In this document: positions 1 through 64,000 of the stretch, in pieces
How the letters are laid out: each line of letters starts with the position of its first letter
How positions within the stretch are numbered: position 1 is the stretch's first letter
Assembly: GCA_021736385.1 (NCBI GenBank)
Contig: JAIPFY010000008.1
Span: 188 to 64,187 of the forward strand
DNA from: Spirochaetia bacterium
GTDB lineage: Bacteria; Spirochaetota; Spirochaetia; CAKZLE01
Direction: 5' to 3'
DNA: 64,000 nucleotides
Program-made: the position numbers and the translations under genes
The notes under the pieces: generated by a model
The model's database searches: none
Told to the model about the DNA's origin: nothing
What the model saw: only the letters and a program-made list of their open reading frames with translations

Positions 1-879
1 TATCACATGTCCTGCCATCTGTTCGAAGACCTTCACGACCGCAGAGGCATTCTCTTCCCCATAGCCGAGATTCTCTCCGACCTTGTTCAACTCATGCACC
101 ATGTTAGAGAGCATGACCGGGACACCGATCGACTCCGAGTAGTTCCTGATCAGCTCGGTATCTTTGACCATGGTCCTCAGGTGGAAGGAGACGGCGAAGT
201 CCCGGTCGATCATGGAATGACCGACACCGTCGACGACCGGGGATCTGAAGTCTGACTCCATCCAGAGACTCACCAGTTCGTTCAGGTCGATCCCCGCCTT
301 CGAGGCCAGGACCATGGACTCACCCAGTGCCGCTACGATCGTCGAGACCAGATGGTTACCGCAGAGCTTGGCTGCGAACCCCTTCCCCTGCTCTCCCATG
401 TAGTGATGGGTCTCACCGATACAGTCGAAGAGCTCAGAGGCCTGCTCATAGACCGCCTTATCACCTCCGGCCATGATCCAGAGTCCGCCGCTGAAAGCCT
501 CTCCTTTCGACCCATGGACCGGTGCATCGAGGAAGTGTGCTCCCTTGAGGGCGAACTGACCTGCTTCCCACAGGGCTGTCTCCGGCAGCTGGGTACTCAT
601 ATCGATGAAGATCTGTCCCTTCTGCGCTGCAGCAAAGAGCCCGTCATCTCCGGTAAGCACTGAATCGAGGGCCTTCTTGTCCCACATCATCATGATCACC
701 GCCTGTGCATCCTCTACCGCTGCCGCCGGGGTCCCGGCGTATGCGGCTCCTGCATCCTTGAGCTCCTGTGCATGGGCTTCTGTCCTGTTCCAGCAGGTCA
801 CCTGGTAGCCTGCCTGCAGCAGGGTCTTACCCATCCCCGTTCCCATGATCCCCGTTCCTATGACTGCTATATGTCTCAT
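1..879 (-). CDS. NAD(P)-dependent beta-hydroxyacid dehydrogenase (HIBADH/GarR-like), 3' end runs off the window
   Basis: Not in the ORF track (no in-window stop). Manual translation from ATG 879 gives MRHIAVIGTGIMGTGMGKTLLQAGYQVTCWNRT...IFIDMST...FLDAPVHG, with the Rossmann GxGxMG and DAPV motifs. ATGA overlap with the stop of the upstream kinase. Confidence 0.88.
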   Translation of the reverse strand, partial: MRHIAVIGTGIMGTGMGKTLLQAGYQVTCWNRTEAHAQELKDAGAAYAGTPAAAVEDAQAVIMMMWDKKALDSVLTGDDGLFAAAQKGQIFIDMSTQLPETALWEAGQFALKGAHFLDAPVHGSKGEAFSGGLWIMAGGDKAVYEQASELFDCIGETHHYMGEQGKGFAAKLCGNHLVSTIVAALGESMVLASKAGIDLNELVSLWMESDFRSPVVDGVGHSMIDRDFAVSFHLRTMVKDTELIRNYSESIGVPVMLSNMVHELNKVGENLGYGEENASAVVKVFEQMAGHVI

Positions 880-2432
880 TCTGTGTTCCCTTTCTGTAGT
901 TCTCTCGTGAGCACCCTGGAATCTTCCCTGCTGTGCTCGTAGGTCTGTATGTACTGCTGTACATACAGCTTATACTGCTCGTGGCGTTCCATATCGGGAA
1001 CGACCACATCCCTGATGTGCACCATGTGATCTGCTGCGATCAGCATATCGGGATAGATGCCTGCCCCGACACTTCCTGCGATCGCGCTGCCGAGTGAGAC
1101 GGCCTGCTGTTCCTGCGGTATGGTGATCCGTTTACCGGTCACATCCGCATGGATCTGCATCCACAGCGGACTCTGCACCGCACCACCGCAGGCGATGATC
1201 TCATCGATGAACACACCCCCTTCTGCCATCTTCTGCAGGATGACCTGGGTCCCGTAGGCCACTCCCTCCATGATGGCCCGGAACAGATGAGCGGCGGTAT
1301 GCTTGAGGGTCAGCCCCCTGATCACGCCTCTGCTGTTCGCATCCACCCAGGGGGTCCTGTTGCCCTGCCAGTGCTCGAGGACTACCAGGCCCTCGGATCC
1401 CTGAGGGATCTGTGCTGCCTTCTCATCAAGCAGCTGATAGATCGATATACCGCGTTCGGAGGCCTCTGTGAAGTACTGATGACTGACGAAGTTCTCCACG
1501 AACCATTTGATGATCGATCCGGTGGAGATCTGTCCTGCCTCCACGACTTCCATACCCGGGATGATCGCACTCGGGAAGGTCCCGAAGATCCCCTTGGCAT
1601 GCAGTTCCTGATCGGTCATACCGATGTGCAGATGGGAGGACCCGGTGATCAGGGCAAGCTTGCCCGGTCTCATGGCATTGACTCCCACCACGCCCATGTA
1701 GGCATCCGCACCGCCTCCGGCTACCGGGATACCTGCTCTCATGCCGGTGAGCTGTGCCACCTGTGCACTGAGGCCCCCGACCACTTCGCCCAGATTCACG
1801 ATCCGTTTCGGGAGTTTCTCGAAGATGTCCTCCAGACCGATCTTCGTATAGAGTGAGCGGGGGTACCCGCCGTCCTTGCAGTTGTAGAACCATCTGATCG
1901 TCACGGTATTGATGTTCGCCGTGATCTCTCCGGTAAGCCAGTAAGCCATCCAATCGGTGTGTTCGAAGATAGTATGTGCCTGATCATAGATCGCTCGCTG
2001 ATGACGTTTGACCCAGAGGTTCTTGCAGGGGAACCACTCTGCCGAAACATTGCCGTAACCCACATAGGCAAGAGCGGGGTCACCGCTTGCAGCGATCTCC
2101 TCGGCTTCCTGCACCGCTCTGATGTCCATCCACATGATCGCATCCCTCAAAGGCTTGCCCTGCTCATCCAGATGCACCACCGTACAGCTTGTCCCGTCCA
2201 GTCCTATCCCTTCGATCTGTTCCGGCCGTACCGGAGAACCTTCGAAGGCGTTGAGGATCGACTCGAGCATGGAGCGGTCCCACTGCGAGACGCTCTGCTC
2301 TCCCCAGCCGGGGTTCCGATGTATGTTCGTGTTCTCACTGACCCCGAAACTGATGCAGGTACCCAGTTCATCATAGATCCCTGTCCTGATACTTTCTGTC
2401 CCTGCATCGATGCCTAAGATATACCGTGACAT
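876..2432 (-). CDS. FGGY-family carbohydrate kinase (ribulokinase/pentulose kinase-like)
   Basis: Start reset to MSRYILGIDAGTES (AGGAGG upstream). Motifs GIDxGT, WMDIRA, GGGADA, HWQGNRTP, ACGG. Confidence 0.9.
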   Translation of the reverse strand: MSRYILGIDAGTESIRTGIYDELGTCISFGVSENTNIHRNPGWGEQSVSQWDRSMLESILNAFEGSPVRPEQIEGIGLDGTSCTVVHLDEQGKPLRDAIMWMDIRAVQEAEEIAASGDPALAYVGYGNVSAEWFPCKNLWVKRHQRAIYDQAHTIFEHTDWMAYWLTGEITANINTVTIRWFYNCKDGGYPRSLYTKIGLEDIFEKLPKRIVNLGEVVGGLSAQVAQLTGMRAGIPVAGGGADAYMGVVGVNAMRPGKLALITGSSHLHIGMTDQELHAKGIFGTFPSAIIPGMEVVEAGQISTGSIIKWFVENFVSHQYFTEASERGISIYQLLDEKAAQIPQGSEGLVVLEHWQGNRTPWVDANSRGVIRGLTLKHTAAHLFRAIMEGVAYGTQVILQKMAEGGVFIDEIIACGGAVQSPLWMQIHADVTGKRITIPQEQQAVSLGSAIAGSVGAGIYPDMLIAADHMVHIRDVVVPDMERHEQYKLYVQQYIQTYEHSREDSRVLTRELQKGNTE

Positions 2433-2433
2433 G

Positions 2434-3096
2434 TCATCCTCCTGTGTGCTGCATGCACTGCAGCATTCGCTGTACATTCTCTTCGATGGATCCGGAGAAT
2501 ATGGCACTGCCTGCGATGGCAATGTCCGCTCCGGCTGAGATCACATCTGTGATCGTTCGTTCATTGACGCCGCCGTCGACTGATATGCGGAACGTGAAGC
2601 CCCTCTGCGTTCTCAGCTTCACCAGCTGCTCGACCTTCTTGAGCACCGAATGCTGGAACGGCTGTCCCCCGATCCCGGGGTTCACGGCCAGCACATTCAC
2701 GGCATCTACCCCTGATAACAGATGCTCGATCTCCTCTACCGGGGTCTCCGGGACGATGCAGATACCGGCGAGCATCGTCGATGCATGGATCGTATCGATC
2801 AGTCTGAGATGATCTGAGCAGGATTCATACTGCACGGTGATCATATCGGGGCCGGCTGCGATGAACGTCTCAAGGATCGATGCCATATGATAGACGGCAA
2901 GATGCACATCGAAGAAGGCTGATGAGAGGCTCGTGATCCGCTCTACGAGCTGATCACCGAAGATGATCGGTCTTGCATAGTGTCCGTCACACACATCGAC
3001 ATGGAATCGTTCGATCCCGCATGCCTGTGCAGCTGCGATATCACGGGCGATGTGCGCATGATCTGCGGCAAGCAATGATGCACAAAGTTCAATCAC
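2434..3096 (-). CDS. rpe: ribulose-phosphate 3-epimerase family (Rpe/SgcE/AlsE-like)
   Basis: SLLAAD, HVDVCDGHY, DVHL, VNPGIGGQPF, VDGG motifs; GTG start with AAGGAG RBS. Confidence 0.88.
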   Translation of the reverse strand: MIELCASLLAADHAHIARDIAAAQACGIERFHVDVCDGHYARPIIFGDQLVERITSLSSAFFDVHLAVYHMASILETFIAAGPDMITVQYESCSDHLRLIDTIHASTMLAGICIVPETPVEEIEHLLSGVDAVNVLAVNPGIGGQPFQHSVLKKVEQLVKLRTQRGFTFRISVDGGVNERTITDVISAGADIAIAGSAIFSGSIEENVQRMLQCMQHTGG

Positions 3097-3178
3097 TGCA
3101 CGTCTCCTTGCTGTTTTATTCAGTATAGCATGAAATTTACATATGTAAACCAGTTAATTATTTTCTTTACAATTTTTA

Positions 3179-3207
3179 TAGACAACTCAGAGCAGCTGAT
3201 CTATACT
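3179..3207 (+). promoter_or_regulatory. sigma70-type promoter, probably leaderless transcript
   Basis: TAGACA (3179-3184), 17 bp, TATACT (3202-3207); ATG follows 6 nt later. Confidence 0.55.
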
Positions 3208-3213
3208 TGAGGG

Positions 3214-3756
3214 ATGAAAGATATACGGATACAACAGGCTTATGACAACGGCTTCTCCTATGAGAAGACCTATAGAGGATGTGCCCAGTGCACGGTGGGT
3301 GCCATACAGGATGCCCTGTCGATCATCAATGATGATGTGTTCAGAGCATCGAGTTCCCTTGCCTCAGGAGGCGGGCTGCTCTGTGACGGTTCCTGCGGAG
3401 GGTTCTCAGGTGGTTCGATGATGATCAGTCTGATCCTCGGAAGAAGACGTGAGTTCTTCGATGATGACAGCGACTACAAGTATACGGCGTTCCGGCTCAC
3501 CCGGGATCTGCAGGCGAAGTTCATGGAGAAGTACGGTTCAGTCATCTGCAAGGACATCCACCGGGAGATCTTCGGCAGGACCTATGATCTGCTCGACCCC
3601 GAGGACAAACAGCAGTTCGATGACGACGGAGCCCACCGGGACAAGTGCACCAGCGTCGTCGCTGATGCAGCGGCCTGGACGGTCGAGATCCTGCTGCAGG
3701 AGGCTGAGACCCGAGGCACTACCCTCGAAGCCCTGTATGAGAGCAGAACAGGCTGA
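3214..3756 (+). CDS. C-GCAxxG-C-C family putative redox-active protein
   Basis: GCAQC, GSCGGFSG, SVICKDI, DKC cysteine pattern typical of this family. Confidence 0.8.
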   Translation: MKDIRIQQAYDNGFSYEKTYRGCAQCTVGAIQDALSIINDDVFRASSSLASGGGLLCDGSCGGFSGGSMMISLILGRRREFFDDDSDYKYTAFRLTRDLQAKFMEKYGSVICKDIHREIFGRTYDLLDPEDKQQFDDDGAHRDKCTSVVADAAAWTVEILLQEAETRGTTLEALYESRTG

Positions 3757-3810
3757 AGACCCATTCTGTTCAGATCATCTGCAGAAGGACTGGACAAAGA
3801 GCAGGATCTC

Positions 3811-3857
3811 CAGTAATGTTAGTTCAAACATAATTTTTGTTAGTACTAACATTACTG
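3811..3857. promoter_or_regulatory. candidate DeoR/GlpR operator pair
   Basis: Perfect palindrome TGTTAGTACTAACA (3838-3851) and imperfect copy TGTTAGTTCAAACA (3817-3830), 21 bp apart; outer 13-bp inverted repeat CAGTAATGTTAGT/ACTAACATTACTG. Confidence 0.65.
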
Positions 3858-3867
3858 AGAGGATACG

Positions 3868-4653
3868 ATGAGCAGTTCGATGAAACGCAAACAGATCATA
3901 CAGCAGCATCTTGAGAACGATCAGACCGTTCAGGTGAACGAACTGGCACAGGAACTTTCGGTATCGGAGATGACCATCAGAAGGGATCTTTCGGAACTGG
4001 AACGGATCGGTGTACTCAAGCGCACCCACGGGGGAGCGATCAAAGAGGTGAGCCGAAGCTATGAGCCGCCCTTCAGCCTCAGAAGGTCACGACATCTGGA
4101 ACAGAAGCAGCTCATTGCCAGAGAGGCGGTACGTTTCGTCACAGAAGGTGATACAGTCGTCATCGACTCGGGGACCAGCTCCATAGAACTGGCAAAGGAA
4201 CTCCTCTCGTTCACCCATCTCACCGTCATCACTCCCAGCATCCACACCGCCATGCTCTTCACCGACCACCCCACTATCGAGGTCCTGGTATCAGGGGGCA
4301 TGCTGCGTACCGGTGAGGGCTCCCTCGTGGGTGACTTCACCCGCCACTTCTTCGAACAGCTCTACTTCGATACCTTCTTCCTCTCAGCAGCGGCCATCAG
4401 CTCAGAATCGGGACTGACGGAGTACATCCAGGAAGATGCGGCGATCAAACGGATGATCGCCTCCCATGCCAAGAAGACCATAGCCCTCATCACATCGGAC
4501 AAGTTCGAGAAGACAGCATTCGCCCGGATCTGTCCGCTTCAGGATATCGATGTGGTCATATCTGATAGAGAACCCGCAGCGCAGCTCAGTGCCGCCCTGC
4601 ACAGCAACCATGTAGAAATGAGCATACCATCACAGCAAGGAGAGAATCTATGA
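3868..4653 (+). CDS. DeoR/GlpR family transcriptional regulator
   Basis: VSEMTIRRDL HTH, RTHGGA, IDSGTS sugar-phosphate domain. Confidence 0.95.
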   Translation: MSSSMKRKQIIQQHLENDQTVQVNELAQELSVSEMTIRRDLSELERIGVLKRTHGGAIKEVSRSYEPPFSLRRSRHLEQKQLIAREAVRFVTEGDTVVIDSGTSSIELAKELLSFTHLTVITPSIHTAMLFTDHPTIEVLVSGGMLRTGEGSLVGDFTRHFFEQLYFDTFFLSAAAISSESGLTEYIQEDAAIKRMIASHAKKTIALITSDKFEKTAFARICPLQDIDVVISDREPAAQLSAALHSNHVEMSIPSQQGENL

Positions 4654-5456
4654 ACTGGTTAACAGACATCTTTTCAGTACAGAAACCGGTGATCGCCATG
4701 TGTCACCTGCAGCCCCTGCCCGGAGACCCGGACTATGACAAAGAGAAGGGGATGGACTATGTCATCAGCGCCGCTCGAGATGACCTGAGAGCACTTCAGG
4801 AAGGAGGCGTGGACGGGGTGATGTTCTCCAACGAGTTCAGCCTCCCCTATCTCACCACAGTGGAACCGGTGACCTATACCGCCATGGCGCGGATCATCGG
4901 GGAACTCAAGAGTGAGATCACCATCCCCTACGGGGTCAATGTGCTCTGGGATCCCACCGCATCGATCGACCTCGCCGTAGCGACCGATGCCCTGTTCGTC
5001 AGAGAGATCTTCACCGGGGTCTATGCCAGTGACTTCGGTCTCTGGAACACCAACTGCGGAGAGGTGATCAGACACCGGAACCGGATCGGAGGCTCCTCGG
5101 TCAGACTGCTGTTCAACATCGTCCCGGAAGCAGCTTCCTATCTCGCACCCCGCAGCATCGCCGATATCGCACGCTCGACCATCTTCAACAACCGTCCTGA
5201 TGCCCTGTGCGTCTCAGGCCTCACTGCCGGATCTGAGACCGACTCATCGACCCTGCAGATCGTAAAAGATGCTGCAGGGGATACCCCGGTCTTCGCCAAT
5301 ACCGGCGTACGACTCTCGAATGTCAGAGAGCAGCTCGCCATCGCCGACGGTACGGTGACCGCTACCACCTTCAAACGTGACGGGGTCTTCGCCAACGAGG
5401 TGGACGTACGAAGAGTGACCGAGTTCATGGACGTGGTCAGGAGCATGAGAGCCTAG
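4650..5456 (+). CDS. sgcQ: BtpA/SgcQ family protein
   Basis: 268 aa; IAMCHLQPLPGDP, MFSNEFSLPYLT, GVNVLWDP, REIFTG.YASDFG, LFNIVPEAA, CVSGLTAG, ANTGV closely match E. coli SgcQ as I recall it. Confidence 0.9.
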   Translation: MNWLTDIFSVQKPVIAMCHLQPLPGDPDYDKEKGMDYVISAARDDLRALQEGGVDGVMFSNEFSLPYLTTVEPVTYTAMARIIGELKSEITIPYGVNVLWDPTASIDLAVATDALFVREIFTGVYASDFGLWNTNCGEVIRHRNRIGGSSVRLLFNIVPEAASYLAPRSIADIARSTIFNNRPDALCVSGLTAGSETDSSTLQIVKDAAGDTPVFANTGVRLSNVREQLAIADGTVTATTFKRDGVFANEVDVRRVTEFMDVVRSMRA

Positions 5457-5466
5457 GAGGCATAGC

Positions 5467-6534
5467 ATGGATACTCGTTGGGAGAGACTGGCAGGGATAC
5501 TGGTGAACTATTCGGCCCGAGTGCAGCCGGGGGAGCGGGTCATGATCGCCATGATCGAACCTGAGACCTTCGATCTGGCACAGGCAGTCTACACAGAGGT
5601 GATCAGAGCCGGCGGGTATCCGCAGGTCCAGCTGCTCTCCGAGCGGCTTCGCAGGGCGGTCCTCACCTGCGGGAACCCCGATCAGATCGCCTGGGTCCCA
5701 GAACTCGAGGCCTGGGGCATGGAGTGGGCAGATGTCTATTTCGGACTCAGAGGAGCCCATAACCTCCATGAGCTCGATGATGTACCCCCTGAGGTACTCG
5801 CTGTCAATCAGGCAGCGATGGGAAGCGTATCCTCGCTGCGCTGGGCCAAGACCAGATGGACGCTCGTACGGGTTCCCAACGAAGCGTTCGCACAGCAGTC
5901 ACATGCGAGCATGGAGATCATAGAACGCATGTTCTTCTCCTCCTGTTTCCTCGACTGGGAACAGGAGAACCGCCAGTGGATGGGATGGGCTCAGAGATTG
6001 GGGAAGGGAACGACCATACGGATCGAATCAGAGGATACGGATCTGGAGTTCTCGGTCGCTGGACGCAGCTGGGTACCCTTTGCCGGAAAGAACAACATGC
6101 CTGACGGGGAGATCGCAACAGCTCCTGTGACCGATACGGTCCACGGAAGGATCCGATTCCCTCACCCCGGAGTCCTCGGAGGCCGGTTGATCCACGGGAT
6201 CAGCCTGAGATGGGACCATGGGGTGCTCATAGAGGCCTCCAGTGATACCGAACAGGAGTTCTTCCAGTCGATCATCACCCGGGATGAGGGCTCCTCACGC
6301 ATCGGTGAGTTCGCCTTCGGTACCAACAGAGGACTCACACGGTTCTGCAACGACATCCTGCTGGATGAGAAGATCTACGGGACCATCCATATCGCACTGG
6401 GACGGGCCTACCCCGAATGCGGCGGGAAGAACATCTCAGCGATCCATTGGGATATCGTGAAGGATCTGCGTGAGGGCGGCAGGGTTCTGCTGGACGGCGA
6501 GCCGATCCTTGAGAACGGGGAGATCCTCTTATGA
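5467..6534 (+). CDS. peptidase M29 family aminopeptidase (AmpS/aminopeptidase T-like)
   Basis: NMPDGEI, IGEFAFG, LLDEK, HIALGRAY, SAIHWD metal-ligand motifs. Confidence 0.9.
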   Translation: MDTRWERLAGILVNYSARVQPGERVMIAMIEPETFDLAQAVYTEVIRAGGYPQVQLLSERLRRAVLTCGNPDQIAWVPELEAWGMEWADVYFGLRGAHNLHELDDVPPEVLAVNQAAMGSVSSLRWAKTRWTLVRVPNEAFAQQSHASMEIIERMFFSSCFLDWEQENRQWMGWAQRLGKGTTIRIESEDTDLEFSVAGRSWVPFAGKNNMPDGEIATAPVTDTVHGRIRFPHPGVLGGRLIHGISLRWDHGVLIEASSDTEQEFFQSIITRDEGSSRIGEFAFGTNRGLTRFCNDILLDEKIYGTIHIALGRAYPECGGKNISAIHWDIVKDLREGGRVLLDGEPILENGEILL

Positions 6535-8006
6535 ACGACCGACCCTGCTTCATGGGTATCGATATCGGTACCGGCTCAGCAAAGGGCGTGATCACCGACA
6601 GCACGGGGACGGTGCTTGCCAGCTCGAGTCTGCCGCACAATGTGGACTCACCCCACCCCGGCTGGTATGAACAGGATGCCGATGGGGTATGGTGGCATGC
6701 GGTGAAGGTGCTCTCGGGGAGGCTCATACAGGATCTGCCATCAGGCTATGCGATCAGGGCCCTCTGCTGCAGCGCGATCGCTCCCTGCGTCCTGCCGGTG
6801 GACAGACAGGGGACCCCTCTGCGGCCGGGGATCCTCTACGGGATCGACACCCGTGCACACAAAGAGATCGAAGAACTCACCGAAGGGATCGGTGCACAGC
6901 AGATCTTCGATATGACCGGACAGCAGCTCTCCTCCCAGTCCTGCTGTCCGAAGATCCTCTGGATCGCACGCAACGAACCGCAGGTCTATGAGAAGACCCA
7001 TAAGATGCTCACAGCCACCGGCTATGTCAACTTCAGACTCACCGGCAGGTATACCGTCGATATCTACGACGGGATCGGCTATGCTCCGCTGTTCAACATC
7101 CATACCAGGAAGTGGGACCCAACCTACGAGCAGCAGGTATGCCCGGTAGACCTGCTTCCTGAACTGCTGTGGAGCTCTTCTGTCTGCGGGTATGTCCACG
7201 CACAGGCTGCAGAGGAGACCGGACTGCCCCAGGGCATCCCGGTGATGGGCGGTACCGCTGATGCGGCAGCAGAATCACTGGCAGCGGGGGTCACCGAGGT
7301 CGGAGACATGATGATGATGTACGGCAGCAGCAATTTCTTCATCATGAGGACCCATCAGCTCCGCCCGGCAGCCTCCTTCTGGGCTGCACACTTCATGCAG
7401 GAACCGCAGACGGTGCTGACCGGAGGGATGGCCACCGTTGGCAGTCTCTTCAAATGGTTTTCTGAGACCTTTCCCGGCAGGAGCTTCGCCGAATGGGAAG
7501 AGCTCGCCCGCTCATCGCAGCCGGGAGCCAACGGGATCACCATTCTCCCCTACTTCGCCGGTGAGCGCACCCCCCTGTTCGATCCCGATGCGAAGGGGGT
7601 GATCTTCGGTCTGAGCCTGCGTACGACTCCCGGTGACATCTACCAGGGGCTGCTCGAAGCGGTAGGGTTCGGTATACGGCATAATCTTGAGGTCCTGCAT
7701 CAGCAGGGAGAAGATGCGAAGCGGATCATCGCGATCGGCGGGGGATCTTCGAGTGCCTCCCTGATGCAGTGTGTCTCGAACATCACCGGCTGTGTGCAGC
7801 AGGTCCCGAAGCAGAAGCTGGGAGCCTGTTACGGTGACGCCTTCCTCGCGGCCGCAGGCAGCGGCTACGCTGAGAGGATGGGAGGAATCGAGCAGTGGGT
7901 CGATATTGCAGCAGAGTATGTGCCTGATCCGGCACTGAAGCAGCGGTATGATAAAACCTACAGCAGATTCCGTACACTCTATGAGTCTACAAAGGATCTG
8001 CTGTAG
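6531..8006 (+). CDS. FGGY-family carbohydrate kinase (xylulokinase-like)
   Basis: GIDIGT, YEQDA, GTADAAA, PYFAGERTP, AIGGG; ATGA overlap with the peptidase. Confidence 0.92.
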   Translation: MNDRPCFMGIDIGTGSAKGVITDSTGTVLASSSLPHNVDSPHPGWYEQDADGVWWHAVKVLSGRLIQDLPSGYAIRALCCSAIAPCVLPVDRQGTPLRPGILYGIDTRAHKEIEELTEGIGAQQIFDMTGQQLSSQSCCPKILWIARNEPQVYEKTHKMLTATGYVNFRLTGRYTVDIYDGIGYAPLFNIHTRKWDPTYEQQVCPVDLLPELLWSSSVCGYVHAQAAEETGLPQGIPVMGGTADAAAESLAAGVTEVGDMMMMYGSSNFFIMRTHQLRPAASFWAAHFMQEPQTVLTGGMATVGSLFKWFSETFPGRSFAEWEELARSSQPGANGITILPYFAGERTPLFDPDAKGVIFGLSLRTTPGDIYQGLLEAVGFGIRHNLEVLHQQGEDAKRIIAIGGGSSSASLMQCVSNITGCVQQVPKQKLGACYGDAFLAAAGSGYAERMGGIEQWVDIAAEYVPDPALKQRYDKTYSRFRTLYESTKDLL

Positions 8007-8017
8007 GAAAAGGAGGC

Positions 8018-8527
8018 TTATCGATCGATCTTGAAGAAGAGGTCGTACTCTGCCGGAAGGTCCAGCACCAGGAGATCCTCATCAGGGGTGGTCTCCTGGA
8101 AGATGACGAACGAGCGGGTCTGCTCGAGTTCGGTCAGCGGGGCATGATGCCATACCCCTTTTGCGAAGGTGATCGCCGAGCCCTTGGGAACGAGGAAGGC
8201 TTTCACACTGGACAGATCGGGTCTGTGTGCATCAGAGGCTTCACTGGTCCCGACGACCACATAGATATCATCGGTCGGGATGATCGTCTCCTCTGATCGG
8301 CTGTGCTGTTCCAGGGTATATTCGGTAAGTCCGTTGCGTCCGTAGGTCTGGACGATCGATACGGAGGTCTTCCCAGGATACTCCATGACTGCCAGCCGAT
8401 TCCAGAAGGAGAGTTCCTCCACTGCGGCATCTGCCGGACGGGAATCAGCACTGATATACTGCCCGTAGGGGGCGAAGGAGTCCTGATCGAGAGAGCTGCA
8501 CTTCAGGGTCGTTTCTTTCATGGTCAT
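8018..8527 (-). CDS. ureidoglycolate lyase (AllA)-like cupin
   Basis: FAPYG, LEQH..SEE, KAF, GVWHHAP cupin motifs. Confidence 0.72.
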   Translation of the reverse strand: MTMKETTLKCSSLDQDSFAPYGQYISADSRPADAAVEELSFWNRLAVMEYPGKTSVSIVQTYGRNGLTEYTLEQHSRSEETIIPTDDIYVVVGTSEASDAHRPDLSSVKAFLVPKGSAITFAKGVWHHAPLTELEQTRSFVIFQETTPDEDLLVLDLPAEYDLFFKIDR

Positions 8528-8530
8528 CTC

Positions 8531-9157
8531 CTATTGCGCCGCATAGGCCGCGAACACCTCCACGACCAGAGCACCGATGGTCGCACCGGGGTCCTGTGTG
8601 GTCCTTGATCTCTCCTGGTAATAGGCAGCTCTCCCGTGCTGGGCTACCATGTCCTTCGTCGCTTCGAGCCCTTCATAGGCAGCACTCCTGGCTGCGGCAA
8701 GCGCCTGTGCCAGACTCTCATGCTCCTGTTCGAGGGCAGCTGCGGCAGGATGGAGAGCATCTATGATGGTCTTCTCTCCCGGTTTGGACTTGCCGCGATC
8801 CATGATGCCCTCGGTGAAGGCGGTGAAGAAGGCTGCGATGGCAGGTCGGTCAAGGGATGTTGCTCCTTTGACGGCCTTGCCGCCTCTCATGAAACCCGTT
8901 GCCATGAGCGTACCCATGGTAGAGGGTGCTGCTTTTGCCATCACCATCCCGGTCTTCATCAGCAGGGTCCCCAGATCGTCCTCCTCACTGGTGGATACGA
9001 ACTGATCCGCGGCACTGAAGACGGCCAGCATCGTCAGTCCCAGATCCCCGTCTCCCATCACAGAGTCCAGTTCGATCAGATGATCGCGCTGTGCAGCTGC
9101 CATCTCATGCAGATGTGAGAAGATCGTGATCAGATCCTGTTTCTCGAATGTTTCCAT
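8531..9157 (-). CDS. dhaL: dihydroxyacetone kinase L subunit (DAK2 domain)
   Basis: LDSVMGDGDLG, GEKTIIDAL, GRAAY, DPGA motifs. Confidence 0.9.
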   Translation of the reverse strand: METFEKQDLITIFSHLHEMAAAQRDHLIELDSVMGDGDLGLTMLAVFSAADQFVSTSEEDDLGTLLMKTGMVMAKAAPSTMGTLMATGFMRGGKAVKGATSLDRPAIAAFFTAFTEGIMDRGKSKPGEKTIIDALHPAAAALEQEHESLAQALAAARSAAYEGLEATKDMVAQHGRAAYYQERSRTTQDPGATIGALVVEVFAAYAAQ

Positions 9158-9166
9158 AGCGGTCTC

Positions 9167-10167
<1,001 letters not shown>

Positions 10168-10171
<4 letters not shown>

Positions 10172-11214
10172 ACTGTTTCTCCCGTATCTGTGTGTTTTGT
10201 ATCATTACTCATCAGTCGTATCTTCCTTCTTGAGCTGCGATTCTGCAGCAGATAGTTGAGGACCATCACCAGCAGCAGAGCGAATCCCCACATGAACTTC
10301 TTGAAGAAGGGGCTGAAGGCCAGGATGTTCAGTCCGCTCTGAGTGATCTGCAGGATGAAGATCGCCATGATCACTCCGGGGATGTTCCCGAAGCCTCCGT
10401 CAGGATCCACTCCGCCGAGGACTACCACCAGGATGGCCTGCAGCAGGTATGCGGTACCGTATCCCGGTCGCATGGAGTTCGCCCGTGAGATCATGATCAC
10501 TGAGGCGAGTCCTGCAAGCAGAGCCGTGAGCATGTAGGTCTTGATCAGCACCTTGGTGTTATTGACTCCGGAGAACTTGGAGACCACCGGGCTCGATCCG
10601 ATCATGAACATGTTGAACCCCTGCTGGGTCTTGTTCAGCAGCACACTGACCAGATACGCGGCAGCGAGGAAGAGGATGAAGGAGATGGGTATCCCCAAAA
10701 AGTTCCCGTTCCCGATGACCATGAACTCCTCAGGGAACCCGCTGATGCTGTGTCCCTTGGTCAGTACGATCGACAGTCCCATGAACAGTCCCTGGGTCCC
10801 GAGGGTCGCCAGGATCGGCGGTACTCCGAGGAATGCGATCAACGAGCCGTTCGCCAGACCGGCCAGGGCCGATACCACCAGGATCGCCAGTACGGCCATC
10901 ACCATGGCCGTACCTGCGGGGGTGCCGTTCTCCACCGAGGCAGAGAGGATCTTCGCAGCGGCGACCCCTGTCAGGTTCGCGACAGCAACCACCGAAAGGT
11001 CGATACCACCGGTGATCATGGCGAGCATCATGGCAAGTGCCAGGAACCCGAATTCCGGGAACTGGGATGCCATCGATTGTATGTTGATCGATGTGAGGAA
11101 CTTGCTCGGCATGGCAAGGGCCATGACCAGCACGATTGCCATCATGATGATGAACAGAGTCTTATTCTTCGGGTTCTTGAAGGTAACAAGTCTCAGCATA
11201 GCTGCACTCTTCAT
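10168..11214 (-). CDS. sugar ABC transporter permease (RbsC-type)
   Basis: GGIDLSV, PILATLGT, hydrophobic; start reset to ATG 11214 behind AGGAGG. Confidence 0.92.
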
Positions 11215-11215
11215 C

Positions 11216-12226
11216 TCAAGCACCTCCTATTGATAGATTTCTTCTAGCCTGAAACTTGTTCTGTGCATAGGTGATACTCACCCCAAGGATGATGACCACA
11301 CCGATGAAGAACTGCTGCCAGTAGGAGGAGAGTCCCATGAGGATCAGGTTCTTCTCCAGGATGGTGATCAGGATCACACCGAGCATGGTGCCGGTAAGGG
11401 TACCGGTACCGCCGCTGATCCGTGCACCGCCGAGGACGACCGCCGCGATGACGCTCAATTCGGTTCCCACGAGGTAGTTCGGATTGCCGTAGCGGATCAT
11501 GGAGATGTGCATGACGCCCATGACCCCTGCAAGGAATCCCGCATAGCAGTAGATGAAGAACTGGATCTTATGGCTGTTATACCCGGTCCTCTTTGCCGCT
11601 TCTGCATTCCCGCCGATCGCATAGACTCCTCTTCCGACCATGGTGAACTTGAGGATGAACCAGGTCAGCAGGAGCAGGATCACGAGGATCAGGAAGAAGA
11701 TCGACAGGCCGTAGCTCGATCCGTCAGCTCGTGTGAGTGTCAGGATCTCGATCTTACCGAAGGCCTTGATGCTCTCGGGCAGATCCCCTGCATTCACGGC
11801 TTTGGTCCCGACCACTTCCAGCAGCAGCCCATGATAGAGACTGCTCGTTCCCAACGTCGTGATCAGGGTCGGCAGCTTGAAGATGGAGATGAACACGGCG
11901 TTGATCGCACCGAGGGAGACTCCGATGAGGATGGAGATCAGGAAGGCCAGCGCGATGCTGTCGATCCCCGTTGCGATGAGCACGTTCACCGATATGTACT
12001 GACCGGCGATCGCGATGGCCGTACAGGAGACGTCGATACCGCCTGAGAGCAGGACCAGGAACACCCCTATGGCAAGGATGGCGGTACCGGAACTGCTGCG
12101 AAGAAGATCGAACATGTTCTCAAGGGTGAGGAACACCGGATTGATCATCGTCAGAGCTGCAGAGAAGATCAGGATGATCAGTAGGATATAGGTCTCGTTA
12201 TGCTTCATCAGCTGTTTTATGTTCAT
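11216..12226 (-). CDS. sugar ABC transporter permease (RbsC-type)
   Basis: GGIDVS, YAIGGN.EAA, ELSVIAAVVLGG. Confidence 0.93.
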   Translation of the reverse strand: MNIKQLMKHNETYILLIILIFSAALTMINPVFLTLENMFDLLRSSSGTAILAIGVFLVLLSGGIDVSCTAIAIAGQYISVNVLIATGIDSIALAFLISILIGVSLGAINAVFISIFKLPTLITTLGTSSLYHGLLLEVVGTKAVNAGDLPESIKAFGKIEILTLTRADGSSYGLSIFFLILVILLLLTWFILKFTMVGRGVYAIGGNAEAAKRTGYNSHKIQFFIYCYAGFLAGVMGVMHISMIRYGNPNYLVGTELSVIAAVVLGGARISGGTGTLTGTMLGVILITILEKNLILMGLSSYWQQFFIGVVIILGVSITYAQNKFQARRNLSIGGA

Positions 12227-13746
12227 GCTTCCACTCCTGCGCTCGCTGCTCCGGTCACTATCTCATAGAGTTCCTCGGACGTCGTCGTTCGTGCATCGTC
12301 GATCTCTTTGATGATGCGGCCTTTTGACATGAGCAGGATCCTGTTGCAGTTATCGAGCACTTCCTGGATCTCGTCGGAGATCATGATGATGCCCATGCCC
12401 TCTCTGGCCAGATCACGTATGATGTCATGGATGGTGTGTTTCGACCCGATGTCGATCCCGATGGTCGGTCCGTCGAGGATGAACACCTTCGGGTTGATCG
12501 CCAGCCACTTGGCCAGGACCACCCGCTGCTGGTTGCCTCCGGAGAGGCTGTTGACCGGCAGGTTCCCATCCGGGGTCTTGATCTTGAGCCTCTCGATCCA
12601 GTCGTTCGCTGATCGCTTCTGCTTCGTGGTATCGAGCAGCCCGATCTTCTTCAGGAAGTTCTTCAAGATGGTGATCACGATGTTGTCCCCGATCGACTGG
12701 GCATCGAAGAGCCCCTGATTGAGTCGGTCTTCAGGGAGCAGCGCGATACCGTGGCGGATCGCATCACGAGGGTTGCTGATCTTCACCTCTTCTCCGTTCA
12801 TATACATCGTTCCCGAATCTGCAGGGTTCAGACCGAAGATCGACTGTACGATCTCAGTCCGTCCTGATCCGATCAGGCCGGTGATCCCGAGGATCTCTCC
12901 AGGCTGAAGGGAGAAGCTGATGTCCTGGTACTGCAGCTCTTTCGAGAAGGACTTCACCTCCAGAAGCGGTGATTTCTGCTTCATCTTCGTATCATAGACA
13001 TAGGGTTCGGCTTCGAGTTTCCGACCGGTCATGATGTAGACGAGTCGGTCATGATCGAGTTCGGAGGTCGGGTAGACCCCGACCTTCTTCCCGTCACGGA
13101 TGATGGTGATGTTCTCGGAGATCTCGAAGACCTCACTGAGTTTATGACTGACGAAGAGGGTCGCTATACCCTTCTTCTTTAAGTTCTGTATGATGGAGAA
13201 GAGGTGGTCCACCTCTTCCTTGGTGATCGCAGAGGTCGCCTCATCCATGATGATGAGTTTTGCATTCTGAGTCAGTGCCCGTGAGATGGCAATGATCTGC
13301 TTCTTGGCCATCGAGAGGTTCTCCACCCGCTCATCCAATGATATGTGAGCCTCACCGATCTCTTCAAGGGCCTTTCTCGCGGTCTCTCTGACCTCTTTCC
13401 ACTGTACGGTCTGCTGGTTGCTCTCGAGCATCTGGTTGACTGAGATGTTCTCTGCGACAGTCAGATTGGGAAAGAGTGAGAGATCCTGATAGATGATCTG
13501 CACACCCGAACGAATGGATTCTATGGCCTGGGAGCCTGAAAGCTGCTTCCCCTCTACCGTGATGGTACCGGAATCGGCCTTATGAACGCCGCCGATGATC
13601 TTGATCAGGGTCGATTTCCCTGAACCGTTCTCCCCGATCAGACAGTGGATCTCGCCTCTGCCGATGGTCAGGTCTACATCATCGAGGGCTTTCACACCGA
13701 CGAATGATTTACTGATGTGTTTTGCTTCTAGGAATACTTCCGACAT
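12223..13746 (-). CDS. sugar ABC transporter ATP-binding protein (RbsA-type, two NBDs)
   Basis: Walker A GENGSGKST, LSGGNQQ signature; start reset to MSEVFLEAK behind AGGAG. Confidence 0.95.
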   Translation of the reverse strand: MSEVFLEAKHISKSFVGVKALDDVDLTIGRGEIHCLIGENGSGKSTLIKIIGGVHKADSGTITVEGKQLSGSQAIESIRSGVQIIYQDLSLFPNLTVAENISVNQMLESNQQTVQWKEVRETARKALEEIGEAHISLDERVENLSMAKKQIIAISRALTQNAKLIIMDEATSAITKEEVDHLFSIIQNLKKKGIATLFVSHKLSEVFEISENITIIRDGKKVGVYPTSELDHDRLVYIMTGRKLEAEPYVYDTKMKQKSPLLEVKSFSKELQYQDISFSLQPGEILGITGLIGSGRTEIVQSIFGLNPADSGTMYMNGEEVKISNPRDAIRHGIALLPEDRLNQGLFDAQSIGDNIVITILKNFLKKIGLLDTTKQKRSANDWIERLKIKTPDGNLPVNSLSGGNQQRVVLAKWLAINPKVFILDGPTIGIDIGSKHTIHDIIRDLAREGMGIIMISDEIQEVLDNCNRILLMSKGRIIKEIDDARTTTSEELYEIVTGAASAGVEA

Positions 13747-13790
13747 GTTCTCTCCTGAGGGGCGAATATGGTCTGTATGGCTGTATACAG

Positions 13791-13825
13791 GCACAGGAGA
13801 TCCTTTGTTGAAGGATCTCCTGTGC
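13791..13825. terminator. intercistronic stem-loop downstream of the SBP gene
   Basis: Perfect 15-bp stem GCACAGGAGATCCTT/AAGGATCTCCTGTGC with 5-nt loop; no U-tract. Confidence 0.7.
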
Positions 13826-13838
13826 GCAGTATCACTGA

Positions 13839-14879
13839 TTACAGTTTGTAGCTGCCGTCTGCGTTGGTCCAATCTGAGAGGTTGTCTTTGTCGACATCAA
13901 CCCATGCCTGGCCGTATACGACTGGTACGCCTGCTTCGTTCTTCTTGATGGTGATGGACTCGTATCCGGGAGCTCCCAGATCCATGCCCTCTACGATCTC
14001 TTCACCCTTGAGCATCATGTATGCGAGTTTGGCTGTCGCATATCCTGCATCTGCCGGTACCCAGAAGTGGATCGACTGAGCAGCACCGCTCTTGAGGTAA
14101 TCACCGGCTACTGATGGGAGACAGGTGCCGAATGCGGCGACTTTCCCGATCATGCCTTTCTCTTCGATGGCTGCTGCTGCACCGGGGACGGTACTCATGG
14201 CACTACCCATGATAGCTTTCAGGTCAGGGTTCTTCTTCAGCAGTTCAAGAGTCCGTTCGTATGCGATCTGCTGGTTCTCCTGGTCCTCTTCTCTGGTAGC
14301 AGGTCTGACGAGGTTGGGGTACTTCTCTGCCATCTGTTCCATCTCTCCATCGACCCACTGGTTGTGTGTCGGGGAAGTAAGGAATCCTACGAATGGCTGC
14401 CATACGCCTTCTCCGCCCATCCACTCTGCCATGACGTCCATCATATGTCGTCCATAGGCGTTGTTGTCAAAGGCTTCAAGGTCGAAGCTCACCTGTTTCT
14501 GGTTGGAAGCTTCATGAGTGAAGGTAAGGATACCGGCCTCATTGGCTTTCTTGAAGACAGGTACGAGGGACTCGGGGTCGTTAGGTACTACCAGGATAGC
14601 ATCCACACCCTTTGCGATGAGGTCATTGATGATAGCGACCTGAGCTGCAGGGTCTGCAGTATCAGCACCTACCTGGTAGGCATTCACATCATCATACTCT
14701 TCGTTGAATCGTTCGATCCCCAGTCTCATATTGTCGAACCAGGCGACTCCTTCAAGCTTCACGACCATCGCGATCTCGAATACATCATCTTTTGCCTCAG
14801 CCTCTGGCTGCCCGCCGGCAAAAGCCAGTCCTGTCGCAGCAATGGCCAGGACCATCATAACAGCAAATAGTCTTTTCAC
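13839..14879 (-). CDS. sugar ABC substrate-binding protein (LsrB/RhaS-like PBP type I)
   Basis: Signal peptide, IAMVVKLEGVAWF, DPAAQV..I.DLIAKGVDAILVVPND, FWVPADAGY; GTG start with AGGAGG. Confidence 0.9.
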   Translation of the reverse strand: MKRLFAVMMVLAIAATGLAFAGGQPEAEAKDDVFEIAMVVKLEGVAWFDNMRLGIERFNEEYDDVNAYQVGADTADPAAQVAIINDLIAKGVDAILVVPNDPESLVPVFKKANEAGILTFTHEASNQKQVSFDLEAFDNNAYGRHMMDVMAEWMGGEGVWQPFVGFLTSPTHNQWVDGEMEQMAEKYPNLVRPATREEDQENQQIAYERTLELLKKNPDLKAIMGSAMSTVPGAAAAIEEKGMIGKVAAFGTCLPSVAGDYLKSGAAQSIHFWVPADAGYATAKLAYMMLKGEEIVEGMDLGAPGYESITIKKNEAGVPVVYGQAWVDVDKDNLSDWTNADGSYKL

Positions 14880-15166
14880 GATCTACCTCCTAAAATTTAG
14901 AAAAACACCTAAAATTCATGACCTGTTTTTACCTGACAACCATACTCATACGAAATGGCATCAGATAGGTACATTTCACTTGATTCAGTATCCACCGACT
15001 TTTGTAATTTGTCAAATATAAATTCTATAATTTAAATTTTTACAAAAGTAAAAGTTTTCTTCCAGAATCATCGGGTAAAACAAACATCACATGTGTGTCC
15101 CCCACCTCGTATATCATCACCTTAAATCGGTATCACTCAATTGTCAAGAAATTTTTATATATATAG

Positions 15167-15183
15167 CTACTAAACTTTAGTAG
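15167..15183. promoter_or_regulatory. candidate LacI-family operator
   Basis: Inverted repeat CTACTAAA-C-TTTAGTAG in the divergent intergenic region; related CTAAAATTTAG at 14890-14900. Confidence 0.5.
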
Positions 15184-15254
15184 AAATTTATTCTTGTTTT
15201 ATCTATTATTTTAGTCTATAATTCCCTTAACAACTCCAGAAGTATGAGGATCGT

Positions 15255-16280
15255 ATGAAGGTAACCATCAAAGATATCGCCCATGAAGCTGAAGTCTCAG
15301 TCTCCGCTGTATCCCTGGCACTGAACAACAAACCTGGGGTGAGTGACGATACGCGTGAGCGGATCGTGAAGACAGCCAGAGAGATGGGATACGACCTCTC
15401 ACCGAAGAAGGACGCTCAGCCTGATGCCATCGTACGGGTCCTCAAGATCCAGCGACATGGACATACGATCAACAGTAGTCATAACTTCTTCATAGATGCC
15501 TATGTCGATGGGATCAATGCCATAGCACGGACGATGGGCGTGACGCTGGAGATCGGCACCTACGGGGTCGATACCCCGATCTCAGTCATCGCCGAGCGGA
15601 TGACCACATCCTTGCAGATCAAGGGCTATCTGATCCTTGGTACCGAGCTGAGTGTGGATGATGTGCAGACATTGATCGACAGCGGAAGGAACATGGTCTT
15701 CATGGATACCTTCCTGGACTATATCCCGGCCGATTTCGTCGATATGAACAATACCGATGCAGTCTACAAGGCGGTGAGCTACCTCATAGAGCATGGACAC
15801 CGGCAGATAGGACTGCTCAAGAGCAGCATCAAGACACGCAACTTCTTTCTCAGGGAAGAGGCGTTCTATAAGGTCATGGACTATTTCGGACTGCAGGTAG
15901 GCAGGCAGTTCATCATCGATGTGGATTCCACCTTCGATGGGGCCTATAGAGATATGAAGCGGTATCTGAAGAAGTCCCCTGAGCTTCCCACCGCGTACTT
16001 CGCCATCAATGACATCGTCGGTCTCGGCTGCATGAAAGCCCTGCAGGAGTCAGGGTTCATGATCCCCGATGACCTCTCCCTGATAGCGTTTGACAATCTT
16101 CCCATGGCTTCCATGGTCTCCCCCGCCCTGACCACCATCGATGTATCACAGCATAAGATCGGGCAGAACGCTCTGACTATGCTGCTCTCGAAGTCTGGAC
16201 ACAATGAGTGCACCTCATCGATGAAGACGATGATCGGCGGTAAGCTCATCGAACGGGAGAGCGTGAAGCAGATCGGGTAG
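15255..16280 (+). CDS. LacI family transcriptional regulator
   Basis: TIKDIA.EAEVSVSAVS.ALN HTH; IPDDLSLIAFDN, PALTTI. Confidence 0.95.
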   Translation: MKVTIKDIAHEAEVSVSAVSLALNNKPGVSDDTRERIVKTAREMGYDLSPKKDAQPDAIVRVLKIQRHGHTINSSHNFFIDAYVDGINAIARTMGVTLEIGTYGVDTPISVIAERMTTSLQIKGYLILGTELSVDDVQTLIDSGRNMVFMDTFLDYIPADFVDMNNTDAVYKAVSYLIEHGHRQIGLLKSSIKTRNFFLREEAFYKVMDYFGLQVGRQFIIDVDSTFDGAYRDMKRYLKKSPELPTAYFAINDIVGLGCMKALQESGFMIPDDLSLIAFDNLPMASMVSPALTTIDVSQHKIGQNALTMLLSKSGHNECTSSMKTMIGGKLIERESVKQIG

Positions 16281-16297
16281 ACCAGCACTGAACAAAG

Positions 16298-16336
16298 AGA
16301 TCCTGCAGCGACAGGGATACCGTAGCTGCAGGATCT
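16298..16336. terminator. stem-loop between convergent genes (probable bidirectional terminator)
   Basis: 12-bp stem AGATCCTGCAGC/GCTGCAGGATCT. Confidence 0.65.
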
Positions 16337-16376
16337 TTCAGTAAAGGGACTTAGCCTGTTCTGGCAGTCAGCGGCA

Positions 16377-17168
16377 CTACCGGTGCAGCTTCGGGTCATA
16401 GACGGGATTCTTCAAGGTGAGCGGTATCCCTTCCAGTTCTATCTCAACGATATCTCCATCATGCATAGGCTGTACATTATGAGGAGTACCTGTCGATATG
16501 ATATCACCCGGGTAGAGCGTCCTGCTCTGAGAGAAATAGGAGACGATCGCAGCACAGTCAAACAGGAAATCGGAAGTGTTTCCCTCCTGTACCTGTTTCC
16601 CGTTCATATAGGTCCTGACCGTCACTCGGTCTGGATCCAACTCTGTATCGATGATAGGACCGAACGAGGTGAACGAATCGAAACTCTTACTGTACGTGAC
16701 TTGTGTCGAGTTGTAGCTCATCTCCCGTTCAGTCACATCATTCAACGGGGTCACCCCCAGAATATGCTCCATCGCTTCCTCAGCTGTCACATCCTTGATC
16801 ATATGTTTGATCACCAGTGCCATCTCCCCTTCATAATCCACACGCTTGGCTACGGCTGGGTATATGATCGGTTCTCCCGGATGGACGACACCAGTCACGG
16901 GTTTCATAAAATTAGCCGGTAATACGGGTGTCGGCAGACCCAGTTCCTGAATATGTCTCTTGAAGTTCAGCCCGACACAGTAGATATTCCTGGGCTCACA
17001 GGGATAGAGCAGCTGAACATCTTCTACTGCATACTGCTGCTCTGTGATGGTAAACTGCTCAAATATCGAGCCCTCAATACAAGAGATCTTTCCATTATCA
17101 TATACACCATACCGTACCTGCTCTGTTTCCTGATCGGTACAGGGTTCTCGAAATCGTACGAATCTCAT
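16377..17168 (-). CDS. fumarylacetoacetate hydrolase family protein
   Basis: CVGLNF, FMKP, DYEGEM, NDVTER, SKSFD, GDIISTGTP. Confidence 0.93.
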   Translation of the reverse strand: MRFVRFREPCTDQETEQVRYGVYDNGKISCIEGSIFEQFTITEQQYAVEDVQLLYPCEPRNIYCVGLNFKRHIQELGLPTPVLPANFMKPVTGVVHPGEPIIYPAVAKRVDYEGEMALVIKHMIKDVTAEEAMEHILGVTPLNDVTEREMSYNSTQVTYSKSFDSFTSFGPIIDTELDPDRVTVRTYMNGKQVQEGNTSDFLFDCAAIVSYFSQSRTLYPGDIISTGTPHNVQPMHDGDIVEIELEGIPLTLKNPVYDPKLHR

Positions 17169-17186
17169 AGCTTTTCTCCTCTGGAA

Positions 17187-18068
17187 CTAGATCATCCCAA
17201 GACGTCTCAATTCCTGTTTGATAGCTGCTTTCTCTGCATCGGTTGCTGTGATGAACGGTCTTCGGGGATACGAGGTCAAGATCCCGCGAATCTCAAGCAT
17301 GGCATAGATCGCCAACTGCGTAGATTGAGCGAGATACATGACATCACGCAGTTCATTGATCTTGAACTGTGTATCACGACAGGCCTCGAAATCACCGGCC
17401 ATACCCTGTTCGAACATGGCTTTGTTGATCTCAGGGAATGCATTGGCAAGTCCGGGAATGAATGCCTGACAGCCCAGGACACAGGCAGATGCGAACATGG
17501 CTTCTGTACCAAGGGCTACATCGAATGACTCATCTTTCAGTACTCGATGGTATGAGGCATGTGTGAGGATATCGAAGGTCGCGTCCTTCACCCCTGCAAG
17601 TCCTCGTCTTTTCAATTCCTTGAGCAGTTCAAGATTGATCTCATACCCCTGGAACCCGGGATTGTTGTACAGATAGACCGGGATATCCACAGACTCGATC
17701 AGATCTGTGTAGAAATCGATCAGATCCCCTGCTTTATGCGAAAAATAGAACGGACCGACAGCTGCAACAGCTGCAACCCCGCAGGACTGGGCATGCTGCG
17801 CCAGTTCGATCGATTCCCGGTTGTTCGTCGTTCCAACCATGGGTATGACCGGTATCTTACCTTCTACACTGTTGACTGTGACTTCAACGACCTGTTTTCG
17901 TTCTTCCAGAGTCATCATGGGACCAGCTCCATACGAACCGGTTATGAACAGGCCATCGACTTCATCCTTGAGATACTGTGAGAGTACCTTCAGACCGTCA
18001 ACATCCAATGCACCATCCTCTTTGAACGGGGTGATCATGGGGGGGACTACGCCCTTCATCTTAAACAT
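17187..18068 (-). CDS. DHDPS/N-acetylneuraminate lyase family aldolase or dehydratase
   Basis: MITPF, GLFITGSYG, YLYNNP (catalytic Tyr), GVKDA (Schiff-base Lys). Confidence 0.9.
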   Translation of the reverse strand: MFKMKGVVPPMITPFKEDGALDVDGLKVLSQYLKDEVDGLFITGSYGAGPMMTLEERKQVVEVTVNSVEGKIPVIPMVGTTNNRESIELAQHAQSCGVAAVAAVGPFYFSHKAGDLIDFYTDLIESVDIPVYLYNNPGFQGYEINLELLKELKRRGLAGVKDATFDILTHASYHRVLKDESFDVALGTEAMFASACVLGCQAFIPGLANAFPEINKAMFEQGMAGDFEACRDTQFKINELRDVMYLAQSTQLAIYAMLEIRGILTSYPRRPFITATDAEKAAIKQELRRLGMI

Positions 18069-18154
18069 ATACTACTCCTCTATAAAATAATTTTTATTGC
18101 TTTGTATTACTGATTCCAGATCCTTCCTGTCCCTCTCGTATCCTGCAGCATGCG

Positions 18155-19186
18155 TCATCCCTCCAGGATCCCTGCCGCTCTGGCGATCGCTAACGAACCT
18201 GTGATGTTCAAGGCATCGATCCGTGCCTCGTCGGTGATATGGTGAATAGCACCAGTCCACCCTGACCACTCTTTCAGGACATATGCATAGATCTCACACC
18301 GCTGAGGGTCTCCCACGAGGAACAGCTGAGAATCATTGCTGCAGCCTAATGCATATAGCTGATTCAGTGCTTTCATATCCTCGAAGGCGATCAGAGATTC
18401 GACAAACAGCTTCCGCTCATACCAGGAGGTATCAAGAAGTACATCCATGAACCTCCCCATCATCAGAGACCTGAGGAACCCTCCCTTCTCAAGAGCATCA
18501 CATGCCATATCCACGATTTCCGGATGCCACCAGGAGAAGGGTTTCGGCTCTGCAGGTTCCTGTATCGATTTACCGATGAAGGTCTCATTCTTCAGGGCAC
18601 GATACATCTGCCCTGATATCGTAGTGATACTCCCTGTTATGTTCAGATCACTATCGACTGCGATGAACTTGGTGTGGGAAGAGAGAACCGTGATGACATA
18701 GGGTGGTGAGGTGTCCTGTGATTCAAGAAGACCGAACACCTGGACTTCTTCACCTCGCATGAAATCCAGGCTTCCTACACTGCTGATCCCAGCATCGCCT
18801 TCTCTCTGATAGTTCTTTATCCCGGGAATCAGATAGATCGGGATTGCGACTGGCAACAGGGTACTGTCATGCATCACATGGAGGTTCCTTGCCAGTTCTC
18901 TCTTATCAGCAGGAGCACTGCGATGAGGAACAGCTGTGATACCCAACTCCGACGTGATCATGCCTGCAGCGATCGCCAGAGTAAGTTGTCCCGGCTCCAG
19001 TTCGGCTTCAGCGCAGGCGTTGAGAAAACAGTCGGAGATAGCCGTCCGCAGCGTGAGGTTCGACCCCTCTATCGCTGTATTGCGTACCCCCACGGCAGTT
19101 GCCGATCGTCCATACACCTGGCCGGTCTCATCTATGACATAGACTCTTGTCGTTGACGTCCCACAATCGATGGTTGCTAGATACAT
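18155..19186 (-). CDS. dgoK: 2-dehydro-3-deoxygalactonokinase family
   Basis: IDCGTSTTR, GMITS..G, DFMRGEEVQ, SHTK motifs. Confidence 0.85.
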   Translation of the reverse strand: MYLATIDCGTSTTRVYVIDETGQVYGRSATAVGVRNTAIEGSNLTLRTAISDCFLNACAEAELEPGQLTLAIAAGMITSELGITAVPHRSAPADKRELARNLHVMHDSTLLPVAIPIYLIPGIKNYQREGDAGISSVGSLDFMRGEEVQVFGLLESQDTSPPYVITVLSSHTKFIAVDSDLNITGSITTISGQMYRALKNETFIGKSIQEPAEPKPFSWWHPEIVDMACDALEKGGFLRSLMMGRFMDVLLDTSWYERKLFVESLIAFEDMKALNQLYALGCSNDSQLFLVGDPQRCEIYAYVLKEWSGWTGAIHHITDEARIDALNITGSLAIARAAGILEG

Positions 19187-20181
19187 GATATGCTCCTCTC
19201 TGTGCTGCCCGGGATAGGATGTAATGGATTCATGCCTGAAAGGGCCCTCTTGATCTCTTCTGCCGCAGTCTGCCGTGCCTCGAGGAGAGCCTCTTCTGTG
19301 TAATACGCGATATGGGGAGTGATAAAGCAGTTCTCAAGCTGAAGCAGGGGGTGTTGTGATGCATCCCACGTCCTTGATACTGATGGCTCGTGTTCCAATA
19401 CATCCAGGGCAGCTGCAGCGATGGAGTGCTGTGTGAGGGCATGAGCCAACGCACTCTGATCGACGATGCTTCCTCTGGCACAGTTGATGAGTACCGAGTC
19501 TGATCCCATCATTTCCAGCTCCTCTGGACCGATCATATGGTGGGTCTCCTCAGTATAGGGACACAGGATCACAAGCACATCGGATCGCAACAGCAGTCGC
19601 TGTCTGTCCACGAAGCTGATACCGTATCGTTCCTCAAGGGATGTATCCACCGTCCTCGTGTGCACAAGGACAGTACAGCCCAGCGCCTTCACCTTCACTG
19701 CGACAGCTCTGGCTATCCTGCCAAATCCAATGATCCCCACAGTCAGATGTGACGTCCTGTGAACAGGGAGTCCCGTCTCATCCCAACTCCAAAGTCCTTC
19801 CCGTGTACGTCGTATGAAAAACGGGATCCTGCGGGTAAGCATGAGCATCGCAGTAAGTACATAGTTGGAGACTTCTTCCAGGCAATAGTCCGGGACATGG
19901 GTACACAGGACTCCTCGCCTGGTTGCTGCAGCTACATCGATCGCATCATAGCCTGCACCGTAACGGGCAATGATCTGCAGGTCCGGCATGCGATCGAGCA
20001 GAGATGCTGGTATGCTGGCATATTGTACGATCAATCCATATGCATCAGCTGCCTGCTCCCCCAGTGTCACAGAATCTCGACAATCAAGCCGAATCAGCTC
20101 GACCGCCTCTTCTGAGAGTACGGCTTGCTCGATACTGACATCGGGAAAGTCACTGTCAGTGATGTACACCCGTTTCTTCAT
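19177..20181 (-). CDS. D-isomer 2-hydroxyacid dehydrogenase (CtBP-like subfamily)
   Basis: RYGAGYD, VPDYC, GIIGFGRI, INCARG, LDVLEHEP, TPHIAY; start reset to MKKRVY. Confidence 0.9.
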   Translation of the reverse strand: MKKRVYITDSDFPDVSIEQAVLSEEAVELIRLDCRDSVTLGEQAADAYGLIVQYASIPASLLDRMPDLQIIARYGAGYDAIDVAAATRRGVLCTHVPDYCLEEVSNYVLTAMLMLTRRIPFFIRRTREGLWSWDETGLPVHRTSHLTVGIIGFGRIARAVAVKVKALGCTVLVHTRTVDTSLEERYGISFVDRQRLLLRSDVLVILCPYTEETHHMIGPEELEMMGSDSVLINCARGSIVDQSALAHALTQHSIAAAALDVLEHEPSVSRTWDASQHPLLQLENCFITPHIAYYTEEALLEARQTAAEEIKRALSGMNPLHPIPGSTERSISCI

Positions 20182-20185
20182 CCTC

Positions 20186-21679
20186 TCATTCCCCATCCAG
20201 GTCGGTAGAGACCTTCTTTTTCTTCTTCAGCGAGGTGTAGAGGGAGAACAGACTCAACAGGATGAATACGATGGTGATCGGTCGGGTATAGAGAAAACTG
20301 ATACTGCCTTCGTACATGAGCAGTGATTTTCTCAAGTTGCATTCAGCCATAGGGCCGAGAATGAGCGCAAGGACGATGGGTGACTGCGGTATTCCAGCTT
20401 TCAGAAGTACGTACCCGATGACCCCGAAACCTATGGTGACACCGACATCGAAGATGCTGTTGTTGATCGCATAGGATCCTACCATGGAGAGGATGATGAT
20501 CATCGGGATAATGAGGACCTTGGGGATATCAACGATCCTGCTGAAGAACCTGATGCCAAAGAGTCCGAGCAGAAGCATGAACACATTACCCAGCAGTAAC
20601 GCACTGAAGATGCTGTACACCAGATCTGCATCACGTATGAACATCATCGGTCCTGGCGCGATCCCCTGCATGATGAAGGCCCCAAGCAGTATTGCCGCCA
20701 CTGCATCACCGGGGACACCAAGAGATAGCAGAGGTACCAGAGCCCCCCCGGTGACACCATTGTTCCCCGCTTCAGGTGCCGCGATCCCTTCAAGGCAGCC
20801 GGTCCCAAACTTCTCAGGGTGTTTCGATGACCGTTTAGCTTCATTGTAGGAGACAAAGGCTGCGATATCAGCCCCGGCTCCTGGAATAGATCCTATGAAG
20901 GTTCCCATGAATGCAGACTTGATCATGGTAGGCAGGGTCTGGAGCAGCTCTTTCTTCGAGACATATGATGTCCCCTTTACTACTACTTTCTCGCTATGCG
21001 TACCATCAAACGTTTCAAGCTGTACGAAGGCCTCTGCCAGAGCGAACAACCCAATGAGGACCGGAATGATGGAAAGACCATTCAGGAAGTTGATGCTCCC
21101 AAAGGTAAACCGTGCTGCGCTTGTTATCGGATCCATCCCTACCGTTGCTACGAACAGTCCCAAGAAACCGGCAAGGAATCCTTTGATGATATTCTTCGCA
21201 GAGATGGATGCAATGATCGTCAACCCGAACACAGCAAGCATAAAATATTCAGGAGCGCTGAACTTAAGCGCAAAGCTTGCCAACAGTGGAGATATGGTAA
21301 TAAGCATGATCGTACTTATTATCCCCCCGACAAAACTGGCAATAGCGGACATACTCAAAGCTTTTGTGGCCTCTCCCTGTTTGACCAGTTCATGACCATC
21401 AAAGACTGTGGCAGCTGATGCAGGGGTCCCGGGGGTCTTAAGAAGGATGGCAGAGATCGACCCACCATAGATCGCTCCCACATAGATGCCTACCAGTGTA
21501 GCCAGTGCCGGTATGGAGTCCATGGTGAAAGTGAAGGGAAGCAGGATAGCTACTCCCATCGTAGCAGTCAGCCCGGGGAGTGCCCCGATGATAATACCTC
21601 CAGCTACCCCAAGGAACACCAGCGGGAACACATTCCATGAGAACACCAGAGCCAGTCCATTCAATAACAGTTGAAACAT
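20186..21679 (-). CDS. tctA: tripartite tricarboxylate transporter permease TctA
   Basis: GALPGL, YGGSISAILLKTPGTP, APEAGNN, LGVPG. Confidence 0.95.
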   Translation of the reverse strand: MFQLLLNGLALVFSWNVFPLVFLGVAGGIIIGALPGLTATMGVAILLPFTFTMDSIPALATLVGIYVGAIYGGSISAILLKTPGTPASAATVFDGHELVKQGEATKALSMSAIASFVGGIISTIMLITISPLLASFALKFSAPEYFMLAVFGLTIIASISAKNIIKGFLAGFLGLFVATVGMDPITSAARFTFGSINFLNGLSIIPVLIGLFALAEAFVQLETFDGTHSEKVVVKGTSYVSKKELLQTLPTMIKSAFMGTFIGSIPGAGADIAAFVSYNEAKRSSKHPEKFGTGCLEGIAAPEAGNNGVTGGALVPLLSLGVPGDAVAAILLGAFIMQGIAPGPMMFIRDADLVYSIFSALLLGNVFMLLLGLFGIRFFSRIVDIPKVLIIPMIIILSMVGSYAINNSIFDVGVTIGFGVIGYVLLKAGIPQSPIVLALILGPMAECNLRKSLLMYEGSISFLYTRPITIVFILLSLFSLYTSLKKKKKVSTDLDGE

Positions 21680-21691
21680 TTCATCACCTCA

Positions 21692-22159
21692 TTAAAATCC
21701 GATGATTCCAGTCGGTAGCTGCACAAGAAAGACATACCTGAACAGCGCAGTCACCACGATCACAAAGATGGGTGCCAAGACGTAGAATCTGGTTCTCTTG
21801 ACTTCCAGCAGACGCAGCAGTGCCAGAAACAACAGTATGGAGCTCAGAGCAAAACCAAGTGCTTCAAGCATCACAGAGACATAGACAACCAGCATCCCCA
21901 TAGTCATCAGGGGAGTCTTCATCCCTTTGGAAAAGAACCTCACGGTCTCTTTGGAATCCGTCTTCTGTCCGGAAGTTCGTGAGGTGGCTATCAGAATCAG
22001 GGACAGGAGGATCATCCCCAAGGCTATCAGACGAGGGAAGAATTCAGGTCCTGTATAATGGTCTTTGACAAGAGTGGCTTTGAAGGTGAAGGAATATGCG
22101 ATGATGAAGACACCCAGGGCAATAAACACTATTCCTGTGATACTATTGATTCGTTTCAT
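21692..22159 (-). CDS. tctB: tripartite tricarboxylate transporter small subunit TctB
   Basis: GPEFFP, four TM segments, C-terminal LPTG; lies between tctC and tctA. Confidence 0.9.
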   Translation of the reverse strand: MKRINSITGIVFIALGVFIIAYSFTFKATLVKDHYTGPEFFPRLIALGMILLSLILIATSRTSGQKTDSKETVRFFSKGMKTPLMTMGMLVVYVSVMLEALGFALSSILLFLALLRLLEVKRTRFYVLAPIFVIVVTALFRYVFLVQLPTGIIGF

Positions 22160-22190
22160 GAGTTCGTTCCTTTTTAAGGGGGGGGAGAAG

Positions 22191-22223
22191 CCACGCTGAA
22201 GGATGTCACTGTCTTCAGCGTGG
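22191..22223. terminator. intercistronic stem-loop downstream of tctC
   Basis: 11-bp stem CCACGCTGAAG/CTTCAGCGTGG. Confidence 0.65.
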
Positions 22224-22241
22224 TCGTGAATCTTCGGGAGG

Positions 22242-23192
22242 TTACATTGCTTCTACGATAGAAGCGATCGTCCTGGTATCTGACTCGATGAATGAGGCAA
22301 AGTCCTCTGAAGAGAGGTTGTAGATACCCAGTTTTGCATTCTTCATGAATGACACGAACTCAGGATCTTTGATCGCAGCATTGAAAGCTTCCTCAAGTGT
22401 GGTTCTGATCAGTTCAGGTGTCCCTTTGGGAACTCCCAGACCTCTCCATGTGCCGGAAACCAGTTCATAGCCGAGCTCAGAGAACGTCGGGACTTCAGGA
22501 AGAGCGTCGAATCGTTCCGGGGCCATGATCGCTACAGGCTTCAACTGCCCTGCTTCGATCTGTCCGATGAGTTCTCCTGGACTTGCGATGACAAAATCAG
22601 TATGTCCGCCAAGCACTGAGGGGATTGCTTCGGAAGCTCCATTATACGGGATATGATTGAAAGAGACCTGAAGCCCATTCTCTATGGCAAGTACATACAG
22701 ATTCGGTGCTGCCGGGCTTGCGAACTTGACGGTACCGGGTTTTGCTTGTGCATCATCAAACAGTTTTGAGAGATCTTCATACTTCGATCCAGGCTTCACA
22801 CAAAGCAGTGCCGGATCCATGTTGACCAGCCGAACAAGATCGAAGTCTGAATCATCAATCTGCGCCAGTCCCATCAACGGCAGGGAAATGATCTCTCGAG
22901 TCACCATGGTGACCGTATACCCATCAGGTGTGGAGGTGGCACCGAAGGTCATTCCTACAGCGCCAGATCCGCCTGTCTTATTTACCACGACAACACTCTG
23001 ATCCAGATATTTTTCTACAGAATGTGCGAGTGCTCTTCCTACGGCATCAGTACCCCCACCTGCTGAGAAGGGAACAACCAGATTGATGGTCTTTGTGGGG
23101 TATTCTGCTTTTGCCTCAGTTCCCCCCTGAGCATAGATCGTCCCTGCAGCTACCAGGATCAGCACACACAACACCATACCAATTTTTTTCAT
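22242..23192 (-). CDS. tctC: tripartite tricarboxylate transporter substrate-binding protein TctC/Bug
   Basis: YPTKTI.LVVPFSAGGGTD, VVVNKTGGSG, PDGYT, HIPYNG, WRGL. Confidence 0.95.
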   Translation of the reverse strand: MKKIGMVLCVLILVAAGTIYAQGGTEAKAEYPTKTINLVVPFSAGGGTDAVGRALAHSVEKYLDQSVVVVNKTGGSGAVGMTFGATSTPDGYTVTMVTREIISLPLMGLAQIDDSDFDLVRLVNMDPALLCVKPGSKYEDLSKLFDDAQAKPGTVKFASPAAPNLYVLAIENGLQVSFNHIPYNGASEAIPSVLGGHTDFVIASPGELIGQIEAGQLKPVAIMAPERFDALPEVPTFSELGYELVSGTWRGLGVPKGTPELIRTTLEEAFNAAIKDPEFVSFMKNAKLGIYNLSSEDFASFIESDTRTIASIVEAM

Positions 23193-23275
23193 AAACCTCT
23201 CCTTTGATTTGTTATATCCTTATTCTGAACGAGGTTATGCGATCCGTACATGATGATATTTTACATAGTATGTCA

Positions 23276-24856
23276 CTATTTTACTTTCTTGAGATACGAC
23301 TGGGGAGAGACCTGCTTCACCCGCTTGAAAGCTCTAGAAAAGGTCTCTGAACTGTTAAAACCGACAGCCTCAGCTATCTCATAGAGCTTGAGACTGCTTC
23401 CGGTCATCAGTTCTATCGCCTTTTCAATTCGAAGATTCGTAAGGTAGGAGGAGAACCCTATCCCGGAATCCTTTGTCAGGACCCTGCTCAGATATGATGG
23501 ATTCATCTGCAGTTCCTGTGCGACTGTCTCAAGTGAGATATCATGCATATAGTGTTTGCACACAAAGTCCTGTACCCGCAGGAAGATCCTTGAAGAGTGA
23601 TCCTGACAGCATCGCAGTATCTGTGCCATCTGTACTATCCAGATGTTCAATGCAGACACATCAGCACCTGCGATCTCCAGCACCCGGTATTCGTGGACCT
23701 TGTCTGCAAATTCACCGCCGGACAAAGCACCTTCAGATTCTATGAACGAACTACAGAGAATGAACATATTCTGATAATGAGTGATGATCTGTTCGGGTTC
23801 ATGCCCTCGGATACAGGAAAGATCGAGAGTGAGCTGTTCCAAGTGATCAGCGACTTGCGCATACTGTAGATGATATAGACCCTTCACAAGACCCAGGAGA
23901 GAAGGAATCTGACAGGCAGTACTCTTTCTGAGCGTCTGTACTTTTGGCTCGCTGTATATCTTACCGACCCCACCCACATGATAGAACGATAGGAAGTATG
24001 CAGCTTCTTCGGTGGCACTGTGCACGTGCTGCAAAGTTGTCCCATGCATAGCGAACCCAAGGCTGAGCGCATGAACAGAGTCTTCCAACACAGCATACAA
24101 CCTGCGATGCATATCCTCCCATATGGCTGAAAGGTCTCTCCAGCTCAATACCGTGCTGCTCAGATAGAACAGGTAGCATGTCCCATCTCTATCAAAACTC
24201 AAAAACTCAGAGGTCTCCATCACACACCGATCGATCGTATGGATCATCTGCTCTCTCAGTTCCCTGAAATCTTCACGCTGTACTGTTTCGACCGTGAAAT
24301 GGAACCGCAAAGCACTCGTATACAGCAGTCCATCATCAGTAGAGAGCGGTATACCCAGATTTTGTATACACACCGTATCAATGTCTTCATACTCTTTCCA
24401 GTTGTTGCGCAGATAGCCCTGCTTCATATAAAAGAGATTGACATCTCCAGGACCGGAGGTAGTATGATATGAATCTACTTGTGTTCTGATGTGACGCTGC
24501 TTCTCTATCACAGACATCAACTGCTGATGGTCGAATTCACTTTTCAGGATATAGTCGACCACGCCCAGATGAAAGGCTTCTTTCACAAGCAAGAAATCAT
24601 CGTACCCGCTGAGAACGATATAGTTCACAGCAGGGAACCGCCTGGTGGCTTCCTGCAGGAATTCCAGACCATTCATCTCCGGCATGATCATATCAGTGAT
24701 GACATAATCATAGGCTTCATGAGCCATGAGGGCTAATGCCTCCCTGCCGTTGATCGCCTCATCGGGGATTCCAGCCCCACAGGCACTCCAGTCAACAGTC
24801 TGTACTACTCCCTCTCTGAACAACGGCTCATCATCAACCAACAGGATCTTAAGCAT
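23276..24856 (-). CDS. two-component response regulator, receiver plus AraC HTH (YesN-like)
   Basis: LLVDDE, TDMIMP, DYILK; C-terminal YLSR...AVGFN.SETFSRAFK. Confidence 0.92.
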   Translation of the reverse strand: MLKILLVDDEPLFREGVVQTVDWSACGAGIPDEAINGREALALMAHEAYDYVITDMIMPEMNGLEFLQEATRRFPAVNYIVLSGYDDFLLVKEAFHLGVVDYILKSEFDHQQLMSVIEKQRHIRTQVDSYHTTSGPGDVNLFYMKQGYLRNNWKEYEDIDTVCIQNLGIPLSTDDGLLYTSALRFHFTVETVQREDFRELREQMIHTIDRCVMETSEFLSFDRDGTCYLFYLSSTVLSWRDLSAIWEDMHRRLYAVLEDSVHALSLGFAMHGTTLQHVHSATEEAAYFLSFYHVGGVGKIYSEPKVQTLRKSTACQIPSLLGLVKGLYHLQYAQVADHLEQLTLDLSCIRGHEPEQIITHYQNMFILCSSFIESEGALSGGEFADKVHEYRVLEIAGADVSALNIWIVQMAQILRCCQDHSSRIFLRVQDFVCKHYMHDISLETVAQELQMNPSYLSRVLTKDSGIGFSSYLTNLRIEKAIELMTGSSLKLYEIAEAVGFNSSETFSRAFKRVKQVSPQSYLKKVK

Positions 24857-24857
24857 A

Positions 24858-26402
24858 CTACACCTCTCTGCGACATGGGATTATGATCTTGACCGCTGTA
24901 TAGACCATATGCCTGCTATCAACTGTTATCCCATACGCTTCACCGAAGAACAGTTTGACTCTCTTGTGTATGTTATACAATCCGATATGCACTGAACCGT
25001 TCTCCTTTTCGCCATCTGTATGCGGGTCATAATCGAGGATGGTCTTCAAGGTTTCCGGAGTCATACCCGTACCGTTATCCCGTATTTCGATCACCAGATC
25101 ACCTGCATATATCGATGCACCGATATGCAGGACAGGAGCACTCTGTGCTGTGTTCAATTTGTTCGAAAGCCCATGCATGATGGCATTCTCAACTACCGGC
25201 TGCAGCATCTGCTGCGGCAGATAGCAGGTCTCCGCTCCCTGCTCGATAGCATACGTGACCTGAAGCCTGTTCTTATATCTCATCTGTATGATATTCACGT
25301 AATGCTTCAGGACTCCCAGCTCCACGTTGAAAGCCACAAGATAACTGGTATTCACCAATGTATGCCGGAGGATCCTTGAGAGGCTGTATACACAGCCGGC
25401 AATCTCCTCCTGGTTGTTCATCGTGGCCATCATACGAATGGTACCGAGCGTATTATTCAAGAAGTGAGGATTGATCTGGTACTGCAGCACCTGGAGCTGT
25501 GACTTGCGTTTCTCATCCTCCGCGATCAGGATCTGCTGATACAGATGATGGAGTTTTGCTGCCATCTCATGGATCCCAGATGATATGACAAAGATCTCAT
25601 CATCAGGCTCACCCCTGATGACAGCAGTCTCGAGTGCTTCTTCTGATACATCATACTCACCGATGGACTTGATCATCGTTGCAAGGGTCTGGATGGGTTT
25701 GACTGTCCGTGTGATGCTGATGAACAGGTAGGCTGCAGCGCTGCTGAAGATGATCCCGATACATATGATGAACACGATCGTCCAGTGTTTGACGATCTGC
25801 GGGGTTTCCATATCTATCTCATTGATGATGATGGAGAACTCATCTGCTATGATATCGAATACCGACATATTGGCAATGAGATTCCGGTAGGGAATCCTTT
25901 CCTGATAACTCAGGATCTCAGAATCCCACTGCATGAGCACAAGCTCATGCAGCGTCCCCGAGGAGTTGTGATAGATCCTCTCCTTCATATCCTGATCATC
26001 GAGTATCTGATCATCAAGGATGGCTAATGCTCCAAGCAGTTTGTCATAACAGAATTCCCATATATACGAGGCATGGACCAGTTCATCTTGGTTCTCTGCT
26101 GACAGCAGGAACACGTAAGGATGATCCTGCAATGCGATAAAATCTTCATCAAGGCAGGTTATGGCTGCTCTGAGCTCTGCATCAAGGGTCTCTAATCTGT
26201 TGATGGAATCGACTCGCATATACATGATATCATTTGTGAGATTGTTTATCTCATACCAGTCAGCTTTGACCTCTTTAGCATATAAGGACAGATTCATCAG
26301 CCGATAGAGTTGCAAACCGACAGCAGACATGAGCAGAAACCCGAGGATAAAGGCAAGAACCGCTGATAATGATATCCTGAAAACCTTGTTTATGGTCTTC
26401 AC
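24858..26402 (-). CDS. sensor histidine kinase (YesM/LytS-type)
   Basis: Two TMs, QINPHFLNNTL H-box, QPVVENAIMHG, DNGTGM, HIGL.N. Confidence 0.92.
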   Translation of the reverse strand: MKTINKVFRISLSAVLAFILGFLLMSAVGLQLYRLMNLSLYAKEVKADWYEINNLTNDIMYMRVDSINRLETLDAELRAAITCLDEDFIALQDHPYVFLLSAENQDELVHASYIWEFCYDKLLGALAILDDQILDDQDMKERIYHNSSGTLHELVLMQWDSEILSYQERIPYRNLIANMSVFDIIADEFSIIINEIDMETPQIVKHWTIVFIICIGIIFSSAAAYLFISITRTVKPIQTLATMIKSIGEYDVSEEALETAVIRGEPDDEIFVISSGIHEMAAKLHHLYQQILIAEDEKRKSQLQVLQYQINPHFLNNTLGTIRMMATMNNQEEIAGCVYSLSRILRHTLVNTSYLVAFNVELGVLKHYVNIIQMRYKNRLQVTYAIEQGAETCYLPQQMLQPVVENAIMHGLSNKLNTAQSAPVLHIGASIYAGDLVIEIRDNGTGMTPETLKTILDYDPHTDGEKENGSVHIGLYNIHKRVKLFFGEAYGITVDSRHMVYTAVKIIIPCRREV

Positions 26403-27166
26403 TGCTGTATCAACCCAGATGAGACTGCAGCTGCTGTCTCTTTCAGCTTGTTCTTCATGTGATCGAGCAATCGCTCATTCGAGATGGATGCAAAATAGGG
26501 GATACTCAAAGCACCAACGACCCTGCTGATCGAATTGTATATCGGACAGGCTATGGCCCTCACCCCCTCAGTGTACTCTTCATAATCATAACCGACCCCG
26601 GTAGTCAGGATCTGTTTCAGATCTTTCCCCAGCGCATCATAGGTAGTCAAGGTATGAGTGGTGAATGCCTTGAAGGGTTCTGTCCCGATGCACTCCATGA
26701 GTTCTTTTTGATTGAACGCAAGTAGGACTTTACTGGCCGCTCCCACATGCAAAGGGAACTCAGCTTTTGGGGCAACGGATATGTGAAGAGGTTTCTTCGC
26801 CTCAACGATGGCAAGCACCGTGACATGATCCCCTTCTGTGATCGACAGCTTCACGGTCTCACCAAGCAGGTCTGAGAGTTCCTGCATACAGGGGACGGCT
26901 ACTTCCTGCAACTCTTTTTTCTCTACCAGCTTCTGTGCGAAATACATGAATTGTGAACCCAGCATATACCCTTTGGCCGGAGCTTTCCGCTCACGGATGT
27001 AGTGAAGATCCCTCATGGTATTGAGCATCCTGTGAAGACTGCTCTTCGGTATATCAAGTTCATTACTTAATCTGGCAGCACTCACACCTTCAGGATGTTC
27101 GGCAAGGACACAACAGATCTCATGTGCTTTAACTAATGCCGGTACGTGGTTCTCTTTGGTCACCAT
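26399..27166 (-). CDS. IclR family transcriptional regulator
   Basis: IPKSSLHRML HTH; PLHVGAASKVLLAF; EEYTEGVRAIACP. Confidence 0.93.
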   Translation of the reverse strand: MVTKENHVPALVKAHEICCVLAEHPEGVSAARLSNELDIPKSSLHRMLNTMRDLHYIRERKAPAKGYMLGSQFMYFAQKLVEKKELQEVAVPCMQELSDLLGETVKLSITEGDHVTVLAIVEAKKPLHISVAPKAEFPLHVGAASKVLLAFNQKELMECIGTEPFKAFTTHTLTTYDALGKDLKQILTTGVGYDYEEYTEGVRAIACPIYNSISRVVGALSIPYFASISNERLLDHMKNKLKETAAAVSSGLIQQ

Positions 27167-27186
27167 CAGTCTCCTCGATCTAATAA

Positions 27187-27281
27187 GTCTAATATATTAG
27201 ACATAATACCATTATTATCATTATTTTTCCAATATATTATACTTTTTTTTGACAGCTCATTAATGTGACTATATATTAGAC
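27187..27281. promoter_or_regulatory. three candidate IclR boxes plus sigma70 promoter for the RraA-like gene
   Basis: Perfect palindrome GTCTAATATATTAGAC (27187-27202), degenerate copies at 27227-27242 and 27266-27281; TTGACA (27249), 17 bp, TATATT (27272). Confidence 0.75.
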
Positions 27282-27303
27282 AAAAATAATCTGGAGGGTA
27301 TCT

Positions 27304-27975
27304 ATGAAAACATATGAGATTCCGATCACAGAGCTGTGCGACAGGTACAGTCGTCTTTATTCTGCCTCAGTGGGGGATATTCTGGATCGCAGAGGGTTCA
27401 GAAATCAGATCCTGCCACATGATATTCAAGCTCAGGTGAGACCGGATTCAGCTATCTGCGGGCTCGCTTTCACCGGTGAGGGAGAACCTCATAACGATTC
27501 GGAATTGAGTGACCAGGACATCCGGATCACCATGCTGGAAAGCATCTTCCCGAACTCGATCTCAATCTGGAAAACTAACGGTGATACTGCTGCAGCTCAT
27601 TGGGGTGAGATCATGGGAACAGCAGCACAGCAAAAAGGCTGCAAAGGAGTCATTCTTGATGGAGGGACCCGTGATGTCGCATATCTGAACGAGATCGAGT
27701 TCCCGGTCTTCTGCAGATTCAGGAACCCGGCCAGTTCCATAGGCCGGTGGTCCATCACCAGGTATATGAGACCGATAGTGATCGGAAACACGAACATATT
27801 TCCCTATGATGTGATCATTGCCGATATCGACGGGGTCGTAGTGGTCCCTCAGGATATAGCATATGAAGTACTCCAGGAAGCTGAACGTGTCTGCAGTAAA
27901 GAGGAGAAGATGCGATTATCACTGATGCAGGGCACCTCCATCAGCAGTGTCTATGCACAGTATGGTGATTTCTGA
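27304..27975 (+). CDS. RraA/HMG aldolase family protein
   Basis: AHWGEIM, GVILDGGTRD, GDV-like 'YDVIIADIDGVVVVP'. Confidence 0.88.
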   Translation: MKTYEIPITELCDRYSRLYSASVGDILDRRGFRNQILPHDIQAQVRPDSAICGLAFTGEGEPHNDSELSDQDIRITMLESIFPNSISIWKTNGDTAAAHWGEIMGTAAQQKGCKGVILDGGTRDVAYLNEIEFPVFCRFRNPASSIGRWSITRYMRPIVIGNTNIFPYDVIIADIDGVVVVPQDIAYEVLQEAERVCSKEEKMRLSLMQGTSISSVYAQYGDF

Positions 27976-28148
27976 CCCACGGCTGAGCTCAGCAGGAAGC
28001 GATGCTGATCATCCCTGCAATCTCAGAAGTGATTCTTGTCTCATGAGCCATCCTGGTGTACTATCTACAGCAGCAGGTATCTATCCTGCAGGCAGAGCAC
28101 ACACGATGTCCCTGCCATCCTATACTACCCTGCAGGAGGTATCAGATC

Positions 28149-28937
28149 ATGCAGAGACCGGATGAACTCGTATTCGAAGGCCAGACTCTCAGGGGGATGG
28201 TCCATTACCCTGATTCAGCAGAGGGGCCTGTCCCCTCTGTGATCATATTCCATGGATTCACCGGCAGCAAAGTCGATGCTCACCGTATCCATGTGCACAT
28301 AGCCCGGTATCTTGAAGAACGCGGGATCGCTGTCTACCGGTATGACTTCATCGGCTCGGGTGAGAGCGACGGGGAGTTCGAACAGATGACGCTCAGCAGC
28401 GAGATCGCACAGGCGCATGCCGTGTTCGCACATGTCTGTGAAGACCCACGCTGCGATCCATCACAGGTGTTCGTCATCGGACACAGTATGGGAGGTCTTG
28501 TGACCGGATGCTTTGCAGGAGATACGGCATCAGAGCCCTCACTGCAGCAGCCTGCAGGACTCATCCTCATGGCACCGGCGGGGAATATGATCGAAGTCTA
28601 CGAGGAGGTCTGCAGGATCTCAAAAGACTGGATCAGAGCTGACGGCTCAGTGGATCATGAAGGGTATGTGGTAGGAAGCGGGTACCTGAAAGACCTTACC
28701 GGTCATATCGCATCACTGCCCGAGCGTGCAGCAGCCTATATGAACGATGTCCTGGTGATCCATGGGGATCAGGATACGGTCGTAGGCCTCTCAGTCGGGC
28801 AGACCTTCGCAGGCTACTATCAGGAACGGGGAACGGTCGCGATCATCGAAGGAGCAGACCACTGCTTCTCACAGATCCCCTATGAACAGCAGCTGCTCGA
28901 ACAGATCGGCTCCTTTGTCACACAGCACCTTCAATAG
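28149..28937 (+). CDS. alpha/beta hydrolase (feruloyl/cinnamoyl esterase-like)
   Basis: HGFTG, GSGESDG, nucleophile GHSMGG, HGDQD, GADH triad; start reset behind AGGAGGT. Confidence 0.9.
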   Translation: MQRPDELVFEGQTLRGMVHYPDSAEGPVPSVIIFHGFTGSKVDAHRIHVHIARYLEERGIAVYRYDFIGSGESDGEFEQMTLSSEIAQAHAVFAHVCEDPRCDPSQVFVIGHSMGGLVTGCFAGDTASEPSLQQPAGLILMAPAGNMIEVYEEVCRISKDWIRADGSVDHEGYVVGSGYLKDLTGHIASLPERAAAYMNDVLVIHGDQDTVVGLSVGQTFAGYYQERGTVAIIEGADHCFSQIPYEQQLLEQIGSFVTQHLQ

Positions 28938-29989
28938 ATGCGCAGCTGAGAGAGTCCCAGTTCAAGCCTGTTGCGATCAATGACTTCGTTCCAGGTATGA
29001 TACCCTTGCGGGGGTTCATAGCTGCAGCTGCTTACCTCATACCGACCAGCATGCCCGGTCATATGAGCCATGAGATCGGTCGCAGCTGCCTTCACCCCGT
29101 CATCTGTGGCTCTTGAGCCCGCATAGAAGTCGTTTCCCGGCCATGATACATGATCCCAGGCTACTATCGAGAAGAGCCGGTGATCACAGAAGTCATCTCC
29201 GGGTTCCTCATACGCTGTGACCCGGCACAGCTGAGCATGAGGAGCGGCCGCTCTTCTGAGCGGCCTGACCCTCAGTTCGGTCTCTCCTGCGTGGAAGGTC
29301 TCCTCCCTGCACTCCTGATAGGGATCGTAGTAGATGATCCTGATCGATGGGAACAGGGAATGATGGGTTCTGATCAGTTCGGCGAGCACCTGTTCCAGAA
29401 GGGCTCCGAGTCTACCGTAGAACGGCCCGGCGAACTGGCCGCAGCCGATCCCGGGAACAGTCACCACAGCCTGCTGAGCATGCGCACTGCAGATGGTCTC
29501 CACATGCTGCAGCAGCGGCAGCAGGCGTCGTTCATAGAGCCGGTAGTACTGCTCATAGCAAATCTGTGCATCGGAAGTCACCTCCTCCCAGTCACAGGGA
29601 GTCACCCCACAGGGGGCTGCAAGGAGGGCCCCCGGGATGAAGAGCAGCTCTGCAGAGAACGGCAGGGTATGGACACGCGGGTTCCGATGAGCCCCGTCGT
29701 CATAGACGCGAACCGGGACCGCGACAGCCAGGTCTCCCAGGATCGATAGCTCCTGCATGTTCCAGTCAGACCCGTCTGCATGCAGTGCCGACTCAGCGAA
29801 GATCTGAGGCTTCTTGGTAGTGATGAGCTGCTGGAGGAACTGCCAGTCTGAAAGTGAGGACAGATCAAGACCGGCAAGCCGCCGGTGCAGATAGGCTCCC
29901 ATCGTGCACGTACCTGCTGCCAGGGCCTCCCGGTACCAGGCTACCTTCGCAAACCCATCATGATGCATCAACACAGTACCATCAGTCAT
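28931..29989 (-). CDS. MavL-like macrodomain (ADP-ribosyl)hydrolase homolog
   Basis: KKPQIFAES, DGSDWN, SILGD, PGALL, LYERRLLP, PGIGCGQFAG, YDPY, SIVAWDHVSWPGNDF...R.TDDGVKAA match Legionella MavL motifs as recalled; start reset to MTDG. Confidence 0.75.
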   Translation of the reverse strand: MTDGTVLMHHDGFAKVAWYREALAAGTCTMGAYLHRRLAGLDLSSLSDWQFLQQLITTKKPQIFAESALHADGSDWNMQELSILGDLAVAVPVRVYDDGAHRNPRVHTLPFSAELLFIPGALLAAPCGVTPCDWEEVTSDAQICYEQYYRLYERRLLPLLQHVETICSAHAQQAVVTVPGIGCGQFAGPFYGRLGALLEQVLAELIRTHHSLFPSIRIIYYDPYQECREETFHAGETELRVRPLRRAAAPHAQLCRVTAYEEPGDDFCDHRLFSIVAWDHVSWPGNDFYAGSRATDDGVKAAATDLMAHMTGHAGRYEVSSCSYEPPQGYHTWNEVIDRNRLELGLSQLRIY

Positions 29990-30011
29990 ACGAGCCACCC
30001 CCTGCTGCTGT

Positions 30012-30040
30012 ATGATACCCACAGCTCACCCGCACATCAA
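30012..30040 (-). promoter_or_regulatory. sigma70-type promoter for the MavL-like gene
   Basis: Minus strand TTGATG (30040-30035), 17 bp, TATCAT (30017-30012). Confidence 0.55.
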
Positions 30041-30066
30041 GAGGGATCGTACTAACAGAAGCAGGG

Positions 30067-30945
30067 TCAGTGGCTTCCAAGCCTCCGGTAGAGATCGGCA
30101 TAGATGGCATCCCTGTCGAGATGATAGACCCAGCGGCAGAGCTTCCGTCTGGGGTCCTGGATGTAAGACCCATCCTCTGCGATCCGAGGGGTCGCTGTCG
30201 AGTAACTCTGTAGAGCATCAGGCAGGACCAGAGCCGCTACGGCTGCGACATCCCAGATCTCCTTGGTCCCCATCCCTTCGGGCAGGTATTCAGAGAACCT
30301 CTGGTAGAGAAAGGAGCATAACGGATCACTGGTATCCATATAGGCAGAGAGCTCTTCCCTGCTGGAAGTGAGATGGGAAGAGACCCCCATGCAGGGGACT
30401 ACCGTCAGGGGGATCCCGGAATCATAGACCACCTTCACAGCAGCGATATCACCCTGCAGATTGAACTCCCGGTTATCAGGCCAGTGCAGATCATTACCAC
30501 CGAGCCAGATGACCCTGCAGCGGTTCACCACCTCAGGTTCGATCAGGATCGCAGAGGCGATGTTGGTAAGTGCCCCGATCGCGATGATCTGCAGGGGGTC
30601 TTCTGCTGAAGCAGAGACAGACCTGCGGATCAGATCCTCCACAGCATCACTGCGCTCAGCATCCCCCGTATCGGTGAGGAACTCACTCGATCCGGCATAG
30701 CTGGGAATATCATCCCGGCCAAGACGATCGAGCAGTCTGCCGATCTCCTCATGACTCTTGCGCATCCCCTCGCCTGCAGAGGCTGCCCGGTCATTCCTGA
30801 ACGGTGCGGCATAGATCGCTTCGGTCTTCACCACATCCTCGGCCCTGAGCAGATACGCAAGGGCGAACTGATCATCTATCTCATTGAAGGTATCGGTATC
30901 AAGTACGGCCCTCGGCCGTACATCACTCTTCTGATGCTCTCTCAT
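30067..30945 (-). CDS. nucleoside hydrolase (IUNH family)
   Basis: LDTDTFNEIDD Asp cluster, IGALTNIA, WLGG, EFNL..D, WDV. Confidence 0.88.
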   Translation of the reverse strand: MREHQKSDVRPRAVLDTDTFNEIDDQFALAYLLRAEDVVKTEAIYAAPFRNDRAASAGEGMRKSHEEIGRLLDRLGRDDIPSYAGSSEFLTDTGDAERSDAVEDLIRRSVSASAEDPLQIIAIGALTNIASAILIEPEVVNRCRVIWLGGNDLHWPDNREFNLQGDIAAVKVVYDSGIPLTVVPCMGVSSHLTSSREELSAYMDTSDPLCSFLYQRFSEYLPEGMGTKEIWDVAAVAALVLPDALQSYSTATPRIAEDGSYIQDPRRKLCRWVYHLDRDAIYADLYRRLGSH

Positions 30946-30987
30946 AACACGCTCCTTGTGTGTACATGTATTCGTGACTTCCGACGA

Positions 30988-31833
30988 TCAGCCCTTGATG
31001 GCAGACCCGGCCACACTGGCAACATAGTATTTCTGCAGCGGCATCAGTATGATCAGAGGAATGAAGCACAGCAGACTCGCTGCTGCCAGCTTCAGCCCCC
31101 AGAGCGTACCGTACTGCTGCGTGAAGGTCGATAATGCTATCTGGATCATACCGTTCTCGATAGAACGCGATACGACCAGAGGCCAAAGAAAGGACTCCCA
31201 CTGCCCGAGAAAGAGGATCAGAGAAGCTCCGATCATAGTCGGGATCGTGAGAGGGAAGTAGATCTTCAGCAGAACCTGCAGACTGGTAGCACCATCGATG
31301 GTGGCAGCCTCGAGCAGAGCTTTGGGTATCTGGTTGAAGAACTGGATGAACATGAAGATCACCATACCATTGCCGAGCATCGGCAGGATCAGGGCGATCC
31401 TCGTATCGATGAGACCGAGTGAATCGACCAGATTATAGGTCGGGATCACCAGCAGGTCCGCATGCATGAGAAACGATGCAAGCACGATGGCGAACAGGAT
31501 GTTCTTACCATAGAACTGCAGGGCAGAGAAGGCGAACCCCGCCAGGGCATTGATGATCACCCCTGCCACTACAGTGATCATACAGACGAACAGCGTATTG
31601 ACCAGGGCATGGGAGAAGACATCATTGGTGAACACACCGATGAAGTTCGCCATGGTGAAGGGGACAGGACTCAGAGCCTTGAAGGAGAGAGGCGCGAGCC
31701 CCTGAAAGATCAGGTTCTCAGGTCTGAAGGATGCCATCAGCGACCACACGATCGGCATGACGAAGATGAACCCGAAGGTCAGTGACAGAAGGTGATAGAT
31801 ACTCAGCTGCAGATAGTTCTTTCTGGATCTCAT
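30988..31833 (-). CDS. carbohydrate ABC permease (MalG-type)
   Basis: EAA motif IPKALLEAATIDGA; WESFLWP. Confidence 0.93.
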   Translation of the reverse strand: MRSRKNYLQLSIYHLLSLTFGFIFVMPIVWSLMASFRPENLIFQGLAPLSFKALSPVPFTMANFIGVFTNDVFSHALVNTLFVCMITVVAGVIINALAGFAFSALQFYGKNILFAIVLASFLMHADLLVIPTYNLVDSLGLIDTRIALILPMLGNGMVIFMFIQFFNQIPKALLEAATIDGATSLQVLLKIYFPLTIPTMIGASLILFLGQWESFLWPLVVSRSIENGMIQIALSTFTQQYGTLWGLKLAAASLLCFIPLIILMPLQKYYVASVAGSAIKG

Positions 31834-31834
31834 A

Positions 31835-32707
31835 TCACTCCCTCTCCCCGAACGTCTTGAACTGGATGGCGATGATGCCGATGAGCATGAACATCAGAAA
31901 GACGATCATCGCCATCCCGTGCCCCACATCTCCCTGGAGCATGGCTGTCTTGTACGCCTCATGCATCAGCACGTTGGTGGAAGAATCAGGACCGCCCTTG
32001 GTGATCATGAAGACCGGGATGAAGAGCATGAAGTTGGCAGCTGTATCGGTCACGAAGATGAACAGCAGCGTCCTGAACAACAGGGGCAAGGTGATGTGAA
32101 AGAAGGCGGGGATCGTCCCTACCCCTTCCACCTGACAGGCCTCATAGATCTCTTTCGGAATGTTCTTCAATCCTGCCAGGACGAAGAGCATCCAGAAGGA
32201 ACACCCTTTCCAGGAGGCTATGATGATGATGATCCACAGCGCCTGGGTGGGAGAGTTGAAGAACGGCTGCATCGGCAGACCGAAGGCATTCAGGAGATAG
32301 TTCATGATCCCGTTACCCGGCCTGAAGATGATGCTCCAGTAGATGGTGGTGACCGCGAGAGAGACCCCAAGAGGGATGAAGAAGAGGAATCGGTAGAACA
32401 TCTTCCCCTTGTAGTCAAGATTGATCAGCAGGGCCATAACGACCGCGATCGCCACCTGGATCGGATTGATCAGAAGATTCAGTTTGGTGGTGACCCAGAC
32501 TGAATTCCAGAACGATCGATCAAGAAAAAGATCGATATAGTTGTTGATACCCACAAAGACCTTCGTACCGCTGAGATAACTCACCTTGAAGAAGCTTTCC
32601 CCGATGACGATGATGATCGGATAGAGCTTGAAGATCAGGATCAGGCCGACAGCCGGCAGCAGGAACATATACGCTTTTACCGTCTCTTTCTTGTGTCGAT
32701 CTACCAT
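31835..32707 (-). CDS. carbohydrate ABC permease (MalF-type)
   Basis: LAGLKNIP.EIYEA..VEG; TKGGP. Confidence 0.93.
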   Translation of the reverse strand: MVDRHKKETVKAYMFLLPAVGLILIFKLYPIIIVIGESFFKVSYLSGTKVFVGINNYIDLFLDRSFWNSVWVTTKLNLLINPIQVAIAVVMALLINLDYKGKMFYRFLFFIPLGVSLAVTTIYWSIIFRPGNGIMNYLLNAFGLPMQPFFNSPTQALWIIIIIASWKGCSFWMLFVLAGLKNIPKEIYEACQVEGVGTIPAFFHITLPLLFRTLLFIFVTDTAANFMLFIPVFMITKGGPDSSTNVLMHEAYKTAMLQGDVGHGMAMIVFLMFMLIGIIAIQFKTFGERE

Positions 32708-32711
32708 ATGA

Positions 32712-34094
32712 TTATCGCACCCTTGAAATATTCTTTTCGATCTCTGCTACCGCTTCACTCAACGCCCTCTGAGGGTCAACGCCCTGAGCTGCATCTGTGA
32801 AAGCCTTATCGAACCCTGTATTCACGAAGGGATAGAACGGGGTGACCGGTCGACCTTCTGCTGTATTGAGCACCTGGTAGACACCAAGTCGCTGTGCACT
32901 GAGCGGGAACCTGTCGTATTTCGGATTCGTAGAGAGCTGGTCGAGCATGTACTTGGTAGCCGGCAACTCACCATTGGCGTCATACCAGAGCTGAGAGCCC
33001 TCCTCGGTAAGGGTCCACCACTGGAGGAAATCAGCAGCAAGCTGTTTGTTCTTCTCAGGAGCACTCTTGGCGATCCCGGTGACCCAGGAGCCGGTAGGTG
33101 TGGTCGGGTTGCCATCTGCAAAATAGGGATGGGCAGCTACTACCACATCGAGACCTGATTCAGTGAGCCTCTTGAGATTCCAGCCGCCGCCGACCATCAT
33201 CGCATAGGAGCCATTGACGAACTCAGCAGGGGCATCATAGCCGGGGAGGAAGCCGCTGGGTACTTCCACCTTGTAGGTGTTGAACAGATCACCATAGAAG
33301 GTGACAGCCTTCAGCCATACCGGCTGATCGAAGTAGCCTTTCACCGTCGTCCCGTCAGGAGAGACGATCTTTCCGCCCCGAGACCCGCCAAGGGGCTGGA
33401 GCTGATAGAGACGTCCGGCCTGTTCGATATGAAGACCGTGTACATCGATGATACCATCCCCATCGATATCTCTGGTCATCTTGACCGCTGCATCGACGAC
33501 CTCTTCCCAGGTCCATGCGGCAGCTCCCCATTTCTCTGCGAAATCGCCGGTGATCATGGTATCCTTGTCGACCACCACCGGCGGCAAGGTGATCCCTGCC
33601 TCTTCTGCCATCGCGGCGTTGATGTAAAGATACTGATCGGAGTTCTGCATGGGAGAGGCCATGATACGACCATTGTAGGTCACATCCGCAAGTGATTTCT
33701 CTGCGATCATCTGCGTGAAGGTCTCTTTGGGAATATACTTCGTCAGATCGTCGATAAAGCCCCTGTCGGCGTAGTTGGCCATCAGTGGGATGTCCATGAC
33801 AACCAAGTCAATATTGGGTGTATCAGCACTGAAGCGTACCTCCAGATTCTGGAAGTAGGTATCCCAGGGGTACTCCTCCACGGTGATCTCGATACCCGGA
33901 TGTGCTGCCATATAGGCATCAGCCATGATCTTCACCCTGTTCTCGTCATTCTGGAACTGATAGGCGAATACATTGATCTTCTGTGCCGTTTCCTGTGAAT
34001 CTGATTCTGCCTGTCCGCCTGCTGTCAGCGGGAATACCAGACATAAGAGCATGACGATCGCCATACATGTGCGACCGGTCGTAGTGTGTTTCAT
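32712..34094 (-). CDS. carbohydrate ABC substrate-binding protein (SBP_bac_1/8)
   Basis: Signal peptide AGGQAE, WTWEE, DIDGDG loop; first gene of the permease string. Confidence 0.9.
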   Translation of the reverse strand: MKHTTTGRTCMAIVMLLCLVFPLTAGGQAESDSQETAQKINVFAYQFQNDENRVKIMADAYMAAHPGIEITVEEYPWDTYFQNLEVRFSADTPNIDLVVMDIPLMANYADRGFIDDLTKYIPKETFTQMIAEKSLADVTYNGRIMASPMQNSDQYLYINAAMAEEAGITLPPVVVDKDTMITGDFAEKWGAAAWTWEEVVDAAVKMTRDIDGDGIIDVHGLHIEQAGRLYQLQPLGGSRGGKIVSPDGTTVKGYFDQPVWLKAVTFYGDLFNTYKVEVPSGFLPGYDAPAEFVNGSYAMMVGGGWNLKRLTESGLDVVVAAHPYFADGNPTTPTGSWVTGIAKSAPEKNKQLAADFLQWWTLTEEGSQLWYDANGELPATKYMLDQLSTNPKYDRFPLSAQRLGVYQVLNTAEGRPVTPFYPFVNTGFDKAFTDAAQGVDPQRALSEAVAEIEKNISRVR

Positions 34095-34218
34095 ACATTA
34101 CCTCCTTATAAAACCACATGAGATGATACTAGTATGGAACGTGGCGGCACGATAGGGACCAACGTACTATGATTGGTACCAGAAAGGTACCATATGCTTC
34201 GGTGACCAGCAAAATACC

Positions 34219-34920
34219 TTATCGATACTCTGCGATATGGTCTTCCATGTACTTCAGTACCAGCTGCGACCGCTTATGTACTGCCATCTTACCGTAGATG
34301 TTCGTCAGATAGTTCTTCACCGTCTGTTCGGCAAGATTCAGCAGTGATGCGATCTCCTTGTTACTCAAGCCCTGTACCACCTGCTCAAGGATCTCCTTCT
34401 CGAGACGGGTCAGCGCGATGAACCAGGCAGGCAGGGCTGCCGTCCTCACCGTACCTGATGTGATCAGCGGGCTGTCTGCCGGCAGCCGCAGCTTCTCGGT
34501 GAGTCTGGTGATGATCGACGGGGAGATCTGGTTGATCCCGGCATACAAGGCCCTGATCGCTGTGATGACCTCTTCAGGGAGGATCGTCTTGAGCAGATAC
34601 CCCTTGGCCCCGTACTGCAGGGCCTCGACCACATAGGCATCCTCATCGAAGGTGGTCAGCATCATGATCCTGATCTGCGGATCGATCGTAGTGATCCGTC
34701 TTGTCGCTTCCACCCCGTTCATGATCGGCATCTTGATGTCCATGATGATGATGTCGATCTCCTGACGCTCTACTGCCGCCACAGCATCCCTGCCGTCACT
34801 CTCGATGCCTATGATCTCGATATCATCAGCTCGGTGCTGTATGACCTGAGCCAGGCTGTGGACGAACAGCGGCTGGTCATCGACCAGCAATACTTTGATC
34901 TTGGTCTTCTCTGTGTTCAT
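34219..34920 (-). CDS. NarL/LuxR-type response regulator
   Basis: LVDDQ, MDIKMP, LTTFD, GYLLK; GLSNKEIA...TVKNY HTH; start reset to MNTEK. Confidence 0.93.
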   Translation of the reverse strand: MNTEKTKIKVLLVDDQPLFVHSLAQVIQHRADDIEIIGIESDGRDAVAAVERQEIDIIIMDIKMPIMNGVEATRRITTIDPQIRIMMLTTFDEDAYVVEALQYGAKGYLLKTILPEEVITAIRALYAGINQISPSIITRLTEKLRLPADSPLITSGTVRTAALPAWFIALTRLEKEILEQVVQGLSNKEIASLLNLAEQTVKNYLTNIYGKMAVHKRSQLVLKYMEDHIAEYR

Positions 34921-36184
34921 ACGTGTTCCTTTTCTGTGTACGAGCCATCGGCAGCCTGGCGATGAGGGTGAACCCCGCATGTGAAGAGCTGTAGCTGATC
35001 ACCCCGCCCTGCTGCTCGATCCGTTCTGTCATTCCTTTGAGGCCGATCCCCTCTACCACCGAAGCACTGCCGATCCCGTTATCTTCGAACGTGATCACCA
35101 GATGTTCTCGCTCCTGAAAGAAGATGATGACCACATGTGTCGCCTTACCATGTCTGAATGAGTTCGTCAGCCCCTCCTGCAGGAATCGCAGGATGAAATT
35201 GTCATAGGTGCTGCTCCCTGAGATACTGAAGTTCGTGAACTCGAGATGGATATCCATACCAGTCACATGCATGAAGTTATGTACGATCTTGTAGATACGA
35301 CTGGTCAGGGGCATCGTCACCTCCTGAATATCACGGAGCTGTTTCAGGACCTGCCGTATCTCATGGTGTCCGCCCCGGGCCTGCATCCTGGCGCTGCCGA
35401 GCAGTTCGAGCAGCTCCTGATCCTTCTTTCCCAGCAGCAGGTCCTCCCCGTGCTCGAGCATCATGATGATGCTCGTCAGCGTATACCCCGTGATATCGTG
35501 GATCTCACGGGTGATACTCAGCCGCTCTTCGATCCTCGACTCGTTCTCGATGGTGAACGCATACTTCTGAAAGCCCAGGTTCGTATCGATCAGATTGTTG
35601 ATGGAGATCTCTTTGAGCTGCAGATCCTTCTTCTGGCGGGCCAGCACTGTGAGGATATACTGCTGCAGATGACAGATCACCATGACAGCGCATTCACTGA
35701 TGAGCAGGAATCCGGTCTCCGCTGCTGAGAGTCCATGGAAGGTGAACCCGAACACCACCGCATTGGACTGGATAGGTATCAGGATCCCGAAGACAGCCAG
35801 TGATACCGGTATACTCGCCTTGAAGGGAAGTTTCACCGCGTACTGATAGAACAGGGCGGTAACGATCCAGAAGCGCAGACCGATCGCATTCACATGCAGC
35901 CCTGTGATGAGCATGACCAGCAGAGAGTTGATGATGAAGATGATAAAGACCGAGATGGGGTGGACGATGAGCAGGAAGGCCATACTGAAGATACCACTCA
36001 CCAGCGTGAGGATCACCAGCTGAAAACGGATGTTCTCCACCGAGTAGACGGTGTTCTCAAGATCGGTAGCAAGGTAGAGCCCGAGAAAGAGGTACAGGAG
36101 TACCACTACCAGATAGTTGACCCACGAGATGTTCCTGTCTATCAGATGAGACCCTATACTGTTCACCAGCGATTTCCGCTTCAT
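34877..36184 (-). CDS. membrane sensor histidine kinase (HisKA_3, NarX/DesK-like)
   Basis: Multiple TMs, ERLSITREIHD, QEGLTNSFRHG, DNGIG, GIGLKGM; start reset to MKRKS. Confidence 0.9.
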   Translation of the reverse strand: MKRKSLVNSIGSHLIDRNISWVNYLVVVLLYLFLGLYLATDLENTVYSVENIRFQLVILTLVSGIFSMAFLLIVHPISVFIIFIINSLLVMLITGLHVNAIGLRFWIVTALFYQYAVKLPFKASIPVSLAVFGILIPIQSNAVVFGFTFHGLSAAETGFLLISECAVMVICHLQQYILTVLARQKKDLQLKEISINNLIDTNLGFQKYAFTIENESRIEERLSITREIHDITGYTLTSIIMMLEHGEDLLLGKKDQELLELLGSARMQARGGHHEIRQVLKQLRDIQEVTMPLTSRIYKIVHNFMHVTGMDIHLEFTNFSISGSSTYDNFILRFLQEGLTNSFRHGKATHVVIIFFQEREHLVITFEDNGIGSASVVEGIGLKGMTERIEQQGGVISYSSSHAGFTLIARLPMARTQKRNTYEHREDQDQSIAGR

Positions 36185-36425
36185 GTATGAACAATACCAC
36201 AGTATCGTAAAAAGTACAGAGCAGATCCTGCAGCTTGATTGATGAATCAGCAGGGAGCAGGACCATCTCAGATCAGGGACCGCTGTCCCCTCTGGCCGGA
36301 GACAGTCAGCGATCGGACCCGCGGTAACCAATGATACAGACAGGTGCTGCACTCCTCTGGTATACTGTAGAGACACACCTTCAGGTGAAGCTGCTGTCGA
36401 ACATCGTTCACGCTAAGGAGTCATC

Positions 36426-37154
36426 ATGGGATTCTACGAAGCTATCGCTCATCGCTATGATCTCATATTCCCCTTCTCTCAGGCTCAGAAGGACTTCGTC
36501 CTGAACAGCCTGAACGACCCTGCCGCTGCAGCACTGCTGGAGATCGGCTGTGCCACAGGATCCCTCACTCTGGGATTGGCAGAGAGCTGTCAGCAGGTGA
36601 CCGGTATCGATATCGATGCGCAGATGATCGTCCGTGCCCGGAAGAAAGCAGCCCTGAGAGGCAGCACTGCAGAGATCCTCAGACTCGACATGCTCGAGAT
36701 CGCACACAGGTTCTCAGCCGGGAGCTTCGATGCCGTCTGCTCTTTCGGTAATACGATCGTGCATCTTGAGAGTACCCGGCAGATGCTCGAGCTGCTGGGT
36801 GCTGTCCGTACGGTCCTCCGTGACCATGCCCCGCTGCATCTGCAGCTCATCAACTACGACAGGGTCCTCGATGAGCAGGTGACCTCACTACCGACGATCG
36901 AACGGGACATGATCAGATTCGAACGGCAGTACCGCTATCTCGAGCATGAGCATCGTATCGAATTCTCTACGATCCTCTCTGATTCGGAGACCGGCAGCTC
37001 ATCTTCACAGAAGGTCCTGCTCTATCCCCTGCGAAAGCAAGAACTGGAGCGACTGCTGCGAGAGGCAGGGTTCTCAGATCTCTCCTGGTATGGAGGCTTC
37101 GACGGCTCGGAGGCCCTGCCTACCAGCATCCCCCTGATCGTGACGGCACGGTAG
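36426..37154 (+). CDS. class I SAM-dependent methyltransferase
   Basis: LEIGCATG motif I, GIDID, FDAVCSFGNT. Confidence 0.9.
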   Translation: MGFYEAIAHRYDLIFPFSQAQKDFVLNSLNDPAAAALLEIGCATGSLTLGLAESCQQVTGIDIDAQMIVRARKKAALRGSTAEILRLDMLEIAHRFSAGSFDAVCSFGNTIVHLESTRQMLELLGAVRTVLRDHAPLHLQLINYDRVLDEQVTSLPTIERDMIRFERQYRYLEHEHRIEFSTILSDSETGSSSSQKVLLYPLRKQELERLLREAGFSDLSWYGGFDGSEALPTSIPLIVTAR

Positions 37155-37237
37155 CCGTCCCTCACCGGGGGGACAGCCTGTCAGAGACCATCCGGTCCCC
37201 TTCCCCCCTCCTGTACACACACCACTTCATTATGACG

Positions 37238-38017
37238 CTAGTTCGCAGGATCGGTATCACAGAAGTGGCAGGCAACGTCGTGGGCCTCAAGAAGACTCAC
37301 CCACTGGGCTGAGAGCGTCCTGTCGGTCACGACCACATCGATACCGCTGAAGTCGGTGATCGAGGCGAATGAGGTCTTGTCGAACTTGGTGTGATCAGAG
37401 GCCAGCACCTTGAGGGTCGACTGCCCGAGCATGGCCTTTCTCACATCAGCCTCCATCTCATGAGCATCGGTGATCCCCGTCTTCATATCGACCCCGTCAC
37501 AGCAGATGAAGGTCTTGTCGGCATAATAGCCCCGTATGGCACTGACTGAGGAGTTCCCGACAAAGGTCCTCGTGAGCTCTCTCATAGTCCCGCCGATCCC
37601 GATGACCTTGATCCCCGGGTTGTCGGCAAGCCTGCAGGCGATCTCCGCAGCATTGGTGATCACCACCAGATTCTTGATGCTGATCAGTTCATGGGCGATC
37701 TCCATCGCTGTCGAGCTCCCATCGAGGAAGATGGTATCACCGACCTCTATCATCGTGGCACAGCAGCGGGCGATCTGCTTCTTCTGGGCGACATTGAAGA
37801 CCTTTCTCATGGAGAGGGGGATGACCCGGTGCATGGTCTGCCTGATCGTGGCACCACCGTAGATCTTCTCGATCAGGCCCTCTGCGGCCATCTTGTTGAG
37901 GTCTCTGCGTATGGTCTCTTCTCCTACGCTGCACAGCTGACTGAGCTCTGAGACGGTCATACTGCTGCGTTCCTGGATCAGGTCGAAGATGAACTGTTTT
38001 CGTTCTACACCTAGCAT
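37238..38017 (-). CDS. DeoR/GlpR family transcriptional regulator
   Basis: VGEETIRRDL, YGGA, FLDGSST, DHTKF. Confidence 0.93.
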   Translation of the reverse strand: MLGVERKQFIFDLIQERSSMTVSELSQLCSVGEETIRRDLNKMAAEGLIEKIYGGATIRQTMHRVIPLSMRKVFNVAQKKQIARCCATMIEVGDTIFLDGSSTAMEIAHELISIKNLVVITNAAEIACRLADNPGIKVIGIGGTMRELTRTFVGNSSVSAIRGYYADKTFICCDGVDMKTGITDAHEMEADVRKAMLGQSTLKVLASDHTKFDKTSFASITDFSGIDVVVTDRTLSAQWVSLLEAHDVACHFCDTDPAN

Positions 38018-38053
38018 CGCTCTGCTCCCTCCCGGGACTGGTATGTGCCTCTT

Positions 38054-39109
38054 CTAGGAGAAGATCCTCTTCAGATTCTCTCCATAGGGGGCCTGTATGA
38101 TACCCTTCTCAGTGATCAGACCGGTAACGAGCCGGTTCGGTGTCACATCGAAAGCCGGGTTCCTGACTTTGATCCCTTCAGGTCCTGTCCTGCGTGCCCC
38201 GAAGAAGGTGATCTCATCTGCTCCCCGTTCTTCGATCTCGATCAGATCGCCTGAGGCGGTCGCCAGATCTATCGTCGATGAGGGGCAGGCCACATAGAAG
38301 GGAATACCGAAGTAGTCGGCAAGGATAGCCACTCCCATCGTCCCGATCTTATTGGCGACATCTCCGTTCGCCGCGACCCGGTCGGTCCCGACGATGACCA
38401 TGTCGATCAGTCCCTCTGCCATCATACTGGCGGCCATGTTGTCGCTGATCAGGGTCACATCGATCCCAGCCTGCTGCAGCTCCCAGCTGGTCAGTCGCGC
38501 ACCCTGAAGCAGCGGTCTGGTCTCATCTGCATAGACCCTGAAGGCGATGCCCTGCTCATGTGCCAGGTACATCGGCGCAGTGGCCGTTCCCAGTTCAGAG
38601 GTGGCCAGAGCTCCTGCGTTGCAGTGGGTAAGGATCCCCATCCCCTCTCTGATCAGCGGCAGTCCATGCTCACCCATGCCCCGGCACAGCAGCTTATCTT
38701 CTTCATGGATCAGGACCGCTTCAGCTTTGAGTGCCTGGTAGATCACCTGAGTACCGTTTACTGCGGTCTGCTCCGCTCTGGCGACCATTCTCTTCAGTGC
38801 CCAGGAGAGATTGACGGCAGTAGGGCGTGAACTGTCAAGGTAGGCAGCCTGGCTGCGTACCTTCGCAAGGAACTCCTGCTCAGAGGCATCAAGATGGTCC
38901 CTGACTCCCAGGACCAGTCCATAGGCTCCTGCGATCCCGATCGCAGGGGCTCCCCTGACTTTCAGCTTCTTGATCGAATCCCACACCTGCTCACTGTCGA
39001 GCTGCTCTTCCTGGATGACATCGACCGGCAGTCTGGTCTGATCGAGGAAGAAGAGTCTCTCCCCGTCCCAGGTGACCGATCGTGTCTGTGCTGCATCATA
39101 GTTCTTCAT
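38054..39109 (-). CDS. mtnA: S-methyl-5-thioribose-1-phosphate isomerase (MtnA/eIF2B family)
   Basis: LDQTRLP, VRGAPAIG, RPTAVNL, THCNAG, DETRP, GTDR, NKIGT, NPAFDVTP. Confidence 0.95.
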   Translation of the reverse strand: MKNYDAAQTRSVTWDGERLFFLDQTRLPVDVIQEEQLDSEQVWDSIKKLKVRGAPAIGIAGAYGLVLGVRDHLDASEQEFLAKVRSQAAYLDSSRPTAVNLSWALKRMVARAEQTAVNGTQVIYQALKAEAVLIHEEDKLLCRGMGEHGLPLIREGMGILTHCNAGALATSELGTATAPMYLAHEQGIAFRVYADETRPLLQGARLTSWELQQAGIDVTLISDNMAASMMAEGLIDMVIVGTDRVAANGDVANKIGTMGVAILADYFGIPFYVACPSSTIDLATASGDLIEIEERGADEITFFGARRTGPEGIKVRNPAFDVTPNRLVTGLITEKGIIQAPYGENLKRIFS

Positions 39110-39329
39110 CGTGTCATACCTTCTTTCATATAGTGTGCAGGATCCTCATACATCCGATCCTGTCATGACTTCTGTACTCATCTGATCTATCGCTGATGCA
39201 CACCTTCACAGCTGTGTATCAGGGGTTCTCTCCTTCACGCACCTCTGTGCATGCAGGGTCCCTGCCAGTCGCGCAGCACAAGGATGATGGCGTTTCATAG
39301 CTCCTCCAATGCTGCAGCATCTGAATCGT

Positions 39330-39357
39330 AGTGTAGCATGACTTCATCATAAATCAA
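39330..39357 (-). promoter_or_regulatory. sigma70-type promoter upstream of mtnA
   Basis: Minus strand TTGATT, 16 bp, TACACT with extended TG. Confidence 0.5.
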
Positions 39358-39763
39358 GTAGATTAATTCATAATTACTATACAATATTTATATGATTCAA
39401 CATCTTTCAACATAGAATTGATATGATCTGGCAGAGTTCAGCTGAGGATGATGCAATTTCAAGGCATTAATTCTTGAAAAGCAGAGATACTTCGAACATA
39501 CATACTATGAGGATTTGTATGTCGAACTTCCATCGAAAAGGGAATCACACTCTTACTGACCTGCATCAGAAGCACTGGGAAAAGAGCCAAATATTTTCAG
39601 ATAAACACCATCAGGACTACCTGCATCACAGATGCCTATAGCCAACTCTTTCGTTCGATCACAATCAGATCTGTTGATGATCTTGCCGTTGAGCAGGCTC
39701 ATACGATCCTATACCAAAGATTCATCTAACCAAAGACATCAAGGATAGGTGTATAACGTCGAA

Positions 39764-39793
39764 CAGGGCATCTGTCTCTCAACAGATGCCCTG
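39764..39793. terminator. stem-loop downstream of the GH116 gene
   Basis: Perfect 12-bp stem CAGGGCATCTGT/ACAGATGCCCTG. Confidence 0.65.
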
Positions 39794-39812
39794 CGGCTGG
39801 CATGTTCAATTC

Positions 39813-42446
39813 TCACTTTGAGACGATGGTCAACACATCACCGGATTCCAGCTTCAAGGTATCGGAAAATGAGATCTTACCAGATTCGATATATGAATGT
39901 ACCAGTTCACTGTTCAGCTCTACTGTGACATCGTCTGAAGAACAGGGGAGACCAAGGGTCTTCAGCTTCAGACCGCCACCTGTCACTGTGATAGTCCAAT
40001 CTTCCTCTATTCGCGATACACCTCCCCAGCCGGTGCTGAAGCTCCACAAGAATGAACAATCCCCAGAAGGGATAGGGTCGAAAGAGATATGATGCGTTCT
40101 GGCATCATAGGAAAACCCTGAGAACGTTAGCAACAAAGCATAACTGGCCATGGACCGTGCATAATTACTGCCACACTCTATCTCATTCCATGGATTTCTC
40201 TTATATCCATCATACCGATCTCGAATCCCACTTACGATACTCAAACCCTCTTCGTAAAGACCTCTTCGTATCATCAGATCCGCAGCTGCATATTCAAATC
40301 CATGCATGGTCTCCTGAGAATACGGTACAGGTATTGCCGGACGCTCTACACCCTCCGGCCAGGAACAGATCACTATTCCCGCCTCATCATTCAGGCAGTA
40401 GATTCTGCAGGGGTTGTACGAGTCTCGCATATGTTCACGGAAGTTATACTTATATATCGAACGAAGTGCTGTTTTGCATTTCTCTTCCTCAAAGATACTA
40501 CCTAACCCATAGATATCAGCATGCCACTGACCAAGCATCTGATCCAACGCTACACCTTGTCCCATCTGATACTTCAGCTCCTGATGTTCATCACTGTAAT
40601 ACACATCATATAGCGATCCACCTTCATTCACCAGATTATACTGATCTTTTGACGCATACGGATCCAGTATCCCACGATCTGAAAGATCGATATCCTGGAT
40701 GAAATATTCACCATTGAACAATCGGGTATTTAGGATCTCTACCCCACGAGAGAATACCATCGAGAATTCTTCTGCTGCCTGTCTATCTGCAAGAGCTTCT
40801 GCCATCTCAGCGGCAGCTTTCAAAGCTCCCAGATACATACCTGAAAGCCATGCATTCGCTCCAAAGAGTTCCATATCCAGTGTGTGATGCTGTCTCCCGG
40901 AGATAACGCCTGATCGTTCAGGATCCCATTGATCAACATTATCAGCTGACCAGGCAAATGCCACAGAGGCTTTCACCCTTGGCCACAACTTCTTGAGCCA
41001 AGCATCATCTCCGCATATCTTCCATTCTCGATACGTCTTCATAACAGTAGCCATTTGTCCATCGACCGCAGGTCGAAAGTGCCAGCGGGGAGCACCCATT
41101 GGCAGCATGAGCCTGAATGTAAGACTACCGTCCTCTGCCCAGTTATATCGATACTCAGCCTCTCTCATTCCCCTTGCAAGGGATGGAAACAGAAAAGGCA
41201 ACACCTGAGCATACCCCCAAACGTGTGTGCAGGATCCTTCACAGGAACCTTCGCTCACGCCAACGCCTTCCCATCCGTACAGCGTACCATCCTCGAGTCG
41301 CCATACTGTAGGACTCTTCAGAATCGAGACATTTGCAGAAACTGCATCAAGAGCAGCATCGGGAAGTGTCGATGCGAACAACATATCAGTATAGGCCTTT
41401 GTCCCCGCATAGAGAGTATCCCAATTTCTCAGGGCATATGAGGAGGAATCAAGTGAATCCTCCCATAGTACCGCATAATAGTTCTTCCAGCTCTTAGACA
41501 TCCATGTCAGTTCTTCTTCAGTATAGTCAGTAGACCTGCCTGCCGTCATCCTGCCCCATGTATTCTTATTGTTCGGATGATTCCACGATAGAACAAAGCG
41601 TACCGTGCGGCTTTCTCCCGGTTCAAGTCGGATATGTGCAGACATCAACGCATGATCTCTGATGGTCCGATCTGCAGGTTCATACGTCCTCTGGATAAAA
41701 GGTCCTTTGTGTAGAGTATCCTTCCAGTAGACTTCCAGAGCATCGAACCACTCACCTCGATACAGATACTCTTGATACGATACATCTTCTGCATCAGTCG
41801 CCAGGCAAAGGTCCCCCGATGCAACATCATCTGGATCACGATCAACGGAGTCTAACGTCAGTGAAGAGTTGCCTTGCTGATGTATGAACCTGTTTCTGGT
41901 TCTACCGGTATAAGGATTACCCACTACTCCGGTAATATAATAATCCAGCGGTCTGTCCTGATCATTCGTCACTTCGTATGAAAAAAATGCTGCGGGTATG
42001 CTGCTATTATCTGGTTGATGTGGAATAAGCGGATTGAACGCCTCTACCGATACCAATCCCGGGAATTGAGGATCATCGAACTCGATCTTTGCAATCGGAT
42101 AAGTACCGTTAAAAGTATTTGAACGGAAATGGGGCATCCCAGCCAAAGTCTCTCGCAAAGGGCCCCATCCGAACCCCTCATAGAACGAAGGTCTTCCCAT
42201 CTCTCCGGTGAACGGAGGCAATTGATCACCCTGCAGTATTCGTGCATCAAGCACTTGCTCAGAATCCTCTACCTTGATCGCGAAATGAGTCAGACCGTTA
42301 TAGCGACCTTTTGCGGGACGATTGAAGATCTCCCAGTCATTGAGATGACCATTGCCAGCTAATCCTATACAGCCGCTACCAATCCCTCCCAATGGAAACG
42401 ATATTGCAGATTGATGATCATCTGAATAGTTGAATGTATGTTTCAT
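39813..42446 (-). CDS. GH116 family glycoside hydrolase
   Basis: FPLGGIGSG N-terminus, FNPLIP...SSIP, GWEG...CTHVW.Y, HHTLDME, RNPWNEIECG..YAR. Confidence 0.88.
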   Translation of the reverse strand: MKHTFNYSDDHQSAISFPLGGIGSGCIGLAGNGHLNDWEIFNRPAKGRYNGLTHFAIKVEDSEQVLDARILQGDQLPPFTGEMGRPSFYEGFGWGPLRETLAGMPHFRSNTFNGTYPIAKIEFDDPQFPGLVSVEAFNPLIPHQPDNSSIPAAFFSYEVTNDQDRPLDYYITGVVGNPYTGRTRNRFIHQQGNSSLTLDSVDRDPDDVASGDLCLATDAEDVSYQEYLYRGEWFDALEVYWKDTLHKGPFIQRTYEPADRTIRDHALMSAHIRLEPGESRTVRFVLSWNHPNNKNTWGRMTAGRSTDYTEEELTWMSKSWKNYYAVLWEDSLDSSSYALRNWDTLYAGTKAYTDMLFASTLPDAALDAVSANVSILKSPTVWRLEDGTLYGWEGVGVSEGSCEGSCTHVWGYAQVLPFLFPSLARGMREAEYRYNWAEDGSLTFRLMLPMGAPRWHFRPAVDGQMATVMKTYREWKICGDDAWLKKLWPRVKASVAFAWSADNVDQWDPERSGVISGRQHHTLDMELFGANAWLSGMYLGALKAAAEMAEALADRQAAEEFSMVFSRGVEILNTRLFNGEYFIQDIDLSDRGILDPYASKDQYNLVNEGGSLYDVYYSDEHQELKYQMGQGVALDQMLGQWHADIYGLGSIFEEEKCKTALRSIYKYNFREHMRDSYNPCRIYCLNDEAGIVICSWPEGVERPAIPVPYSQETMHGFEYAAADLMIRRGLYEEGLSIVSGIRDRYDGYKRNPWNEIECGSNYARSMASYALLLTFSGFSYDARTHHISFDPIPSGDCSFLWSFSTGWGGVSRIEEDWTITVTGGGLKLKTLGLPCSSDDVTVELNSELVHSYIESGKISFSDTLKLESGDVLTIVSK

Positions 42447-42469
42447 AGTAACTCCTAATTTATGTATTA

Positions 42470-43318
42470 TCAGCCCTTGATACCGCCTGCGGCGGTGCCT
42501 TCGATAATGTACTTTTGCCCGAATGCATACAGCAAGGCAGGGGGAATAATGGAAAGGACAACTCCGGCTAGAATCACAGAAGTACTGCCATTACCCATAA
42601 ACCCATTCAGAGTATAGAGACCGAGAGGAAGTGTCATATAGCGCTGACTGGTAATAAATATCAATGGTCTGAAAAAGTCATTCCATACCAAAAGAAAATG
42701 CATGATCCCTGCAACAGCAAGTGAAGAACGCACCATTGGCAGAATGATCTGAAAGAAGATTGTGAATCGTCCAGCCCCATCCATATAGGCAGCCTCATCA
42801 TAGCTTAATGGTATCGTAGCCATAAACTGTCTCAGGAGAAACACAGCAAGAGGAAAGACCATATTGGGGAGAATAAGAGCATACAGGGAGTCATACAGAC
42901 CGATCTTGCTCATCATGATGAAGAGAGGGATGATGGTCACCTGTGCCGGGACCATCATTCCTGCAAGAATAAGCAGAAGGACCATCTGTGCTCCTTTGAA
43001 GGGGATTCGAACCAGCGCAAAAGCAGCCATGGCAGAGAAGAACAGCTGAATACACATAGCAACAAAGGCAACGGTAAAGCTATTTATAAAGAACTTGAAA
43101 AACGGCAGCGTGGTAAACACTTTCCCATAGTTTGACCAGAGTAAGGGCAGCTTGGGTATCAGAGAAGGCGGTAATCGAAGAGATTCCTGAGGTACCCTCA
43201 AAGATGTTGCGAACATCCACATCAAAGGAAGAAGGACTAATACTCCCACAAGGACTGCTACTGCAAAGGTAATCAGCTGTTTTGGAGAGCTGAACTTATT
43301 TCGTATGTTAATAATCAT
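42470..43318 (-). CDS. carbohydrate ABC permease (MalG-type)
   Basis: IP.SYDEAAYMDGA, WNDFFRP; start uncertain (43318 chosen, overlapping the upstream stop). Confidence 0.9.
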   Translation of the reverse strand: MIINIRNKFSSPKQLITFAVAVLVGVLVLLPLMWMFATSLRVPQESLRLPPSLIPKLPLLWSNYGKVFTTLPFFKFFINSFTVAFVAMCIQLFFSAMAAFALVRIPFKGAQMVLLLILAGMMVPAQVTIIPLFIMMSKIGLYDSLYALILPNMVFPLAVFLLRQFMATIPLSYDEAAYMDGAGRFTIFFQIILPMVRSSLAVAGIMHFLLVWNDFFRPLIFITSQRYMTLPLGLYTLNGFMGNGSTSVILAGVVLSIIPPALLYAFGQKYIIEGTAAGGIKG

Positions 43319-44183
43319 AGTTGACCCACTTTTTCGATACATTCAGCTGAATCAGGGTAAACACCGCCAGAAGTACAAAGAGACTGATTGCTATGGCAGA
43401 TGAATAACCAAAATTGAATTCCCGGTAAGCTGTCTCATAGATATACAGGTTCAACGTCCTGGTTGCATCACCGGGACCTCCACCCGTCAAAAAGAACGGC
43501 TCATCAAAGATCTGAGAAGAAGCTATAAACAGATTCAGTACGACAAAGAAAATAGTCGGAGTCAGCAGAGGGAACGTAATATGTTTGAACACGGTAAAAG
43601 GGTTCGCACCGTCGATCCGTGCAGCCTCATAATAGGTGATCGGGATGTTTCCCAATCCTATGTAAAAATACAGAAAGGCATTTCCTGCAAATTTCCATAA
43701 ACTGAAGATAGCAATCGTACCATACACCCAAAACGGATCGTTCAGCCAGGGAATAGCATCAACACCAACCTGTGAAAGAAAATAGTTAATGATCCCCAAA
43801 TCTTTATTGAAAATATATCTCCATGCTATCGCAACTGAGGCCGTCGTAAGAATACAGGGAAAATAGTAGAGAAACCGAAATACATGCTGGGTTCCATGTG
43901 CCAGAGAACGTACCAGCAGCGCAAGGAAAAGACCGAAGACCGTATGCATCGTCACAAGCATAACAACAAGTTTCAAAGTGTTCGCATAGATCTTCGGTGT
44001 CCTGGAATAGGTAAACAGTCGAGTGAAGTTCTTAAGGCCGACAAATTCAGAAGCTGAGATTATATCATACTTGGTGAATGCCAGATAAAAACAGAACAGT
44101 ATTGGTATATAGAGAAATAACACATAGGTGAGAAATGTCGGTCCTAGAAAGATCAATGCATCTTTTTTATTAGATTGTTTCAT
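43308..44183 (-). CDS. carbohydrate ABC permease (MalF-type)
   Basis: IP.TYYEAARIDGA, TGGGP. Confidence 0.93.
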   Translation of the reverse strand: MKQSNKKDALIFLGPTFLTYVLFLYIPILFCFYLAFTKYDIISASEFVGLKNFTRLFTYSRTPKIYANTLKLVVMLVTMHTVFGLFLALLVRSLAHGTQHVFRFLYYFPCILTTASVAIAWRYIFNKDLGIINYFLSQVGVDAIPWLNDPFWVYGTIAIFSLWKFAGNAFLYFYIGLGNIPITYYEAARIDGANPFTVFKHITFPLLTPTIFFVVLNLFIASSQIFDEPFFLTGGGPGDATRTLNLYIYETAYREFNFGYSSAIAISLFVLLAVFTLIQLNVSKKWVNYDY

Positions 44184-44200
44184 ACCTGAACTCCAAGATG

Positions 44201-44239
44201 TTCATCCGGGCTCGTTCGTCTACGAATAGCCCGGATGAA
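44201..44239. terminator. intercistronic stem-loop downstream of the SBP gene
   Basis: 12-bp outer stem TTCATCCGGGCT/AGCCCGGATGAA plus inner TTCGT/ACGAA. Confidence 0.65.
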
Positions 44240-44249
44240 GAACTGTTCG

Positions 44250-45539
44250 TTATCGTGCGAGGACCTCATTGAGTTCATCATCAGCACTTGCTAGGATTGC
44301 TTTTACATCGGCATTCGGATCAGACATCATGCGGTTGAACATCCTGTCAACAACCTGCTGTACCTCGGGATACTTACTGGGGGACTGGACAACACGAGCA
44401 GTATCCGCAGAGAGCCTGTATAAGGTGCTGTTCTCCGGTGGATTAGCCGGCAGGACTTCATCCATGACTGAGATCCTCGAAGGTATGGAGAATGAGTTCA
44501 GATACGTATTCTGTGAATGCCGGCCACTAAGCCAGGAAGAGAGCACATATGCTTCTTCAGGATATTTCGAGCTGGTCATCACAGGGAACATCCCTACTCC
44601 GAATATTACTTCATTAGTCCTGAATGTCGGTACATACTGGATATCGAAATTCAGTCCTGCATCTACATAGGAAGGCACTGGCCATCGTCCACCGAATGTC
44701 ATGGCTACCTGTCGGTTTGTCATAAAGGGAATGAACTGATCCCCAGGAGCTGGGACCGGAGCAACTTTATGTGTATATACAAGATCATGCATGAACGTAA
44801 AAGCTTCGATAGATTCAGGAGTACTCAATGCTCCCTTGGTCATATCATCCGAAAGTACAGCTGCCCCGAAGTTATACAACCACGCTTCGATCGAAAAATA
44901 GATATTGGGTATATATACACCGTAGGTCATCTGGCCGTCTTTCATCCCTGTAAGTGCTTTTGCATATTGCAGGAACTGGTCTTTTCCCCAGTCAGCATCT
45001 GGGAATGGCAACCCGGCTTCTTCGAGCATGTCCAGGTTGATATGGGTGACAATATTGTTCCAATCCCATCCAAAACCATAGATGTCACCATCGATCACAC
45101 AGGCTTCTTGAAGTCGTGGGTGAATATCTTCATAATTCTCAACATACTGAGGATATTCCTCTATATAAGAATTCAACGGCAAAGCCAGATTAGATTCATG
45201 AAGAACTTGAAAGCCTTCAACTGCTACACGTACAACATCAGGAGAATTCCCACTTGCAACCATCGTCTTGATCTTAGTAAAATAAGCTCCCCAACCGCCC
45301 TCGCCCATGGGCAGCCAGATATCATCGATCTTGATATTTGGATATTCCTTGTTGAAATCCTTTTTCAGATCCTGCATCCACTCCTGTTGCTCAGCGTTAC
45401 CCTCCATCACCAGTTGCAGAGTCACTTCCCTGCTAGCAAATGGCACATCCTCCGTAGATTGAGCCTCTTCTTTGCCTCCTGAAGCGAACAAAGCACATGT
45501 TGAAAGGATCAGCACCATAATAAGAACACCTTTTTTCAT
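44250..45539 (-). CDS. carbohydrate ABC substrate-binding protein
   Basis: Signal peptide ASGGKEE, ASGNSPDV, AMTFGGRW. Confidence 0.9.
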   Translation of the reverse strand: MKKGVLIMVLILSTCALFASGGKEEAQSTEDVPFASREVTLQLVMEGNAEQQEWMQDLKKDFNKEYPNIKIDDIWLPMGEGGWGAYFTKIKTMVASGNSPDVVRVAVEGFQVLHESNLALPLNSYIEEYPQYVENYEDIHPRLQEACVIDGDIYGFGWDWNNIVTHINLDMLEEAGLPFPDADWGKDQFLQYAKALTGMKDGQMTYGVYIPNIYFSIEAWLYNFGAAVLSDDMTKGALSTPESIEAFTFMHDLVYTHKVAPVPAPGDQFIPFMTNRQVAMTFGGRWPVPSYVDAGLNFDIQYVPTFRTNEVIFGVGMFPVMTSSKYPEEAYVLSSWLSGRHSQNTYLNSFSIPSRISVMDEVLPANPPENSTLYRLSADTARVVQSPSKYPEVQQVVDRMFNRMMSDPNADVKAILASADDELNEVLAR

Positions 45540-45590
45540 CTTGGACCTCCATTAATAATCTTGAAATAACATGTTGGTCATGCTATTATT

Positions 45591-45632
45591 GTACCGTAAT
45601 CGGGACCGGTAGCGGTACCGGTATCGGTTACG
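45591..45632. promoter_or_regulatory. candidate LacI operator array (seven tandem CG-ending hexamers)
   Basis: GTACCG TAATCG GGACCG GTAGCG GTACCG GTATCG GTTACG in an AT-rich divergent promoter region. Confidence 0.6.
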
Positions 45633-45752
45633 AACATATTAAGTCAGATGATTAGCGTTGTCAAGTTTATAATTGAAAGGATAACCGATCAGTTTCCAGA
45701 TGCAAATCATCGAAGATATGATAAGATAAAAACGTTTTCAGAGGAGTATGAG

Positions 45753-46727
45753 ATGATTACGGTTAAGGAATTAGCAAAACTGTGCAATTGCTCTGTAGCT
45801 ACAGTGAATCGAGCACTCAACGATAGACCCGATATAAACAACCAGACCAAAGAAAGAATCAAGCAAGTCGCAAAAGAACATGGATACAGACCTCACTTCA
45901 TTGCACGGAGTCTTGCAACCGGGAATACCAATATCATAGGGCTGATCGTTCTGGATATAAAGAACCCATTCTTTGAGCACATCATCGACTATCTGAACCA
46001 ACGATTACTCGAAAGAGGCTATTCATTACATCTTGGTATCATGGACGGATCACCGGAATCTGAATACAGAGTCTTTGAGCAGTTGGCATATATGAAGGTC
46101 GATGGTATCATACACGTCCCTCTCAATGTGGGTGATGCGTATAAAACATATCTGAAACAACTGCATATACCTCTTGTCCATCTATGCAACTGGTACGATG
46201 ATGAATTTCCCTTTGTAGGTGTAGAAGAATCTCAGATCATCGCTGAAGCGGTACAGCACATACAGCAGGCAGGATATACAGAACTCATCTACGTCAGTCC
46301 TCCTCTGCGGTATAAAGGCAGTCGAAATCTCTATACGTTAGAAGAACGGCTCAAGGGTGTCCAGGATTCGATCGGAGATATGAAGCTGCACGTGCTAGAT
46401 ACCAAAGACTACCTGCAGAAGAGTATCGAATTAGTCAGCCAATCGCATGAAAGATCCTGCTTCCTCTGCTCAAGTGATATCTTCGCACTAGATATTATGA
46501 CACAGATGCGTGCTCTTGATATGACCCCGCCGAAGGACTACGGCATCATAGGATTTGATAACATAACCTTCCTGAAGCATATTTCTCCAAGACTCACTAC
46601 GATAGCTTATCCTGTTGAAGAATTGATCGATCATGCTCTTGAAGAGTTGCTGCTTATGATCCAAGGTAAACAATGTATAAGCAAACATATACTTAAGGCA
46701 CATTTCATTCCTGGAGAGACTATATGA
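45753..46727 (+). CDS. LacI family transcriptional regulator
   Basis: MITVKELAK..CSVATVNRALN; IIGFDN; PRLTTI; start reset behind GAGGAG. Confidence 0.93.
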   Translation: MITVKELAKLCNCSVATVNRALNDRPDINNQTKERIKQVAKEHGYRPHFIARSLATGNTNIIGLIVLDIKNPFFEHIIDYLNQRLLERGYSLHLGIMDGSPESEYRVFEQLAYMKVDGIIHVPLNVGDAYKTYLKQLHIPLVHLCNWYDDEFPFVGVEESQIIAEAVQHIQQAGYTELIYVSPPLRYKGSRNLYTLEERLKGVQDSIGDMKLHVLDTKDYLQKSIELVSQSHERSCFLCSSDIFALDIMTQMRALDMTPPKDYGIIGFDNITFLKHISPRLTTIAYPVEELIDHALEELLLMIQGKQCISKHILKAHFIPGETI

Positions 46728-46792
46728 CCTCTGTTCATCTGCTGCTGTCTGAACACCGGCTGTGAACGGACTGCTGCAGATCATCTGAGGAT

Positions 46793-46820
46793 TTGACAAG
46801 GTTCGACTTTTCGGTAGAAT
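46793..46820 (+). promoter_or_regulatory. sigma70 promoter, probably leaderless transcript
   Basis: TTGACA, 16 bp, TAGAAT; ATG 7 nt downstream, no SD. Confidence 0.65.
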
Positions 46821-46827
46821 ACATCTC

Positions 46828-47454
46828 ATGAACTATACACAAGAGAAAGCGTACACCGCAGAGATCATGAGACGTCTCTATGCACGGAACCTGACCACCT
46901 GTTCAGGCGGGAACATCAGCATGAGGGTCTCGCAGGAGAAGATTCTGATCACACCATCCTCCCTGGACAAGGGTACCCTCGATGGGGAACACATAGCGAT
47001 CGTGACAGTTGACGGCACGAACTTGAGTCCAGATCTCAAGACGAGTATCGAGACAGAGATGCATCTGGAGATCTACCGGAACCGACCGGATGTCATGGCA
47101 GTAGTCCATGCCCACCCGGTCTACGCCAGTCTCTTCACAGCGATAGACCGCAGGATCAGGACCGACATCCTCGCTGAGGCGCGTTATCTCCTGGGTGAAC
47201 CGGTATTCGCCCCCTACGCCCTCATGGGGACCAGAGGACTTGCCGAGTCAGTAGGTGCAGCGCTTGCCGATACCTCTGTCAAAGTCGCACTGATGGAGAA
47301 CCACGGGGTCATCACGGTGGGAACGAGTCTCTTTCAGGCCTATGACCGCATCGAGGTCCTGGAGGCGGCAGCCAAGATGACGCTGCTCGGAGAGCTCGCA
47401 GGCGGGATCAATACTCTGGATGCTGCACAACTGGCAGCGATCGATGCCCTGTAG
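46828..47454 (+). CDS. class II aldolase/adducin family (FucA/Ald2-like)
   Basis: GGNISMR, ITPS, SIE..MH, VVHAHP, MENHG zinc ligands. Confidence 0.92.
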   Translation: MNYTQEKAYTAEIMRRLYARNLTTCSGGNISMRVSQEKILITPSSLDKGTLDGEHIAIVTVDGTNLSPDLKTSIETEMHLEIYRNRPDVMAVVHAHPVYASLFTAIDRRIRTDILAEARYLLGEPVFAPYALMGTRGLAESVGAALADTSVKVALMENHGVITVGTSLFQAYDRIEVLEAAAKMTLLGELAGGINTLDAAQLAAIDAL

Positions 47455-47456
47455 GA

Positions 47457-48353
47457 TCACCCCGCTCCCCGCTTCCTGACCTCAGAGGGACTCGCCCCGA
47501 ACCTGCGCCGGAACTGCCGGTTGAAGTGACTCAGGTCCGAGAAGCCCGATGCCGCGGCGATCGATACGATCTTCTCCTGAGAGGTCCGTATCAGATACAT
47601 CGCATGCTGCAGCTTCCGATCAGCGGCATAGCCGAAGAGCGTCTTGCCGGTATAGGCCTTGAACCGGCGGCACAGATACGTGGGAGAGAACCCGAACGAT
47701 GCAGCAAGGGTATCAAGGGATGGCAGCTCTGCGAACTCAGCATCGATGAACAGACGCAGCTCCTCGATCCTCTGCAGGGCATCCTGATCAGAGGAGCTCC
47801 TCTGAGCTCCGAGGGCAGCCTCTGAGGGCTTATCATGCTCATAGGCACGGCTCACCCGGGTGAGCACCAGCTGCACATACCGATACATCGCATCTTCATA
47901 CCCCGCCTGTTTCAACCGTACCTCTTCAGCGGCAAGACGCAGCAGCAGTGCTGTATCAGCAGCCCCTTCGGTCCTGATCAGGTGGACCCGGTTCTGGTTA
48001 TGGACCAGAGAGGGGTGGAGCTGACAGACTTCATAGAGGAATGCTGAGAGACAGGGCGGCTGATCGTGGAAGGGAAATCGTCTCAGATCGATGTAGATGT
48101 TATAGAGCTCACAGCCTGAGGCTGTGAGCTTATGACTCTGACCATAGTTGATGATACTGAAATCACCGGTACGCATACGGTAGGAGTACCTGCCGATCCG
48201 GTGATCGAGCTCCCCGGAGGCAACATAGAGCATCTCGACGAACCGGTGTGCATGCTGCTGCGGGCAGGTGCTGCCGGTGACATGAGGAAAATACTCGATC
48301 CCTATACCCGACTGCCCCATCTGCTGCAGCGGCTGTGAAATGATCTCGTCCAT
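47457..48353 (-). CDS. AraC family transcriptional regulator
   Basis: N-terminal cupin HAH.F.EM; C-terminal YLCRRFK, SGFSDLSHFNRQF. Confidence 0.93.
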   Translation of the reverse strand: MDEIISQPLQQMGQSGIGIEYFPHVTGSTCPQQHAHRFVEMLYVASGELDHRIGRYSYRMRTGDFSIINYGQSHKLTASGCELYNIYIDLRRFPFHDQPPCLSAFLYEVCQLHPSLVHNQNRVHLIRTEGAADTALLLRLAAEEVRLKQAGYEDAMYRYVQLVLTRVSRAYEHDKPSEAALGAQRSSSDQDALQRIEELRLFIDAEFAELPSLDTLAASFGFSPTYLCRRFKAYTGKTLFGYAADRKLQHAMYLIRTSQEKIVSIAAASGFSDLSHFNRQFRRRFGASPSEVRKRGAG

Positions 48354-48473
48354 GCGACAACTATATCATATAAAAAGATAATATACGCTAAGTTTTTACA
48401 GGAATCTTGTTCTATCATAGCGAAAAGCTGTCAGAAGACCGCTGCATCCCGATGCAAGAACATGAGGTACCTT

Positions 48474-49418
48474 ATGCAGTCACGAGAACGAACGACCAGA
48501 ACCATACGACGACAGAAGACAGACCGCATGCCCCTCTACGGATGGGTATCTGAGAACATGAGCGAACAGATCAGCGAGGCCTTCGGCTCTGTTGCCGCCT
48601 TCGAAGACCACTACGAATTCGACCTGGCCCACCTCTTCGGAGGACCGCAGCCGATGGAGCTGCAGGGTACAGAAGAGCTGGGACCCTCTGACCTGCTCGA
48701 GCTGAGCATGACAGATCCCGATGACCCGGCACCCTATGCCGATCTGATCGCCCAGATCGATCACCACCGTCAGAGGGACCGATTCCTCTATGTACAGACC
48801 CCGGGGATCCTGGAACAGTACAACACCTACTTCGGTATCGAGAACCACCTGATGTATCTGCTGCTCTACCCGGAACTCATGCATGAGATCTATGCCCGTC
48901 AGGTCACCTGGACCAGGCGCTTTCTCAACAACTGCCTCGACCTGGGTATCGACATGATCCACGTCTCTGATGACTGGGGCAGTCAGCAGAGCCTGCTGAT
49001 CAGCCCTGATCACTGGAGGAGCATGATCTTCCCCTATCACAAGCAGATCACAGCAGCTGTTGCCGAACGCGGGGCTTTCGCCAGCCTCCACTCCGATGGG
49101 AACATCACCTCGGTCCTCGATGGCATCAGAGAACTCGGCTATGATGTGATCCATCCCTTTCAGGAATCTGCCGGTATGAGCTATGCACAGTACCAGCAGC
49201 ACTATGCCCAAGATTTCATCCTCATGGGTGGCATCGATATACAGACCACCCTCGGCTTCGGTAAGATCGATCTGCTGAAGAGAGAGATCGAACGGGTCGT
49301 TGACACCTTCAGAAACGGTGGCCTGATCCTGTGCACCTCCCACTTCGTACAGGACCACTGCACTATCGAAGAGCTCATCACCGCATATGATACTGCCTAT
49401 GCCCTGATCAGGGCATAG
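48474..49418 (+). CDS. uroporphyrinogen decarboxylase/MtaA-CmuA superfamily protein
   Basis: DRMP, DDWGSQ.SLLISP, LHSDG, GGIDIQ, GGLILCTSH. Confidence 0.85.
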   Translation: MQSRERTTRTIRRQKTDRMPLYGWVSENMSEQISEAFGSVAAFEDHYEFDLAHLFGGPQPMELQGTEELGPSDLLELSMTDPDDPAPYADLIAQIDHHRQRDRFLYVQTPGILEQYNTYFGIENHLMYLLLYPELMHEIYARQVTWTRRFLNNCLDLGIDMIHVSDDWGSQQSLLISPDHWRSMIFPYHKQITAAVAERGAFASLHSDGNITSVLDGIRELGYDVIHPFQESAGMSYAQYQQHYAQDFILMGGIDIQTTLGFGKIDLLKREIERVVDTFRNGGLILCTSHFVQDHCTIEELITAYDTAYALIRA

Positions 49419-49555
49419 CACCGGAACAGAAGCTTGCAGCAGGCATGGTTTTGTTCTGTATCGTACATGCGGTATAGAACAGAACCATGATACCCTGTAC
49501 AGAGGAAGAGGGTACCAAGACCTCAGGACTCTCTGATGCCAATAAGGAGACAACC

Positions 49556-52219
49556 ATGCTTACAGCGACCAGACTGACATGCAACTACCAGACCGACCCC
49601 ATGGGAATCGATGAACGTGTAAGATTCGGATGGGTGATCGAAAGCGACAGACAGGAGATCCTGCAGCGATCATATACCCTTCACATAGCAGAGGACCCGG
49701 GCTTCTCCACCCTGGTCTTCGACAGCGGCATGATCGATTCCCAGGAATCCGTCCATGTCTATGCAGACGGGTTCGAACCTGAATCCAACAGCCGGTACTG
49801 GGTACGGGTAGCGATTCGTGACAACCGGGGAGAGAGCAGCCCCTGGAGTACTGCAGCCAGCTTCGAGACTGCCATGCTCTCATCAGAGCTCTGGAAGGCA
49901 CACTTCATCACAGGAGACCGGGAAGAAGACGGATCCCGCTCAGATGCGAAGGCACTGAGAAGCACCTTCAGGATCTCCGGGGCCATAGCTTCGGCACGAG
50001 CCTATGCGACAGCCCTCGGCCTCTACGAACTGCATCTGAACGGCAGCCGGGTCGGTGACTACCTCCTCACCCCGGGCTGGAGTTCGTATGAGAGCCGATT
50101 GCTCTATCAGAGTTATGACATCACGGGAATGCTGGTGCAGGGAGAGAATGCCATCGGTGCCCTCGTTGGTGCCGGATGGTACAAGGGGACCATGGGCTTC
50201 ATGCTCAAACGCAACCACTACGGGAATCGGGCAGCACTGCTGTGTCAGCTGGAGATCACCTACGATGACGGATCGAAAGAGATCATCGGGAGTGACGGGA
50301 GTTGGAAGTGTTCAGAGAGTGCCATCACGTTCTCAGAGATCTATGACGGGGAGATCTACGATGCAAGGAACGAAGAGCCGCAGTGGGCATCCCCCGGATT
50401 CGATGACAGTGCCTGGGAACCGGTTTCCCTGCTCCCGACCGACTATAGCAGACTCAAGGCACAGGACGGTGAGCCGATACGCCGCATCAGTTCGATCCCC
50501 GCACAGCAGCTCATGATCACCCCTGAAGGCGATACAGTCCTCGACTTCGGACAGAACCTCACCGGCTGGGTACGCTTCTCTGTCAGCGGCAAGGCCGGTG
50601 ACCGGGTAGAGCTGCAGCATGCTGAGATCCTTGACAGCGATGGGAACTTCTATACCGAGAACCTCAGAGCTGCGAAAGCAGCCCTGAGCTATACCCTCAG
50701 AGGGGATGGTCTCGAGGTGTTCGAACCGCACTTCACCTTCTACGGATTCCGCTATGTACGCATCCTCTCCTACCCTGCAGAGGTGAGAATGGAAGACTTC
50801 ACCGCTGTGGTCATCCACTCCGACATGGCCCCGACCGGCAGCTTCAGCTGCTCGAACCCGCTGCTGAACCGTCTGCAGCATAACATCCTCTGGGGCATGA
50901 AGGGCAACTTCCTTGACATCCCCACAGACTGCCCCCAGAGGGATGAGCGACTCGGATGGACCGGCGATGCCCAGATCTTCGCAGGGGAAGCCTGTTTTCT
51001 CATGAACACCGACCCCTTCTTCAGGAAATGGCTCAGAGACCTCGCAGCTGACCAGACCCCGGAGGGAGGTGTCCCTCATGTGATCCCCAACATCATCCAC
51101 GAACAGATCCCCGTCGAAGACATCCTGGCTGACCCGCACTCTTCCTCGGCCTGGGGAGATGCGGCAGTGATCATCCCCTGGACCCTCTACACCTCGTACG
51201 GAGACCGGCAGATCCTCTCCGAACAGTATGAGAGCATGAAGGGGTGGGTCGAGTATATCAGGGCACGGGCTGCCGATGGGCTCATCTGGGATTCAGGGTT
51301 CCACTTCGGGGACTGGGTCGCCCTCGATGCTGCCGAAGGGAGCTACTTCGGTGCTACGCCGACCGAACTGGTAGCTACCGCCTACTACGCACACTCTACG
51401 GGACTGCTGGCTAAGAGCGCCCGTGTCCTGGGGCATGAAGAGGACCAGAAGACCTATGAGCAGCTGCATGAAGCCATAAAGACAGCCTATCAGAAGCAGT
51501 TCCTCCACCCTAACGGGTCACTCATCCCCAGGACCCAGACAGCCTGTATCCTCTCGCTTCACTTCAGACTGATCGAGACCCGATCGATCGAACCGGTGGT
51601 GCAGCTGCTGGTAGACCTGATCGACCAGGCTGGAGGGCACCTGAACACCGGTTTTGTCGGCACCCCCTACATCTGCCAGGCTCTCAGCGATAACGGAAGA
51701 GTCGCAGAGGCCTACGACCTGCTGCTCAAGGAGGACTACCCCTCATGGCTCTATCAGGTACGACAGGGAGCGACTACCATCTGGGAGCACTGGGACGGTC
51801 TGAGACCCGACGGGACGATGTGGAGCAGCGACATGAACTCATTCAACCATTATGCCTACGGAGCTGTGGGGCAATGGCTCTATTCGGTCATCGGCGGTAT
51901 CCGCACGACAGATGAGGGAGCCGGCTGGAGAGAGATGATCATACGACCGGAGATCGGAGGAGGACTCAGCTATGCGGAGACCTCCCTTGAGACCGTCTAC
52001 GGCCTACTGTCGGTCCGATGGGACCGCACCATGGCACGGGATCAGGAACAGGTGACCCTGCAGGTTCGGATCCCTCACAACACCACTGCACAGATCATAC
52101 TCCCCGGAGCAGCGGCGATCCTGGAAGACAGCGGTCTGCAGTTCTCCCTGAAAGATTCTCAGGCCCTCAGTGCAGCAGGATCGGGAACCTATCGCATCAC
52201 CTATGAACGAGAGACCTGA
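49556..52219 (+). CDS. alpha-L-rhamnosidase (GH78)
   Basis: DFGQNLTGW, PTDCPQRDERLGWTGD, GATTIWEHW, SFNHYAYG; start reset behind AAGGAG; no signal peptide. Confidence 0.95.
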   Translation: MLTATRLTCNYQTDPMGIDERVRFGWVIESDRQEILQRSYTLHIAEDPGFSTLVFDSGMIDSQESVHVYADGFEPESNSRYWVRVAIRDNRGESSPWSTAASFETAMLSSELWKAHFITGDREEDGSRSDAKALRSTFRISGAIASARAYATALGLYELHLNGSRVGDYLLTPGWSSYESRLLYQSYDITGMLVQGENAIGALVGAGWYKGTMGFMLKRNHYGNRAALLCQLEITYDDGSKEIIGSDGSWKCSESAITFSEIYDGEIYDARNEEPQWASPGFDDSAWEPVSLLPTDYSRLKAQDGEPIRRISSIPAQQLMITPEGDTVLDFGQNLTGWVRFSVSGKAGDRVELQHAEILDSDGNFYTENLRAAKAALSYTLRGDGLEVFEPHFTFYGFRYVRILSYPAEVRMEDFTAVVIHSDMAPTGSFSCSNPLLNRLQHNILWGMKGNFLDIPTDCPQRDERLGWTGDAQIFAGEACFLMNTDPFFRKWLRDLAADQTPEGGVPHVIPNIIHEQIPVEDILADPHSSSAWGDAAVIIPWTLYTSYGDRQILSEQYESMKGWVEYIRARAADGLIWDSGFHFGDWVALDAAEGSYFGATPTELVATAYYAHSTGLLAKSARVLGHEEDQKTYEQLHEAIKTAYQKQFLHPNGSLIPRTQTACILSLHFRLIETRSIEPVVQLLVDLIDQAGGHLNTGFVGTPYICQALSDNGRVAEAYDLLLKEDYPSWLYQVRQGATTIWEHWDGLRPDGTMWSSDMNSFNHYAYGAVGQWLYSVIGGIRTTDEGAGWREMIIRPEIGGGLSYAETSLETVYGLLSVRWDRTMARDQEQVTLQVRIPHNTTAQIILPGAAAILEDSGLQFSLKDSQALSAAGSGTYRITYERET

Positions 52220-52334
52220 CCGATCAGAGCGAAGACTGCATTGTACATGGAAGACTGTTGCCTCATCCATGGTGAGACGGGCTATCCCATGGGATGCTCA
52301 TAGAGGTAACGAAAAAAAACTGGAGGATCAACGT

Positions 52335-52427
52335 ATGAAACGAATCATGATCATTGCACTTGCCGTACTCCTGACAGCAACCAACGGAAGCAGAGGTTTT
52401 TCTCCCGGGTTACTATTTCGTTTCTGA
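52335..52427 (+). pseudogene. signal-peptide-only ORF, probable remnant of a secreted protein gene
   Basis: GGAGG RBS, then MKRIMIIALAVLLTA and a stop after 30 aa. Confidence 0.45.
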
Positions 52428-52484
52428 AGGGTATCTTATATACTTAGCGTGTACAGTCGTCCAGAACAAAGGAGATAGCTAGCC

Positions 52485-53009
52485 ATGATCGATATATTCT
52501 CACGAAGACGGAGCTCCAGGAAATTCCAGAACAGACCGGTAAGCGTAGAAGACACAGAATCACTTGTAGAAGCTGCACTCTATGCAGCTTCGTCCCGGGG
52601 GATCAGACCCTGGGAGCTGGTGGTCGTCTCTGACAACGAACTCATCGGAGCACTGAGCAAAGTGAAGAAACACGGATCCTCTTTTCTCAAGAATGCCCCG
52701 CTTGCCATGGTAGTGCTCGGTATTCCCGAAGAGAGCGATGTCTGGATAGAAGATACCTCGATCCTTTCGACCCATCTACTCATCGAGGCAGAATACCTGG
52801 GGCTCGGTGCCTGCTGGATACAGATCCGCAACCGCTTCGATGCAGAGGGGACCCCCTCTGAACAGGTGGTACGAACGATCCTTGAGATCCCTGATTCACG
52901 TTCGGTGGAATCCATCATAGCCATCGGCTACAAAGATGGTGAGAGCGAACCGTATACCTCAGAGGACCTGCATACCGAGAAGGTCTTCTTCCAGAAGTAC
53001 ACCCGCTGA
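52485..53009 (+). CDS. nitroreductase family protein
   Basis: RRSSRKF, AASS..IRPW, LGLGACW, IAIGY. Confidence 0.92.
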   Translation: MIDIFSRRRSSRKFQNRPVSVEDTESLVEAALYAASSRGIRPWELVVVSDNELIGALSKVKKHGSSFLKNAPLAMVVLGIPEESDVWIEDTSILSTHLLIEAEYLGLGACWIQIRNRFDAEGTPSEQVVRTILEIPDSRSVESIIAIGYKDGESEPYTSEDLHTEKVFFQKYTR

Positions 53010-53016
53010 ACGAAGC

Positions 53017-53097
53017 ACTCCTGACAGCACCAGGGCACACCACCCTATGACACATCAAGCACTATCGTATCAGAGAGGGTGTCATGGAGCGACTGCC
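53017..53097. repeat. 81-bp direct repeat, copy 1
   Basis: 77/81 identical to 55121-55201 by manual alignment. Confidence 0.92.
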
Positions 53098-55004
53098 ATG
53101 GGAGACTGGCCGGTACGCTGAGCATCTGCTCGATATATCGGCCAGGGAGCCTGAGTATCCAATCCGGTACTCTGTCCTGTCTCCAGCGCAGACACCTCAC
53201 CGGTACTGTCAATGACCAGCAGATACCCCTCAGAAGTCATATTCAGATCGAGCATCACCCCAGGATCCCCCACCTCTGCGAGTTGATGACTCCACAGAAG
53301 CTTTCCGTCGGTACCATCGAGCGCGAACACCGTCTTATGGCCCAGTACATATACGATGTTCCCGGCCCCGATCAGCATCGAAGTGACGCTGCCAGAAACA
53401 CTTGCTAACCCCTCATGCCACAGGAGCGACCCATCGGCACTGATCGCGGTGAGCCCGTTCGCACCCTCTGCGACAAAGACCGTATCATCCTTACCGATCA
53501 GCGGAGCCAGAGCCGCGGAATCCATCCCATAGCCGCCGCTCCAGCCATCAGTACTCATCGTCCCATCTGAATCGATCTTGTAGATATGAGCATCATCAGA
53601 GCAGATATAGATGCTCCCATCACTGCCGATCACCGGTTCATGCTCATAGATGCTCTCTGTTGCAGGTATCGTGAACGACCAGCTCTCTGTCCCATCATCC
53701 AGATCTACCGCATAGAGGATGTTCCCGCTGGTAAGATAGGCGGTCTGACCATCAGAAGAGACCACAGGAGCTGATCCCGTTGCCCCAAGATCGATACTCC
53801 AGTAAAGAAAATCATGATAATTCCAATTGGCATATACCGTACCGTTATCTGCACGAAGGATCAGCATATCATGCTCTGCACTGAATGCCGGTTGGGTGAA
53901 GAATGACTGACCTTCTGTGAAGTCCTCTGATGCGATACCAAGGGTTTCACTGAACGCTCCCCAGTAGAACAGATTCTCATCATCTCTGGTATGGTATACC
54001 AGATACTCCTCCGAGGTAGTGTTCTTTGGCACTGACATGGGCAGCAGACTGCGATTCACCTCACTGAGGTTATGGAACCGATCATACTCACCGGTCGTCC
54101 CATCGATGACCCATACCCGTGAATCAGTTGAGAAGACATTCAAAGAATAGCTGATCAGATCATCTGCAGTGACAGCCACACCGCTTGATACCAGATCAGT
54201 GGTATCGCGTACATAGCTCCATGCAACACGATCCTTCTCAACGAAGGTAGGCGTCACACTCCAGTCCCTATCCATCGTGATCGTGAGTTCTTCCATCCCA
54301 GAGGTAATATCGCCGGTCCATCCAGAGGGCTCATAGCCTGCATCAGCTACCGGAGTGAGTACCACCGTACTATCTCGTGCATAATCCTCCTGTATGATCT
54401 GGACATCATCGACCGTGACATGGCCATGGTCGGCACTGCCGACAGTCAGCGTATACGTCGCAGGGAGTGCAGTGAACACCGGAGTGATCTGCTTGTCGCT
54501 ATCCATCGTGACAGAGAGTGTCTGGGCACTGCTCGTGGTATCGCCGGTCCATCCGGAGAACTCATAGCCAGTATCGGGAACTGCAGTGAGTTCCACGATA
54601 CTGCCGGTATCGAACTCATCTCCGCTGAACTCCTGGCCATCGACCGTGACATGGCCATGGTCGGCACTGCCGACTGTCAGCGTATAGGTCACAGGGAGTG
54701 CAGTGAACACTGCAGTCGCTGTGATATCCTGCTGTAGAATCAGGGTACGGGGGTTCTCATCTCCTGTCAGGTCCCCGGTCCACCCGGAAAACTTATAGCC
54801 AGTTTCAGCCTCAACGGTGATGGTGACCTGCTCTCCGACCTCGTATGATGCTTTCACAGGGTCCAGCAATACCTCTCCTTCTAGCTCATCGCAGGCAAGC
54901 TGCACTGAAACCTGTTCTACAGGCTGAGGACAGCCTGCTAAGATCAGCAGGACTACCAGCAGCAGAGACACATACAGCAGACTACGTACATACCGAATCG
55001 TCAT
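53082..55004 (-). CDS. surface lipoprotein with three InlB B-like repeats and a PQQ-like beta-propeller
   Basis: Lipobox LILAGC; three GY.(F/P)SGWTGD repeats; Trp-ended blades (GTESWSF, GSLLWH, GKLLWS); C-terminal PWPIYRAD..RTG; start reset to ATG 55004 behind AGGAG. Confidence 0.82.
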   Translation of the reverse strand: MTIRYVRSLLYVSLLLVVLLILAGCPQPVEQVSVQLACDELEGEVLLDPVKASYEVGEQVTITVEAETGYKFSGWTGDLTGDENPRTLILQQDITATAVFTALPVTYTLTVGSADHGHVTVDGQEFSGDEFDTGSIVELTAVPDTGYEFSGWTGDTTSSAQTLSVTMDSDKQITPVFTALPATYTLTVGSADHGHVTVDDVQIIQEDYARDSTVVLTPVADAGYEPSGWTGDITSGMEELTITMDRDWSVTPTFVEKDRVAWSYVRDTTDLVSSGVAVTADDLISYSLNVFSTDSRVWVIDGTTGEYDRFHNLSEVNRSLLPMSVPKNTTSEEYLVYHTRDDENLFYWGAFSETLGIASEDFTEGQSFFTQPAFSAEHDMLILRADNGTVYANWNYHDFLYWSIDLGATGSAPVVSSDGQTAYLTSGNILYAVDLDDGTESWSFTIPATESIYEHEPVIGSDGSIYICSDDAHIYKIDSDGTMSTDGWSGGYGMDSAALAPLIGKDDTVFVAEGANGLTAISADGSLLWHEGLASVSGSVTSMLIGAGNIVYVLGHKTVFALDGTDGKLLWSHQLAEVGDPGVMLDLNMTSEGYLLVIDSTGEVSALETGQSTGLDTQAPWPIYRADAQRTGQSPMAVAP

Positions 55005-55074
55005 ATCAGTACTCCTGACCATCAAGACCTGCTTCGTATCACTATTCATTATGATATCGCAGCATCGTTGTCAT

Positions 55075-55103
55075 AGTGTATGTGACCGACACGTCCACGT
55101 CAA
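55075..55103 (-). promoter_or_regulatory. sigma70 promoter for the lipoprotein gene
   Basis: Minus strand TTGACG, 17 bp, TACACT. Confidence 0.6.
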
Positions 55104-55120
55104 TATTCACAGGCTCCATT

Positions 55121-55201
55121 ACTCCTGACAGCATCAGGGCACACTCCCCTATGACACATCAAGCACTATCGTATCAGAGAGGGTGTCATGGAGTGACTGC
55201 C
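55121..55201. repeat. 81-bp direct repeat, copy 2 (3' end of the RDD gene)
   Basis: Matches 53017-53097; encodes QSLHDTLSDTIVLDVS* of the RDD protein plus downstream DNA. Confidence 0.92.
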
Positions 55202-55589
55202 TGCGGGAGTTGAAGAACATGGCAGCCATACCCGCTCCCAGGATGAGCGCTTCACCGGTCATCCCGATGTATCTCAACAGAGCTGAGATGATACTGAGGG
55301 TTGAGGTATCAGAGCGGACCACCCGCAGATGCATCACCATGCACCCGATGGAGGCCTCTTTGAGATGCCATAGCGTGGTGAAGTAGATCCCCTGCAGCAG
55401 CAGCCATACCGGGGGGATGAGCAGGGCATACCCGATCAGATAGCTACCGCTCTCAGGGCTGAAGAGCCCCCGGAAGAACCAGATCCAGAACGGGATGAGC
55501 AGCAGGACACATACGAGTATATCGATGAGATACGAGAGTGTACGACGCAGGAAGGAGGCATACGGTCGAAGGGGGTGTTGTTCTATCAT
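55149..55589 (-). CDS. RDD family membrane protein
   Basis: RRTLSYLID, SIG...LRVV, RQSLHD. Confidence 0.88.
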   Translation of the reverse strand: MIEQHPLRPYASFLRRTLSYLIDILVCVLLLIPFWIWFFRGLFSPESGSYLIGYALLIPPVWLLLQGIYFTTLWHLKEASIGCMVMHLRVVRSDTSTLSIISALLRYIGMTGEALILGAGMAAMFFNSRRQSLHDTLSDTIVLDVS

Positions 55590-55704
55590 ACCTGAGAGCT
55601 TAGCGGTTTTTCACTCCTGCGTATAGAGTTCACCCGGTAGACTGCAGATCTGTTACGCAGCAACCAAACCCTCTGCGTATCACGTATGCAGGAGCTCTCT
55701 CTGT

Positions 55705-56562
55705 TCACCTGTAGACCTGCCGTGCTGCATCGAGCTGCTGAAGCAGTGCAGCTTTCCCCTCATGGCCATAGCCTATGGTCCCTGAGACGGCAACGAGATT
55801 ACAGACATGATTACTGCGTACGATGCACTCAGAGAGTTCCAACCCGCTGATGAGCTGGTACATCTCCTCGAGGATCCCGTACTCGGACTGCAGAAGGAAC
55901 TCACCTGAAGCTGTGAGCTGCTCCATGACAGTACCGGGATCTATGGTCAGCCTCAGGATCCCCAGGTAGCGGGGATCGATACGATTGAGCACCTCTGCAG
56001 TGGCTTCTGCATGCTCAGAGGCCATGGCAGAGCCTCCCAGACCGCAGATCACCGAGGCTGAGATCAGGATACCTGCTTCCGTGAGCTTATCTGCGGACTC
56101 GATCAGCAGCTCCCGGGTCTGCCCCTTCCTCACATACTCCAGGACCGCATCGCTGCCGCTCTCCACTCCCATGTAGATCAGACTGAGCCCGAGCAGGTGC
56201 AGTTCCTGCAGCTGTGCCGCAGTATAGCTTCGCAGGTTACGACTGGAACCATAGGCGCTGATACGTTCGCATTCGGGGAACAGATCCCTGATGGATCTCA
56301 GGATCCTCAGGAGCTTCCCGTAGCTCAGAGCAAGCACATCCCCGTCGGCAAGAAAGATCCTCGGGACACTCTGGTATCTGCTGCGAAAGAACCTCAGAGC
56401 CAGCAGGACCTCTTCAAAAGGCCTGAGATGGAACTTCCGGTCCTTGTACATGCTGCAGTAGATGCATCTGTTGTAGGAACAGCCGCTGGTGACCTGTACG
56501 ATGAGACTTCCCGCCTCACTCGGCGGTCGATAGACCTGACCTTCGTAGAGTTCGAACTCCAT
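55705..56562 (-). CDS. radical SAM protein of unknown function
   Basis: YRPPSEA, CSYNRCIYC (CX3CX2C), FLADGD, YMGVESG. Confidence 0.92.
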   Translation of the reverse strand: MEFELYEGQVYRPPSEAGSLIVQVTSGCSYNRCIYCSMYKDRKFHLRPFEEVLLALRFFRSRYQSVPRIFLADGDVLALSYGKLLRILRSIRDLFPECERISAYGSSRNLRSYTAAQLQELHLLGLSLIYMGVESGSDAVLEYVRKGQTRELLIESADKLTEAGILISASVICGLGGSAMASEHAEATAEVLNRIDPRYLGILRLTIDPGTVMEQLTASGEFLLQSEYGILEEMYQLISGLELSECIVRSNHVCNLVAVSGTIGYGHEGKAALLQQLDAARQVYR

Positions 56563-56567
56563 ACCTG

Positions 56568-57437
56568 CTACAACCTCCTCATGTGATCAGAGCGAACCGG
56601 GCTCCGCAGCAGGAGGAGCCGGTCGATCTCATCGAGCAGCCGCTTCTTCTCTTCGGGCAGATAGGCCTTCAGGGGGGCATAGTTCGAAGCATGGTTTGCA
56701 CGGAAGACCGTAGCCTCGAGCTCGAGGGCCTCCACAAGCAGCCGGATCTCCTGCAGGGTAGCTCTGCTCTCAAGCAGCGTGAGAGTCCCCGCTTCCACCT
56801 CCCTCCTGATCGGTGCATCCTCATGAAGCAGCAGACTCAGCAGTCCCACGAACTCCGGCTGAATGGCATTGAGCACCTCTGCAGTCTTCAGGGCATGCTC
56901 ATGCGATCGCTGCACACCGCCAAGACCTGCGATCACCGATACCGACAGGGCAATCCCCGCATCACGGACACGCACCCCGGCCTGCACCAGAGCAGCAGCA
57001 TCACTTCCCTTGCAGACCCTCTTGAGTACTGCATCTGATCCGCTCTCCACTCCCATGTAGATGATCTTCAACCCCTTGCTCCGCAGCATGCTCAGTTCCT
57101 GCGGGCTCTTTCGCAGGATATCGGCTGCCGTTGCCGACAGACCTGTGCGTTCACACTCGGGAAACACTTCATTGATGTGATCGAGCAGCTCGCTCAGATA
57201 GGCTGTCGGGACCACCAGAGCATCCCCGTCGATGAGGAACACCCTCCTGACCGAGGGGTATGCCGCTCGTGCCAGCCTGATGTCTTCTCTGATCTCTTCG
57301 AGCGGTCTGATGCGAAACGACTTGTTCTTGTACATATAGCAGAACGTACAGCGATTGTGGGAGCAGCCGATCGTGATCTGCAGCAGCAGACTCTCTGCTT
57401 CACTCGGTGCCCGGTAGATGTCTCCATAGTATCTCAT
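56568..57437 (-). CDS. radical SAM protein of unknown function (paralog of neighbour)
   Basis: YRAPSEA, CSHNRCTFC, FLIDGD, YMGVESG, RANHASN. Confidence 0.92.
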   Translation of the reverse strand: MRYYGDIYRAPSEAESLLLQITIGCSHNRCTFCYMYKNKSFRIRPLEEIREDIRLARAAYPSVRRVFLIDGDALVVPTAYLSELLDHINEVFPECERTGLSATAADILRKSPQELSMLRSKGLKIIYMGVESGSDAVLKRVCKGSDAAALVQAGVRVRDAGIALSVSVIAGLGGVQRSHEHALKTAEVLNAIQPEFVGLLSLLLHEDAPIRREVEAGTLTLLESRATLQEIRLLVEALELEATVFRANHASNYAPLKAYLPEEKKRLLDEIDRLLLLRSPVRSDHMRRL

Positions 57438-57717
57438 TTACTTTCCATACATATTATTTGTATATAAATTATCATACAATCAGCAGCAGGGCAAGACCCC
57501 AACACCTGTTCACCCTGACCCATGCACGACCGAACACCTCATACGGCTCCTCCTGCATACATACGCTCTGCCTGTAACCGTACATGCAGGATATATAAGC
57601 GATGTGTGTGGTCCTCCCCTGAACCCGATGTTGCCCGTACGGGGCATCCCCTCTCTCGCCTTTTTCCTGAAAACCCGATAGTATGATGGTATCTGATCTT
57701 CTCACAGGAGCACATTC

Positions 57718-58491
57718 ATGGCTGCACGGACTTCTGACATGACAGGAAAGAGTACTTCGAACATCAGCGAGACGGTATATGCTGTCCTGAGGAAGAACAT
57801 CATCAACCTTACCCTTGCTCCGGGGACCCTCATCAGCGAGACAGACGTCGCTGAGCGACTATCGGTCAGCAGGACCCCGGTCAGAGAGGCTTTCATCAGA
57901 CTCTCCCATGAGGCGCTTGTCAGCATCTTCCCGCAGAAGGGAACCTTCGTGTCGAAGATAGACCTCTCACGGGTACAGGAAGAGCGGTTCCTGCGGGAAT
58001 CCCTGGAATGCGAAGTGATCAGACTCTTTGCCAACTACCACAGTGAACAGAGCATAGAACGACTCAAACGAAATCTGAAGCAGCAGCAGGCGGCCCTTGA
58101 AGAGGGGTCCCTGACCCGATTCATCGAGTTCGATGACCAGTTCCATGCGATCATGTTCGAAGAGACCAACAAGCAGCTGTGCTATCAGGTGCTCAAGAGC
58201 TATTCGAGTCACTACCGCAGGATCCGGTACCTCTCGATGTTCCTCTCAGAGGTCTCAGCCCATAATATCGATCAGCATCAGCAGCTGCTCGCAGCCATAG
58301 AGGACCATGACAGTGAGCTGGCAAGCTCACTGCTGAAGCACCATATACGGAAGCTGATCATTGAGAAGGATGATATCTGTGAGAAGTATCCTGAGTACTT
58401 CCAGCAGGAAGAACGGTTCATAGGGGATTCGGAAGTCTTCGGGACCAACAAGCTCGACCGGCTCATGGGAGATCATCCGTCGGGGACCTGA
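57718..58491 (+). CDS. GntR/FCD family transcriptional regulator
   Basis: VSRTPVREA, PQKGTFV, DDQFH, QH..L; start may be 57739. Confidence 0.92.
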   Translation: MAARTSDMTGKSTSNISETVYAVLRKNIINLTLAPGTLISETDVAERLSVSRTPVREAFIRLSHEALVSIFPQKGTFVSKIDLSRVQEERFLRESLECEVIRLFANYHSEQSIERLKRNLKQQQAALEEGSLTRFIEFDDQFHAIMFEETNKQLCYQVLKSYSSHYRRIRYLSMFLSEVSAHNIDQHQQLLAAIEDHDSELASSLLKHHIRKLIIEKDDICEKYPEYFQQEERFIGDSEVFGTNKLDRLMGDHPSGT

Positions 58492-58514
58492 GCAGATCGT
58501 TCGAACCTGCACCC

Positions 58515-59441
58515 CTAGCGGGGATTGAGCTCTATCTGCAGCTTGATACCGGTGGCATAGTTACCGAAAGACTCACCAAAGAGGTTCAGACCTCCCTGAC
58601 AGTAAGCATCTTCCCTGATCCCGAACTTCACCGTGATACGGTAGTCATCCCCGAGATGCAGGTCATCTATGGTGGTCCCCTCTGCAGCCACTCCGTCGAT
58701 AAAGGACTGTTCGGCAGTGACCCTCCAGGACTTGAGGAACCCGTACTGGGTATTCTCGACACCCCACCACTGCGGAGTGAACCGTCCCTTCGTCCCTCCC
58801 ATATCACCGGGGCTGGTCCAGGTACCGATCTCACAGCCGTTGATCCAGACAGTGATGTCACTCGGGTACTCGTTGTTGCAGCCGGGGAACTCAGAACAGA
58901 GCTCTGCAGAGATCTGCAGAGATTTCACCGATCTTCCGCTCGGGATGGTCACCGGGAAACTGTACTCCAGGAACCCGTGGGTGAACCAGATCAGCTCGGC
59001 GCTGCTTCGCTGAGGACTCAGGAAGGCCCGCTCACTGTCAAGATAATCGATGATGGCACTCTTGCTGACGATCCCGCACGGGGGATGGATCGAGAAGTTC
59101 GTGTAGAGCCCTATGGGCATGTCGATGATCATCACATGTTCATCTTCCACCTGCTGCTCTTTGCTGAGGGGCAGGATGATCTCTTCGAAGCTGGTATAAC
59201 AGACTTTCTGGTTACCCCGGGCTGCCGGTATGAGTTCGGTACTGACGATCCCTGCCTGTTCCAGAGCCTGTATGTTCACCGTGCAGGTTGACTGCAGGAT
59301 CCCCAGCTCATCGGCGATCTGGTGGATGTTCATGCGATTGTTCAGCAGCAGCTGTACGATACGTAATCTCAGGGGAGAACTCAGCGCCTTCGCTATTGCC
59401 AGCACCTGATCATGATCGGCCATATATACACGTTTTTCCAT
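58515..59441 (-). CDS. ArsR-type HTH regulator with C-terminal beta domain (sugar-cluster associated)
   Basis: KALSS.LRL.I wHTH; MPIGLY, ELCSEFP, WTSPGD, TQYG.LK, GGLNLFG. Confidence 0.85.
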   Translation of the reverse strand: MEKRVYMADHDQVLAIAKALSSPLRLRIVQLLLNNRMNIHQIADELGILQSTCTVNIQALEQAGIVSTELIPAARGNQKVCYTSFEEIILPLSKEQQVEDEHVMIIDMPIGLYTNFSIHPPCGIVSKSAIIDYLDSERAFLSPQRSSAELIWFTHGFLEYSFPVTIPSGRSVKSLQISAELCSEFPGCNNEYPSDITVWINGCEIGTWTSPGDMGGTKGRFTPQWWGVENTQYGFLKSWRVTAEQSFIDGVAAEGTTIDDLHLGDDYRITVKFGIREDAYCQGGLNLFGESFGNYATGIKLQIELNPR

Positions 59442-59459
59442 ACCATCCCTTTTCCTGCG

Positions 59460-61196
59460 CTACTGCTTCGCATCCTGTCCGATCAGCTCCTGCAGCCACT
59501 GCAGCGGGAACTTCGGTCTGCGGTCCGCGAACAGCAGTCCGTTCTTCTCCTGCTGCACATCACAGAACTGAGTATAACACCATCCGGCACAATCGGGAAG
59601 TTCTTCCGCACTCTCTATGATCAGCTTCACCGCTTCGAAGAACTCTTCGACAGAGCTCCGGGCCCTGCCATAGCCCCAGGCAGCACGATCATCCGATCGC
59701 TCCAGGAACGACAGTCCGCCGAACTCGGTCAGCAGCAGAGGCGCTGCAGAGCCATACTGCTCATCCACATAGAGCTTCCTGCCATGGACCCCTGCAGCTC
59801 TTCCCGCTCGTGCAGCATCCCAATCACCTCTGAGCTGCTCGTTCGTATGCTCATAGCTGTGAAACGTACCGATCTGCCCGCTCAGATGCTCCCATCCATC
59901 GTTGTCGATCACCGGGACTCCGACTGCAGCCCGGACCTCACTCGTCAGCTTAGAGAGCCACTGCTGGATCTTTCGGTCTTCCCTGATCGCAGCGATCCCC
60001 CAGGACTCGTTGCACAGGACCCAGGTGATCACCGAAGGGTGATGGGCATCCCTCCTGATGATCTGTCGCAGTTCCGAGGAGAACTGCCTGGCGGAGCTGC
60101 TGCTGAACTCATAGAAGGCAGGGGCCTCTTCCCAGACATAGAAGCCCAGCACATCAGCCTGATGATAGAACCTCGGGTCTTCGTACTTCATATGCTTACG
60201 GCATCCATTGAAGCCCATCTGCTTCATCAGGAGGATATCATCGGCGAAGGCCTGTGCAGAGGGGACACTGTAGCCGCTGTGGGGCCAGTAGCCCTGATCG
60301 AGCACCAGCTTCAGGGCCCTGACGGTCCCGTTGACCTTCATCCCCTGCCGGTCCCACTGCACGGTCCTGAAGGCCGCATAGGTCGTGACCTTGTCCTGTA
60401 CTCCCTCAGGGGTGCAGCAGGAGATGGTGATGTCATAGAGATCGGGGTGCTCCACGTCCCACAGATGAGCTTCGGTGAGGGGGAAGGTGAACACACAGGC
60501 TCGCTCAAGAGCATCACAGGGGATGCAGATACTCTTCAGCTGCTCTCCCCGGAAAGAGAGAGTACTCTCGATCACCCCTCCGGGACACGGTGCGTTCAGC
60601 TCCACGGTGACTGCGATCTGATGACCGTCTGTGATCTCACCGGAGGCGCTGCAGAAGGTGATGTAGGTATCGGGGACGAATTCCAGCCAGACTGGCTGCC
60701 AGATCCCCGAAGAGGGGATATACCAGCAGGAGACTGGGTCACACCAGCTCTGCTTGCCCCGCGGCTGTTCGAGGGAGAGGGTATCGACCGCCTCGATGGC
60801 GAGGAGGAACTCATCGCCATCGATGATGGAGGTGATGTCGAAGGAGAACGGGGTGTACCCCCCGGTGTGTGTACCGATGCACTGACCGTCGATCCAGATC
60901 CCTGCCTCATAGTCGACGGCACCGAAATGGAGGATGATCCGCTGCATGAGTTCCTGCTCAGTCAGCTTCACCCTCCTTCGGTAGACCATACAGGGATGAT
61001 AGGTATGATCGCCTATGCCCGATCGCTCGCACTGATAGGTGAACGGGACTTCGATCGTCGTTCCCAGCGTCCCGCTGACCCGATGCACAGCATCAGTGAT
61101 AGGATAGTCATCAAAGAAATCGAACTCCCATCTCCCTTCAAGACTTCTCCAGGGTTCTCGGTACATGCTCGGTCGTGGATACTCTGGTGCGATCAT
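59460..61196 (-). CDS. GH2 family glycoside hydrolase
   Basis: YPRP, HFGAVDY, GGYTPF, SGIWQPVWLE, LDQGYWP, acid/base WVLCNESWG, nucleophile LTEFGG. Confidence 0.9.
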   Translation of the reverse strand: MIAPEYPRPSMYREPWRSLEGRWEFDFFDDYPITDAVHRVSGTLGTTIEVPFTYQCERSGIGDHTYHPCMVYRRRVKLTEQELMQRIILHFGAVDYEAGIWIDGQCIGTHTGGYTPFSFDITSIIDGDEFLLAIEAVDTLSLEQPRGKQSWCDPVSCWYIPSSGIWQPVWLEFVPDTYITFCSASGEITDGHQIAVTVELNAPCPGGVIESTLSFRGEQLKSICIPCDALERACVFTFPLTEAHLWDVEHPDLYDITISCCTPEGVQDKVTTYAAFRTVQWDRQGMKVNGTVRALKLVLDQGYWPHSGYSVPSAQAFADDILLMKQMGFNGCRKHMKYEDPRFYHQADVLGFYVWEEAPAFYEFSSSSARQFSSELRQIIRRDAHHPSVITWVLCNESWGIAAIREDRKIQQWLSKLTSEVRAAVGVPVIDNDGWEHLSGQIGTFHSYEHTNEQLRGDWDAARAGRAAGVHGRKLYVDEQYGSAAPLLLTEFGGLSFLERSDDRAAWGYGRARSSVEEFFEAVKLIIESAEELPDCAGWCYTQFCDVQQEKNGLLFADRRPKFPLQWLQELIGQDAKQ

Positions 61197-61346
61197 ATGT
61201 GCCTCGTTTACATAAGTTATACATCACATTATCATGATATATAAACAATAACAAGTACTATTTATCAAATATTCGTTGACTTATTCATGTATGCATGATT
61301 TAATAAGGTTAAGTTTCATACATTATTGATTTATATAGGGGAGCAT

Positions 61347-62216
61347 ATGACTGCAAAAAGCCGTACGATGCCGGTGGTGATCTTTCTGGCACCGTTTCTC
61401 TTGATCTATATCTCCTTTCAGGTATACCCGTTGGTCCAGGCAGCGGTATCGAGTCTCTACGATTGGGATCTGCTCACTTCACAGAAGCATTTCATAGGGA
61501 TCGATAACTATCTGAGGATGTTCACCGACCCGACCTTCTGGGACTCCTTCAAGCATACCCTGCAGTTCGTCATCTACTCTACCCCCATCATCGTCTTCTC
61601 AGGACTGCTGCTGGCGATCCTGCTCAACGGAAGGAACAAGTTCCTGCAGATCTACCGTACCATCTTCTTCGCTCCATACGTGCTCTCTGTATCGGTCACC
61701 ACCCTGATCTGGGGATTCATGTTCAATCCACAGAAGGGATTGCTCGGAGCCCTCTCCACCCTGCTGGGGACCAGGGAGATCTACTGGCTCACCGATCCGA
61801 ACTATGCCATGAGTGCCATCATCATCACGACCGTCTGGTGGACGGTCGGGTTCAATCTGGTGCTCTTCCTTGCAGGTCTCCAGGATATCGACGGATCGCT
61901 CTACGAGGCGAGCATGCTCGATGGGGCGAACAGCCTGCAGAGGTTCCGCTACATCACCATCCCGGGACTCTCACGGACCTTCATGCTGGTCCTGGTGCTG
62001 CAGATCATCGCATCGTTCCAGATCTTCGGACAGGTCTACATCATGACCAAGGGGGGTCCCGGAGGGACGACCCGGGTCCTGATCCAATATATCTACGAGG
62101 CGGGTTTCCGTGACTATGAGCTGGGGTATGCATCAGCTATGGCGGTATTCCTCTTCATGGTCATGTTCATCATCTCATACATCCAATTCGCCGTGTTCTC
62201 AGAGGAGAAGAAATGA
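61347..62216 (+). CDS. carbohydrate ABC permease (MalF-type)
   Basis: LAGLQDI..SLYEAS.LDGA, TKGGP; start reset behind GGGGAG. Confidence 0.93.
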   Translation: MTAKSRTMPVVIFLAPFLLIYISFQVYPLVQAAVSSLYDWDLLTSQKHFIGIDNYLRMFTDPTFWDSFKHTLQFVIYSTPIIVFSGLLLAILLNGRNKFLQIYRTIFFAPYVLSVSVTTLIWGFMFNPQKGLLGALSTLLGTREIYWLTDPNYAMSAIIITTVWWTVGFNLVLFLAGLQDIDGSLYEASMLDGANSLQRFRYITIPGLSRTFMLVLVLQIIASFQIFGQVYIMTKGGPGGTTRVLIQYIYEAGFRDYELGYASAMAVFLFMVMFIISYIQFAVFSEEKK

Positions 62217-63034
62217 AACGTACCAAGCTGCTCACCCATGCCATCCTTATCGTGCTGGCAGTGATCTGCATCATCCCCCTCTACTGGATGCTTGTCATGG
62301 CACTGACCCCCAATGCCGCCCTGAAGCTCAACTCGACGGCCCTCTGGCCTCAGGGGCTGACTCTGGTGAATTTTGCAGGAGTCTTCAATGCAGGGCTGAC
62401 CATGCGCTGGTTCCTCAACAGTGTCATCGTCACCGGCATGACCACCGTCCTGACCCTCCTGTTCCACTCCATGGCCGGGTATGCCTTCGCCAAGATGCGG
62501 TTCCGAGGCAAGAGCTTCCTCTACGCCTTTTCCATCGCTGGGCTCATGGTCCCCAAAGAGGCCATGTTCATCCCGCTGTTCCTCATGTTCTCCAGCCTGC
62601 AGGCGCACAATACCTATATGGCACTGTACCTGCCGAGGATCGCCACCCCGCTGGGAGTGTTCATCATGGTACAGTTCTTCAGAAGCATCCCCGACTCCAT
62701 CTCGGAGGCTGCAGAGATCGATGGTGCGTCAGCCTATCGTACCTTCTTTCAGATCATCCTTCCCACGTCACTGCCTGCCATGACGTCACTGGGGATCTTC
62801 ACCTTCGTACTCACCTGGAATGACTATCTGTGGCCGCTGGTCTCAGCTACCCGCAAAGAGATGTTCACCCTCACCACCGGTCTTGCATCCCTGCAGGGGA
62901 ACTTCGCACAGGCGACAGAACTCGGTTCACTGATGGCACGGGGCGTGATCGCCTGTGTCCCTCTGCTGATCCTCTTTCTCATCTTCCAGAAGAATCTTAT
63001 TCGCGGTATCTCTATCTCAAGCGGTTCGAAGTGA
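62213..63034 (+). CDS. carbohydrate ABC permease (MalG-type)
   Basis: IPDSISEAAEIDGA, WNDYLWP. Confidence 0.93.
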   Translation: MKRTKLLTHAILIVLAVICIIPLYWMLVMALTPNAALKLNSTALWPQGLTLVNFAGVFNAGLTMRWFLNSVIVTGMTTVLTLLFHSMAGYAFAKMRFRGKSFLYAFSIAGLMVPKEAMFIPLFLMFSSLQAHNTYMALYLPRIATPLGVFIMVQFFRSIPDSISEAAEIDGASAYRTFFQIILPTSLPAMTSLGIFTFVLTWNDYLWPLVSATRKEMFTLTTGLASLQGNFAQATELGSLMARGVIACVPLLILFLIFQKNLIRGISISSGSK

Positions 63035-63084
63035 TACACAGCATCAGAACAGCTTACGGTTCTACATATACAAGGAGGAATTCT

Positions 63085-64000
63085 ATGAAACGATGGCTAC
63101 TTGCAGGCATATGTCTGCTCACAGCAGTATCTGTGTTCGCCGGAGGCAGCGCAGAACAGCAGGACGGGGTGATCGAGCTGGAACTGGCACGGTTCTTCGG
63201 TGATCCTGATGATTCCCTGATGGATTCTACTGATCTCTCTCAGGCCAACTCAGAGGCTGCAGCGGTACAGATCCTCACCAACATCTTCAATCAGGAGCAT
63301 GAGGGCTCCATCAGAGTCGAGAAGCTCGGCGGCAGTGAATGGGGCAGTTACTATGACCAGCTCAACACCACCTTCGCAGCCGGCAATCCCCCTGATGTGG
63401 CAGTCATGCACCAGACCAACATGCCCGCCTATGCTTCAAGGGACCTGCTGCTGGATCTGCAGCAGCAGATCGCCCAGAGCACCCTCGACAGGACCGACTG
63501 GACTGATCCGGCACGCAAGGCCGTGACCTACGATGGTACGGTCTACGGGGTACCGTTCGACCTGCATGCCAATCTGCTGCATGTCAATGTCGATCTTTTC
63601 ACTCAGGCGGGTCTCGTCGATGCACAGGGTGTCCCTGTTCTGCCTTCGAGCATAGAGGAGTTCTATGAGCAGGCGAAGATCATCAAAGAGAAGACAGGAA
63701 AGCTCTACTGGGTGGAAGATGCCACACAGTTCCCGATCTCCTTCAGGTTGTTCCACAGCCTGATGGAACAGCAGGGGGTCTCGATCATCGACTGGGAGAC
63801 CAACACGGCACAGATCGACTCCGATGCTGGACGGGCTGCTCTCTCCTTCATGCTCGAGCGATTCACCAGAGGCTATTCGGATCCTAATCTGGATTACACC
63901 GCGGCTCAGGAGATCTTCATGAACGGTGATGCGGCGATCGAGCTCAACGGTACCTGGGTCGTGGACCAGTATACCAGAGAGCTGGGATTCACCTACCGTG
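63085..64000 (+). CDS. carbohydrate ABC substrate-binding protein, runs off the window
   Basis: Not in the ORF track. AAGGAGG RBS, then MKRWLLAGICLLTAVSVFAGGSAEQ...YDQLNTTFAAGNPPDVAVMH...YGVPFDLH. Confidence 0.9.
   Translation, partial: MKRWLLAGICLLTAVSVFAGGSAEQQDGVIELELARFFGDPDDSLMDSTDLSQANSEAAAVQILTNIFNQEHEGSIRVEKLGGSEWGSYYDQLNTTFAAGNPPDVAVMHQTNMPAYASRDLLLDLQQQIAQSTLDRTDWTDPARKAVTYDGTVYGVPFDLHANLLHVNVDLFTQAGLVDAQGVPVLPSSIEEFYEQAKIIKEKTGKLYWVEDATQFPISFRLFHSLMEQQGVSIIDWETNTAQIDSDAGRAALSFMLERFTRGYSDPNLDYTAAQEIFMNGDAAIELNGTWVVDQYTRELGFTYR

Follow-up and report, generated by a model that had tools for sequence, protein, structure and literature searches.

A MavL-family macrodomain protein of a Spirochaetia bacterium, a predicted arginine-ADP-ribose hydrolase

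The MavL-like gene and its surroundings

The window analysed here, a 64,000-nucleotide stretch of a Spirochaetia bacterium contig (JAIPFY010000008.1, assembly GCA_021736385.1), carries on its minus strand a gene for a 352-residue protein of the MavL macrodomain family, which converges on an alpha/beta-hydrolase gene and lies downstream of a variable cassette. The features of the locus are as follows.

28934..29989, minus strand: MavL-family macrodomain coding sequence, 352 aa (ATG at 29989, TGA stop at 28931-28933), assigned by Pfam PF24754, PDB MavL chains and a structural model
29998-30003, minus strand: ribosome-binding site AGGGGG, 8 nt upstream of the ATG
30012..30040, minus strand: promoter-like TTGATG-17-TATCAT from a consensus scan, at the 5' edge of the block common to a cassette-less strain
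28056..28937, plus strand: convergent alpha/beta-hydrolase gene (Pfam Hydrolase_4 and Abhydrolase families), its stop overlapping that of the MavL-like gene by 7 nt
30046..36310, minus strand: variable cassette outside the feature under study, encoding a two-component system (histidine kinase, from codon 23; LuxR-type response regulator), the solute-binding protein and two permeases of an ABC transporter, and an IU-type nucleoside hydrolase

The full minus-strand frame (28931-30022) opens at a GTG and would encode 363 residues, the ATG at 29989 giving the 352-residue form. Judged from the sequence, the ATG is the better start, because it is served by the AGGGGG site, because homologues start at query residues 1-6, and because the GTG falls within the promoter-like spacer. 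The original prediction, which had called a homologue of the Legionella effector MavL from the letters of the DNA, had placed the 352-residue protein at these same positions, and every sequence block that it quoted occurs in the protein. Thus, the SIVAWDH...AAATD block occupies residues 274-305, corresponding precisely to window positions 29075-29170 as predicted. This block had been described as near-identical to that of MavL; by hand count 25 of its 32 residues are identical, so that the shared block stands and the wording was slightly generous. The upstream blocks DGSDWN, KKPQIFAES, LYERRLLP, PGALL and YDPY are likewise present, KKPQIFAES being identical to MavL at 8 of 9 positions and the last three fully identical. 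A genome-wide profile search found a single copy of a PF24754 protein in the whole genome.

The gene shares the strand of the cassette and is separated from the stop of the nucleoside-hydrolase gene by 77 nt in which no terminator-like site is predicted. It might therefore be read as encoding the last enzyme of an operon formed with the neighbouring two-component system, CUT1-type ABC importer and nucleoside hydrolase of the IU type, and as helping to degrade an imported N-ribosyl or ADP-ribosyl compound. Consistent with such a reading, all three ARH-family genes of the genome likewise lie within sugar-type ABC transporter clusters, and in a related genome, G004, the gene for the homologue comes after one for a regulator of the DeoR/sugar-binding type, next to genes for a TRAP transporter and a sugar isomerase. 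This reading is, however, close to refuted by a near-identical strain (loci L030/L031; protein 98.6% identical, DNA about 98.5%), in which the whole 6.3-kb cassette 30046-36310 is absent and the gene intact. As seen in the blastn blocks and the junction sequence, that strain retains window positions 28014-30045, including the 56 nt upstream of the gene, and an independent DNA contig (X3) has the same cassette-less junction, ending at 30045; membership of the gene in the kinase, regulator, ABC importer and nucleoside-hydrolase operon was dropped on these grounds. Moreover, the promoter-like site falls within the 77-nt gap, and homologues of the window's nucleoside hydrolase, solute-binding protein, kinase and regulator were found at none of 21 other loci. 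When 10 window proteins were compared by tblastn with the 21 foreign loci, none was found beside a homologue, apart from weak permease matches about 5 kb off in L003.

The gene is independent of the cassette, because the near-identical strain keeps the gene and its promoter-like site in the absence of the cassette, and it most likely forms a transcription unit of its own with its own promoter-like site. As a bare consensus match, the promoter-like site is weak on its own, the scan having returned 9 sites against 6.5 expected. The alpha/beta-hydrolase and MavL-like genes are retained together between the strains as a 2-kb block, 28014-30045. Two short contigs of RNA-library origin fall on the stretch, within the MavL-like gene and on the hydrolase; the 298-nt contig X6, which carries variants of the X3 strain and falls inside the MavL-like gene, is a weak hint of transcription, DNA carry-over being a possible source as well.

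Fold, active site and comparison with characterised proteins

The protein matches the Pfam MavL profile (PF24754) over its full length, at positions 3-325 of 325, with 405.3 bits (curated cut-off 27) and E 2e-121, and the solved MavL chains in the PDB with E 1e-68 across query residues 7-330. The AlphaFold model of the 352-residue protein (pLDDT 92.5, pTM 0.92) was superposed by Foldseek onto eight MavL entries, including 8DMP, 8DMR, 8XEP and 8IPW, with TM scores of 0.92-0.93 and rmsd values of 1.8-2.1 A. The profile and structural kinship with MavL-type macrodomains on which the original prediction turned is thus borne out, although DUF4804, which it had named as a Pfam family for comparison, is not the family matched: PF16062 gave no match at E<=1, and the sole family at that threshold was PF24754. 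The two models are nevertheless related, since some homologues carry PF24754 and PF16062 together in precomputed lists. An NCBIfam search with the 352-residue protein gave no match. PADLOC returned no family at E<=0.01 for the MavL-like protein or either flanking gene and PHROGs no match for the MavL-like protein; nothing in these two collections therefore links it to a known defence system.

The residues that matter for catalysis and binding in MavL could be located by alignment.

29432..29458, minus strand: di-phosphate-binding loop VPGIGCGQF, residues 178-186, fitting [V/I/L]xGxGxGx[F/W/Y] and aligned with MavL 219-227 (F186 = MavL F227)
29123..29158, minus strand: catalytic loop WDHVSWPGNDFY, residues 278-289, fitting WDxx[S/A]xPGN[D/E][F/Y][F/W/Y] (D279/N286/D287 = MavL D315/N322/D323)
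29096..29107, minus strand: TDDG, residues 295-298 (T295/D296/D297 = MavL T331/D332/D333)
29789..29815, minus strand: KKPQIFAES, residues 59-67, the arginine-positioning loop in MavL (F64/E66 = MavL F105/E107)
29678..29695, minus strand: GAHRNP, residues 99-104 (H101 = MavL H142, adenine-stacking together with Y224)
29318-29329, minus strand: YDPY with Y224 (= MavL Y265), by alignment to MavL

The two motif patterns are those given in PMC10951314 as the signature of the class. At the positions aligned with MavL F227, D315, D323, D333, N322, T331, F105, E107, H142 and Y265, the window protein has identical residues; thus, both signature motifs and the catalytic, ribose-, adenine- and arginine-contacting residues are common to the two proteins. 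In an alignment of 80 sequences, the catalytic loop, TDDG, G180, G182, C183, G184, F186, E66 and H101 are invariant, and F64 and Y224 are kept in at least 90%. PMC10951314 describes alanine mutants of MavL F227, D315, D323 and D333 as crippled, and those of N322 and T331 as more mildly affected; the catalytic residues that the original prediction had named agree with this account (D315, N322, D323, D333) and align with D279, N286, D287 and D297. The proximal-ribose contacts differ, MavL T224 and K236 being replaced by C183 and G195. By profile, alignment and model, the window protein is a true MavL-family macrodomain that keeps the full catalytic apparatus. It adds one more member to an already known family, the Pfam model already naming such proteins.

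Four members of the class have been assayed, the Legionella proteins MavL and Larg1 and two Drosophila proteins that are far more distant, and each is reported to cleave only Arg-linked ADP-ribose (PMC10951314). Specificity for arginine therefore appears to be class-wide, and the window protein is likely to be an Arg-ADP-ribose hydrolase by analogy with these members and from its conserved residues. By analogy with MavL, the adenine of ADP-ribose would be stacked between H101 and Y224, with the di-phosphate resting on the G180-F186 loop and the distal ribose held by D279, N286 and D297, one of its faces being blocked by F186. The modified arginine would be positioned by F64, E66, D287 and T295, and C1'' would be attacked by water that the phosphate of the substrate itself activates, so that unmodified arginine and ADP-ribose are released. 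The protein is thus predicted to remove single ADP-ribose units from arginine.

Among characterised proteins, MavL (Lpg2526 of L. pneumophila; 8DMP, 8DMQ, 8DMR, 8DMS, 8IPW, 8IPJ, 8XEP, 6OMI) is closest, with the same fold at about 2 A rmsd and 36% identity. The Drosophila proteins CG2909 and CG3568 (8DMT, 8DMU; DUF4804) share the macrodomain class and motif pattern (TM 0.61-0.63; 12-13% identity in the structural alignment) but are larger, with a variable inserted region; both are Arg-specific in vitro (PMC10951314). Larg1 (Lpg0081 of L. pneumophila; 7W3S, 7WBK), an injected effector paired with the transferase Ceg3, is a more distant member of the class (TM 0.47-0.48; 11-12% identity), described as having extra helices and an expanded variable region (PMC10951314). 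Hydrolases of the ARH/DraG family (DraG, ARH1, Tri1) perform the reaction predicted for the window protein with an unrelated fold, their mechanism being metal-dependent (PMC10951314).

Neither a signal peptide nor a membrane helix was found in the 352-residue protein by model and hydropathy, in line with the original prediction: the model folds the N-terminus into the domain with high confidence (pLDDT 89-97), and the sole hydrophobic 19-mer (Kyte-Doolittle 1.63, residue 111) is a beta-strand in the model. Residue 7 aligns with MavL 46, and the protein stops 22 residues past the position aligned with MavL 366, that is, soon after the domain, as had also been noted. By these sequence and model criteria, it is a cytoplasmic, soluble, single-domain protein. 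The Legionella Dot/Icm metaeffector, unlike the window protein, which spans the core only, extends beyond the macrodomain core by about 45 N-terminal and 70 C-terminal residues.

Given the homology with MavL, with which Legionella edits the ubiquitin of its host, the window protein might be imagined as a secreted effector acting on the ubiquitin of a eukaryotic host. The homology includes the F64/E66 loop, whose MavL counterpart F105/E107 touches ubiquitin R42 (PMC10951314); this loop is, however, kept across the whole bacterial family and hence is not ubiquitin-specific. The terminal extensions of MavL are missing, and in a phylogenetic tree the Legionellales members sit on separate deep branches. 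A Pfam scan of the 57 other ORFs of the window (23 + 34) detected no secretion system and no ADP-ribosyltransferase family, in agreement with the original prediction, and the DNA of the stretch is present in sequencing runs labelled as lake water and bioreactor metagenomes. The setting thus differs from that of MavL in being a free-living spirochaete with no ubiquitin, no R-S-E transferase among the four families searched and no secretion system in the window, and an effector role is most improbable.

The window's own genome, which is 94% complete, contains no match to any of the four R-S-E-type Pfam families searched (ART, ADPrib_exo_Tox, DRAT and Enterotoxin_a), and five related carriers contain none to ADPrib_exo_Tox; because these profiles matched no control genome either, the searches count as weak negatives. 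They bear on a proposal that the protein serves as an alternative to DraG, reactivating a metabolic enzyme that has been ADP-ribosylated on arginine, for instance nitrogenase reductase. The chemistry would be that of DraG, which removes ADP-ribose from arginine and for which PMC8120803 lists Protein-R-ADPr as the target and nitrogen-fixation control as the function. The absence of a DraT match in the 94%-complete genome and the finding of only partial P-loop matches to Fer4_NifH (best E 1.9e-7 over 48 of 271 positions), a model that also matches all 14 control genomes, disfavour this proposal, as does the lack of nitrogen-fixation genes among the Pfam matches of the window; such a switch has very little probability.

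Homologues in environmental bacteria

At least 1379 clusters of bacterial homologues of about 350 residues were found at E<=1e-10 (8000 scored), about 50% identical to the window protein and distributed over Chloroflexota, Cyanobacteriota, Bacteroidota, Verrucomicrobiota, Pseudomonadota, Calditrichota and Spirochaetota. The original prediction had implied that a homologue outside Legionella would be a rarity; stand-alone relatives are in fact widespread in environmental bacteria, and the window protein is nearer to hundreds of them (48-56% identity) than to MavL. The commonest form of the family is therefore a protein of about 350 residues, predicted to be cytoplasmic, from environmental bacteria, with an intact catalytic site and no visible partner transferase. 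Bacterial members of the class are already noted in PMC10951314. A further relative, P0003, is 88% identical. Within its own class of bacteria the gene is rare, being present in 5 of 400 other genomes, and it was found in none of 14 control genomes. In the tree, the window protein pairs with that of G004 (support 98/91), and this pair then groups with fusion proteins of G043 and G069 (86/93).

The neighbourhoods of homologues were examined by Pfam scans of 148, 15 and 40 neighbouring ORFs, the first set excluding the MavL ORFs themselves (19), 8 further ORFs that were small or distant and 2 that were long. Most neighbours are housekeeping genes, and no transferase was detected beside a homologue in any of the three sets. 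Synteny at the level of lineages is limited to AIRS-DUF6909-Peptidase_M24 in Chloroflexota and to APH with a 176-residue ORF in Chamaesiphon-type loci.

Fusions with an ARH3-like hydrolase and the possible role

Among the longer homologues, 39 of 66 are fusions of an ARH domain (PF03747) with a MavL domain, the named ones being from spirochaete assemblies. An ARH3-like hydrolase is fused in this way in 4 of the 5 other carriers of the class, joined to the MavL-type domain rather than replacing it, and the stand-alone gene occurs in two class carriers, the window genome and G004. The ARH part is nearest to ARH3 (E 1e-15; PDB name poly(ADP-ribose) glycohydrolase ARH3), as compared with 2e-6 for DraG; being ARH3-like, it suggests that the two fused domains would cover different linkages. 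The window genome also encodes two long ARH proteins, whose C-terminal halves were considered as hidden MavL-like domains and rejected (BLASTP E > 3).

A gene for the regulator NrtR (Nudix and NrtR_WHD domains) lies directly upstream of the fusion, on the same strand, at three of the five distinct fusion loci (L016; L017, which is G180; and G385), and in G180 and G385 the NrtR_WHD match beside the fusion is the only one of the genome. ADP-ribose is an effector of NrtR. The family is described in PMC2330246 as regulating NAD synthesis. The ARH3-like fusion and the adjacent NrtR in related spirochaetes point to NAD/ADP-ribose homeostasis rather than to the reversal of toxin action. Moreover, an even identity of about 50% over seven phyla would be unusual for a conflict gene and would fit better with a conserved metabolic or universal substrate.

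These observations bring in a housekeeping reading, in which the protein clears ADP-ribosyl-arginine adducts and returns ADP-ribose to salvage, the adducts arising from an endogenous cycle, as products of proteolysis or by non-enzymatic attack of free ADP-ribose on proteins; the stand-alone form would have the same function minus its ARH3-like partner domain, in keeping with the grouping of the window protein with G004 and then with the G043/G069 fusions. It is nevertheless weakened by the distribution of the regulator, since NrtR_WHD gave no match in the window genome or in G004, the two stand-alone carriers, and in G043 and G069 the NrtR match is remote from the fusion, on a different contig or at a distance of 379 kb. 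The rarity of the gene in the class and among the controls would be odd for a housekeeping function, no locus scanned has an NAD-salvage gene beside the gene, and a repair or salvage role was not found among the MavL/DUF4804 papers retrieved. We regard this reading as possible and the less probable one. Taken further, and only tentatively, it would make MavL-type macrodomains primarily proteins of free-living bacteria engaged in ADP-ribose/NAD homeostasis, with the spirochaete fusion under the genome's only NrtR as a two-linkage eraser, the window gene as its unfused form and the Legionella effector as a late recruit. If so, a widespread and hitherto unrecognised cycle of arginine ADP-ribosylation or ADP-ribose-adduct repair would exist in bacteria lacking any known transferase.

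The explanation that we prefer, with a probability of roughly 0.55, is that the gene encodes a cytoplasmic MavL-family remover of ADP-ribose from arginine, expressed from its own transcription unit, that would act as an orphan eraser restoring the cell's own proteins after arginine ADP-ribosylation; the physiological substrate in this proposal is a guess. The writers might be toxins of competitors, phage enzymes of the Alt/Mod type or an unrecognised endogenous transferase, none of them being visibly encoded in the genome. A protective eraser has a precedent in the ARH-type hydrolase Tri1, which PMC8120803 lists as the antitoxin against Tre1, a toxin that ADP-ribosylates arginine. If the protein is active as predicted, these bacteria would possess an Arg-ADP-ribose eraser with two candidate kinds of writer: a foreign toxin or phage enzyme, which would make the gene an orphan immunity function, or an unrecognised endogenous source. 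By itself the finding is modest, as the Pfam model names the protein and a published paper already notes bacterial members, and the spirochaete ARH3-like fusions beside NrtR offer a concrete handle on the question of the writer.

Some individual neighbourhoods of homologues contain genes of the conflict type, which speak for the orphan-eraser reading. That of L015 contains a type I restriction-modification system with Fic and Schlafen domains, that of L014 Schlafen and HipA, and that of L021 an Imm5-like immunity protein. A DSP phosphatase of the polymorphic-toxin type adjoins the gene in L045 and is fused to the MavL domain in P0082.

Family assignment, gene start and predicted activity

The 352-aa protein (P0001) encoded on the minus strand at 28934–29989 (stop codon, 28931–28933) matched a single family in the Pfam scan, PF24754 'Macrodomain effector MavL' (E = 2e-121, 405 bits, profile positions 3–325 of 325). 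DUF4804 (PF16062), which the original prediction had named as a check, gave no match in the same scan at E ≤ 1, its place being taken by PF24754, and the NCBIfam scan gave no match. In a phmmer search of the PDB sequences, only chains of MavL, the Arg-specific ADP-ribosylhydrolase macrodomain of Legionella pneumophila, were retrieved (8IPW, 8XEP, 8DMP, 6OMI, 8DMR, and 8IPJ; E ~1e-68, query residues 7–330). An AlphaFold model (pLDDT, 92.5; pTM, 0.92), computed from an 80-row alignment, overlaid on the MavL crystal structures with TM scores of 0.92–0.93 (rmsd, 1.8–2.1 Å; 36% identity), against 0.61–0.63 for the next-best Drosophila CG2909 and CG3568 and 0.47–0.48 for Larg1. Profile, sequence, and model thus bear out the predicted homology to MavL. 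Every motif quoted in its favor was found in the protein, and the long sequence block assigned to window 29075–29170 maps exactly there.

The open reading frame listed at 28931–30022 (minus strand) gives 363 aa when counted from a GTG, and 352 aa when translated from ATG 29989. The latter is likely the start codon, because AGGGGG lies 8 nt 5' of it, homologue alignments begin at query residues 1–6, and the GTG falls within the spacer of a promoter-like site.

MavL-class proteins carry the signatures [V/I/L]xGxGxGx[F/W/Y] and WDxx[S/A]xPGN[D/E][F/Y][F/W/Y]; in MavL, activity is strongly reduced by F227A, D315A, D323A, and D333A and more mildly by N322A and T331A, while F105, E107, D323, and T331 position the arginine, and H142 and Y265 sandwich the adenine by stacking (PMC10951314). 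Alignment to 8XEP_A, whose numbering agrees with that of the paper (G221...F227), places F186, D279, D287, D297, N286, T295, F64, E66, H101, and Y224 of P0001 at the positions of MavL F227, D315, D323, D333, N322, T331, F105, E107, H142, and Y265, respectively. In the 80-row alignment, which comprises P0001, 78 of the 120 listed homologue matches, and the protein of G004 (a genome of the same family), after removal of P0002 (the self-cluster), of rows carrying additional domains, and of some further rows without any criterion, 58 columns are invariant and include all these residues but F64 and Y224, which are conserved in at least 90% of the rows. Two proximal-ribose contacts differ from MavL: T224 is replaced by C183, a Cys invariant across the environmental set, and K236 by G195.

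Of the defined substrates on which MavL, Larg1, and the two fly proteins were assayed, only the Arg-linked one was cleaved (PMC10951314); as P0001 is much closer to MavL than the others are, arginine specificity may reasonably be inferred. On the grounds of homology, which supports the assignment well, P0001 is likely a cytoplasmic macrodomain that would release ADP-ribose from arginine by hydrolysis of their N-glycosidic bond, through the substrate-assisted mechanism put forward for MavL.

Surroundings of the MavL-like gene

By Pfam, the 23 + 34 other ORFs of the window form a mosaic of sugar-utilisation cassettes, with ABC, TRAP-like, and Tct transporters, kinases, a GH116 enzyme, a rhamnosidase, and many regulators. 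They include neither a secretion system nor a transferase, in agreement with the original prediction, and a secreted effector of the MavL kind is a highly improbable identity for P0001.

The MavL-like gene seemed to be the last of a minus-strand run of histidine kinase, LuxR-type regulator, solute-binding protein, two permeases, and IU-type nucleoside hydrolase (Pfam E = 1e-22), from which a 77-nt gap separates it; its 3' end overlaps that of a convergent alpha/beta-hydrolase gene by 7 nt. This operon reading was overturned by two metagenome loci (L030 and L031) from a near-identical strain, whose encoded protein is 98.6% identical to P0001. In blastn, L030 4703–7801 corresponds to window 39413–36311 and L030 7945–9975 to window 30045–28014, collinearly and at ~98.5% identity, so that 143 unrelated bases stand in place of window 30046–36310; at this junction, the one that was read, the kinase gene retains no more than its first 22 codons. 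X3, a DNA contig obtained independently in a different study, spans 28014–30045 with 21 differences and then enters the same foreign sequence. Moreover, the shared block has its edge at TTGATG, the -35-like element of the promoter-like site (window 30040–30012). The gene is accordingly independent of the apparent operon, a point that is new here, and membership in a nucleoside-hydrolase operon has very little probability left. Three further segments of the window are missing from L030 (blastn).

Nucleoside hydrolase and variable cassettes (each cassette with its own regulator and transporter, present in the window, absent from L030/L031)
30067–30945, minus strand, IU-type nucleoside hydrolase (Pfam, modest 81 bits)
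3759–15287, variable cassette
16302–28013, variable cassette
30046–36310, variable cassette
39414–46625, variable cassette

Four multi-kb sugar-utilisation cassettes are thus absent from a strain ~98.5% identical in flanking DNA, and the region is a hot spot for their gain or loss. Since the MavL-like and hydrolase genes are kept while the flanking cassettes are missing, this 2-kb pair is a stable island between swappable cassettes. An RNA-library contig with the variants of the X3 strain (X6; 298 nt) lies inside the MavL-like gene (29270–29568), a weak hint of transcription in the cassette-less strain, DNA carry-over being possible.

The metal-binding motif of IU-type nucleoside hydrolases is usually DxDxxxDD; that of the window enzyme is lengthened to DTDTFNEIDD. 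In view of the modest Pfam score, its substrate may be other than a standard nucleoside.

Distribution of the family and spirochaete fusions

Of 8000 candidates scored in a word-indexed protein search, 1379 matched P0001 at E ≤ 1e-10; apart from the self-match, the best was P0003 (88% identity). The others among the 120 listed are 48–56% identical and 325–537 aa long, and wherever a source supplies a name it is 'hypothetical protein'. When 1.84 billion 50%-cluster representatives were searched exhaustively, 541 proteins reached E ≤ 1e-3, of which 428 reached 1e-10 and 208 reached 1e-30. A pattern scan of genome contigs gave 37 matches, 21 of which encode relatives of 45–53% identity, from assemblies titled Chloroflexota-type, Deltaproteobacteria, Aureispira, Calditrichaeota, Chamaesiphon, Verrucomicrobia-type, proteobacteria, and Spirochaetes/Treponema. 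From this abundance and the ~50% identity of environmental homologues, P0001 is an ordinary member of a widespread, uncharacterised bacterial family, and MavL the divergent, extended form of it. Members from Legionella brunensis and Berkiella and those fused to ankyrin repeats lie on deep, long branches of the tree, which was midpoint-rooted for display alone.

The own genome (G000) has a single copy of PF24754. Beyond it, the family was found in 2 of 60 sampled relatives, in 5 of 400 further genomes from the class, and in none of 14 control genomes. G004 has a stand-alone gene 3' of a DeoR/sugar-binding-type regulator. In four relatives' genomes (G043, G069, G180, and G385), 647–1003-aa frames join an N-terminal ADP_ribosyl_GH domain (PF03747, the ARH family) to a C-terminal MavL domain (Pfam), an architecture also found in a Treponema-titled locus (L016); the MavL domain of G180, of the same class, is identical to that of locus L017.

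ARH3-like–MavL fusion proteins
L016:5438–7567
L017:8450–11053
L026:8584–10710
L056:7490–9418
L058:1072–3207

Among 66 longer homologues, 39 combine PF03747 with PF24754, and those that bear a name belong to Spirochaetaceae, Spirochaetales, or Spirochaetia assemblies. Further fusions bring in ankyrin repeats or DNA methylase, adenosine deaminase, or helicase domains. For the G043 fusion, the closest match of the ARH domain is ARH3 (E = 1e-15), with DraG at a considerable distance (2e-6). Three of five distinct fusion loci (L016, L017=G180, and G385/L058) have a gene for an NrtR-type regulator (NUDIX + NrtR_WHD) immediately 5' of the fusion on the same strand; in G180 and G385 this is the genome's only NrtR_WHD match. 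The single match in G043 and G069, of one genus, lies away from the fusion, and genome profile searches of G000 and G004 gave none.

In a maximum-likelihood tree of 49 rows (partial L019, L021, and L051 and near-duplicates L030, L034, L036, L046, L047, and L050 left out; L031 and L040 dropped at extraction), P0001 pairs with P0003 (100/100), G004 joins next (98/91), and the G043/G069 fusions follow (86/93, not starred). All fall within a 19-row clade (96/81) that also contains the other spirochaete fusion clade (99/99), so that fused and stand-alone spirochaete forms are kin.

The family, its fold and motifs, and its occurrence in bacteria are already published or modelled in Pfam. What appears new is that its commonest form is a stand-alone environmental protein, and that an ARH3-like–MavL fusion recurs in spirochaetes, often beside NrtR. 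Among the papers retrieved, those on MavL macrodomains and DUF4804 include no work on a bacterial member from outside Legionella, and we found none that mentions the recurrent fusion, often beside NrtR; the supplements of PMC10951314 may list bacterial homologues.

Some neighborhoods recur. Chloroflexota-type loci (L003, L005, L008, L012, and partly L002) carry a conserved run of AIR-synthase-related, DUF6909 (~575 aa), and M24 Xaa-Pro-type peptidase genes before the MavL-like gene, which may be lineage synteny only. Chamaesiphon-type loci (L018, L020, L034, and L035) have an APH-family phosphotransferase and a 176-aa ORF (no Pfam family) 5' of it on the same strand. In one metagenome locus the MavL-like gene is followed by that of a DSP-type phosphatase (L045:6878–7423) of the 'Tc-R-P / PTP-SAK' kind known from polymorphic toxins, and in P0082 (537 aa) such a phosphatase is fused with the MavL domain. 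A 1094-aa WD40-PDZ-caspase (Peptidase_C14) is encoded two genes upstream of the fusion in each of the two genomes from a single spirochaete genus (L026:3998–7282 and L056:1921–5205).

Physiological role

We favor, at a probability of about 0.55 for the statement as a whole, an orphan eraser that would remove Arg-ADP-ribosylation placed by foreign or unrecognised transferases. This is suggested by the patchy distribution, the gene's place among swappable cassettes, the conflict-type neighbours of some homologues, the precedent of Tri1 (the ARH-type antitoxin to toxin Tre1), and the lack of a cognate transferase. On the last point, none of the profiles ART (PF01129), ADPrib_exo_Tox (PF03496), DRAT (PF07357), and Enterotoxin_a (PF01375) was matched in the own genome, nor was PF03496 in five related carriers; these negatives are weak, because the models were silent in every control genome and the own assembly is 94% complete. 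PADLOC and PHROGs gave no match for P0001; the own genome has one ordinary SIR2 gene.

A housekeeping role in NAD/ADP-ribose metabolism, to which the ARH3-like fusions linked to NrtR and the family's unusually uniform conservation point, ranks below the orphan eraser and seems rather unlikely. The original suggestion of a DraG alternative is disfavoured, as the own genome (94% complete) has no DRAT match and NifH only as partial P-loop matches; a DraG-like switch is hardly to be expected.

The three ARH (PF03747) genes of the own genome each lie within a CUT1-type sugar ABC transporter cluster (contig C107, L027:277–2433; contig C56, L028:1285–3564 and L029:1187–2182), a position that suggests breakdown of imported glycosides rather than protein de-ADP-ribosylation. 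Two of the encoded proteins (718 and 759 aa) are 40% identical to each other and have a C-terminal half of ~400 aa without a Pfam family.
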